Of a stretch of DNA of 64,000 nt, positions 1 to 64,000 are shown one piece after another. Position 1 is the first letter of the stretch; each line of letters starts with the position of its first letter. The translations under genes were made by a program, and so were the position numbers. Under the pieces are notes generated by a model, which worked only from the letters and a program-made list of their open reading frames with translations, had not been told where the DNA came from and did no database searches. Source of the stretch: the human T2T-CHM13v2.0 reference genome, Homo sapiens; assembly GCA_009914755.4 (NCBI GenBank), contig CP086569.2:40512001-40576000 (forward strand), written 5' to 3'.

Positions 1-3000
1 GGAATCGAACCACAAGGAATGGACAGGAATAGAATGGTCTCGAATTGAATGGAATCGTATGGAATGGCATCAAACGGAATGGAATGGACAGCCACGGAAT
101 GGAATGGACTCGAATGCAATGGAGTCGAAACTTATGGACTGGAATAGAATGGACTCGACTGGTACGGACTCCAATGGAATGGAATCGAATGGAAGGGATT
201 CGAACGGAATGGACTCGAAGGGAAAAGACTGCAATGGAAAGGTCTCGAATGGAATGGAAATTAATGGAATGGAATGGAATCGAATGAAATGGAGTCAAAA
301 GGAATGGAATCGAATGGCAAGAAATCGAATGTAATGGAATCGCAAGGAATTGATGTGAATGGAACGGAATGGAATGGAATCCAAAGGAATGGAATAGAAT
401 GGAATGGAATCGAATGGAAAGGACTCGAATGGAAATCACTCGAATAGAATGCAATTTAATAAAATAGGATCAAATGTAATGGAATGGAATGGAAAGGAAT
501 CGAAACGAAAGGAATGGAGACAGATGGAATGGAATGGAACAGAGAGCAATGGTATAGAATGGAATGGAATCATCTGGAATGGAATTGAATGGAATGGAAT
601 AATATGAAATGGAATGGAATGGAATGGAATGGAATGCCCTTGAATTAAATGGACTGGAATGGAATGGACTCGAACAGAGTGGAATGGAAAGTGTTGAGAT
701 AGAATGGAATGGACTCCTTTGGAATGCTCTAGTATGCAATGCAATCGACTGGCAGGGAATCAAAAGGAATGTAATGGAATGGATTGGACTGGAATGCAAT
801 GGACTCGAATAGATTGGAAACGGAATGCAAAGGAATGGAATGGAATAGTATGGAATGGAATGGAAAGGAATGGAGTGGAATAGACTAGAGTGGAATGGAA
901 TGGACTGGAAAGCAATGGACTGGAATGGAACTTTCTTGAATGGACTGGAATCAAACGGAATGGAATGCAATGCAATCAAATGGCATGGAATAAAATAGAA
1001 TGAAAGAGAATCAAATGGAATTGAATCGAATGGAATCGAATGGATTGGAAAGGAATAGAATGGAATGGAATGGAATTGACTCAAATGGAATGGACTAGAA
1101 TGGAATGGATTCGAATGGAAGGCAAAGGAATGGAATCTATTGGAATGGACTGTAATGGAATGGAATGGAAGGGATTGGAATGGACTCGAATGGAATGGAC
1201 TGCAATAGAAAGGATTCGAATGGAATGAAAAAGAATTGAATGGAATAGAACAGAATGGAATCAAATCGAATGAAATGGAATGGAATAGAAAGGAATGGAA
1301 TGAAATGGAATGGAAAGGATTCGAATGGAATGCAATCGAATGGAATGGAATCGAACGGAATGGAATAAAATGGAAGAAAACTGGCAAGAAATGGAATCGA
1401 AATGAATGGAGTGTTATGGAACGGACTCAAAAGGAATTGAATGTAATAGAATGGAGTGGAGTGGACTCGAATATAATGGACTGGAATGGAATGAAATCAC
1501 ATGGAATGGGAACGAATGGAATGGAATGGAAAGGAATGGAATCGAATGGAAAGGAATCGAATGGAAGGGAATGAAATTGAATCAACAGGAATGGAAGGGA
1601 ATAGAATAGACGGTAATGGAATGGACTCGAATAGAATGGACACGCATGCTCAAATTGAATGGACTCGAATGGAATGGAAACGAAAGGAATGTCATCGAAT
1701 GGAATTGAATCGATTGGAATGAAATCGCATAGAATGGAGTGGAATCAAATGGAATTGAATCGAAAGGAAAGGAAGCGAATGGACTGAAATGAAATGGAAT
1801 GGAATTGAATGGAAAGTAATGCAATGGAATAGAATGGAACGAAATTTCACGGAATGGAATCAAACTGAATGGAATCAAATCAATGGAATCAAATCAAATG
1901 GAATGGAGTAGATTGGATTGGATGGGATTGGAATGAAATGTACTGGAAAGGACTCGAATTTCATGAAACGGAATGGAATGAATTGGAACGGAATGGACTC
2001 GAATGGAATGGAATGTCATAGAATGGCATCAAATGGAATGGCATCAAATGGAATGGAATCGAATGCAATGGAATGCTATGGAATGGAATGGAATGCATTG
2101 GAATGGAATGTCCTCTAATGGAATGGATTCGAGTGGAATGGAATCGAATATAATGGAGTCGAATGAAATGGAATTGAAAGGAATGGGATCGAATACAATG
2201 GAATATACTGGAATGTAATGTAATGAACTCGAATGTAATCGACTGGAATGGAATGTACATGAATGGAATGTAATCCAATGGAAAGTAATCCAATGGAATA
2301 GAATCTAATGCAATAAAATCGACTCAGATAGAGTAGAATGTAATGGAATGGAGTGCAGTGCAATGGAATGGAATGGAATGGAATGCAATGGAATGGAATG
2401 GAATGGAATGGAATGGAATGGAATGGGATTGAATGGTATGGAATGGATAGTAATGGACTGGAGTGAAATGGACTGGAAAGGAATGGACTCAAATTGAAAG
2501 GGCTCGAAAGGAATGGAGTCAAATGGAATGGTCTGGAATGGAATGAACACGAATGTAATGCAATCCAATAGAATGGAATCGAATGGCATGGAATATAAAG
2601 AAATGGAATCGAAGAGAATGGAAACAAATGGAATGGAATTGAATGGAATGGAATTGAATGGAATGGGAACGAATGGAGTGAAATTGTATGCAGTAGAAGA
2701 GAATAGAATGGAATGCAAGCGAAAGGAAAGGAATGGATTGGAATGGAATGGAATTCATTGGAATGGAAGGGAATGTAGTGTAATGGACAGGCCTGGAATA
2801 AAGTGGAATGCTACGGTCTCGAATGGAATAAAAATGTATGGAATGGAATGCAATGAAACGGAATCGAATGTCATAGAATGTAATGGAATGCAAAAAAATG
2901 GAATCCAAAATCATTGACTGGAAAGGCTGGGTGTCGAAAGGAATTGACTCCAATGGAATGGAATCGAATGGAATGGAAGTGAATAGAATCGAACTAAATC

Positions 3001-3544
3001 GAATGGAATGGAATTGATAGGAACGGAATGGAAAGGAATGCAATGATTTGGCATGGAATGGAATCGAATGGCATCGAATGGAATGGAATGGAATGCAATG
3101 GAATGGAATGTATTAGAATGTAATGAACTTTAATGGAATGTACTCGAATGGATTCGACTGGAATGGAATGTTCTGGAAGTGAATGGACTCCAATGGAATG
3201 GATTCGAAAGGAATGGAATCGAACGGAATGGAATCTAATGGAATGGAATTAAATGGAAATGAATCAAATTGAATAGCACGGAATTGAATTGAATGGAATC
3301 GAATGCAATGGAATCTAATGAAACGGAAAGGAAAGGAATGGAATGGAATGGAATGGGCTGGAATGGAAAGGAATCGAAACGAATGGAATGGAATCGAACT
3401 GAAGAGACTGGAATGGAATGCACTGGAATGGAAGGGAGTGTAATGGAAGGTTCTCGAAAATAATGGAAGCAAATGGAATGGAATTGAATGGAACGGAATA
3501 GAGTCGAATGGAATTGAATGGAATGGAATGGACTAGAGTGAAAT
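1..3544 (+). repeat. HOR unit 1 (3,544 bp) of ~3.55 kb HSat3 higher-order repeat
   Basis: Unit boundaries are set by the landmark ggaatcgaaccacaaggaatggacagg, which recurs at 1, 3545, 7078 and onward. Internal landmarks (gactcgactggtacggactcc, aaaactggcaagaaatgg, ggacaggcctggaataaagtgg, ctgggtgtcgaaagg) recur at fixed offsets. Confidence 0.9.
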
Positions 3545-6500
3545 GGAATCGAACCACAAGGAATGGACAGGAATAGAATGGTCTCGAATTGAATGGAATC
3601 GTATGGAATGGCATCAAACGGAATGGAATGGACAGCCACGGAATGGAATGCACTCGAATGCAATGGAGTCGAAACTTATGGACTGGAATAGAATGGACTC
3701 GACTGGTATGGACACCAATGGAATGGAATCGAATGGAAGGGATTCGAACGGAATGGACTCGAAGGGAAAAGACTGCAATGGAAAGGTCTCGAATGGAATG
3801 GAAATTAATGGAATGGAATGGAATCGAATGAAATGGAGTCAAAAGGAATGGAATCGAATGGCAAGAAATCGAATGTAATGGAATCGCAAGGAATTGATGT
3901 GAACGGAACGGAATGGAATGGAATCCAAAGGAATGGAATAGAATGGAATGGAATCGAATGGAAAGGACTCGAATGGAAATCACTCGAATAGAATGCAATT
4001 TAATAAAATAGGATCAAATGTAATTGAATGGAATGGAAAGGAATCGAAACGAGAGGAATGGAGACAGATGGAATGGAATGGAACAGGGAGCAATGGTATA
4101 GAATGGAATGGAATCATCTGGAATGGAATTGAATGGAATGGAATAATATGAAATGGAATGGAATGGAATGCCCTTGAATTAAATGGACTGGAATGGAATG
4201 GACTCGAACAGAGTGGAATGGAAAGTGTTGAGATAGAATGGAATGGACTCTTTTGGAATGGTCTAGTATGCAATGCAATCGACTGGCAGGGAATCAAAAG
4301 GAATGTAATCGAATGGATTAGACTGGAATGCAATGGACTCGAATAGATTGGAAACGGAATGCAAAGGAATGGAATGGAATAGTATGGAATGGAATGGAAA
4401 GGAATGGAGTGGAATAGACTAGAGTGGAATGGAATGGACTGGAAAGCAATGGACTGGAATGGAACTTTCTTGAATGGACTGGAATCAAACGGAATGGAAT
4501 GCAATGCAATCAAATGGCATGGAATAAAATAGAATGAAAGAGAATCAAATGGAATTGAATCGAATGGAATCGAATGGATTGGAAAGGAATAGAATGGAAT
4601 GGAATGGAATTGACTCAAATGGAATGGACTAGAATGGAATGGATTCGAATGGAAGGCAAAGGAATGGAATCTATTGGAATGGACTGTAATGGAATGGAAT
4701 GGAAGGGATTGGAATGGACTCGAATGGAATGGACTGCAATAGAAAGGATTCGAATGGAATGAAAAAGAGTTGAATGGAATAGAACAGAATGGAATCAAAT
4801 CGAATGAAATGGAATGGAATAGAAAGGAATGGAATGAAATGGAATGGAAAGGATTCGAATGGAATGCAATCGAATGGAATGGAATCGAACGGAATGGAAT
4901 AAAATGGAAGAAAACTGGCAAGAAATGGAATCGAAATGAATGGAGTGTTATGGAACGGACTCAAAAGGAATTGAATGTAATAGAATGGAGTGGAGTGGAC
5001 TCGAATATAATGGACTGGAATGGAATGAAATCACATGGAATGGGAACGAATGGAATGGAATGGAAAGGAATGGAATCGAATGGAAAGGAATCGAATGGAA
5101 GGGAATGAAATTGAATCAACAGGAATGGAAGGGAATAGAATAGACGGTAATGGAATGGACTCGAATAGAATGGACACGAATGCTCAAATTGAATGGACTC
5201 GAATGGAATGGAAACGAAAGGAATGTCATCGAATGGAATTGAATCGATTGGAATGAAATCGCATAGAATGGAGTGGAATCAAATGGAATTGAATCGAAAG
5301 GAAAGGAAGCGAATGGACTGAAATGAAATGGAATGGAATTGAATGGAAAGTAATGCAATGGAATAGAATGGAACGAAATTTCACGGAATGGAATCAAACT
5401 GAATGGAATCAAATCAATGGAATCAAATCAAATGGAATGGAAAGGAATTGAATGGAGTAGATTGGATTGGATGGGATTGGAATGAAATGTACTGGAAAGG
5501 ACTCGAATTTCATGAAACGGAATGGAATGAATTGGAACGGAATGGACTCAAATGGAATGGAATGTCATGGAATGGCATCAAGTGGAATGGCATCAAATGG
5601 AATGGAATCGAATGCAATGGAATGCTATCGAATGGAATGGAATGCATTGGAATGGAATGTCCTCTAATGGAATGGATTCGAGTGGAATGGAATCGAATAT
5701 AATGGAGTCGAATGAAAAGGAATTGAAAGGAATGGGATCGAATACAATGGAATATACTGGAATGTAATGTAATGAACTCGAATGTAATTGACTGGAATGG
5801 AATGTACATGAATGGAATGTAATCGAATGGAAAGTAATCCAATGGAATAGAATCTAATGCAATAAAATCGACTCAGATAGAGTAGAATGTAATGGAATGG
5901 AGGGCAGTGCAATGGAATGGAATGGAATGGAATGCAATGGAATGGAATGGAATGGAATGGGATGGAATGGTATGGAATGGATAGTAATGGACTGGAATGA
6001 AATGGACTGGAAAAGAATGGACTCAAATTGAAAGGGCTCGAAAGGAATGGAGTCAAATGGAATGGTCTGGAATGGAATGAACACGAATGTAATGCAATCC
6101 AATAGAATGGAATCGAATGGCATGGAATATAAAGAAATGGAATCGAAGAGAATGGAAACAAATGGAATGGAATTGAATGGAATGGAATTGAATGGAATGG
6201 GAACGAATGGAGTGAAATTGTATGCAGTAGAAGAGAATAGAATGGAATGCAAGCGAAAGGAAAGGAATGGATTGCAATGGAATGGAATTCATTGAAATGG
6301 AAGGAAATGTAGTGTAATGGACAGGCCTGGAATAAAGTGGAATGCTACGGTCTCGAATGGAATAAAAATGTATGGAATGGAATGCAATGAAACGGAATCG
6401 AATGTCATAGAATGTAATGGAATGCAAAAAAATGGAATCCAAAATCATTGACTGGAAAGGCTGGGTGTCGAAAGGAATTGACTCCAATGGAATGGAATCG

Positions 6501-7077
6501 AATGGAATGGAAGTGAATAGAATCGAACTAAATCGAATGGAATGGAATTGATAGGAACGGAATGGAAAGGAATGCAATGATTTGGCATGGAATGGAATCG
6601 AATGGCATCGAATGGAATGGAATGGAATGCAATGGAATGGAATGTATTAGAATGTAATGAACATTAATGGAATGTACTCGAATGGATTCGACTGGAATGG
6701 AATGTTCTGGAAGTGAATGGACTCCAATGGAATGGATTCGAAAGGAATGGAATCGAACGGAATGGAATCTAATGGAATGGAATTAAATGGAAATGAATCA
6801 AATTGAATAGCCGGAATTGAATTGAATGGAATCGAATGCAATGGAATCTAATGAAACGGAAAGGAAAGGAATGGAATGGAATGGAATGGGCTGGAATGGA
6901 AAGGAATCGAAACGAATGGAATGGAAGCGAACTGAAGAGACTGGAATGGAATGCACTGGAATGGAAGGGATTGTAATGGAAGGTTCTCGAAAATAATGGA
7001 AGCAAATGGAATGGAATTGAATGGAACGGAATAGAGTCGAATGGAATTGAATGGAATGGAATGGACTAGAGTGAAAT
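3545..7077 (+). repeat. HOR unit 2 (3,533 bp)
   Basis: Same landmark series at the same offsets. ORF-track proteins repeat with a 3,533 bp offset. Confidence 0.9.
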
Positions 7078-10000
7078 GGAATCGAACCACAAGGAATGGA
7101 CAGGAATAGAATGGTCTCGAATTGAATGGAATCGTATGGAATGGCATCAAACGGAATGGAATGGACAGCCACGGAATGGAATGGACTCGAATGCAATGGA
7201 GTCGAAACTTATGGACTGGAATAGAATGGACTCGACTGGTACGGACTCCAATGGAATGGAATCGAATGGAAGGGATTCGAACGGAATGGACTCGAAGGGA
7301 AAAGACTGCAATGGAAAGGTCTCGAATGGAATGGAAATTAATGGAATGGAATGGAATCGAATGAAATGGAGTCAAAAGGAATGGAATCGAATGGCAAGAA
7401 ATCGAATGTAATGGAATCGCAAGGAATTGATGTGAATGGAACGGAATGGAATGGAATCCAAAGGAATGGAATAGAATGGAATGGAATCGAATGGAAAGGA
7501 CTCGAATGGAAATCACTCGAATAGAATGCAATTTAATAAAATAGGATCAAATGTAATGGAATGGAATGGAAAGGAATCGAAACGAAAGGAATGGAGACAG
7601 ATGGAATGGAATGGAACAGAGAGCAATGGTATAGAATGGAATGGAATCATCTGGAATGGAATTGAATGGAATGGAATAATATGAAATGGAATGGAATGGA
7701 ATGGAATGGAATGCCCTTGAATTAAATGGACTGGAATGGAATGGACTCGAACAGAGTGGAATGGAAAGTGTTGAGATAGAATGGAATGGACTCCTTTGGA
7801 ATGGTCTAGTATGCAATGCAATCGACTGGCAGGGAATCAAAAGGAATGTAATGGAATGGATTGGACTGGAATGCAATGGACTCGAATAGATTGGAAACGG
7901 AATGCAAAGGAATGGAATGGAATAGTATGGAATGGAATGGAAAGGAATGGAGTGGAATAGACTAGAGTGGAATGGAATGAACTGGAAAGCAATGGACTGG
8001 AATGGAACTTTCTTGAATGGACTGGAATCAAACGGAATGGAATGCAATGCAATCAAATGGCATGGAATAAAATAGAATGAAAGAGAATCAAATGGAATTG
8101 AATCGAATGGAATCGAATGGATTGGAAAGGAATAGAATGGAATGGAATGGAATTGACTCAAATGGAATGGACTAGAATGGAATGGATTCGAATGGAAGGC
8201 AAAGGAATGGAATCTATTGGAATGGACTGTAATGGAATGGAATGGAAGGGATTGGAATGGACTCGAATGGAATGGACTGCAATAGAAAGGATTCGAATGG
8301 AATGAAAAAGAATTGAATGGAATAGAACAGAATGGAATCAAATCGAATGAAATGGAATGGAATAGAAAGGAATGGAATGAAATGGAATGGAAAGGATTCG
8401 AATGGAATGCAATCGAATGGAATGGAATCGAACGGAATGGAATAAAATGGAAGAAAACTGGCAAGAAATGGAATCGAAATGAATGGAGTGTTATGGAACG
8501 GACTCAAAAGGAATTGAATGTAATAGAATGGAGTGGAGTGGACTCGAATATAATGGACTGGAATGGAATGAAATCACATGGAATGGGAACGAATGGAATG
8601 GAATGGAAAGGAATGGAATCGAATGGAAAGGAATCGAATGGAAGGGAATGAAATTGAATCAACAGGAATGGAAGGGAATAGAATAGACGGTAATGGAATG
8701 GACTCGAATAGAATGGACACGCATGCTCAAATTGAATGGACTCGAATGGAATGGAAACGAAAGGAATGTCATCGAATGGAATTGAATCGATTGGAATGAA
8801 ATCGCATAGAATGGAGTGGAATCAAATGGAATTGAATCGAAAGGAAAGGAAGCGAATGGACTGAAATGAAATGGAATGGAATTGAATGGAAAGTAATGCA
8901 ATGGAATAGAATGGAACGAAATTTCACGGAATGGAAACAAACTGAATGGAATCAAATCAATGGAATCAAATCAAATGGAATGGAGTAGATTGGATTGGAT
9001 GGGATTGGAATGAAATGTACTGGAAAGGACTCGAATTTCATGAAACGGAATGGAATGAATTGGAACGGAATGGACTCGAATGGAATGGAATGTCATAGAA
9101 TGGCATCAAATGGAATGGCATCAAATGGAATGGAATCGAATGCAATGGAATGCTATGGAATGGAATGGAATGCATTGGAATGGAATGTCCTCTAATGGAA
9201 TGGATTCGAGTGGAATGGAATCGAATATAATGGAGTCGAATGAAATGGAATTGAAAGGAATGGGATCGAATACAATGGAATATACTGGAATGTAATGTAA
9301 TGAACTCGAATGTAATCGACTGGAATGGAATGTACATGAATGGAATGTAATCGAATGGAAAGTAATCCAATGGAATAGAATCTAATGCAATAAAATCGAC
9401 TCAGATAGAGTAGAATGTAATGGAATGGAGTGCAGTGCAATGGAATGGAATGGAATGGAATGCAATGGAATGGAATGGAATGGAATGGAATGGAATGGGA
9501 GTGAATGGTATGGAATGGATAGTAATGGACTGGAGTGAAATGGACTGGAAAGGAATGGACTCAAATTGAAAGGGCTCGAAAGGAATGGAGTCAAATGGAA
9601 TGGTCTGGAATGGAATGAACACGAATGTAATGCAATCCAATAGAATGGAATCGAATGGCATGGAATATAAAGAAATGGAATCGAAGAGAATGGAAACAAA
9701 TGGAATGGAATTGAATGGAATGGAATTGAATGGAATGGGAACGAATGGAGTGAAATTGTATGCAGTAGAAGGGAATAGAATGGAATGCAAGCGAAAGGAA
9801 AGGAATGGATTGGAATGGAATGGAATTCATTGGAATGGAAGGGAATGTAGTGTAATGGACAGGCCTGGAATAAAGTGGAATGCTACGGTCTCGAATGGAA
9901 TAAAAATGTATGGAATGGAATGCAATGAAACGGAATCGAATGTCATAGAATGTAATGGAATGCAAAAAAATGGAATCCAAAATCATTGAATGGAAAGGCT

Positions 10001-10615
10001 GGGTGTCGAAAGGAATTGACTGCAATGGAATGGAATCGAATGGAATGGAAGTGAATAGAATCGAACTAAATCGAATGGAATGGAATTGATAGGAACGGAA
10101 TGGAAAGGAATGCAATGATTTGGCATGGAATGGAATCGAATGGCATCGAATGGAATGGAATGGAATGCAATGGAATGGAATGTATTAGAATGTAATGAAC
10201 ATTAGTGGAATGTACTCGAATGGATTCGACTGGAATGGAATGTTCTGGAAGTGAATGGACTCCAATGGAATGGATTCGAAAGGAATGGAATCGAACGGAA
10301 TGGAATCTAATGGAATGGAATTAAATGGAAATGAATCAAATTGAATAGCACGGAATTGAATTGAATGGAATCGAATGCAATGGAATCTAATGAAACGGAA
10401 AGGAAAGAATGGAATGGAATAGAATGGGCTGGAATGGAAAGGAATCGAAACGAATGGAATGGAATCGAACTGAAGAGACTGGAATGGAATGCACTGGAAT
10501 GGAAGGGAGTGTAATGGAAGGTTCTCGAAAAAAATGGAATCGAATGGAATGGAATTGAATGGAACGGAATAGAGTCGAATGGAATTGAATGGAATGGAAT
10601 GGACTAGAGTGAAAT
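7078..10615 (+). repeat. HOR unit 3 (3,538 bp); nearly identical to unit 1
   Basis: Landmark at 7078. Artefact ORFs 45..287 and 7122..7364 are identical at an offset of 7,077 bp. Confidence 0.9.
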
Positions 10616-13600
10616 GGAATCGAACCACAAGGAATGGACAGGAATAGAATGGTCTCGAATTGAATGGAATCGTATTGAATGGCATCAAACGGAATGGAAT
10701 GGACAGTCACGGAATGGAATGCACTCGAATGCAATGGAGTCGAAACTAATGGACTGGAATAGAATGGACTCGACTGGTACGGACTCCAATGCAATGGAAT
10801 CGAATGGAAGGGAATCGAACGGAAGGGAATCGAACGGAATGGACTCGAAGGGAAAAGACTGCAATGGAAAGGTCTCGAATGGAATGGAAATTAATGGAAT
10901 GGAATGGAATCGAATGAAATGGAGTCAAAAGGAATGGAATCGAATGGCAAGAAATCGAATGTAATGGAATCGCCAGGAATTGATGTGAACGGAACGGAAT
11001 GGAATGGAATCCAAAGGAATGGAATAGAATGGAATGGAATCGAATGGAAAGGACTCGAATGGAAATCACTCGAATAGAATGCAATTTAATAAAATAGGAT
11101 CAAATGTAATGGAATGGAATGGAAAGGAATCGAAACGAAAGGAATGGAGACAGATGGAATGGAATGGAACAGAGAGCAATGGTATAGAATGGAATGGAAT
11201 CATCTGGAATGGAATTGAATGGAATGGAATAATATGAAATGGAATGGAATGGAATGCCCTTGAATTAAATGGACTGGAATGGAATGGACTCAAACAGAGT
11301 GAAATGGAAAGTGTGGAGATAGAATGGAATGAACTCCTTTGGAATGGTGTAGTATGCAATGCAATCGACTGGCAGGGAATCAAAAGGAATGTAATCGAAT
11401 GGATTGGACTGGAATGCAATGGACTCGAATAGATTGGAAACGGAATGCAAAGGAATGGAATGGAATAGTATGGAATGCAATGGAAGGGAATGGAGTGGAA
11501 TAGACTAGAGTGGAATGGAATGGACTGGAAAGCAATGGACTGGAATGGAACTTTCTTGGATGGACTGGAATCAAACGGAATGGAATGCAATGCAGTCAAA
11601 TGGCATGGAATAAAATAGAATGAAAGAGAATCAAATGGAATTGAATCGAATGGAATCGAATGGATTGGAAAGGAATAGAATGGAATGGAATGGAATTGAC
11701 TCAAATGGAATGGACTAGAATGGAATGGATTCGAATGGAAGGCAAAGGAATGGAATCTATTGGAATGGACTGTAATGGAATGGAATGGAAGGGATTGGAA
11801 TGGACTCGAATGGAATGGACTGCAATAGAAAGGATTCGAATGGAATGAAAAAGAATTGAATGGAATAGAACAGAATGGAATCAAATCGAATGAAATGGAA
11901 TGGAATAGAAAGGAATGGAATGAAATGGAATGGAAAGGATTCGAATGGAATGCAATCGAATGGAATGGAATCGAACGGAATGGAATAAAATGGAAGAAAA
12001 CTGGCAAGAAATGGAATCGAAATGAATGGAGTGTTATGGAACGGACTCAAAAGGAATTGAATGTAACAGAATGGAGTGGAGTGGACTCGAATATAATGGA
12101 CTGGAATGGAATGAAATCACATGGAATGGGAACGAATGGAATGGAATGGAAAGGAATGGAATCGAATGGAAAGGAATCGAATGGAAGGGAATGAAATTGA
12201 ATCAACAGGAATGGAAGGGAATAGAATAGACTGTAATGGAATGGACTCGAATAGAATGGACACGAATGCTCAAATTAAATGGACTCGAATGGAATGGAAA
12301 CGAAAGGAATGTCATCGAATGGAATTGAATCGACTGGAATGAAATCGCATAGAATGGAGTGGAATCAAATGGAATTGAATCGAAAGGAAAGGAAGCGAAT
12401 GGACTGAAATGAAATGGAATGGAATTGAATGGAAAGTAATGCAATGGAATAGAATGGAACGAAATTTCACGGAATGGAATCAAACTGAATGGAATCAAAT
12501 CAATGGAATCAAATCAAATGGAATGGAAAGGAATTGAATGGAGTAGATGGGATTGGATGGGATTGGAATGAAATGTACTGGAAAGGCCTCGAATTTCATG
12601 AAACGGAATGGAATGAATTGGAACGGAATGGACTCGAATGGAATGGAATGTCATGGGATGGCATCAAATGGAATGGCATCAAATGGAATGGAATCGAATG
12701 CAATGGAATGCTATGGAATGGAATGGAATGCATTGGAATGGAATGTCCTCTAATGGAATGGATTCGAGTGGAATGGAATTGAATATAATGGAGTCGAATG
12801 AAATGGAATTGAAAGGAATGGGATCGAATACAATGGAATATACTGGAATGTAATGTAATGAACTCGAATGTAATTGACTGGAATGGAATGTACATGAATG
12901 GAATGTAATCGAATGGAAAGTAATCCAATGGAATAGAATCTAATGCAATAAAATCGACTCAGACAGAGTAGAATGTAATGGAATGGAGTGCAGTGCAATG
13001 GAATGGAATGGAATGGAATGCAATGGAATGGAATGGTATGGAATGGAATGGAATGGAATGGAATGGAATGGAATGGAATGGAATGGGATGGAATGGTATG
13101 GAATGGATAGTAATGAACTGGAGTGAAATGGACTGGAAAGGAATGGACTCAAATTGAAAGGGCTCGAAAGGAATGGAGTCAAATGGAATGGTCTGGAATG
13201 GAATGAACACGAATGTAATGCAACCCAATAGAATGGAATCGAATGGCATGGAATATAAAGAAATGGAATCGAAGAGAATGGAAACAAATGGAATGGAATT
13301 GAATGGAATGGGAACGAATGGAGTGAAATTGTATGCAGTAGAAGAGAATAGAATGGAATGCAAGCGAAAGGAAAGGAATGGATTGGAATGGAATGGAATT
13401 CATTGGAATGGAAGGGAATGTAGTGTAATGGACAGGCCTGGAATAAAGTGGAATGCTACGGTCTCGAATGGAATAAAAATATATGGAATGGAATGCAATG
13501 AAACGGAATCGAATGTCATAGAATGTAATGGAATGCAAAAAAATGGAATCCAAAATCATTGACTGGAAAGGCTGGGTGTCGAAAGGAATTGACTCCAATG

Positions 13601-14189
13601 GAATGGAATCGAATGGAATGGAAGTGAATAGAATCGAACTAAATCGAATGGAGTGGAATTGATAGGAACGGAATGGAAAGGAATGCAATGATTTGGCATG
13701 GAATGGAATCGAATGGCATCGAATGGAATGGAATGGAATGCAATGGAATGGAATGTATTAGAATGTAATGAACTTTAATGGAATGTACTCGAATGGATTC
13801 GACTGGAATGGAATGTTCTGGAAGTGAATGGACTCCAATGGAATGGATTCAAAAGGAATGGAATCGTACGGAATGGAATCTAATGGAATGGAATTAAATG
13901 GAAATGAATCAAATTGAATAGCACGGAATTGAATTGAATGGAATCGAATGCAATGGAATCTAATGAAACGGAAAGGAAAGGAATGCAATGGAATGGAATG
14001 GGCTGGAATGGAAAGGAATCGAAACGAATGGAATGGAATCGAACTGAAGAGACTGGAATGGAATGCACTGGAATGGAAGGGAGTGTAATGGAAGGTTCTC
14101 GAAAAAAATGGAATCGAATGGAATGGAATTGAATGGAACGGAATAGAGTCGAATGGAATTGAATGGAATGGAATGGAGTAGAGTGAAAT
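10616..14189 (+). repeat. HOR unit 4 (3,574 bp); carries the 15-bp ggaagggaatcgaac duplication subfamily marker and a long pure (GGAAT)n tract
   Basis: Landmark at 10616. Extra GRESNGRESNG in the artefact ORF 10614..10964 reflects the 15-bp insertion near 10811-10825. Confidence 0.9.
13039..13086 (+). repeat. Near-pure (GGAAT)n microsatellite-like tract inside the HOR (length-variable between units)
   Basis: An uninterrupted aatggaatggaatgg... run. The same HOR position carries about 8 pentamers in unit 1 (about 2388-2426) and about 10 in unit 16 (about 53835-53886). Confidence 0.8.
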
Positions 14190-17100
14190 GGAATCGAACC
14201 ACAAGGAATGGACAGGAATAGAATGGTCTCGAATTGAATGGAATCGTATGGAATGGCATCAAACGGAATGGAATGGACAGCCACGGAATGGAATGCACTC
14301 GAATGCAATGGAGTCGAATCTAATGGACTGGAATAGAATGGACTCGACTGGTACGGACTCCAATGGAATGGAATCGAATGGAAGGGAATCGAACGGAAGG
14401 GAATCGAACGGAATGGACTTGAAGGGAAAAGACTGCAATGGAAAGGTCTCGAATGGAATGGAAATTAATGGAATGGAATGGAATCGAATGAAATGGAGTC
14501 AAAATGAATCGAATCGAATGGCAAGAAATCGAATGTAATGGAATCGCCAGGAATTGATGTGAACGGAACGGAATGGAATGGAATCCAAAGGAATGGAATA
14601 GAATGGAATGGAATCGAATGGAAAGGACTCGAATGGAAATCACTCGAATAGAATGCAATTTAATAAAATAGGATCAAATGTAATGGAATGGAATGGAAAG
14701 GAATCGAAACGAAAGGAATGGAGACAGATGGAATGGAATGGAACAGAGAGCAATGGTATAGAATGGAATGGAATCATCTGGAATGGAATTGAATGGAATG
14801 GAATAATATGAAATGGAATGGAATGGAATGGAATGGAATGCCCTTGAATTAAATGGACTGGAATGGAATGGACTCAAACAGAGTGGAATGGAAAGTGTGG
14901 AGATAGAATGGAATGAACTCCTTTGGAATGGTCTAGTAGGCAATGCAATCGACTGGCAGGGAATCAAAAGGAATGTAATCGAATGGATTGGACTGGAATG
15001 CAATGGACTCGAATAGATTGGAAACGGAATGCAAAGAATGGAATGGAATAGTATGGAATGGAATGGAAAGGAATGGAGTGGAACAGACTAGAGTGGAATG
15101 GAATGGACTGGAAAGCAATGGACTGGAATGGAACTTTCTTGAATGGACTGGAATCAAACGGAATGGAATGCAATGCAATCAAATGGCATGGAATAAAATA
15201 GAATGAAAGAGAATCAAATGGAATTGAATCGAATGGAATCGAATGGATTGGAAAGGAATAGAATGGAATGGAATGGAATTGACTCAAATGGAATCTACTA
15301 GAATGGAATGGATTCGAATGGAAGGCAAAGGAATGGAATCTATTGGAATGGACTGTAATGGAATGGAATGGAAGGGATTGGAATGGACTCGAATGGAATG
15401 GACTGCAATAGAAAGGATTCGAATGGAATGAAAAAGAATTGAATGGAATAGAACAGAATGGAATCAAATCGAATGAAATGGAATGGAATAGAAAGGAATG
15501 GAATGAAATGGAATGGAAAGGATTCGAATGGAATGCAATCGAATGGAATGGAATCGAACGGAATGGAATAAAATGGAAGAAAACTGGCAAGAAATGGAAT
15601 CGAAATGAATGGAGTGTTATGGAACGGACTCAAAAGGAATTGAATGTAATAGAATGGAGTGGAGTGGACTCGAATATAATGGACTGGAATGGAATGAAAT
15701 CACATGGAATGGGAACGAATGGAATGGAATGGAAAGGAATGGAATCGAATGGAAAGGAATCGAATGGAAGGGAATGAAATTGAATCAACAGGAATGGAAG
15801 GGAATAGAATAGACGGTAATGGAATGGACTCGAATAGAATGGACACGAATGCTCAAATTCAATGGACTCGAATGGAATGGAAACGAAAGGAATGTCATCG
15901 AATGGAATTGAATCGATTGGAATGAAATCGCATAGAATGGAGTGGAATCAAATGGAATTGAATCGAAAGGAAAGGAAGCGAATGGACTGAAATGAAATGG
16001 AATGGAATTGAATGGAAAGTAATGCAATGGAATAGAATGGAACGAAATTTCACGGAATGGAATCAAACTGAATGGAATCAAATCAATGGAATCAAATCAA
16101 ATGGAATGGAAAGGAATTGAATGGAGTAGATGGGATTGGATGGGATTGGAATGAAATGTACTGGAAAGGACTCGAATTTCATGAAACGGAATGGAATGAA
16201 TTGGAACGGAATGGACTCGAATGGAATGGAATGTCATGGGATGGCATCAAATGGAATGGCATCAAATGGAATGGAATCGAATGCAATGGAATGCTATGGA
16301 ATGGAATGGAATGCATTGGAATGGAATGTCCTCTAATGGAATGGATTCGAGTGGAATGGAATTGAATATAATGGAGTCGAATGAAATGGAATTGAAAGGA
16401 ATGGGATCGAATACAATGGAATATACTGGAATGTAACGTAATGAACTCGAATATAATTAACTGGAATGGAATGTACATGAATGGAATGTAATCGAATGGA
16501 AAGTAATCCAATGGAATAGAATCTAATGCAATAAAATCGACTCAGATAGAGTAGAATGTAATGGAATGGAGTGCAGTGCAATGGAATGGAATGGAATGGA
16601 ATGCAATGGAATGGAATGGAATGGAATGGAATGGAATGGAATGGAATGGAATGGGATGGAATGGTATGGAATGGATAGTAATGGACTGGAGTGAAATGGA
16701 CTGGAAAGGAATGGACTCAAATTGAAAGGGCTCGAAAGGAATGGATTCAAATGGAATGGTCTGAAATGGAATGAACACGAATGTAATGCAACCCAATAGA
16801 ATGGAATCGAATGGCATGGAATGTAAAGAAATGGAATCGAAGAGAATGGAAACAAATGGAATGGAATTGAATGGAATGGGAACGAATGGAGTGAAATTGT
16901 ATGCAGTAGAAGAGAATAGAATGGAATGCAAGCGAAAGGAAAGGAATGGATTGGAATGGAATGGAATTCATTGGAATGGAAGGGAATGTAGTGTAATGGA
17001 CAGGCCTGGAATAAAGTGGAATGCTACGGTCTCGAATGGAATAAAAATGTATGGAATGGAATGCAATGAAACGGAATCGAATGTCATAGAATGTAATGGA

Positions 17101-17757
17101 ATGCAAAAAAATGGAATCCAAAATCATTGACTGGAAAGTCTGGGTGTCGAAAGGAATTGACTCCAATGGAATGGAATCGAATGGAATGGAAGTGAATAGA
17201 ATCGAACTAAATCGAATGGAATGGAATTGATAGGAACGGAATGGAAAGGAATGCAATGATTTGGCATGGAATGGAATCGAATGGCATCGAATGGAATGGA
17301 ATGGAATGCAATGGAATGGAATGTATTAGAATGTAATGAACTTTAATGGAATGTACTCGAATGGATTCGACTGGAATGGAATGTTCTGGAAGTGAATGGA
17401 CTCCAATGGAATGGATTCAAAAGGAATGGAATCGTACGGAATGGAATCTAATGGAATGGAATTAAATGGAAATGAATCAAATTGAATAGCACGGAATTGA
17501 ATTGAATGGAATCGAATGCAATGGAATCTAATGAAACGGAAAGGAAAGGAATGCAATGGAATGGAATGGAATGGAATGCAAATGAATCGAAACGAATGGA
17601 ATGGAATCGAACTGAAGAGACTGGAATGGAATGCACTGGAATGGAAGGGAGTGTCATGGAAGGTTCTCGAAAAAAATGGAATCGAATGGAATGGAATTGA
17701 ATGGAACGGAATAGAGTCGAATGGAATTGAATGGAATGGAATGGACTAGAGTGAAAT
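14190..17757 (+). repeat. HOR unit 5 (3,568 bp)
   Basis: Landmark at 14190 and the same internal landmark order. Confidence 0.9.
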
Positions 17758-20700
17758 GGAATCGAACCACAAGGAATGGACAGGAATAGAATGGTCTCGA
17801 ATTGAATGGAATCGTATGGAATGGCATCAAACGGAATGGAAAGGACAGCCACGGAATGGAATGCACTCGAATGCAACGGAGTCGAAACTAATGGACTGGA
17901 ATAGAATGGACTCGACTGGTACGGACTCCAATGGAATGGAATCGAATGGAAGTGAATCGAACGGAATGGACTCGAAGGGAAAAGACTGCAATGGAAAGGT
18001 CTCGAATGGAATGGAAATTAATGGAATGGAATGGAATCGAATGAAATGGAGTCAAAAGGAATGGAATCGAATGGCAAGAAATCGAATGTAATGGAATCGC
18101 AAGGAATTGATGTGAACGGAACGGAATGGAATGGAATCCAAAGGAATGGAATAGAATGGAATGGAATCGAATGGAAAGGACTGGAATGGAAATCACTCGA
18201 ATAGAATGCAATTTAATAAAATAGGGTCAAATGTAATGGAATGGAATGGAAAGGAATCGAAACGAAAGGAATGGAGACAGATGGAATGGAATGGGACAGA
18301 GAGCAATGGTATAGAATGGAATGGAATCATCTGGAATGGAATTGAATGGAATGGAATAATATGAAATGGAATGGAATGGAATGGAATGGAATGCCCTTGA
18401 ATTAAATGGACTGGAATGGAATGGACTCGAACAGAGTGGAATGGAAAGTGTTGAGATAGAATGGAATGGACTCTTTTGGAATGGTCTAGTATGCAATGCA
18501 ATCGACTGGCAGGGAATCAAAAGGAATGTAATCGAATGGATTAGACTGGAATGCAATGGACTCGAATAGATTGGAAACGGAATGCAAAGGAATGGAATGG
18601 AATAGTATGGAATGGAATGGAAAGGAATGGAGTGGAATAGACTAGAGTGGAATGGAATGGACTGGAAAGCAATGGACTGGAATGGAACTTTCTTGAATGG
18701 ACTGGAATCAAACGGAATGGAATGCAATGCAATCAAATGGCATGGAATAAAATAGAATGAAAGAGAATCAAATGGAATTGAATCGAATGGAATCGAATGG
18801 ATTGGAAAGGAATAGAATGGAATGGAATGGAATTGACTCAAATGGAATGGACTAGAATGGAATGGATTCGAATGGAAGGCAAAGGAATGGAATCTATTGG
18901 AATGGACTGTAATGGAATGGAATGGAAGGGATTGGAATGGACTCGAATGGAATGGACTGCAATAGAAAGGATTCGAATGGAATGAAAAAGAGTTGAATGG
19001 AATAGAACAGAATGGAATCAAATCGAATGAAATGGAATGGAATAGAAAGGAATGGAATGAAATGGAATGGAAAGGATTCGAATGGAATGCAATCGAATGG
19101 AATGGAATCGAACGGAATGGAATAAAATGGAAGAAAACTGGCAAGAAATGGAATCGAAATGAATGGAGTGTTATGGAACGGACTCAAAAGGAATTGAATG
19201 TAATAGAATGGAGTGGAGTGGACTCGAATATAATGGACTGGAATGGAATGAAATCACATGGAATGGGAACGAATGGAATGGAATGGAAAGGAATGGAATC
19301 GAATGGAAAGGAATCGAATGGAAGGGAATGAAATTGAATCAACAGGAATGGAAGGGAATAGAATAGACGGTAATGGAATGGACTCGAATAGAATGGACAC
19401 GAATGCTCAAATTGAATGGACTCGAATGGAATGGAAACGAAAGGAATGTCATCGAATGGAATTGAATCGATTGGAATGAAATCGCATAGAATGGAGTGGA
19501 ATCAAATGGAATTGAATCGAAAGGAAAGGAAGCGAATGGACTGAAATGAAATGGAATGGAATTGAATGGAAAGTAATGCAATGGAATAGAATGGAACGAA
19601 ATTTCACGGAATGGAATCAAACTGAATGGAATCAAATCAATGGAATCAAATCAAATGGAATGGAAAGGAATTGAATGGAGTAGATTGGATTGGATGGGAT
19701 TGGAATGAAATGTACTGGAAAGGACTCGAATTTCATGAAACGGAATGGAATGAATTGGAACGGAATGGACTCGAATGGAATGGAATGTCATGGAATGGCA
19801 TCAAATGGAATGGCATCAAATGGAATGGAATCGAATGCAATGGAATGCTATGGAATGGAATGGAATGCATTGGAATGGAATGTCCTCTAATGGAATGGAT
19901 TCGAGTGGAATGGAATCGAATATAATGGAGTCGAATGAAAAGGAATTGAAAGAATGGGATCGAATACAATGGAATATACTGGAATGTAATGTAATGAACT
20001 CGAATGTAATTGACTGGAATGGAATGTACATGAATGGAATGTAATCGAATGGAAAGTAATCCAATGGAATAGAATCTAATGCAATAAAATCGACTCAGAT
20101 AGAGTAGAATGTAATGGAATGGAGTGCAGTGCAATGGAATGGAATGGAATGGAATGCAATGGAATGGAATGGAATGGAATGGAATGGAATGGAATGGAAT
20201 GGGATGGAATGGTATGGAATGGATAGTAATGGACTGGAATGAAATGGACTGGAAAAGAATGGACTCAAATTGAAAGGGCTCGAAAGGAATGGAGTCAAAT
20301 GGAATGGTCTGGAATGGAATGAACACGAATGTAATGCAATCCAATAGAATGGAATCGAATGGCATGGAATATAAAGAAATGGAATCGAAGAGAATGGAAA
20401 CAAATGGAATGGAATTGAATGGAATGGAATTGAATGGAATGGGAACGAATGGAGTGAAATTGTATGCAGTAGAAGAGAATAGAATGGAATTCAAGCGAAA
20501 GGAAAGGAATGGATTGCAATGGAATGGAATTCATTGGAATGGAAGGGAATGTAGTGTAATGGACAGGCCTGGAATAAAGTGGAATGTTACGGTCTCGAAT
20601 GGAATAAAAATGTATGGAATGGAATGCAATGAAACGGAATCGAATGTCATAGAATGTAATGGAATGCAAAAAAATGGAATCCAAAATCATTGACTGGAAA

Positions 20701-21315
20701 GGCTGGGTGTCGAAAGGAATTGACTCCAATGGAATGGAATCGAATGGAATGGAAGTGAATAGAATCGAACTAAATCGAATGGAATGGAATTGATAGGAAC
20801 GGAATGGAAAGGAATGCAATGATTTGGCATGGAATGGAATCGAATGGCATCGAATGGAATGGAATGCAATGGAATGGAATGTATTAGAATGTAATGAACA
20901 TTAATGGAATGTACTCGAATGGATTCGACTGGAATGGAATGTTCTGGAAGTGAATGGACTCCAATGGAATGGATTCGAAAGGAATGGAATCGAACGGAAT
21001 GGAATCTAATGGAATGGAATTAAATGGAAATGAATCAAATTGAATAGCACGGAATTGAATTGAATGGAATCGAATGCAATGGAATCTAATGAAACGGAAA
21101 GGAAAGGAATGGAATGGAATGGAATGGGCTGGAATGGAAAGGAATCGAAACGAATGGAATGGAATCGAACTGAAGAGACTGGAATGGAATGCACTGGAAT
21201 GGAAGGGAGTGTAATGGAAGGTTCTCGAAAATAATGGAAGCAAATGGAATGGAATTGAATGGAACGGAATAGAGTCGAATGGAATTGAATGGAATGGAAT
21301 GGACTAGAGTGAAAT
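17758..21315 (+). repeat. HOR unit 6 (3,558 bp); first unit of the 7.1 kb duplicated block
   Basis: Landmark at 17758. Identical artefact ORFs recur at +7,112 bp (for example 18227..19144 = 25339..26256). Confidence 0.9.
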
Positions 21316-24300
21316 GGAATCGAACCACAAGGAATGGACAGGAATAGAATGGTCTCGAATTGAATGGAATCGTATGGAATGGCATCAAACGGAATGGAAT
21401 GGACAGCCACGGAATGGAATGCACTCGAATGCAATGGAGTCGAAACTTATGGACTGGAATAGAATGGACTCGACTGGTACGGACTCCAATGGAATGGAAT
21501 CGAATGGAAGGGATTCGAACGGAATGGACTCGAAGGGAAAAGACTGCAATGGAAAGGTCTCGAATGGAATGGAAATTAATGGAATGGAATGGAATCGAAT
21601 GAAATGGAGTCAAAAGGAAAGGAATCGAATGGCAAGAAATCGAATGTAATGGAATCGCAAGGAATTGATGTGAACGGAACGGAATGGAATGGAATCCAAA
21701 GGAATGGAATAGAATGGAATGGAATCGAATGGAAAGGACTCGAATGGAAATCACTCGAATAGAATGCAATTTAATAAAATAGGATCAAATGTAATTGAAT
21801 AGAATGGAAAGGAATCGAAACGAAAGGAATGGAGACAGATGGAATGGAATGGAACAGAGAGCAATGGTATAGAATGGAATGGAATCATCTGGAATGGAAT
21901 TGAATGGAATGGAATAATATGAAATGGAATGGAATGGAATAGAATGGAATGCCCTTGAATTAAATGGACTGGAATGGAATGGACTCGAACAGAGTGGAAT
22001 GGAAAGTGTTGAGATAGAATGGAATGGACTCTTTTGGAATGGTCTAGTATGCAATGCAATCGACTGGCAGGGAATCAAAAGGAATGTAATCGAATGGATT
22101 AGACTGGAATGCAATGGACTCGAATAGATTGGAAACGGAATGCAAAGGAATGGAATGGAATAGTATGGAATGGAATGGAAAGGAATGGAGTGGAATAGAC
22201 TAGAGTGGAATGGAATGGACTGGAAAGCAATGGACTGGAATGGAACTTTCTTGAATGGACTGGAATCAAACGGAATGGAATGCAATGCAATCAAATGGCA
22301 TGGAATAAAATAGAATGAAAGAGAATCAAATGGAATTGAATCGAATGGAATCGAATGGATTGGAAAGGAATAGAATGGAATGGAATGGAATGGACTCAAA
22401 TGGAATGGACTAGAATGGAATGGATTCGAATGGAAGGCAAAGGAATGGAATCTATTGGAATGGACTGTAATGGAATGGAATGGAAGGGATTGGAATGGAC
22501 TCGAATGGAATGGACTGCAATAGAAAGGATTCGAATGGAATGAAAAAGAGTTGAATGGAATAGAACAGAATGGAATCAAATCGAATGAAATGGAATGGAA
22601 TAGAAAGGAATGGAATGAAATGGAATGGAAAGGATTCGAATGGAATGCAATCGAATGGAATGGAATCGAACGGAATGGAATAAAATGGAAGAAAACTGGC
22701 AAGAAATGGAATCGAAATGAATGGAGTGTTATGGAACGGACTCAAAAGGAATTGAATGTAATAGAATGGAGTGGAGTGGACTCGAATATAATGGACTGGA
22801 ATGGAATGAAATCACATGGAATGGGAACGAATGGAATGGAATGGAAAGGAATGGAATCGAATGGAAAGGAATCGAATGGAAGGGAATGAAATTGAATCAA
22901 CAGGAATGGAAGGGAATAGAATAGACGGTAATGGAATGGACTCGAATAGAATGGACACGAATGCTCAAATTGAATGGACTCGAATGGAATGGAAACGAAA
23001 GGAATGTCATCGAATGGAATTGAATCGATTGGAATGAAATCGCATAGAATGGAGTGGAATCAAATGGAATTGAATCGAAAGGAAAGGAAGCGAATGGACT
23101 GAAATGAAATGGAATGGAATTGAATGGAAAGTAATGCAATGGAATAGAATGGAACGAAATTTCACGGAATGGAATCAAACTGAATGGAATCAAATCAATG
23201 GAATCAAATCAAATGGAATGGAAAGGAATTGAATGGAGTAGATTGGATTGGATGGGATTGGAATGAAATGTACTGGAAAGGACTCGAATTTCATGAAACG
23301 GAATGGAATGAATTGGAACGGAATGGACTCGAATGGAATGGAATGTCATGGAATGGCATCAAATGGAATGGCATCAAATGGAATGGAATCGAATGCAATG
23401 GAATGCTATGGAATGGAATGGAATGCATTGGAATGGAATGTCCTCTAATGGAATGGATTCGAGTGGAATGGAATCGAATATAATGGAGTCGAATGAAATG
23501 GAATTGAAAGGAATGGGATCGAATACAATGGAATATACTGGAATGTAATGTAATGAACTCGAATGTAATTGACTGGAATGGAATGTACATGAATGGAATG
23601 TAATCGAATGGAAAGTAATCCAATGGAATAGAATCTAATGCAATAAAATCGACTCAGATAGAGTAGAATGTAATGGAATGGAGTGCAGTGCAATGGAATG
23701 GAATGGAATGGAATGCAATGGAATGGAATGGAATGGAATGGAATGGAATGGAATGGAATGGAATGGGATGGAATGGTATGGAATGGATAGTAATGGACTG
23801 GAGTGAAATGGACTGGAAAGGAATGGACTCAAATTGAAAGGGCTCGAAAGGAATGGATTCAAATGGAATGGTCTGAAATGGAATGAACACGAATGTAATG
23901 CAACCCAATAGAATGGAATCGAATGGCATGGAATGTAAAGAAATGGAATCGAAGAGAATGGAAACAAATGGAATGGAATTGAATGGAATGGGAACGAATG
24001 GAGTGAAATTGTATGCAGTAGAAGAGAATAGAATGGAATGCAAGCGAAAGGAAAGGAATGGATTGGAATGGAATGGAATTCATTGGAATGGAAGGGAATG
24101 TAGTGTAATGGACAGGCCTGGAATAAAGTGGAATGCTACGGTCTCGAATGGAATAAAAATGTATGGAATGGAATGCAATGAAACGGAATCGAATGTCATA
24201 GAATGTAATGGAATGCAAAAAAATGGAATCCAAAATCATTGACTGGAAAGTCTGGGTGTCGAAAGGAATTGACTCCAATGGAATGGAATCGAATGGAATG

Positions 24301-24869
24301 GAAGTGAATAGAATCGAACTAAATCGAATGGAATGGAATTGATAGGAACGGAATGGAAAGGAATGCAATGATTTGGCATGGAATGGAATCGAATGGCATC
24401 GAATGGAATGGAATGGAATGCAATGGAATGGAATGTATTAGAATGTAATGAACTTTAATGGAATGTACTCGAATGGATTCGACTGGAATGGAATGTTCTG
24501 GAAGTGAATGGACTCCAATGGAATGGATTCAAAAGGAATGGAATCGTACGGAATGGAATCTAATGGAATGGAATTAAATGGAAATGAATCAAATTGAATA
24601 GCACGGAATTGAATTGAATGGAATCGAATGCAATGGAATCTAATGAAACGGAAAGGAAAGGAATGCAATGGAATGGAATGGAATGGAATGCAAATGAATC
24701 GAAACGAATGGAATGGAATCGAACTGAAGAGACTGGAATGGAATGCACTGGAATGGAAGGGAGTGTCATGGAAGGTTCTCGAAAAAAATGGAATCGAATG
24801 GAATGGAATTGAATGGAACGGAATAGAGTCGAATGGAATTGAATGGAATGGAATGGACTAGAGTGAAAT
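21316..24869 (+). repeat. HOR unit 7 (3,554 bp); second unit of the 7.1 kb duplicated block
   Basis: Landmark at 21316. ORFs 21086..21769 and 28198..28881 are identical. Confidence 0.9.
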
Positions 24870-27800
24870 GGAATCGAACCACAAGGAATGGACAGGAATA
24901 GAATGGTCTCGAATTGAATGGAATCGTATGGAATGGCATCAAACGGAATGGAAAGGACAGCCACGGAATGGAATGCACTCGAATGCAACGGAGTCGAAAC
25001 TAATGGACTGGAATAGAATGGACTCGACTGGTACGGACTCCAATGGAATGGAATCGAATGGAAGTGAATCGAACGGAATGGACTCGAAGGGAAAAGACTG
25101 CAATGGAAAGGTCTCGAATGGAATGGAAATTAATGGAATGGAATGGAATCGAATGAAATGGAGTCAAAAGGAATGGAATCGAATGGCAAGAAATCGAATG
25201 TAATGGAATCGCAAGGAATTGATGTGAACGGAACGGAATGGAATGGAATCCAAAGGAATGGAATAGAATGGAATGGAATCGAATGGAAAGGACTGGAATG
25301 GAAATCACTCGAATAGAATGCAATTTAATAAAATAGGGTCAAATGTAATGGAATGGAATGGAAAGGAATCGAAACGAAAGGAATGGAGACAGATGGAATG
25401 GAATGGGACAGAGAGCAATGGTATAGAATGGAATGGAATCATCTGGAATGGAATTGAATGGAATGGAATAATATGAAATGGAATGGAATGGAATGGAATG
25501 GAATGCCCTTGAATTAAATGGACTGGAATGGAATGGACTCGAACAGAGTGGAATGGAAAGTGTTGAGATAGAATGGAATGGACTCTTTTGGAATGGTCTA
25601 GTATGCAATGCAATCGACTGGCAGGGAATCAAAAGGAATGTAATCGAATGGATTAGACTGGAATGCAATGGACTCGAATAGATTGGAAACGGAATGCAAA
25701 GGAATGGAATGGAATAGTATGGAATGGAATGGAAAGGAATGGAGTGGAATAGACTAGAGTGGAATGGAATGGACTGGAAAGCAATGGACTGGAATGGAAC
25801 TTTCTTGAATGGACTGGAATCAAACGGAATGGAATGCAATGCAATCAAATGGCATGGAATAAAATAGAATGAAAGAGAATCAAATGGAATTGAATCGAAT
25901 GGAATCGAATGGATTGGAAAGGAATAGAATGGAATGGAATGGAATTGACTCAAATGGAATGGACTAGAATGGAATGGATTCGAATGGAAGGCAAAGGAAT
26001 GGAATCTATTGGAATGGACTGTAATGGAATGGAATGGAAGGGATTGGAATGGACTCGAATGGAATGGACTGCAATAGAAAGGATTCGAATGGAATGAAAA
26101 AGAGTTGAATGGAATAGAACAGAATGGAATCAAATCGAATGAAATGGAATGGAATAGAAAGGAATGGAATGAAATGGAATGGAAAGGATTCGAATGGAAT
26201 GCAATCGAATGGAATGGAATCGAACGGAATGGAATAAAATGGAAGAAAACTGGCAAGAAATGGAATCGAAATGAATGGAGTGTTATGGAACGGACTCAAA
26301 AGGAATTGAATGTAATAGAATGGAGTGGAGTGGACTCGAATATAATGGACTGGAATGGAATGAAATCACATGGAATGGGAACGAATGGAATGGAATGGAA
26401 AGGAATGGAATCGAATGGAAAGGAATCGAATGGAAGGGAATGAAATTGAATCAACAGGAATGGAAGGGAATAGAATAGACGGTAATGGAATGGACTCGAA
26501 TAGAATGGACACGAATGCTCAAATTGAATGGACTCGAATGGAATGGAAACGAAAGGAATGTCATCGAATGGAATTGAATCGATTGGAATGAAATCGCATA
26601 GAATGGAGTGGAATCAAATGGAATTGAATCGAAAGGAAAGGAAGCGAATGGACTGAAATGAAATGGAATGGAATTGAATGGAAAGTAATGCAATGGAATA
26701 GAATGGAACGAAATTTCACGGAATGGAATCAAACTGAATGGAATCAAATCAATGGAATCAAATCAAATGGAATGGAAAGGAATTGAATGGAGTAGATTGG
26801 ATTGGATGGGATTGGAATGAAATGTACTGGAAAGGACTCGAATTTCATGAAACGGAATGGAATGAATTGGAACGGAATGGACTCGAATGGAATGGAATGT
26901 CATGGAATGGCATCAAATGGAATGGCATCAAATGGAATGGAATCGAATGCAATGGAATGCTATGGAATGGAATGGAATGCATTGGAATGGAATGTCCTCT
27001 AATGGAATGGATTCGAGTGGAATGGAATCGAATATAATGGAGTCGAATGAAAAGGAATTGAAAGAATGGGATCGAATACAATGGAATATACTGGAATGTA
27101 ATGTAATGAACTCGAATGTAATTGACTGGAATGGAATGTACATGAATGGAATGTAATCGAATGGAAAGTAATCCAATGGAATAGAATCTAATGCAATAAA
27201 ATCGACTCAGATAGAGTAGAATGTAATGGAATGGAGTGCAGTGCAATGGAATGGAATGGAATGGAATGCAATGGAATGGAATGGAATGGAATGGAATGGA
27301 ATGGAATGGAATGGGATGGAATGGTATGGAATGGATAGTAATGGACTGGAATGAAATGGACTGGAAAAGAATGGACTCAAATTGAAAGGGCTCGAAAGGA
27401 ATGGAGTCAAATGGAATGGTCTGGAATGGAATGAACACGAATGTAATGCAATCCAATAGAATGGAATCGAATGGCATGGAATATAAAGAAATGGAATCGA
27501 AGAGAATGGAAACAAATGGAATGGAATTGAATGGAATGGAATTGAATGGAATGGGAACGAATGGAGTGAAATTGTATGCAGTAGAAGAGAATAGAATGGA
27601 ATTCAAGCGAAAGGAAAGGAATGGATTGCAATGGAATGGAATTCATTGGAATGGAAGGGAATGTAGTGTAATGGACAGGCCTGGAATAAAGTGGAATGTT
27701 ACGGTCTCGAATGGAATAAAAATGTATGGAATGGAATGCAATGAAACGGAATCGAATGTCATAGAATGTAATGGAATGCAAAAAAATGGAATCCAAAATC

Positions 27801-28427
27801 ATTGACTGGAAAGGCTGGGTGTCGAAAGGAATTGACTCCAATGGAATGGAATCGAATGGAATGGAAGTGAATAGAATCGAACTAAATCGAATGGAATGGA
27901 ATTGATAGGAACGGAATGGAAAGGAATGCAATGATTTGGCATGGAATGGAATCGAATGGCATCGAATGGAATGGAATGCAATGGAATGGAATGTATTAGA
28001 ATGTAATGAACATTAATGGAATGTACTCGAATGGATTCGACTGGAATGGAATGTTCTGGAAGTGAATGGACTCCAATGGAATGGATTCGAAAGGAATGGA
28101 ATCGAACGGAATGGAATCTAATGGAATGGAATTAAATGGAAATGAATCAAATTGAATAGCACGGAATTGAATTGAATGGAATCGAATGCAATGGAATCTA
28201 ATGAAACGGAAAGGAAAGGAATGGAATGGAATGGAATGGGCTGGAATGGAAAGGAATCGAAACGAATGGAATGGAATCGAACTGAAGAGACTGGAATGGA
28301 ATGCACTGGAATGGAAGGGAGTGTAATGGAAGGTTCTCGAAAATAATGGAAGCAAATGGAATGGAATTGAATGGAACGGAATAGAGTCGAATGGAATTGA
28401 ATGGAATGGAATGGACTAGAGTGAAAT
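24870..28427 (+). repeat. HOR unit 8 (3,558 bp); near-identical copy of unit 6
   Basis: Landmark at 24870, which is 7,112 bp after the unit 6 landmark. Confidence 0.9.
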
Positions 28428-31400
28428 GGAATCGAACCACAAGGAATGGACAGGAATAGAATGGTCTCGAATTGAATGGAATCGTATGGAATGGCATCAA
28501 ACGGAATGGAATGGACAGCCACGGAATGGAATGCACTCGAATGCAATGGAGTCGAAACTTATGGACTGGAATAGAATGGACTCGACTGGTACGGACTCCA
28601 ATGGAATGGAATCGAATGGAAGGGATTCGAACGGAATGGACTCGAAGGGAAAAGACTGCAATGGAAAGGTCTCGAATGGAATGGAAATTAATGGAATGGA
28701 ATGGAATCGAATGAAATGGAGTCAAAAGGAATGGAATCGAATGGCAAGAAATCGAATGTAATGGAATCGCAAGGAATTGATGTGAACGGAACGGAATGGA
28801 ATGGAATCCAAAGGAATGGAATAGAATGGAATGGAATCGAATGGAAAGGACTCGAATGGAAATCACTCGAATAGAATGCAATTTAATAAAATAGGATCAA
28901 ATGTAATTGAATAGAATGGAAAGGAATCGAAACGAAAGGAATGGAGACAGATGGAATGGAATGGAACAGAGAGCAATGGTATAGAATGGAATGGAATCAT
29001 CTGGAATGGAATTGAATGGAATGGAATAATATGAAATGGAATGGAATGGAATAGAATGGAATGCCCTTGAATTAAATGGACTGGAATGGAATGGACTCGA
29101 ACAGAGTGGAATGGAAAGTGTTGAGATAGAATGGAATGGACTCTTTTGGAATGGTCTAGTATGCAATGCAATCGACTGGCAGGGAATCAAAAGGAATGTA
29201 ATCGAATGGATTAGACTGGAATGCAATGGACTCGAATAGATTGGAAACGGAATGCAAAGGAATGGAATGGAATAGTATGGAATGGAATGGAAAGGAATGG
29301 AGTGGAATAGACTAGAGTGGAATGGAATGGACTGGAAAGCAATGGACTGGAATGGAACTTTCTTGAATGGACTGGAATCAAACGGAATGGAATGCAATGC
29401 AATCAAATGGCATGGAATAAAATAGAATGAAAGAGAATCAAATGGAATTGAATCGAATGGAATCGAATGGATTGGAAAGGAATAGAATGGAATGGAATGG
29501 AATTGACTCAAATGGAATGGACTAGAATGGAATGGATTCGAATGGAAGGCAAAGGAATGGAATCTATTGGAATGGACTGTAATGGAATGGAATGGAAGGG
29601 ATTGGAATGGACTCGAATGGAATGGACTGCAATAGAAAGGATTCGAATGGAATGAAAAAGAGTTGAATGGAATAGAACAGAATGGAATCAAATCGAATGA
29701 AATGGAATGGAATAGAAAGGAATGGAATGAAATGGAATGGAAAGGATTCGAATGGAATGCAATCGAATGGAATGGAATCGAACGGAATGGAATAAAATGG
29801 AAGAAAACTGGCAAGAAATGGAATCGAAATGAATGGAGTGTTATGGAACGGACTCAAAAGGAATTGAATGTAATAGAATGGAGTGGAGTGGACTCGAATA
29901 TAATGGACTGGAATGGAATGAAATCACATGGAATGGGAACGAATGGAATGGAATGGAAAGGAATGGAATCGAATGGAAAGGAATCGAATGGAAGGGAATG
30001 AAATTGAATCAACAGGAATGGAAGGGAATAGAATAGACGGTAATGGAATGGACTCGAATAGAATGGACACGAATGCTCAAATTGAATGGACTCGAATGGA
30101 ATGGAAACGAAAGGAATGTCATCGAATGGAATTGAATCGATTGGAATGAAATCGCATAGAATGGAGTGGAATCAAATGGAATTGAATCGAAAGGAAAGGA
30201 AGCGAATGGACTGAAATGAAATGGAATGGAATTGAATGGAAAGTAATGCAATGGAATAGAATGGAACGAAATTTCACGGAATGGAATCAAACTGAATGGA
30301 ATCAAATCAATGGAATCAAATCAAATGGAATGGAAAGGAATTGAATGGAGTAGATTGGATTGGATGGGATTGGAATGAAATGTACTGGAAAGGACTCGAA
30401 TTTCATGAAACGGAATGGAATGAATTGGAACGGAATGGACTCGAATGGAATGGAATGTCATGGAATGGCATCAAATGGAATGGCATCAAATGGAATGGAA
30501 TCGAATGCAATGGAATGCTATGGAATGGAATGGAATGCATTGGAATGGAATGTCCTCTAATGGAATGGATTCGAGTGGAATGGAATCGAATATAATGGAG
30601 TCGAATGAAAAGGAATTGAAAGGAATGGGATCGAATACAATGGAATATACTGGAATGTAATGTAATGAACTCGAATGTAATTGACTGGAATGGAATGTAC
30701 ATGAATGGAATGTAATCGAATGGAAAGTAATCCAATGGAATAGAATCTAATGCAATAAAATCGACTCAGATAGAGTAGAATGTAATGGAATGGAGTGCAG
30801 TGCAATGGAATGGAATGGAATGGAATGCAATGGAATGGAATGGAATGGAATGGAATGGAATGGAATGGAATGGAATGGAATGGGATGGAATGGTATGGAA
30901 TGGATAGTAATGGACTGGAATGAAATGGACTGGAAATGAATGGACTCAAATTGAAAGGGCTCGAAAGGAATGGAGTCAAATGGAATGGTCTGGAATGGAA
31001 TGAACACGAATGTAATGCAATCCAATAGAATGGAATCGAATGGCATGGAATATAAAGAAATGGAATCGAAGAGAATGGAAACAAATGGAATGGAATTGAA
31101 TGGAATGGAATTGAATGGAATGGGAACGAATGGAGTGAAATTGTATGCAGTAGAAGAGAATAGAATGGAATTCAAGCGAAAGGAAAGGAATGGATTGCAA
31201 TGGAATGGAATTCATTGGAATGGAAGGGAATGTAGTGTAATGGACAGGCCTGGAATAAAGTGGAATGTTACGGTCTCGAATGGAATAAAAATGTATGGAA
31301 TGGAATGCAATGAAACGGAATCGAATGTCATAGAATGTAATGGAATGCAAAAAAATGGAATCCAAAATCATTGACAGGAAAGGCTGGGTGTCGAAAGGAA

Positions 31401-31976
31401 TTGACTCCAATGGAATGGAATCGAATGGAATGGAAGTGAATAGAATCGAACTAAATCGAATGGAATGGAATTGATAGGAACGGAATGGAAAGGAATGCAA
31501 TGATTTGGCATGGAATGGAATCGAATGGCATCGAATGGAATGCAATGGAATGGAATGTATTAGAATGTAATGAACTTTAATGGAATGCACTCGAATGGAT
31601 TCGACTGGAATGGAATGTTCTGGAAGTGAATGGACTCCAATGGAATGGATTCAAAAGGAATGGAATCGTACGGAATGGAATCTAATGGAATGGAATTAAA
31701 TGGAAATGAATCAAATTGAATAGCACGGAATTGAATTGAAAGGAATGGAATGCAATGGAATCTAATGAAACGGAAAGGAAAGGAATGGAATGGAATGGAA
31801 TGGGCTGGAATGGAAAGTAATCGAAACGAATGGAATGGAATTGAAGTGAAGAGACTGCAATGGAATGCACTGGAATGGAAGTTTCTCGAAAAAAATGGAA
31901 TCGAATGGAATGGAATTGAATGGAACGGAATAGTGTCGAATGGAATTGAATGGAATGGAATGGACTAGAGTGAAAT
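28428..31976 (+). repeat. HOR unit 9 (3,549 bp); near-identical copy of unit 7
   Basis: Landmark at 28428, which is 7,112 bp after the unit 7 landmark. Confidence 0.9.
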
Positions 31977-34900
31977 GGAATCGAACCACAAGGAATGGAC
32001 AGGAATAGAATGGTCTCGAATTGAATGGAATCGTATGGAATGGCATCAAACGGAATGGAATGGACAGCCACGGAATGGAATGCACTCGAATGCAATGGAG
32101 TCGAAACTAATGGACTGGAATAGAATGGACTCGACTGGTACGGACTCCAATGGAATGGAATCGAATGGAAGGGAATCGAATGGAAGGGAATCGAACGGAA
32201 TGGACTCGAAGGGAAAAGACTGCAATGGAAAGGTCTCGAATGGAATGGAAATTAATGGAATGGAGTGGAATCGAATGAAATGGAGTCAAAAGGAATGGAA
32301 TCGAATGGCAAGAAATCGAATGTAATGGAATCGCCAGGAATTGATGTGAACGGAACGGAATGGAATGGAATCCAAAGGAATGGAATAGAATGGAATGGAA
32401 TCGAATGGAAAGGACTCGAATGGAAATCACTCGAATAGAATGCAATTTAATAAAATAGGATCAAATGTAATGGAATGGAATGGAAAGGAATCGAAAGAAA
32501 GGAATGGAGACAGATGGAATGGAATGGAACAGAGAACAATGGTATAGAATGGAATGGAATCATCTGGAATGGAATTGAATGGAATGGAATAATATGAAAT
32601 GGAATGGAATGGAATGGAATGGAATGCCCTTGAATTAAATGGACTGGAATGGAATGGACTCAAACAGAGTGGAATGGAAAGTGTGGAGATAGAATGGAAT
32701 GAACTCCTTTGGAATGGTGTAGTATGCAATGCAATCGACTGGCAGGGAATCAAAAGGAATGTAATCGAATGGATTGGACTGGAATGCAATGGACTCGAAT
32801 AGATTGGAAACGGAATGCAAAGAATGGAATGGAATAGTATGGAATGCAATGGAAGGGAATGGAGTGGAATAGACTAGAGTGGAATGGAATGGACTGGAAA
32901 GCAATGGACTGGAATGGAACTTTCTTGGATGGACTGGAATCAAACGGAATGGAATGCAATGCAATCAAATGGCATGGAATAAAATAGAATGAAAGAGAAT
33001 CAAATGGAATTGAATCGAATGGAATCGAATGGATTGGAAAGGAATAGAATGGAATGGAATGGAATTGACTCAAATGGAATGGACTAGAATGGAATGGATT
33101 CGAATGGAAGGCAAAGGAATGGAATCTATTGGAATGGACTGTAATGGAATGGAATGGAAGGGATTGGAATGGACTCGAATGGAATGGACTGCAATAGAAA
33201 GGATTCGAATGGAATGAAAAAGAATTGAATGGAATAGAACAGAATGGAATCAAATCGAATGAAATGGAATGGAATAGAAAGGAATGGAATGAAATGGAAT
33301 GGAAAGGATTCGAATGGAATGCAATCGAATGGAATGGAATCGAACGGAATGGAATATAATGGAAGAAAACTGGCAAGAAATGGAATCGAAATGAATGGAG
33401 TGTTATGGAACGGACTCAAAAGGAATTGAATGTAATAGAATGGAGTGGAGTGGACTCGAATATAATGGACTGGAATGGAATGAAATCACATGGAATGGGA
33501 ACGAATGGAATGGAATGGAAAGGAATGGAATCGAATGGAAAGGAATCGAATGGAAGGGAATGAAATTGAATCAACAGGAATGGAAGGGAATAGAATAGAC
33601 TGTAATGGAATGGACTCGAATAGAATGGACACGAATGCTCAAATTAAATGGACTCGAATGGAATGGAAACGAAAGGAATGTCATCGAATGGAATTGAATC
33701 GATTGGAATGAAATCGCATAGAATGCAGTGGAATCAAATGGAATTGAATCGAAAGGAAAGGAAGCGAATGGACTGAAATAAAATGGAATGGAATTGAATG
33801 GAAAGTAATGCAATGGAATAGAATGGAACGAAATTTCACGGAATGGAATCAAACTGAATGGAATCAAATCAATGGAATCAAATCAAATGGAATGGAAAGG
33901 AATTGAATGGAGTAGATGGGATTGGATGGGATTGGAATGAAATGTACTGGAAAGGACTCGAATTTCATGAAACGGAATGGAATGAATTGGAACGGAATGG
34001 ACTCGAATGGAATGGAATGTCATGGGATGGCATCAAATGGAATGACATCAAATGGAATGGAATCGAATGCAATGGAATGCTATGGAATGGAATGGAATGC
34101 ATTGGAATGGAATGTCCTCTAATGGAATGGATTCGAGTGGAATGGAATTGAATATAATGGAGTCGAATGAAATGGAATTGAAAGGAATGGGATCGAATAC
34201 AATGGAATATACTGGAATGTAACGTAATGAACTCGAATGTAATTGACTGGAATGGAATGTACATGAATGGAATGTAATCGAATGGAAAGTAATCCAATGG
34301 AATAGAATCTAATGCAATAAAATCGACTCAGATAGAGTAGAATGTAATGGAATGGAGTGCAGTGCAATGGAATGGAATGGAATGGAATGCAATGGAATGG
34401 AATGGAATGGAATGGAATGGAATGGGATGGAATGGTATGGAATGGATAGTAATGGACTGGAGTGAAATGGACTGGAAAGGAATGGACTCAAATTGAAAGG
34501 TCTCGAAAGGAATGGAGTCAAATGGAATGGTCTGGAATGGAATGAACACGAATGTAATGCAACCCAATAGAATGGAATCGAATGGCATGGAATATAAAGA
34601 AATGGAATCGAAGAGAATGGAAACAAATGGAATGGAATTGAATGGAATGGGAACGAATGGAGTGAAATTGTATGCAGTAGAAGAGAATAGAATGGAATTC
34701 AAGCGAAAGGAAAGGAATGGATTGCAATGGAATGGAATTCATTGGAATGGAAGGGAATGTAGTGTAATGGACAGGCCTGGAATAAAGTGGAATGTTACGG
34801 TCTCGAATGGAATAAAAATGTATGGAATGGAATGCAATGAAACGGAATCGAATGTCATAGAATGTAATGGAATGAAAAAAAATGGAATCCAAAATCATTG

Positions 34901-35528
34901 ACTGGAAAGGCTGGGTGTCGAAAGGAATTGACTCCAATGGAATGGAATCGAATGGAATGGAAGTGAATAGAATCGAACTAAATCGAATGGAATGGAATTG
35001 ATAGGAACGGAATGGAAAGGAATGCAATGATTTGGCATGGAATGGAATCGAATGGCATCGAATGGAATGGAATGGAATGCAATGGAATGGAATGTATTAG
35101 AATGTAATGAACATTAATGGAATGTACTCGAATGGATTCGACTGGAATGGAATGTTCTGGAAGTGAATGGACTCCAATGGAATGGATTCGAAAGGAATGG
35201 AATCGAACGGAATGGAATCTAATGGAATGGAATTAAATGGATATGAATCAAATTGAATAGCACGGAATTGAATTGAATGGAATCGAATGCAATGGAATCT
35301 AATGAAACGGAAAGGAAAGGAATGGAATGGAATGGAATGGGCTGGAATGGAAAGGAATCGAAACGAATGGAATGGAATCGAACTGAAGAGACTGGAATGG
35401 AATGCACTGGAATGGAAGGGAGTGTAATGGAAGGTTCTCGAAAATAATGGAAGCAAATGGAATGGAATTGAATGGAACGGAATAGAGTCGAATGGAATTG
35501 AATGGAATGGAATGGACTAGAGTGAAAT
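31977..35528 (+). repeat. HOR unit 10 (3,552 bp)
   Basis: Landmark at 31977 and the same landmark order. The 15-bp duplication variant is present. Confidence 0.9.
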
Positions 35529-38500
35529 GGAATCGAACCACAAGGAATGGACAGGAATAGAATGGTCTCGAATTGAATGGAATCGTATGGAATGGCATCA
35601 AACGGAATGGAATGGACAGCCACGGAATGGAATGCACTCGAATGCAATGGAGTCGAAACTTATGGACTGGAATAGAATGGACTCGACTGGTACGGACTCC
35701 AATGGAATGGAATCGAATGGAAGGGATTCGAACGGAATGGACTCGAAGGGAAAAGACTGCAATGGAAAGGTCTCGAATGGAATGGAAATTAATGGAATGG
35801 AATGGAATCGAATGAAATGGAGTCAAAAGGAATGGAATCGAATGGCAAGAAATCGAATGTAATGGAATCGCAAGGAATTGATGTGAACGGAACGGAATGG
35901 AATGGAATCCAAAGGAATGGAATAGAATGGAATGGAATCGAATGGAAAGGACTCGAATGGAAATCACTCGAATAGAATGCAATTTAATAAAATAGGATCA
36001 AATGGAATGGAATGGAATGGAAAGGAATCGAAACGAAAGGAATGGAGACAGATGGAATGGAATGGAACAGAGAGCAATGGTATAGAATGGAATGGAATCA
36101 TCTGGAATGGAATTGAATGGAATGGAATAATATGAAATGGAATGGAATGGAATGGAATGGAATGCCCTTGAATTAAATGGACTGGAATGGAATGGACTCG
36201 AACAGAGTGGAATGGAAAGTGTTGAGATAGAATGGAATGGACTCTTTTGGAATGGTGTAGTATGCAATGCAATCGACTGGCAGGGAATCAAAAGGAATGT
36301 AATGGAATGGACTGGACTGGAATGCAATGGACTCGAATAGATTGGAAACGGAATGCAAAGGAATGGAATGGAATAGTATGGAATGGAATGGAAAGGAATG
36401 GAGTGGAATAGACTAGAGTGGAATGGAATGGACTGGAAAGCAATGGACTGGAATGGAACTTTCTTGAATGGACTGGAATCAAACGGAATGGAATGCAATG
36501 CAATCAAATTGCATGGAATAAAATAGAATGAAAGAGAATCAAATGGAATTGAATCGAATGGAATCGAATGGATTGGAAAGGAATAGAATGGAATGGAATG
36601 GAATTGACTCAAATGGAATGGACTAGAATGGAATGGATTCGAATGGAAGGCAAAGGAATGGAATCTATTGGAATGGACTGTAATGGAATGGAATGGAAGG
36701 GATTGGAATGGACTCGAATGGAATGGACTGCAATAGAAAGGATTCGAATGGAATGAAAAAGAGTTGAATGGAATAGAACAGAATGGAATCAAATCGAATG
36801 AAATGGAATGGAATAGAAAGGAATGGAATGAAATGGAATGGAAAGGATTCGAATGGAATGCAATCGAATGGAATGGAATCGAACGGAATGGAATAAAATG
36901 GAAGAAAACTGGCAAGAAATGGAATCGAAATGAATGGAGTGTTATGGAACGGACTCAAAAGGAATTGAATGTAATAGAATGGAGTGGAGTGGACTCGAAT
37001 ATAATGGACTGGAATGGAATGAAATCACATGGAATGGGAACGAATGGAATGGAATGGAAAGGAATGGAATCGAATGGAAAGGAATCGAATGGAAGGGAAT
37101 GAAATTGAATCAACAGGAATGGAAGGGAATAGAATAGACGGTAATGGAATGGACTCGAATAGAATGGACACGAATGCTCAAATTGAATGGACTCGAATGG
37201 AATGGAAACGAAAGGAATGTCATCGAATGGAATTGAATCGATTGGAATGAAATCGCATAGAATGGAGTGGAATCAAATGGAATTGAATCGAAAGGAAAGG
37301 AAGCGAATGGACTGAAATGAAATGGAATGGAATTGAATGGAAAGTAATGCAATGGAATAGAATGGAACGAAATTTCACGGAATGGAATCAAACTGAATGG
37401 AATCAAATCAATGGAATCAAATCAAATGGAATGGAAAGGAATTGAATGGAGTAGATTGGATTGGATGGGATTGGAATGAAATGTACTGGAAAGGACTCGA
37501 ATTTCATGAAACGGAATGGAATGAATTGGAACGGAATGGACTCGAATGGAATGGAATGTCATGGAATGGCATCAAATGGAATGGCATCAAATGGAATGGA
37601 ATCGAATGCAATGGAATGCTATGGAATGGAATGGAATGCATTGGAATGGAATGTCCTCTAATGGAATGGATTCGAGTGGAATGGAATCGAATATAATGGA
37701 GTCGAATGAAAAGGAATTGAAAGGAATGGGATCGAATACAATGGAATATACTGGAATGTAATGTAATGAACTCGAATGTAATTGACTGGAATGGAATGTA
37801 CATGAATGGAATGTAATCGAATGGAAAGTAATCGAATGGAATAGAATCTAATGCAATAAAATCGACTCAGATAGAGTAGAATGTAATGGAATGGAGTGCA
37901 GTGCAATGGAATGGAATGGAATGGAATGCAATGGAATGGAATGGAATGGAATGGAATGGAATGGAATGGAATGGAATGGGATGGAATGGTATGGAATGGA
38001 TAGTAATGGACTGGAATGAAATGGACTGGAAAAGAATGGACTCAAATTGAAAGGGCTCGAAAGGAATGGAGTCAAATGGAATGGTCTGGAATGGAATGAA
38101 CACGAATGTAATGCAATCCAATAGAATGGAATCGAATGGCATGGAATATAAAGAAATGGAATCGAAGAGAATGGAAACAAATGGAATGGAATTGAATGGA
38201 ATGGAATTGAATGGAATGGGAACGAATGGAGTGAAATTGTATGCAGTAGAAGAGAATAGAATGGAATTCAAGCGAAAGGAAAGGAATGGATTGCAATGGA
38301 ATGGAATTCATTGGAATGGAAGGGAATGTAGTGTAATGGACAGGCCTGGAATAAAGTGGAATGTTACGGTCTCGAATGGAATAAAAATGTATGGAATGGA
38401 ATGCAATGAAACGGAATCGAATGTCATAGAATGTAATGGAATGCAAAAAAATGGAATCCAAAATCATTGACAGGAAAGGCTGGGTGTCGAAAGGAATTGA

Positions 38501-39072
38501 CTCCAATGGAATGGAATCGAATGGAATGGAAGTGAATAGAATCGAACTAAATCGAATGGAATGGAATTGATAGGAACGGAATGGAAAGGAATGCAATGAT
38601 TTGGCATGGAATGGAATCGAATGGCATCGAATGGAATGCAATGGAATGGAATGTATTAGAATGTAATGAACTTTAATGGAATGTACTCGAATGGATTCGA
38701 CTGGAATGGAATGTTCTGGAAGTGAATGGACTCCAATGGAATGGATTCAAAAGGAATGGAATCGTACGGAATGGAATCTAATGGAATGGAATTAAATGGA
38801 AATGAATCAAATTGAATAGCACGGAATTGAATTGAATGGAATGGAATGCAATGGAATCTAATGAAACGGAAAGGAAAGGAATGGAATGGAATGGAATGGG
38901 CTGGAATGGAAAGGAATCGAAACGAATGGAATGGAATCGAACTGAAGAGACTGCAATGGAATGCACTGGAATGGAAGGTTCTCGAAATAAATGGAATCGA
39001 ATGGAATGGAATTGAATGGAACGGAATAGTGTCGAATGGAATTGAATGGAATGGAATGGACTAGAGTGAAAT
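35529..39072 (+). repeat. HOR unit 11 (3,544 bp)
   Basis: Landmark at 35529. Confidence 0.9.
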
Positions 39073-42000
39073 GGAATCGAACCACAAGGAATGGACAGGA
39101 ATAGAATGGTCTCGAATTGAATGGAATCGTATGGAATGGCATCAAACGGAATGGAATGGACAGCCACGGAATGGAATGCACTCGAATGCAATGGAGTCGA
39201 AACTAATGGACTGGAATAGAATGGACTCGACTGGTACGGACTCCAATGTAATGGAATCGAATGGAAGGGAATCGAACGGAAGGGAATCGAACGGAATGGA
39301 CTCGAAGGGAAAAGACTGCAATGGAAAGGTCTCGAATGGAATGGAAATTAATGGAATGGAGTGGAATCGAATGAAATGGAGTCAAAAGGAATGGAATCGA
39401 ATGGCAAGAAATCGAATGTAATGGAATCGCCAGGAATTGATGTGAACGGAACGGAATGGAATGGAATCCAAAGGAATGGAATAGAATGGAATGGAATCGA
39501 ATGGAAAGGACTCGAATGGAAATCACTCGAATAGAATGCAATTTAATAAAATAGGATCAAATGTAATGGAATGGAATGGAAAGGAATCGAAAGAAAGGAA
39601 TGGAGACAGATGGAATGGAATGGAACAGAGAACAATGGTATAGAATGGAATGGAATCATCTGGAATGGAATTGAATGGAATGGAATAATATGAAATGGAA
39701 TGGAATGGAATGGAATGGAATGCCCTTGAATTAAATGGACTGGAATGGAATGGACTCAAACAGAGTGGAATGGAAAGTGTGGAGATAGAATGGAATGAAC
39801 TCCTTTGGAATGGTGTAGTATGCAATGCAATCGACTGGCAGGGAATCAAAAGGAATGTAATCGAATGGATTGGACTGGAATGCAATGGACTCGAATAGAT
39901 TGGAAACGGAATGCAAAGGAATGGAATGGAATAGTATGGAATGCAATGGAAGGGAATGGAGTGGAATAGACTAGAGTGGAATGGAATGGACTGGAAAGCA
40001 ATGGACTGGAATGGAACTTTCTTGAATGGACTGGAATCAAACGGAATGGAATGCAATGCAATCAAATGGCATGGAATAAAATAGAATGAAAGAGAATCAA
40101 ATGGAATTGAATCGAATGGAATCGAATGGATTGGAAAGGAATAGAATGGAATGGAATTGACTCAAATGGAATGGACTAGAATGGAATGGATTCGAATGGA
40201 AGGCAAAGGAATGGAATCTATTGGAATGGACTGTAATGGAATGGAATGGAAGGGATTGGAATGGACTCGAATGGAATGGACTGCAATAGAAAGGATTCGA
40301 ATGGAATGAAAAAGAATTGAATGGAATAGAACAGAATGGAATCAAATCGAATGAAATGGAATGGAATAGAAAGGAATGGAATGAAATGGAATGGAAAGGA
40401 TTCGAATGGAATGCAATCGAATGGAATGGAATCGAACGGAATGGAATAAAATGGAAGAAAACTGGCAAGAAATGGAATCGAAATGAATGGAGTGTTATGG
40501 AACGGACTCAAAAGGAATTGAATGTAATAGAATGGAGTGGAGTGGACTCGAATATAATGGACTGGAATGGAATGAAATCACATGGAATGGGAACGAATGG
40601 AATGGAATGGAAAGGAATGGAATCGAATGGAAAGGAATCGAATGGAAGGGAATGAAATTGAATCAACAGGAATGGAAGGGAATAGAATAGACGGTAATGG
40701 AATGGACTCGAATAGAATGGACACGAATGCTCAAATTAAATGGACTCGAATGGAATGGAAACGAAAGGAATGTCATCGAATGGAATTGAATCGATTGGAA
40801 TGAAATCGCATAGAATGGAGTGGAATCAAATGGAATTGAATCGAAAGGAAAGGAAGCGAATGGACTGAAATGAAATGGAATGGAATTGAATGGAAAGTAA
40901 TGCAATGGAATAGAATGGAACGAAATTTCACGGAATGGAATCAAACTGAATGGAATCAAATCAATGGAATCAAATCAAATGGAATGGAAAGGAATTGAAT
41001 GGAGTAGATGGGATTGGATGGGATTGGAATGAAATGTACTGGAAAGGACTCGAATTTCATGAAACGGAATGGAATGAATTGGAACGGAATGGACTCGAAT
41101 GGAATGGAATGTCATGGGATGGCATCAAATGGAATGACATCAAATGGAATGGAATCGAATGCAATGGAATGCTATGGAATGGAATGGAATGCATTGGAAT
41201 GGAATGTCCTCTAATGGAATGGATTCGAGTGGAATGGAATCGAATATAATGGAGTCGAATGAAATGGAATTGAAAGGAATGGGATCGAATACAATGGAAT
41301 ATACTGGAATATAACGTAATGAACTCGAATGTAATTGACTGGAATGGAATGTACATGAATGGAATGTAATCGAATGGAAAGTAATCCAATGGAATAGAAT
41401 CTAATGCAATAAAATCGACTCAGATAGAGTAGAATGTAATGGAATGGAGTGCAGTGCAATGGAATGGAATGGAATGGAATGCAATGGAATGGAATGGAAT
41501 GGAATGGGATGGAATGGAATGGAATGGAATGGAATGGAATGGGATGGAATGGTATGGAATGGATAGTAATGGACTGGAGTGAAATGGACTGGAAAGGAAT
41601 GGACCCAAATTGAAAGGTCTCGAAAGGAATGGAGTCAAATGGAATGGTCTGGAATGGAATGAACACGAATGTAATGCAACCCAATAGAATGGAATCGAAT
41701 GGCATGGAATATAAAGAAATGGAATCGAAGAGAATGGAAACAAATGGAATGGAATTGAATGGAATGGGAACGAATGGAGTGAAATTGTATGCAGTAGAAG
41801 AGAATAGAATGGAATGCAAGCGAAAGGAAAGGAATGGATTGGAATGGAATGGAATTCATTGGAATGGAAGGGAATGTAGTGTAATGGACAGGCCTGGAAT
41901 AAAGTGGAATGCTACGGTCTCGAATGGAATAAAAATGTATGGAATGGAATGCAATGAAACGGAATCGAATGTCATAGAATGTAATGGAATGCAAAAAAAT

Positions 42001-42620
42001 GGAATCCAAAATAATTGACAGGAAAGGCTGGGTGTCGAAAGGAATTGACTCCAATGGAATGGAATCGAATGGAATGGAAGTGAATAGAATCGAACTAAAT
42101 CGAATGGAATGGAATTGATAGGAACGGAATGGAAAGGAATGCAATGATTTGGCATGGAATGGAATCGAATGGCATCGAATGGAATGCAATGGAATGGAAT
42201 GTATTAGAATGTAATGAACTTTAATGGAATGTACTCGAATGGATTCGACTGGAATGGAATGTTCTGGAAGTGAATGGACTCCAATGGAATGGATTCCAAA
42301 GGAATGGAATCGTACGGAATGGAATCTAATGGAATGGAATTAAATGGAAATGAATCAAATTGAATAGCACGGAATTGAATTGAATGGAATGGAATGCAAT
42401 GGAATCTAATGAAACGGAAAGGAAAGGAATGGAATGGAATGGAATGGGCTGGAATGGAAAGGAATCGAAACGAATGGAATGGAATCGAAGTGAAGAGACT
42501 GCAATGGAATGCACTGGAATGGAAGGTTCTCGAAATAAATGGAATCGAATGGAATGGAATTGAATGGAACGGAATAGTGTCGAATGGAATTGAATGGAAT
42601 GGAATGGACTAGAGTGAAAT
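39073..42620 (+). repeat. HOR unit 12 (3,548 bp)
   Basis: Landmark at 39073. Confidence 0.9.
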
Positions 42621-45600
42621 GGAATCGAACCACAAGGAATGGACAGGAATAGAATGGTCTCGAATTGAATGGAATCGTATGGAATGGCATCAAACGGAAT
42701 GGAATGGACAGCCACGGAATGGAATGCACTCGAATGCAATGGAGTCGAAACTAATGGACTGGAATAGAATGGACTCGACTGGTACGGACTCCAATGTAAT
42801 GGAATCGAATGGAAGGGAATCGAACGGAAGGGAATCGAACGGAATGGACTCGAAGGGAAAAGACTGCAATGGAAAGGTCTCGAATGGAATGGAAATTAAT
42901 GGAATGGAATGGAATCGAATGAAATGGAGTCAAAAGGAATGGAATCGAATGGCAAGAAATCGAATGTAATGGAATCGCCAGGAATTGATGTGAACGGAAC
43001 GGAATGGAATGGAATCCAAAGGAATGGAATAGAATGGAATGGAATCGAATGGAAAGGACTCGAATGGAAATCACTCGAATAGAATGCAATTTAATAAAAT
43101 AGGATCAAATGTAATGGAATGGAATGGAAAGGAATCGAAAGAAAGGAATGGAGACAGATGGAATGGAATGGAACAGAGAACAATGGTATAGAATGGAATG
43201 GAATCATCTGGAATGGAATTGAATGGAATGGAATAATATGAAATGGAATGGAATGGAATGGAATGGAATGCCCTTGAATTAAATGGACTGGAATGGAATG
43301 GACTCAAACAGAGTGGAATGGAAAGTGTGGAGATAGAATGGAATGAACTCCTTTGGAATGGTGTAGTATGCAATGCAATCGACTGGCAGGGAATCAAAAG
43401 GAATGTAATCGAATGGATTGGACTGGAATGCAATGGACTCGAATAGATTGGAAACGGAATGCAAAGGAATGGAATGGAATAGTATGGAATGCAATGGAAG
43501 GGAATGGAGTGGAATAGACTAGAGTGGAATGGAATGGACTGGAAAGCAATGGACTGGAATGGAACTTTCTTGGATGGACTGGAATCAAACGGAATGGAAT
43601 GCAATGCAATCAAATGGCATGGAATAAAATAGAATGAAAGAGAATCAAATGGAATTGAATCGAATGGAATCGAATGGATTGGAAAGGAATAGAATGGAAT
43701 GGAATGGAATTGACTCAAATGGAATGGACTAGAATGGAATGGATTCGAATGGAAGGCAAAGGAATGGAATCTATTGGAATGGACTGTAATGGAATGGAAT
43801 GGAAGGGATTGGAATGGACTCGAATGGAATGGACTGCAATAGAAAGGATTCGAATGGAATGAAAAAGAATTGAATGGAATAGAACAGAATGGAATCAAAT
43901 CGAATGAAATGGAATGGAATAGAAAGGAATGGAATGAAATGGAATGGAAAGGATTCGAATGGAATGCAATCGAATGGAATGGAATCGAACGGAATGGAAT
44001 AAAATGGAAGAAAACTGGCAAGAAATGGAATCGAAATGAATGGAGTGTTATGGAACGGACTCAAAAGGAATTGAATGTAATAGAATGGAGTGGAGTGGAC
44101 TCGAATATAATGGACTGGAATGGAATGAAATCACATGGAATGGGAACGAATGGAATGGAATGGAAAGGAATGGAATCGAATGGAAAGGAATCGAATGGAA
44201 GGGAATGAAATTGAATCAACAGGAATGGAAGGGAATAGAATAGACGGTAATGGAATGGACTCGAATAGAATGGACACGAATGCTCAAATTAAATGGACTC
44301 GAATGGAATGGAAACGAAAGGAATGTCATCGAATGGAATTGAATCGATTGGAATGAAATCGCATAGAATGGAGTGGAATCAAATGGAATTGAATCGAAAG
44401 GAAAGGAAGCGAATGGACTGAAATGAAATGGAATGGAATTGAATGGAAAGTAATGCAATGGAATAGAATGGAACGAAATTTCACGGAATGGAATCAAACT
44501 GAATGGAATCAAATCAATGGAATCTAATCAAATGGAATGGAAAGGAATTGAATGGAGTAGATGGGATTGGATGGGATTGGAATGAAATGTACTGGAAAGG
44601 ACTCGAATTTCATGAAACGGAATGGAATGAATTGGAACGGAATGGACTCGAATGGAATGGAATGTCATGGGATGGCATCAAATGGAATGACATCAAATGG
44701 AATGGAATCGAATGCAATGGAATGCTATGGAATGGAATGGAATGCATTAGAATGGAATGTCCTCTAATGGAATGGATTCGAGTGGAATGGAATCGAATAT
44801 AATGGAGTCGAATGAAATGGAATTGAAAGGAATGGGATCGAATACAATGGAATATACTGGAATGTAACGTAATGAACTCGAATGTAATTGACTGGAATGG
44901 AATGTACATGAATGGAATGTAATCGAATGGAAAGTAATCGAATGGAATAGAATCTAATGCAATAAAATCGACTCAGATAGAGTAGAATGTAATGGAATGG
45001 AGTGCAGTGCAATGGAATGGAATGGAATGGAATGCAATGGAATGGAATGGAATGGAATGGAATGGAATGGAATGGGATGGAATGGTATGGAATGGATAGT
45101 AATGGACTGGAGTGAAATGGACTGGAAAGGAATGGACTCAAATTGAAAGGGCTCGAAAGGAATGGAGTCAAATGGAATGGTCTGGAATGGAATGAACACG
45201 AATGTAATGCAACCCAATAGAATGGAATCGAATGGCATGGAATATAAAGAAATGGAATCGAAGAGAATGGAAACAAATGGAATGGAATTGAATGGAATGG
45301 AATTGAATGGAATGGGAACGAATGGAGTGAAATTGTATGCAGTAGAAGAGAATAGAATGGAATGCAAGCGAAAGGAAAGGAATGGATTGGAATGGAATGG
45401 AATTCATTGGAATGGAAGGGAATGTAGTGTAATGGACAGGCCTGGAATAAAGTGGAATGCTACGGTCTCGAATGGAATAAAAATGTATGGAATGGAATGC
45501 AATGAAACGGAATCGAATGTCATAGAATGTAATGGAATGCAAAAAAATGGAATCCAAAATCATTGACTGGAAAGGCTGGGTGTCGAAAGGAATTGACTCC

Positions 45601-46178
45601 AATGGAATGGAATCGAATGAAATGGAAGTGAATAGAATCGAACTAAATCGAATGGAATGGAATTGATAGGAACGGAATGGAAAGGAATGCAATGATTTGG
45701 CATGGAATGGAATCGAATGGCATCGAATGGAATGGAATGGAATGCAATGGAATGGAATGTATTAGAATGTAATGAACTTTAATGGAATGTACTCGAATGG
45801 ATTCGACTGGAATGGAATGTTCTGGAAGTGAATGGACTCCAATGGAATGGATTCCAAAGGAATGGAATCGTACGGAATGGAATCTAATGGAATGGAATTA
45901 AATGGAAATGAATCAAATTGAATAGCACGGAATTGAATTGAATGGAATGGAATGCAATGGAATCTAATGAAACGGAAAGGAAAGGAATGGAATGGAATGG
46001 AATGGGCTGGAATGGAAAGGAATCGAAACGAATGGAATGGAATCGAAGTGAAGAGACTGCAATGGAATGCACTGGAATGGAAAGTTCTCGAAAAAAATGG
46101 AATCGAATGGAATGGAATTGAATGGAACGGAATAGTGTCGAATGGAATTGAATGGAATGGAATGGACTAGAGTGAAAT
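42621..46178 (+). repeat. HOR unit 13 (3,558 bp)
   Basis: Landmark at 42621. Confidence 0.9.
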
Positions 46179-48797
46179 GGAATCGAACCACAAGGAATGG
46201 ACAGGAATAGAATGGTCTCGAATTGAATGGAATCGTATGGAATGGCATCAAACGGAATGGAATGGACAGCCACGGAATGGAATGCACTCGAATGCAATGG
46301 AGTCGAAACTAATGGACTGGAATAGAATGGACTCGACTGGTACGGACTCCAATGGAATGGAATCGAATGGAAGGGAATCGAACGGAAGGGAATCGAACGG
46401 AATGGACTCGAAGGGAAAAGACTGCAATGGAAAGGTCTCGAATTGAATGGAAATTAATGGAATGGAATGGAATCGAATGAAATGGAGTCAAAAGGAATGG
46501 AATCGAATGGCAAGAAATCGAATGTAATGGAATCGCCAGGAATTGATGTGAACGGAACGGAATGGAATGGAATCCAAAGGAATGGAATAGAATGGAATGG
46601 AATCGAATGGAAAGGACTCGAATGGAAATCACTCGAATAGAATGCAATTTAATAAAATAGGATCAAATGTAATGGAATGGAATGGAAAGGAATCGAAACG
46701 AAAGGAATGGAGACAGATGGAATGGAATGGAACAGAGAGCAATGGTATAGAATGGAATGGAATCATCTGGAATGGAATTGAATGGAATGGAATAATATGA
46801 AATGGAATGGAATGGAATGGAATGGAATGCCCTTGAATTAAATGGACTGGAATGGAATGGACTCAAACAGAGTGGAATGGAAAGTGTGGAGATAGAATGG
46901 AATGAACTCCTTTGGAATGGTGTAGTTTGCAATGCAATCGACTGGCAGGGAATCAAAAGGAATGTAATCGAATGGATTGGACTGGAATGCAATGGACTCG
47001 AATAGATTGGAAACGGAATGCAAAGGAATGGAATGGAATAGTATGGAATGCAATGGAAGGGAATGGAGTGGAATAGACTAGAGTGGAATGGAATGGACTG
47101 GAAAGCAATGGACTGGAATGGAACTTTCTTGGATGGACTGGAATCAAACGGAATGGAATGCAATGCAATCAAATGGCATGGAATAAAATAGAATGAAAGA
47201 GAATCAAATGGAATTGAATCGAATGGAATCGAATGGATTGGAAAGGAATAGAATGGAATGGAATGGAATTGACTCAAATGGAATGGACTAGAATGGAATG
47301 GATTCGAATGGAAGGCAAAGGAATGGAATCTATTGGAATGGACTGTAATGGAATGGAATGGAAGGGATTGGAATGGACTCGAATGGAATGGACTGCAATA
47401 GAAAGGATTCGAATGGAATGAAAAAGAATTGAATGGAATAGAACAGAATGGAATCAAATCGAATGAAATGGAATGGAATAGAAAGGAATGGAATGAAATG
47501 GAATGGAAAGGATTCGAATGGAATGCAATCGAATGGAATGGAATCGAACGGAATGGAATAAAATGGAAGAAAACTGGCAAGAAATGGAATCGAAATGAAT
47601 GGAGTGTTATGGAACGGACTCAAAAGGAATTGAATGTAACAGAATGGAGTGGAGTGGACTCGAATATAATGGACTGGAATGGAATGAAATCACATGGAAT
47701 GGGAACGAATGGAATGGAATGGAAAGGAATGGAATCGAATGGAAAGGAATCGAATGGAAGGGAATGAAATTGAATCAACAGGAATGGAAGGGAATAGAAT
47801 AGACTGTAATGGAATGGACTCGAATAGAATGGACACGAATGCTCAAATTAAATGGACTCGAATGGAATGGAAACGAAAGGAATGTCATCGAATGGAATTG
47901 AATCGATTGGAATGAAATCGCATAGAATGGAGTGGAATCAAATGGAATTGAATCGAAAGGAAAGGAAGCGAATGGACTGAAATGAAATGGAATGGAATTG
48001 AATGGAAAGTAATGCAATGGAATAGAATGGAACGAAATTTCACGGAATGGAATCAAACTGAATGGAATCAAATCAATGGAATCAAATCAAATGGAATGGA
48101 AAGGAATTGAATGGAGTAGATGGGATTGGATGGGATTGGAATGAAATGTACTGGAAAGGACTCGAATTTCATGAAACGGAATGGAATGAATTGGAACGGA
48201 ATGGACTCGAATGGAATGGAATGTCATGGGATGGCATCAAATGTAATGGCATCAAATGGAATGGAATCGAATGCAATGGAATGCTATGGAATGGAATGGA
48301 ATGCATTGGAATGGAATGTCCTCTAATGGAATGGATTCGAGTGGAATGGAATCGAATATAATGGAGTCGAATGAAATGGAATTGAAAGGAATGGGATCGA
48401 ATACAATGGAATATACTGGAATGTAACGTAATGAACTCGAATGTAATTGACTGGAATGGAATGTACATGAATGGAATGTAATCGAATGGAAAGTAATCGA
48501 ATGGAATAGAATCTAATGCAATAAAATCGACTCAGATAGAGTAGAATGTAATGGAATGGAGTGCAGTGCAATGGAATGGAATGGAATGGAATGCAATGGA
48601 ATGGAATGGGCTGGAATGGAAAGGAATCGAAACGAATGGAATGGAATCGAACTGAAGAGACTGGAATGGAATGCACTGGAATGGAAGGGAGTGTAATGGA
48701 AGGTTCTCGAAAAAAATGGAATCGAATGGAATGGAATTGAATGGAACGGAATAGAGTCGAATGGAATTGAATGGAATGGAATGGACTAGAGTGAAAT
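46179..48797 (+). repeat. HOR unit 14, short variant (2,619 bp) with a ~939 bp internal deletion
   Basis: Landmark at 46179 and the next at 48798. The segment from about HOR +2,420 to about +3,360 is absent. That segment normally holds the pure (GGAAT)n tract, the GGCC site and the ctgggtgtcgaaagg block. Confidence 0.88.
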
Positions 48798-51416
48798 GGA
48801 ATCGAACCACAAGGAATGGACAGGAATAGAATGGTCTCGAATTGAATGGAATCGTATGGAATGGCATCAAACGGAATGGAATGGACAGCCACGGAATGGA
48901 ATGCACTCGAATGCAATGGAGTCGAAACTAATGGACTGGAATAGAATGGACTCGACTGGTACGGACTCCAATGGAATGGAATCGAATGGAAGGGAATCGA
49001 ACGGAAGGGAATCGAACGGAATGGACTCGAAGGGAAAAGACTGCAATGGAAAGGTCTCGAATGGAATGGAAATTAATGGAATGGAATGGAATCGAATGAA
49101 ATGGAGTCAAAAGGAATCGAATCGAATGGCAAGAAATCGAATGTAATGGAATCGCAAGGAATTGATGTGAACGGAACGGAATGGAATGGAATCCAAAGGA
49201 ATGGAATAGAATGGAATGGAATCGAATGGAAAGGACTCGAATGGAAATCACTCGAATAGAATGCAATTTAATAAAATAGGATCAAATGTAATGGAATGGA
49301 ATGGAAAGGAATCGAAACGAAAGGAATGGAGACAGATGGAATGGAATGGAACAGAGAGCAATGGTATAGAATGGAATGGAATCATCTGGAATGGAATTGA
49401 ATGGAATGGAATAATATGAAATGGAATGGAATGGAATGGAATGGAATGCCCTTGAATTAAATGGACTGGAATGGAATGGACTCAAACAGAGTGGAATGGA
49501 AAGTGTGGAGATAGAATGGAATGAACTCCTTTGGAATGGTGTAGTATGCAATGCAATCGACTGGCAGGGAATCAAAAGGAATGTAATCGAATGGATTGGA
49601 CTGGAATGCAATGGACTCGAATAGATTGGAAACGGAATGCAAAGGAATGGAATGGAATAGTATGGAATGCAATGGAAGGGAATGGAGTGGAATAGACTAG
49701 AGTGGAATGGAATGGACTGGAAAGCAATGGACTGGAATGGAACTTTCTTGGATGGACTGGAATCAAACGGAATGGAATGCAATGCAATCAAATGGCATGG
49801 AATAAAATAGAATGAAAGAGAATCAAATGGAATTGAATCGAATGGAATCGAATGGATTGGAAAGGAATAGAATGGAATGGAATGGAATTGACTCAAATGG
49901 AATGGACTAGAATGGAATGGATTCGAATGGAAGGCAAAGGAATGGAATCTATTGGAATGGACTGTAATGGAATGGAATGGAAGGGATTGGAATGGACTCG
50001 AATGGAATGGACTGCAATAGAAAGGATTCGAATGGAATGAAAAAGAATTGAATGGAATAGAACAGAATGGAATCAAATCGAATGAAATGGAATGGAATAG
50101 AAAGGAATGGAATGAAATGGAATGGAAAGGATTCGAATGGAATGCAATCGAATGGAATGGAATCGAACGGAATGGAATAAAATGGAAGAAAACTGGCAAG
50201 AAATGGAATCGAAATGAATGGAGTGTTATGGAACGGACTCAAAAGGAATTGAATGTAACAGAATGGAGTGGAGTGGACTCGAATATAATGGACTGGAATG
50301 GAATGAAATCACATGGAATGGGAACGAATGGAATGGAATGGAAAGGAATGGAATCGAATGGAAAGGAATCGAATGGAAGGGAATGAAATTGAATCAACAG
50401 GAATGGAAGGGAATAGAATAGACTGTAATGGAATGGACTCGAATAGAATGGACACGAATGCTCAAATTAAATGGACTCGAATGGAATGGAAACGAAAGGA
50501 ATGTCATCGAATGGAATTGAATCGATTGGAATGAAATCGCATAGAATGGAGTGGAATCAAATGGAATTGAATCGAAAGGAAAGGAAGCGAATGGACTGAA
50601 ATGAAATGGAATGGAATTGAATGGAAAGTAATGCAATGGAATAGAATGGAACGAAATTTCACGGAATGGAATCAAACTGAATGGAATCAAATCAATGGAA
50701 TCAAATCAAATGGAATGGAAAGGAATTGAATGGAGTAGATGGGATTGGATGGGATTGGAATGAAATGTACTGGAAAGGACTCGAATTTCATGAAACGGAA
50801 TGGAATGAATTGGAACGGAATGGACTCGAATGGAATGGAATGTCATGGGATGGCATCAAATGTAATGGCATCAAATGGAATGGAATCGAATGCAATGGAA
50901 TGCTATGGAATGGAATGGAATGCATTGGAATGGAATGTCCTCTAATGGAATGGATTCGAGTGGAATGGAATCGAATATAATGGAGTCGAATGAAATGGAA
51001 TTGAAAGGAATGGGATCGAATACAATGGAATATACTGGAATGTAACGTAATGAACTCGAATGTAATTGACTGGAATGGAATGTACATGAATGGAATGTAA
51101 TCGAATGGAAAGTAATCGAATGGAATAGAATCTAATGCAATAAAATCGACTCAGATAGAGTAGAATGTAATGGAATGGAGTGCAGTGCAATGGAATGGAA
51201 TGGAATGGAATGCAATGGAATGGAATGGGCTGGAATGGAAAGGAATCGAAACGAATGGAATGGAATCGAACTGAAGAGACTGGAATGGAATGCACTGGAA
51301 TGGAAGGGAGTGTAATGGAAGGTTCTCGAAAAAAATGGAATCGAATGGAATGGAATTGAATGGAACGGAATAGAGTCGAATGGAATTGAATGGAATGGAA
51401 TGGACTAGAGTGAAAT
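48798..51416 (+). repeat. HOR unit 15, short variant (2,619 bp); near-identical tandem copy of unit 14
   Basis: Landmark at 48798. Artefact ORFs 48323..48916 and 50942..51535 are identical at an offset of exactly 2,619 bp. Confidence 0.88.
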
Positions 51417-54400
51417 GGAATCGAACCACAAGGAATGGACAGGAATAGAATGGTCTCGAATTGAATGGAATCGTATGGAATGGCATCAAACGGAATGGAA
51501 TGGACAGCCACGGAATGGAATGCACTCGAATGCAATGGAGTCGAAACTAATGGACTGGAATAGAATGGACTCGACTGGTACGGACTCCAATGGAATGGAA
51601 TCGAATGGAAGGGAATCGAACGGAAGGGAATCGAACGGAATGGACTCGAAGGGAAAAGACTGCAATGGAAAGGTCTCGAATGGAATGGAAATTAATGGAA
51701 TGGAATGGAATCGAATGAAATGGAGTCAAAAGGAATCGAATCGAATGGCAAGAAATCGAATGTAATGGAATCGCCAGGAATTGATGTGAACGGAACGGAA
51801 TGGAATGGAATCCAAAGGAATGGAATAGAATGGAATGGAATCGAATGGAAAGGACTCGAATGGAAATCACTCGAATAGAATGCAATTTAATAAAATAGGA
51901 TCAAATGTAATGGAATGGAATGGAAAGGAATCGAAACGAAAGGAATGGAGACAGATGGAATGGAATGGAACAGAGAGCAATGGTATAGAATGGAATGGAA
52001 TCATCTGGAATGGAATTGAATGGAATGGAATAATATGAAATGGAATGGAATGGAATGGAATGGAATGCCCTTGAATTAAATGGACTGGAATGGAATGGAC
52101 TCAAACAGAGTGGAATGGAAAGTGTGGAGATAGAATGGAATGAACTCCTTTGGAATGGTGTAGTATGCAATGCAATAGACTGGCAGGGAATCAAAAGGAA
52201 TGTAATCGAATGGATTGGACTGGAATGCAATGGACTCGAATAGATTGGAAACGGAATGCAAAGGAATGGAATGGAATAGTATGGAATGCAATGGAAGGGA
52301 ATGGAGTGGAATAGACTAGAGTGGAATGGAATGGACTGGAAAGCAATGGACTGGAATGGAACTTTCTTGGATGGACTGGAATCAAACGGAATGGAATGCA
52401 ATGCAGTCAAATGGCATGGAATAAAATAGAATGAAAGAGAATCAAATGGAATTGAATCGAATGGAATCGAATGGATTGGAAAGGAATAGAATGGAATGGA
52501 ATGGAATTGACTCAAATGGAATGGACTAGATTGGAATGGATTCGAATGGAAGGCAAAGGAATGGAATCTATTGGAATGGACTGTAATGGAATGGAATGGA
52601 AGGGATTGGAATGGACTCGAATGGAATGGACTGCAATAGAAAGGATTCGAATGGAATGAAAAAGAATTGAATGGAATAGAACAGAATGGAATCAAATCGA
52701 ATGAAATGGAATGGAATAGAAAGGAATGGAATGAAATGGAATGGAAAGGATTCGAATGGAATGCAATCGAATGGAATGGAATCGAACGGAATGGAATAAA
52801 ATGGAAGAAAACTGGCAAGAAATGGAATCGAAATGAATGGAGTGTTATGGAACGGACTCAAAAGGAATTGAATGTAACAGAATGGAGTGGAGTGGACTCG
52901 AATATAATGGACTGGAATGGAATGAAATCACATGGAATGGGAACGAATGGAATGGAATGGAAAGGAATGGAATCGAATGGAAAGGAATCGAATGGAAGGG
53001 AATGAAATTGAATCAACAGGAATGGAAGGGAATAGAATAGACGGTAATGGAATGGACTCGAATAGAATGGACACGAATGCTCAAATTAAATGGACTCGAA
53101 TGGAATGGAAACGAAAGGAATGTCATCGAATGGAATTGAATCGATTGCAATGAAATCGCATAGAATGGAGTGGAATCAAATGGAATTGAATCGAAAGGAA
53201 AGGAAGCGAATGGACTGAAATGAAATGGAATGGAATTGAATGGAAAGTAATGCAATGGAATAGAATGGAACGAAATTTCACGGAATGGAATCAAACTGAA
53301 TGGAATCAAATCAATGGAATCAAATCAAATGGAATGGAAAGGAATTGAATGGAGTAGATGGGATTGGATGGGATTGGAATGAAATGTACTGGAAAGGACT
53401 CGAATTTCATGAAACGGAATGGAATGAATTGGAACGGAATGGACTCGAATGGAATGGAATGTCATGGGATGGCATCAAATGTAATGGCATCAAATGGAAT
53501 GGAATCGAATGCAATGGAATGCTATGGAATGGAATGGAATGCATTGGAATGGAATGTCCTCTAATGGAATGGATTCGAGTGGAATGGAATTGAATATAAT
53601 GGAGTCGAATGAAATGGAATTGAAAGGAATGGGATCGAATACAATGGAATATACTGGAATGTAACGTTATGAACTCGAATGTAATTGACTGGAATGGAAT
53701 GTACATGAATGGAATGTAATCGAATGGAAAGTAATCCAATGGAATAGAATCTAATGCAATAAAATCGACTCAGATAGAGTAGAATGTAATGGAATGGAGT
53801 GCAGTGCAATGGAATGGAATGGAATGGAATGCAATGGAATGGAATGGAATGGAATGGAATGGAATGGAATGGAATGGAATGGAATGGGATGGAATGGTAT
53901 GGAATGGATAGTAATGGACTGGAGTGAAATGGACTGGAAAGGAATGGACTCAAATTGAAAGGGCTCGAAAGGAATGGAGTCAAATGGAATGGTCTGGAAT
54001 GGAATGAACACGAATGTAATGCAACCCAATAGAATGGAATCGAATGGCATGGAATATAAAGAAATGGAATCGAAGAGAATGGAAACAAATGGAATGGAAT
54101 TGAATGGAATGGAATTGAATGGAATGGGAACGAATGGAGGGAAATTGTATGCAGTAGAAGAGAATAGAATGGAATGCAAGCGAAAGGAAAGGAATGGATT
54201 GGAATGGAATGGAATTCATTGGAATGGAAGGGAATGTAGTGTAATGGACAGGCCTGGAATAAAGTGGAATGCTACGGTCTCGAATGGAATAAAAATACAT
54301 GGAATGGAATGCAATGAAACGGAATCGAATGTCATAGAATGTAATGGAATGCAAAAAAATGGAATCCAAAATCATTGACTGGAAAGTCTGGGAGTCGAAA

Positions 54401-55005
54401 GGAATTGACTCCAATGGAATGGAATCGAATGGAATGGAAGTGAATAGAATCGAACTAAATCGAATGGAATGGAATTGATAGGAACGGAATGGAAAGGAAT
54501 GCAATGATTTGGCATGGAATGGAATCGAATGGCATCGAATGGAATGGAATGGAATGCAATGGAATGGAATGTATTAGAATGTAATGAACTTTAATGGAAT
54601 GTACTCGAATGGATTCGACTGGAATGGAATGTTCTGGAAGTGAATGGACTCCAATGGAATGGATTCAAAAGGAATGGAATCGTACGGAATGGAATCTAAT
54701 GGAATGGAATTAAATGGAAATGAATCAAATTGAATAGCACGGAATTAAATTGAATGGAATCGAATGCAATGGAATCTAATGAAACGGAAAGGAAAGGAAT
54801 GCAATGGAATGGAATGGGCTGGAATGGAAAGGAATCGAAACGAATGGAATGGAATCGAACTGAAGAGACTGGAATGGAATGCACTGGAATGGAAGGGAGT
54901 GTAATGGAAGGTTCTCGAAAAAAATGGAATCGAATGGAATGGAATTGAATGGAACGGAATAGAGTCGAATGGAATTGAATGGAATGGAATGGACTAGAGT
55001 GAAAT
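51417..55005 (+). repeat. HOR unit 16 (3,589 bp, longest; long pure (GGAAT)n tract around 53835-53886)
   Basis: Landmark at 51417. It is full length again, with a GGCC site near 54251. Confidence 0.9.
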
Positions 55006-58000
55006 GGAATCGAACCACAAGGAATGGACAGGAATAGAATGGTCTCGAATTGAATGGAATCGTATGGAATGGCATCAAACGGAATGGAATGGACAGCCAC
55101 GGAATGGAATGCACTCGAATGCAATGGAGTCGAAACTAATGGACTGGAATAGAATGGACTCGACTGGTACGGACTCCAATGGAATGGAATCGAATGGAAG
55201 GGAATCGAACGGAAGGGAATCGAACGGAATGGACTCGAAGGGAAAAGACTGCAATGGAAAGGTCTCGAATGGAATGGAAATTAATGGAATGGAATGGAAT
55301 CGAATGAAATGGAGTCAAAAGGAATCGAATCGAATGGCAAGAAATCGAATGTAATGGAATCGCCAGGAATTGTTGTGAACGGAACGGAATGGAATAGAAT
55401 CCAAAGGAATGGAATAGAATGGAATGGAATCGAATGGAAAGGACTCGAATGGAAATCACTCGAATAGAATGCAATTTAATAAAATAGGATCAAATGTAAT
55501 GGAATGGAATGGAAAGGAATCGAAACGAAAGGAATGGAGACAGATGGAATGGAATGGAACAGAGAGCAATGGTATAGAATGGAATGGAATCATCTGGAAT
55601 GGAATTGAATGGAATGGAATAATATGAAATGGAATGGAATGGAATGGAATGGAATGCCCTTGAATTAAATGGACTGGAATGGAATGGACTCAAACAGACT
55701 GGAATGGAAAGTGTGGAGATAGAATGGAATGAACTCCTTTGGAATGGTGTAGTATGCAATGCAATAGACTGGCAGGGAATCAAAAGGAATGTAATCGAAT
55801 GGATTGGACTGGAATGCAATGGACTCGAATAGATTGGAAACGGAATGCAAAGGAATGGAATGGAATAGTATGGAATGCAATGGAAGGGAATGGAGTGGAA
55901 TAGACTAGAGTGGAATGGAATGGACTGGAAAGCAATGCACTGGAATGGAACTTTCTTGGATGGACTGGAATCAAACGGAATGGAATGCAATGCAATCAAA
56001 TGGCATGGAATAAAATAGAATGAAAGAGAATCAAATGGAATTGAATCGAATGGAATCGAATGGATTGGAAAGGAATAGAATGGAATGGAATGGAATTGAC
56101 TCAAATGGAATGGACTAGAATGGAATGGATTCGAATGGAAGGCAAAGGAATGGAATCTATTGGAATGGACTGTAATGGAATGGAATGGAAGGGATTGGAA
56201 TGGACTCGAATGGAATGGACTGCAATAGAAAGGATTCGAATGGAATGAAAAAGAATTGAATGGAATAGAACAGAATGGAATCAAATCGAATGAAATGGAA
56301 TGGAATAGAAAGGAATGGAATGAAATGCAATGGAAAGGATTCGAATGGAATGCAATCGAATGGAATGGAATCGAACGGAATGGAATAAAATGGAAGAAAA
56401 CTGGCAAGAAATGGAATCGAAATGAATGGAGTGTTATGGAACGGACTCAAAAGGAATTGAATGTAACAGAATGGAGTGGAGTGGACTCGAATATAATGGA
56501 CTGGAATGGAATGAAATCACATGGAATGGGAACGAATGGAATGGAATGGAAAGGAATGGAATCGAATGGAAAGGAATCGAATGGAAGGGAATGAAATTGA
56601 ATCAACAGGAATGGAAGGGAATAGAATAGACTGTAATGGAATGGACTCGAATAGAATGGACACGAATGCTCAAATTAAATGGACTCGAATGGAATGGAAA
56701 CGAAAGGAATGTCATCGAATGGAATTGAATCGATTGGAATGAAATCGCATAGAATGGAGTGGAATCAAATGGAATTGAATCGAAAGGAAAGGAAGCGAAT
56801 GGACTGAAATGAAATGGAATGGAATTGAATGGAAAGTAATGCAATGGAATAGAATGGAACGAAATTTCACGGAATGGAATCAAACTGAATGGAATCAAAT
56901 CAATGGAATCAAATCAAATGGAATGGAAAGGAATTGAATGGAGTAGATGGGATTGGATGGGATTGGAATGAAATGTACTGGAAAGGACTCGAATTTCATG
57001 AAACGGAATGGAATGAATTGGAACGGAATGGACTCGAATGGAATGGAATGTCATGGGATGGCATCAAATGTAATGGTATCAAATGGAATGGAATCGAATG
57101 CAATGGAATGCTATGGAATGGAATGGAATGCATTGGAATGGAATGTCCTCTAATGGAATGGATTCGAGTGGAATGGAATTGAATATAATGGAGTCGAATG
57201 AAATGGAATTGAAAGGAATGGGATCGAATACAATGGAATATACTGGAATGTAACGTAATGAACTCGAATGTAATTAACTGGAATGGAATGTACATGAATG
57301 GAATGTAATCGAATGGAAAGTAATCCAATGGAATAGAATCTAATGCAATAAAATCGACTCAGATAGAGTAGAATGTAATGGAATGGAGTGCAGTGAAATG
57401 GAATGGAATGGAATGGAATGCAATGGAATGGAATGGAATGGAATGGAATGGAATGGAATGGAATGGAATGGGATGGAATGGTATGGAATGGATAGTAATG
57501 GACTGGAGTGAAATGGACTGGAAAGGAATGGACTCAAATTGAAAGGGCTCGAAAGGAATGGAGTCAAATGGAATGGTCTGGAATGGAATGAACACGAATG
57601 TAATGCAACCCAATAGAATGGAATCGAATGGCATGGAATATAAAGAAATGGAATCGAAGAGAATGGAAACAAATGGAATGGAATTGAATGGAATGGGAAC
57701 GAATGGAGTGAAATTGTATGCAGTAGAAGAGAATAGAATGGAATGCAAGCGAAAGGAAAGGAATGGATTGGAATGGAATGGAATTCATTGGAATGGAAGG
57801 GAATGTAGTGTAATGGACAGGCCTGGAATAAAGTGGAATGCTACGGTCTCGAATGGAATAAAAATGTATGGAATGGAATGCAATGAAACGGAATCGAATG
57901 TCATAGAATGTAATGGAATGCAAAAAAATGGAATCCAAAATCATTGACTGGAAAGGCTGGGTGTCGAAAGGAATTGACTCCAATGGAATGGAATCGAATG

Positions 58001-58574
58001 GAATGGAAGTGAATAGAATCGAACTAAATCGAATGGAATGGAATTGATAGGAATGGAATGGAAAGGAATGCAATGATTTGCCATGGAATGGAATCGAATG
58101 GCATCGAATGGAATGGAATGGAATGCAATGGAATGGAATGTATTAGAATGTAATGAACTTTAATGGAATGTACTCGAATGGATTCGACTGGAATGGAAAG
58201 TTCTGGAAGTGAATGGACTCCAATGGAATGGCTTCAAAAGGAATGGAATCGTACGGAATGGAATCTAATGGAATGGAATTAAATGGAAATGAATCAAATT
58301 GAATAGCACGGAATTGAATTGAATGGAATCGAATGCAATGGAATCTAATGAAACGGAAAGGAAAGGAATGGAATGGAATGGAATGGGCTGGAATGGAAAG
58401 GAATCGAAACGAATGGAATGGAATCGAACTGAAGAGACTGGAATGGAATGCACTGGAATGGAAGGGAGTGTAATGGAAGGTTCTCGAAAAAAATGGAATC
58501 GAATGGAATGGAATTGAATGGAACGGAATGGAGTTGAATGGAATTGAATGGAATGGAATGGACTAGAGTGAAAT
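55006..58574 (+). repeat. HOR unit 17 (3,569 bp)
   Basis: Landmark at 55006. Confidence 0.9.
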
Positions 58575-61500
58575 GGAAACGAACCACAAGGAATGGACAG
58601 GAATAGAATGGTCTCGAATTGAATGGAATCGTATGGAATGGCATCAAACGGAATGGAATGGACAGCCACGGAATGGAATGCACTCGAATGCAATGGAGTC
58701 GAAACTAACGGACTGGAATAGAATGGACTCGACTGGTACGGACTCCAATGGAATGGAATCGAATGGAAGGGAATCGAACGGAAGGGAATCGAACGGAATG
58801 GACTCGAAGGGAAAAGACTGCAATGGAAAGGTCTCGAATGGAATGGAAATTAATGGAATGGAATGGAGTCGAATGAAATGGAGTCAAAAGGAATGGAATC
58901 GAATGGCAAGAAATCGAATGTAATGGAATCGCAAGGAATTGATGTGAACGGAACGGAATGGAATGGAATCCAAAGGAATGGAATAGAATGGAATGGAATC
59001 GAATGGAAAGGACTCGAATGGAAATCACTCGAATAGAATGCAATTTAATAAAATAGGATCAAATGTAATGGAATGGAATGGAAATGAATCGAAACGAAAG
59101 GAATGGAGACAGATGGAATGGAATGGAACAGAGAGCAATGGTATAGAATGGAATGGAATCATCTGGAATGGAATTGAATGGAATGGAATAATATGAAATG
59201 GAATGGAATGGAATGGAATGGAATGCCCTTGAATTAAATGGACTGGAATGGAATGGACTCAAACAGAGTGGAATGGAAAGTGTGGAGATAGAATGGAATG
59301 AACTCCTTTGGAATGGTCTAGTGGGCAATGCAATCGACTGGCAGGGAATCAAAAGGAATGTAATCGAATGGATTGGACTGGAATGCAATGGACTCGAATA
59401 GATTGGAAACGGAATGCAAAGAATGGAATGGAATAGTATGGAATGGAATGGAAAGGAATGGAGTGGAACAGACTAGAGTGGAATGGAATGGACTGGAAAG
59501 CAATGGACTGGAATGGAACTTTCTTGAATGGACTGGAATCAAACGGAATGGAATGCAATGCAATCAAATGGCATGGAATAAAATAGAATGAAAGAGAATC
59601 AAATGGAATTGAATCGAATGGAATCGAATGGATTGGAAAGGAATAGAATGGAATGGAATGGAATTGACTCAAATGGAATGGACTAGAATGGAATGGATTC
59701 GAATGGAAGGCAAAGGAATGGAATCTATTGGAATGGACTGTAATGGAATGGAATGGAAGGGATTGGAATGGACTCGAATGGAATGGACTGCAATAGAAAG
59801 GATTCGAATGGAATGAAAAAGAATTGAATGGAATAGAACAGAATGGAATCAAATCGAATGAAATGGAATGGAATAGAAAGGAATGGAATGAAATGGAATG
59901 GAAAGGATTCGAATGGAATGCAATCGAATGGAATGGAATCGAACGGAATGGAATAAAATGGAAGAAAACTGGCAAGAAATGGAATCGAAATGAATGGAGT
60001 GTTATGGAACGGACTCAAAAGGAATTGAATGTAATAGAATGGAGTGGAGTGGACTCGAATATAATGGACTGGAATGGAATGAAATCACATGGAATGGGAA
60101 CGAATGGAATGGAATGGAAAGGAATGGAATCGAATGGAAAGGAATCGAATGGAAGGGAATGAAATTGAATCAACAGGAATGGAAGGGAATAGAATAGACT
60201 GTAATGGAATGGACTCGAATAGAATGGACACGAATGCTCAAATTAAATGGACTCGAATGGAATGGAAACGAAAGGAATGTCATCGAATGGAATTGAATCG
60301 ATTGGAATGAAATCGCATAGAATGGAGTGGAATCAAATGGAATTGAATCGAAAGGAAAGGAAGCGAATGGACTGAAATGAAATGGAATGGAATTGAATGG
60401 AAAGTAATGCAATGGAATAGAATGGAACGAAATTTCACGGAATGGAATCAAACTGAATGGAATCAAATCAATGGAATCAAATCAAATGGAATGGAAAGGA
60501 ATTGAATGGAGTAGATGGGATTGGATGGGATTGGAATGAAATGTACTGGAAAGGACTCGAATTTCATGAAACGGAATGGAATGAATTGGAACGGAATGGA
60601 CTCGAATGGAATGGAATGTCATGGGATGGCATCAAATGGAATGGCATCAAATGGAATGGAATCGAATGCAATGGAATGCTATGGAATGGAATGGAATGCA
60701 TTGGAATGGAATGTCCTCTAATGGAATGGATTCGAGTGGAATGGAATTGAATATAATGGAGTCGAATGAAATGGAATTGAAAGGAATGGGATCGAATACA
60801 ATGGAATATACTGGAATGTAACGTAATGAACTCGAATGTAATTGACTGGAATGGAATGTACATGAATGGAATGTAATCGAATGGAAAGTAATCCAATGGA
60901 ATAGAATCTAATGCAATAAAATCGACTCAGATAGAGTAGAATGTAATGGAATGGAGTGCAGTGCAATGGAATGGAATGGAATGGAATGCAATGGAATGGA
61001 ATGGAATGGAATGGAATGGAATGGAATGGAACGGAATGGAATGGGATGGAATGGTATGGAATGGATAGTAATGGACTGGAGTGAAATGGACTGGAAAGGA
61101 ATGGACTCAAATTGAAAGGGCTCGAAAGGAATGGAGTCAAATGGAATGGTCTGGAATGGAATGAACACGAATGTAATGCAACCCAATAGAATGGAATCGA
61201 ATGGCATGGAATATAAAGAAATGGAATCGAAGAGAATGGAAACAAATGGAATGGAATTGAATGGAATGGGAACGAATGGAGTGAAATTGTATGCAGTAGA
61301 AGAGAATAGAATGGAATGCAAGCGAAAGGAAAGGAATGCATTGGAATGGAATGGAATTCATTGGAATGGAAGGGAATGTAGTGTAATGGACAGGCCTGGA
61401 ATAAAGTGGAATGCTACGGTCTCGAATGGAATAAAAATGTATGGAATGGAATGCAATGAAACGGAATCGAATGTCATAGAATGTAATGGAATGCAAAAAA

Positions 61501-62147
61501 ATGGAATCCAAAATCATTGACTGGAAAGGCTGGGTGTCGAAAGGAATTGACTCCAATGGAATGGAATCGAATGGAATGGAAGTGAATAGAATCGAACTAA
61601 ATCGAATGGAATGGAATTGATAGGAACGGAATGGAAAGGAATGCAATGATTTGGCATGGAATGGAATCGAATGGCATCGAATGGAATGGAATGGAATGCA
61701 ATGGAATGGAATGTATTAGAATGTAATGAACTTTAATGGAATGTACTCGAATGGATTCGACTGGAATGGAATGTTCTGGAAGTGAATGGACTCCAATGGA
61801 ATGGATTCCAAAGGAATGGAATCGTACGGAATGGAATCTAATGGAATGGAATTAAATGGAAATGAATCAAATTGAATAGCACGGAATTGAATTGAATGGA
61901 ATCGAATGCAATGGAATCTAATGAAACGGAAAGGAAAGGAATGGAATGGAATGGAATGGGCTGGAATGGAAAGGAATCGAAACGAATGGAATGGAATCGA
62001 ACTGAAGAGACTGGAATGGAATGCACTGGAATGGAAGGGAGTGTAATGGAAGGTTCTCGAAAAAAATGGAGTCGAATGGAATGGAATTGAATGGAACGGA
62101 ATAGAGTCGAATGGAATTGAATGGAATGGAATGGACTAGAGTGAAAT
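58575..62147 (+). repeat. HOR unit 18 (3,573 bp)
   Basis: Landmark at 58575. Here it reads ggaaacgaaccacaagg, one substitution from the usual form. Confidence 0.9.
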
Positions 62148-64000
62148 GGAATCGAACCACAAGGAATGGACAGGAATAGAATGGTCTCGAATTGAATGGA
62201 ATCGTATGGAATGGCATCAAACGGAATGGAATGGACAGCCACGGAATGGAATGCACTCGAATGCAATGGAGTCGAAACTAACGGACTGGAATAGAATGGA
62301 CTCGACTGGTACGGACTCCAATGGAATGGAATCGAATGGAAGGGAATCGAACGGAAGGGAATCGAACGGAATGGACTCGAAGGGAAAAGACTGCAATGGA
62401 AAGGTCTCGAATGGAATGGAAATTAATGGAATGGAATGGAGTCGAATGAAATGGAGTCAAAAGGAATGGAATCGAATGGCAAGAAATCGAATGTAATGGA
62501 ATCGCAAGGAATTGATGTGAACGGAACGGAATGGAATGGAATCCAAAGGAATGGAATAGAATGGAATGGAATCGAATGGAAAGGACTCGAATGGAAATCA
62601 CTCGAATAGAATGCAATTTAATAAAATAGGATCAAATGTAATGGAATGGAATGGAAAGGAATCGAAACGAAAGGAATGGAGACAGATGGAATGGAATGGA
62701 ACAGAGAGCAATGGTATAGAATGGAATGGAATCATCTGGAATGGAATTGAATGGCATGGAATAATATGAAATGGAATGGAATGGAATGGAATGGAATGCC
62801 CTTGAATTAAATGGACTGGAATGGAATGGACTCAAACAGAGTGGAGTGGAAAGTGTGGAGATAGAATGGAATGAACTCCTTTGGAATGGTCTAGTAGGCA
62901 ATGCAATCGACTGGCAGGGAATCAAAAGGAATGTAATCGAATGGATTGGACTGGAATGCAATGGACTCGAATAGATTGGAAACGGAATGCAAAGGAATGG
63001 AATGGAATAGTATGGAATGGAATGGAAAGGAATGGAGTGGAACAGACTATAGTGGAATGGAATGGACTGGAAAGCAATGGACTGGAATGGAACTTTCTTG
63101 AATGGACTGGAATCAAACGGAATGGAATGCAATGCAATCAAATGGCATGGAATAAAATAGAATGAAAGAGAATCAAATGGAATTGAATCGAATGGAATCG
63201 AATGGATTGGAAAGGAATAGAATGGAATGGAATGGAATTGACTCAAATGGAATGGACTAGAATGGAATGGATTCGAATGGAAGGCAAAGGAATGGAATCT
63301 ATTGGAATGGACTGTAATGGAATGGAATGGAAGGGATTGGAATGGACTCGAATGGAATGGACTGCAATAGAAAGGATTCGAATGGAATGAAAAAGAATTG
63401 AATGGAATAGAACAGAATGGAATCAAATCGAATGAAATGGAATGGAATAGAAAGGAATGGAATGAAATGGAATGGAAAGGATTCGAATGGAATGCAATCG
63501 AATGGAATGGAATCGAACGGAATGGAATAAAATGGAAGAAAACTGGCAAGAAATGGAATCGAAATGAATGGAGTGTTATGGAACGGACTCAAAAGGAATT
63601 GAATGTAATAGAATGGAGTGGAGTGGACTCGAATATAATGGACTGGAATGGAATGAAATCACATGGAATGGGAACGAATGGAATGGAATGGAAAGGAATG
63701 CAATCGAATGGAAAGGAATCGAATGGAAGGGAATGAAATTGAATCAACAGGAATGGAAGGGAATAGAATAGACGGTAATGGAATGGACTCGAATAGAATG
63801 GACACGAATGCTCAAATTAAATGGACTCGAATGGAATGGAAACGAAAGGAATGTCATCGAATGGAATTGAATCGATTGGAATGAAATCGCATAGAATGGA
63901 GTGGAATCAAATGGAATTGAATCGAAAGGAAAGGAAGCGAATGGACTGAAATGAAATGGAATGGAATTGAATGGAAAGTAATGCAATGGAATAGAATGGA
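62148..64000 (+). repeat. HOR unit 19, partial (1,853 bp, truncated by the window end)
   Basis: Landmark at 62148. The window ends inside the unit. Confidence 0.85.

What the first reader, a model, noticed from the sequence alone, without database searches (positions are those of the whole stretch)
46179..51416. Deletion-derived 2,619 bp HOR variant, tandemly duplicated; breakpoint sits in (AATGG)n microhomology and removes the HaeIII site
In the sequence: units 14 and 15 are each 2,619 bp and about 99.8% identical to each other. The junction (about 48590-48612, repeated about 51209-51231) reads gcaatggaatggaatgg|gctggaatggaaaggaatcgaaacg. This joins the start of the pure (GGAAT)n tract at HOR +~2,420 directly to sequence normally found about 190 bp before the next landmark. 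About 939 bp is lost, including the (GGAAT)n tract, the GGCC site and the ctgggtgtcgaaagg island. Flanking unit 16 is full length but shares the unit 14/15 SNP haplotype at its start (ORF 51415..51765 = 48796..49146). This suggests the deletion arose once on this haplotype and was then copied by unequal exchange. Predicted consequence: one anomalous ~8.8 kb HaeIII fragment (GGCC at ~45439 to GGCC at ~54251).
Basis: seen in the sequence. Interest (0 to 1): 0.55.

Follow-up and report, generated by a model that had tools for sequence, protein, structure and literature searches.

The report
Short DYZ1 satellite unit, tandemly duplicated
Two neighbouring copies of the human Y-chromosome DYZ1 satellite repeat have each lost the same 970 bp between two identical 22-bp sequences and were then copied side by side; this is a real but ordinary by-product of how satellite arrays evolve.

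Summary
The window holds 18.5 tandem DYZ1/HSat3A6 units of 3,533-3,589 bp. Units 14 (46179-48797) and 15 (48798-51416) are each 2,619 bp and differ at 4 bases. They lack the GGCC site, which leaves an 8,812-bp HaeIII fragment (45439 to 54251).

The interpretation (one deletion, then tandem duplication) is supported, with three refinements.

1. The breakpoint cannot be placed to the base. It lies within a perfect 22-bp direct repeat, GGAATGCAATGGAATGGAATGG. Flanking unit 16 carries this repeat twice, 970 bp apart. Deleting that interval in silico gives exactly 2,619 bp, gaplessly collinear with units 14 and 15.
2. The loss is 970 bp relative to unit 16. The figure of 939 bp is only the net length difference from unit 13.
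3. Unit 15 is a clean hybrid: like unit 16 up to offset 749 and like unit 14 from offset 761. In the duplicon phase 46928-49546 / 49547-52165 the copies differ at one base. This is the signature of one unequal exchange.

Short DYZ1 units and variable HaeIII fragments are already documented, and no function is implied. Interest is low.

The parts
46179..48797 (+). Short DYZ1 unit 14 (2,619 bp)
   Evidence: Landmark spacing. MAFFT shows a single 980-column gap. Gapless match to unit 16 minus 970 bp, with 11 mismatches.
48798..51416 (+). Short DYZ1 unit 15 (2,619 bp). A hybrid: it matches unit 16 at offsets 266, 321 and 749, and unit 14 at offsets 761-2321.
48588..48609 (+). Deletion junction in unit 14: the single retained copy of the 22-bp direct repeat GGAATGCAATGGAATGGAATGG. 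The breakpoint lies somewhere inside it.
   Evidence: context printout; alignment.
51207..51228 (+). Identical deletion junction in unit 15
53826..53847 (+). Left copy of the 22-bp direct repeat in full-length unit 16 (unit offset 2410), at the start of the pure (AATGG)n tract
54796..54817 (+). Right copy of the 22-bp direct repeat in unit 16 (unit offset 3380). It exists because of a local G-to-C variant at 54802.
   Evidence: The C variant was seen in 0 of 15 external DYZ1 contigs.
53848..54817 (+). The 970-bp interval of unit 16 that corresponds to the sequence missing from units 14 and 15. It holds the (AATGG)n tract, the 154-bp Y1.1/Y1.2 PCR target and the GGCC site at 54251.
46928..49546 (+). 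Best-phase duplicon, copy 1
   Evidence: A 2,619-bp window at lag 2,619 reaches its minimum of 1 mismatch for starts 46928-46939. There is an exact run of 2,228 bp from 46928 to 49155.
49547..52165 (+). Best-phase duplicon, copy 2. It differs from copy 1 at one paired position, 49156 in copy 1 against 51775 in copy 2.
49546..49558 (+). Inferred crossover interval of the unequal exchange inside unit 15, where it switches from unit-16-like to unit-14-like
   Evidence: Three-way SNP table.
45439..54254 (.). The 8,812-bp interval between consecutive GGCC (HaeIII) sites that spans the two short units
13980..14001 (+). The same right-hand 22-bp repeat (C variant) in full-length unit 4.

Best explanation
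The window is a stretch of the human Y-chromosome DYZ1 (HSat3A6) satellite. Two events explain the short units.

Event 1 (deletion). A full-length unit carried the 22-bp sequence GGAATGCAATGGAATGGAATGG twice in direct orientation, 970 bp apart. One copy sat at the start of the pure (AATGG)n tract. The other sat about 190 bp before the unit end and was created or lengthened by a local G-to-C variant. The intervening 970 bp and one repeat copy were lost. The process was a homology-guided one: replication slippage, single-strand annealing, or out-of-register sister-chromatid exchange. The sequence cannot tell these apart. The product was a 2,619-bp unit without the HaeIII site.

Event 2 (duplication). 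An unequal sister-chromatid exchange (or an equivalent template switch), misaligned by one short unit, paired the head of the next full unit (now unit 16) with the head of the short unit. It crossed over about 750 bp into the unit. This produced a second short unit (unit 15) with the head of unit 16 and the body and junction of unit 14.

Shown: collinearity, the flanking direct repeats, the identical junctions and the hybrid SNP pattern. Inferred: the molecular pathway, the order of events and their timing. No biological function is implied. This is neutral satellite turnover.
For: DYZ1 identity. The whole window has period 5 with consensus GGAAT. The repeat is about 3.56 kb with one GGCC per unit, and four fragments are 3,569 bp; Hallast et al. 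report 3,569 bp as the modal HaeIII fragment. Published DYZ1 primers B-G of PMC3925983 hit about once per unit at the expected spacing. GC is 38.8% and CpG density 1 per 34.7 bp, against 38% and 1 per 35 bp reported for DYZ1. The window is 98-99% identical and collinear with independent contaminant DYZ1 contigs.

Deletion. There is a single gap in the unit alignment. Removing the interval between the two 22-mers of unit 16 gives exactly 2,619 bp, with only 9-11 substitutions against units 14 and 15 and no indel. All readable external copies of the left flank continue into the normal tract, so the full length is ancestral.

Single origin plus duplication. Units 14 and 15 are the second-closest pair of all units, with 4 differences, and their junctions are identical. 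The tails of units 14, 15 and 16 are identical. Eleven informative sites partition with one switch point: 3 sites match unit 16 and the next 8 match unit 14, which is 1 ordering of 165. In the shifted phase only 1 mismatch remains in 2,619 bp.

Plausibility of the mechanism. De novo whole-unit gains and losses occur about once per Y transmission in Yq12, in the neighbouring DYZ2 arrays. Unequal sister-chromatid crossing over is the accepted model for Yq12. A perfect 5,160-bp repeat at lag 7,112 shows that such exchanges were recent in this same array.
Against: No reads are available, so an assembly error cannot be excluded directly. One DYZ1 unit holds 32 pairs of exact direct repeats of at least 22 bp that lie at least 100 bp apart, including a 35-bp pair. 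Homology at the breakpoint is therefore nearly unavoidable and says little about the pathway or about why this site was used. No allele other than the deletion itself is exclusive to units 14 and 15. Only one site (offset 321) positively favours the hybrid model over private mutations in unit 14; the rest of the support is positional clustering (p about 0.007). The last part of segment A in the short units carries a G at alignment column 2320 (unit offset 2321) that is shared with units 11 and 13 but not unit 16. The parental haplotype is therefore a mosaic that the two-event model does not explain.
Confidence: 0.74

Rival explanations
1. Gene conversion rather than crossover. A single deleted unit converted its full-length neighbour, copying the junction and about 1.9 kb of flanking sequence, without changing the number of units.
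For: 29% of de novo Yq12 SNVs look like interlocus gene conversion. The identical stretch shared by units 14 and 15 (offset 750 to the end, including the junction) could be a conversion tract. The mosaic ancestry of the short unit shows that patchwise exchange does occur here.
Against: The required tract is at least 1,870 bp and must carry a 970-bp heterology, which is long for conversion. The lag-2,619 identity continues past the unit boundary into the head of unit 16, as a simple unequal exchange predicts.
Confidence: 0.15
2. Two independent deletions at the same 22-bp repeats in adjacent, closely related units (a recurrent hotspot).
For: The 22-bp direct repeats would give an identical junction each time. 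No SNP is exclusive to units 14 and 15.
Against: The other full units that carry both 22-mers (4, 5, 7, 16) are not deleted. None of the external sites with enough downstream sequence shows the junction. Units 14 and 15 are identical over 1,870 bp around the junction, while other adjacent units differ at roughly 8-46 sites.
Confidence: 0.04
3. Assembly artefact: the short units do not exist in the individual's DNA.
For: Yq12 is among the hardest regions to assemble, and graph-path errors in tandem repeats have been reported. No reads were available here.
Against: The two short units carry different SNPs and sit between units with distinct haplotypes. A 22-bp repeat is far too short to mislead long-read overlap. 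A collapse usually removes whole units rather than a within-unit interval bounded by direct repeats. About 5% of DYZ1 units in seven complete assemblies are shorter than 3 kb.
Confidence: 0.06
4. The 2.6-kb unit is a distinct repeat family, for example the 2.7-kbp repeat of the Yq11/Yq12 transition zone, and not a deleted DYZ1 unit.
For: The size is similar to the 2.7-kbp repeat, which is 77% DYZ1-derived.
Against: The 2.7-kbp repeat contains a 23% DYZ18-derived part. Here 100% of the short unit is collinear with a DYZ1 unit at 99.6% identity with no foreign segment, and it is embedded in ordinary DYZ1 units.
Confidence: 0.01

Closest known systems
DYZ1 / HSat3A6 3.56-kb HaeIII repeat of human Yq12 (Nakahori 1986 unit; T2T-Y and Hallast et al. 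2023 descriptions)
   Same: Pentamer GGAAT base, about 3.56-kb period, one HaeIII site per unit, matching primer sites, GC and CpG content, and 98-99% identity to independent copies.
   Different: Units 14 and 15 lack 970 bp, including the HaeIII site and the classic 154-bp PCR target.
Short DYZ1 units and variable virtual-HaeIII fragments reported for seven complete Yq12 assemblies (Hallast et al. supplement)
   Same: That work reports DYZ1 units of 1,165-3,608 bp, with about 5% under 3 kb, and HaeIII fragments from under 25 bp to over 200 kb. The 2,619-bp units and the 8.8-kb fragment fall inside that range.
   Different: The text I could read gives length statistics only. It gives no breakpoints, no mechanism for individual variants and no mention of a 2,619-bp class.
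Structural-variant higher-order repeats in alpha-satellite arrays (deleted or hybrid HORs spread locally by unequal exchange)
   Same: The same logic applies: an in-array deletion between internally homologous positions creates a shorter unit, which is then amplified locally. This rests on established knowledge of satellite evolution and was not tested here.
   Different: The satellite family is different. Alpha-satellite has a 171-bp monomer and deletions occur in monomer register. Here the register is a 5-bp pentamer and the homology is 22 bp.
Alu insertions in Yq12 repeat units used as markers of local expansion (Hallast et al.)
   Same: A rare unit-internal marker is copied to neighbouring units by unequal sister-chromatid exchange.
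   Different: The marker here is a deletion rather than an insertion, and there are only two copies.

Membership tests
DYZ1 / HSat3A6 satellite | Built from diverged GGAAT/ATTCC pentamers | tested here: met
   TRF finds period 5 with consensus GGAAT over 16-64000.
DYZ1 / HSat3A6 satellite | Higher-order unit of about 3.56 kb with a single HaeIII (GGCC) site | tested here: met
   Sixteen full units of 3,533-3,589 bp. There is one GGCC per unit, plus one extra site at 12585. Four fragments are 3,569 bp, the modal size in Hallast et al..
DYZ1 / HSat3A6 satellite | Published DYZ1-specific primer sites at the published relative positions | tested here: met
   Primers B-G of PMC3925983 Table 5 hit most or all units (10-19 units exactly, 15-19 with at most 1 mismatch) at offsets consistent with their published coordinates, on the reverse strand. 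Primers A and H do not match with 1 mismatch or fewer. The Kogan Y1.1/Y1.2 primers, recalled from memory, match exactly and give a 154-bp product in all 16 full units.
DYZ1 / HSat3A6 satellite | Base composition of about 38% GC and about 1 CpG per 35 bp | tested here: met
   38.8% GC and 1 CpG per 34.7 bp, compared with the values.
DYZ1 / HSat3A6 satellite | Located in Yq12, in blocks that alternate with DYZ2/HSat1B | not testable with these tools
   No DYZ2 lies within the 64 kb, and no human reference genome was available.
Direct-repeat-mediated deletion (slippage, SSA or out-of-register exchange) | The deleted interval is flanked by identical direct repeats in the intact form, and exactly one copy is retained at the junction | tested here: met
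   The 22-bp repeats lie at 53826 and 54796 in unit 16, with a single copy at 48588 and at 51207. The simulated deletion gives 2,619 bp.
Direct-repeat-mediated deletion (slippage, SSA or out-of-register exchange) | Homology at the breakpoint exceeds what the local sequence would give anyway | tested here: not met
   One unit holds 32 pairs of exact repeats of at least 22 bp that lie at least 100 bp apart, and a 35-bp pair shares the same left site. The homology is expected background.
Tandem duplication by unequal sister-chromatid exchange | The new copy is a hybrid of its two neighbours with one switch point, and the copies are near-identical in the duplicon phase | tested here: met
   Three sites match unit 16 and the next eight match unit 14, with one private site. 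One mismatch in 2,619 bp remains in phase 46928/49547.
2.7-kbp Yq11/Yq12 transition repeat (2k7bp) | About 23% of the unit is derived from DYZ18 | tested here: not met
   The short unit is entirely collinear with DYZ1 unit 16 minus 970 bp and has no foreign segment.

The most novel reading that the evidence does not exclude
The local G-to-C variant that creates the right-hand 22-bp repeat makes this site a recurrent deletion hotspot. On this reading, 2,619-bp HaeIII-less, Y1.1/Y1.2-negative units form a lineage-specific DYZ1 subfamily elsewhere in Yq12. Such a subfamily could serve as a structural Y-haplogroup marker, and it would be undercounted by the classic 154-bp DYZ1 PCR or qPCR.
Probability: 0.12. 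Interest if true: 0.3.

Novelty: new member of a known kind. Interest (0 to 1): 0.15.

Why it matters
The finding gives a base-level worked example of how Yq12 satellite arrays change: a within-unit deletion between short direct repeats, followed by an unequal exchange whose crossover can be mapped to a 12-bp interval. It has small practical consequences. The two units are invisible to the classic 154-bp DYZ1 PCR target (primers recalled from memory; exact matches in all 16 full units, none in the short ones) and to HaeIII-based unit counting. The 72-nt junction is a unique tag inside an otherwise near-identical array, so it could anchor read mapping or trace this block across related Y chromosomes. 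It does not bear on any open biological question, and short DYZ1 units are already known as a class.

Tried and rejected
(1) I searched for the exact 64-nt junction in genome contigs and metagenome contigs, and for a gapped 72-nt version in viral contigs. All returned 0 hits.

(2) Positive controls with the left flank alone returned 9 + 25 contaminant DYZ1 contigs, so the first two nulls mean "uncommon". The viral collection holds no DYZ1 at all, so its null says nothing.

(3) None of the 34 loci has any junction variant. Four loci (L006, L018, L024, L032) diverge after the left flank. They are short-read contigs of 73-95% identity, most likely chimeras or other HSat3 loci. I did not pursue them.

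(4) DNA folding of both breakpoints and of the junction gave no significant Watson-Crick structure (z between -1.6 and +0.7). The nearest-neighbour model does not cover the G·A-paired (AATGG)n hairpins known from the literature, so this neither supports nor excludes slippage.

(5) An Rfam scan of the whole window found nothing.

(7) A literature search for the Kogan primer strings found no paper. That match therefore rests on my memory of the primers.

(8) I considered the 2.7-kbp transition repeat and rejected it.
Full report
**What the window is**

The whole 64 kb is one tandem array based on the pentamer GGAAT (TRF period 5 over 16-64000). A 40-nt landmark recurs 19 times and defines 16 full units of 3,533-3,589 bp, two short units and one partial unit. 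Each full unit has one GGCC site; unit 4 has an extra one at 12585. Four HaeIII fragments are exactly 3,569 bp, which Hallast et al. report as the modal DYZ1 fragment.

Six of eight published DYZ1 primers (PMC3925983, Table 5) match the reverse strand about once per unit at the expected relative positions. The classic Y1.1/Y1.2 primers, which I recalled from memory and could not find in the paper library, match exactly and give a 154-bp product in all 16 full units. GC is 38.8% and CpG density is 1 per 34.7 bp, matching the 38% and 1 per 35 bp reported for DYZ1. Independent contaminant contigs in bacterial and metagenome records are collinear with a window unit at 96-99% identity. The T2T-Y paper describes this kind of contamination.

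I file the window as human DYZ1/HSat3A6. Its chromosomal location could not be tested.

**Check of the observation**

- Units 14 (46179-48797) and 15 (48798-51416) are each 2,619 bp.
- They differ at 4 positions with no indel, which is 99.85% identity.
- In a MAFFT alignment of all units each shows one 980-column gap and nothing else.
- No GGCC lies between 45439 and 54251. That interval is 8,812 bp = 3,574 + 2 x 2,619.
- The Y1.1/Y1.2 target and CTGGGTGTCGAAAGG are missing from both short units.

**The breakpoint**

It also occurs at 13985 (unit 4) and 54801 (unit 16), inside full-length units.

The reason is a 22-bp sequence, GGAATGCAATGGAATGGAATGG. Every unit has it at about offset 2400, at the start of the pure (AATGG)n tract. 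Units 4, 5, 7 and 16 have it again at about offset 3350-3380, because of a G-to-C variant there.

In unit 16 the two copies are at 53826 and 54796, exactly 970 bp apart. Deleting that interval in silico gives a sequence of exactly 2,619 bp. It aligns without gaps to units 14 and 15, with 11 and 9 substitutions.

Three consequences follow:

- The deletion is collinear.
- It is 970 bp on the matching haplotype.
- The breakpoint lies anywhere within the retained 22-mer (48588-48609 and 51207-51228).

The C variant was absent from all 15 readable right-hand sites in external contigs, so it is a local polymorphism of this array. Because the junction has the GC in exactly the register of unit 16's right-hand copy, a C-variant parent is the parsimonious substrate.

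One caveat applies. A single unit holds 32 pairs of exact direct repeats of at least 22 bp that lie at least 100 bp apart, including a 35-bp pair that shares the same left site. Homology at the junction is therefore expected background. It does not identify the pathway.

**Polarity**

Full length is ancestral. All other units in the window are full length. Every external copy of the left flank with enough downstream sequence runs into the normal tract or, in four loci, diverges without reaching the right flank. None of the 34 loci carries any junction variant, and the longer contigs are collinear through the interval. No contig in the genome or metagenome collections carries the junction.

**One origin and the duplication**

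Over the shared columns, units 14 and 15 are the second-closest of all 153 unit pairs; only units 6 and 8 are closer. The tails of units 14, 15 and 16 are identical.

A three-way comparison of the first 2,431 bp of units 14, 15 and 16 shows 12 variable sites:

| Offsets | Unit 15 matches |
|---|---|
| 266, 321, 749 | unit 16 |
| 359 | neither (private to unit 15) |
| 761, 990, 1115, 1627, 1732, 2175, 2252, 2321 | unit 14 |

One switch point, between offsets 749 and 761 (window 49546-49558), explains all 11 informative sites. That is 1 ordering of 165.

A 2,619-bp window compared at lag 2,619 reaches a minimum of one mismatch for starts 46928-46939. An exact run of 2,228 bp crosses the unit 14/15 boundary.

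This is what one unequal exchange predicts if the head of unit 16 paired with the head of a single short unit. Unit 15 would then be the head of unit 16 joined to the body of unit 14.

The support has limits. Only offset 321 positively requires the hybrid, because offsets 266 and 749 could be private mutations in unit 14. The clustering of all four unit 14/15 differences in the first 29% of the unit has p of about 0.007.

Unit 14 does not share it.

**Timing (inference)**

I used the pedigree estimate of 3.86e-7 changes per bp per generation for Yq12.

- One difference in 2,619 bp puts the duplication at roughly 500 generations, with a Poisson range of tens to a few thousand.
- The short unit differs from unit 16 at 11 sites and from unit 13 at 10 sites in segment A. 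The deletion is therefore older, or the parent unit is no longer adjacent.
- The end of segment A in the short units carries a G (alignment column 2320, unit offset 2321) that is shared only with units 11 and 13. This mosaic is left unexplained by the two-event model. It is consistent with the frequent gene conversion reported for Yq12.

**Rivals**

- Gene conversion instead of crossover cannot be excluded from sequence alone. It needs a tract of at least 1.9 kb that carries a 970-bp heterology.
- Independent recurrent deletions are unlikely. Four other units have both 22-mers and are intact, and the two short units are identical for 1,870 bp around the junction.
- An assembly artefact is unlikely, given the distinct SNPs in the two copies and the 22-bp homology. 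It is untestable without reads.
- The 2.7-kbp transition repeat is excluded, because the short unit has no DYZ18-like part.

**Comparison with what is known**

The Hallast et al. supplement reports DYZ1 units of 1,165-3,608 bp, with 95% above 3 kb. It reports virtual HaeIII fragments from under 25 bp to over 200 kb, and attributes array dynamics to unequal sister-chromatid crossing over, with conversion and slippage possible. T2T-Y reaches the same conclusion. De novo whole-unit changes occur about once per Y transmission.

The present case is one well-resolved instance of a documented class. I found no text that describes a 2,619-bp variant or its breakpoints.

**Other checks**

There is no Rfam match. 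No significant predicted DNA secondary structure appears at the breakpoints. ORFs in the region are compositional artefacts of the repeat.

**Verdict**

Nothing here implies a function, and the novelty is low.

Noticed in passing
window 16460-21619 and 23572-28731: A perfect 5,160-bp repeat at lag 7,112 with 0 mismatches. Units 6 and 8 show no substitutions in the unit alignment, and the B and C segments of units 5 and 7 show none either. This is a very recent two-unit (dimer) duplication, younger than the short-unit duplication.
   Followed up: partly
window 12585: An extra GGCC site in unit 4 splits its HaeIII fragment into 2,723 + 850 bp. It is a second HaeIII anomaly in the window.
   Followed up: no
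window ~42520 and ~46080 (tails of units 12 and 13; alignment columns 3481-3495): Units 12 and 13 share a 15-bp (three-pentamer) deletion, AATGGAAGGGAGTGT.
   Followed up: partly
window 13986, 17554, 24666, 54802: A G-to-C variant creates a second GCAATGG landmark near the unit end in units 4, 5, 7 and 16. It was absent from 15 of 15 external DYZ1 copies, so it is a local array polymorphism, and it supplies the 22-bp deletion substrate.
   Followed up: yes
whole window, units 1-18: There are two unit haplogroups: units 1-3, 6-9 and 11, against units 4, 5, 10 and 12-18. They differ at about 25-35 sites over 2.4 kb and are interleaved in the first half of the window.
   Followed up: no
unit 16, offsets 2396 and 3121 (window ~53812 and ~54537): A 35-bp perfect direct repeat shares the same left site as the deletion. 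It would yield a unit of about 2,864 bp if used. One unit has 32 repeat pairs of at least 22 bp, so deletion substrates are abundant.
   Followed up: no
loci L001-L034: Human DYZ1 sequence is present as contamination in 9 bacterial genome records (Actinomadura, Streptomyces, Vibrio, Azospirillum and others) and in 25 metagenome contigs. Several contigs are about 3.6 kb, i.e. one collapsed unit.
   Followed up: partly
window ~54388 (unit 16): Full-length unit 16 lacks an exact CTGGGTGTCGAAAGG island, presumably because of a SNP. That motif alone is therefore not a reliable marker of full-length units.
   Followed up: no
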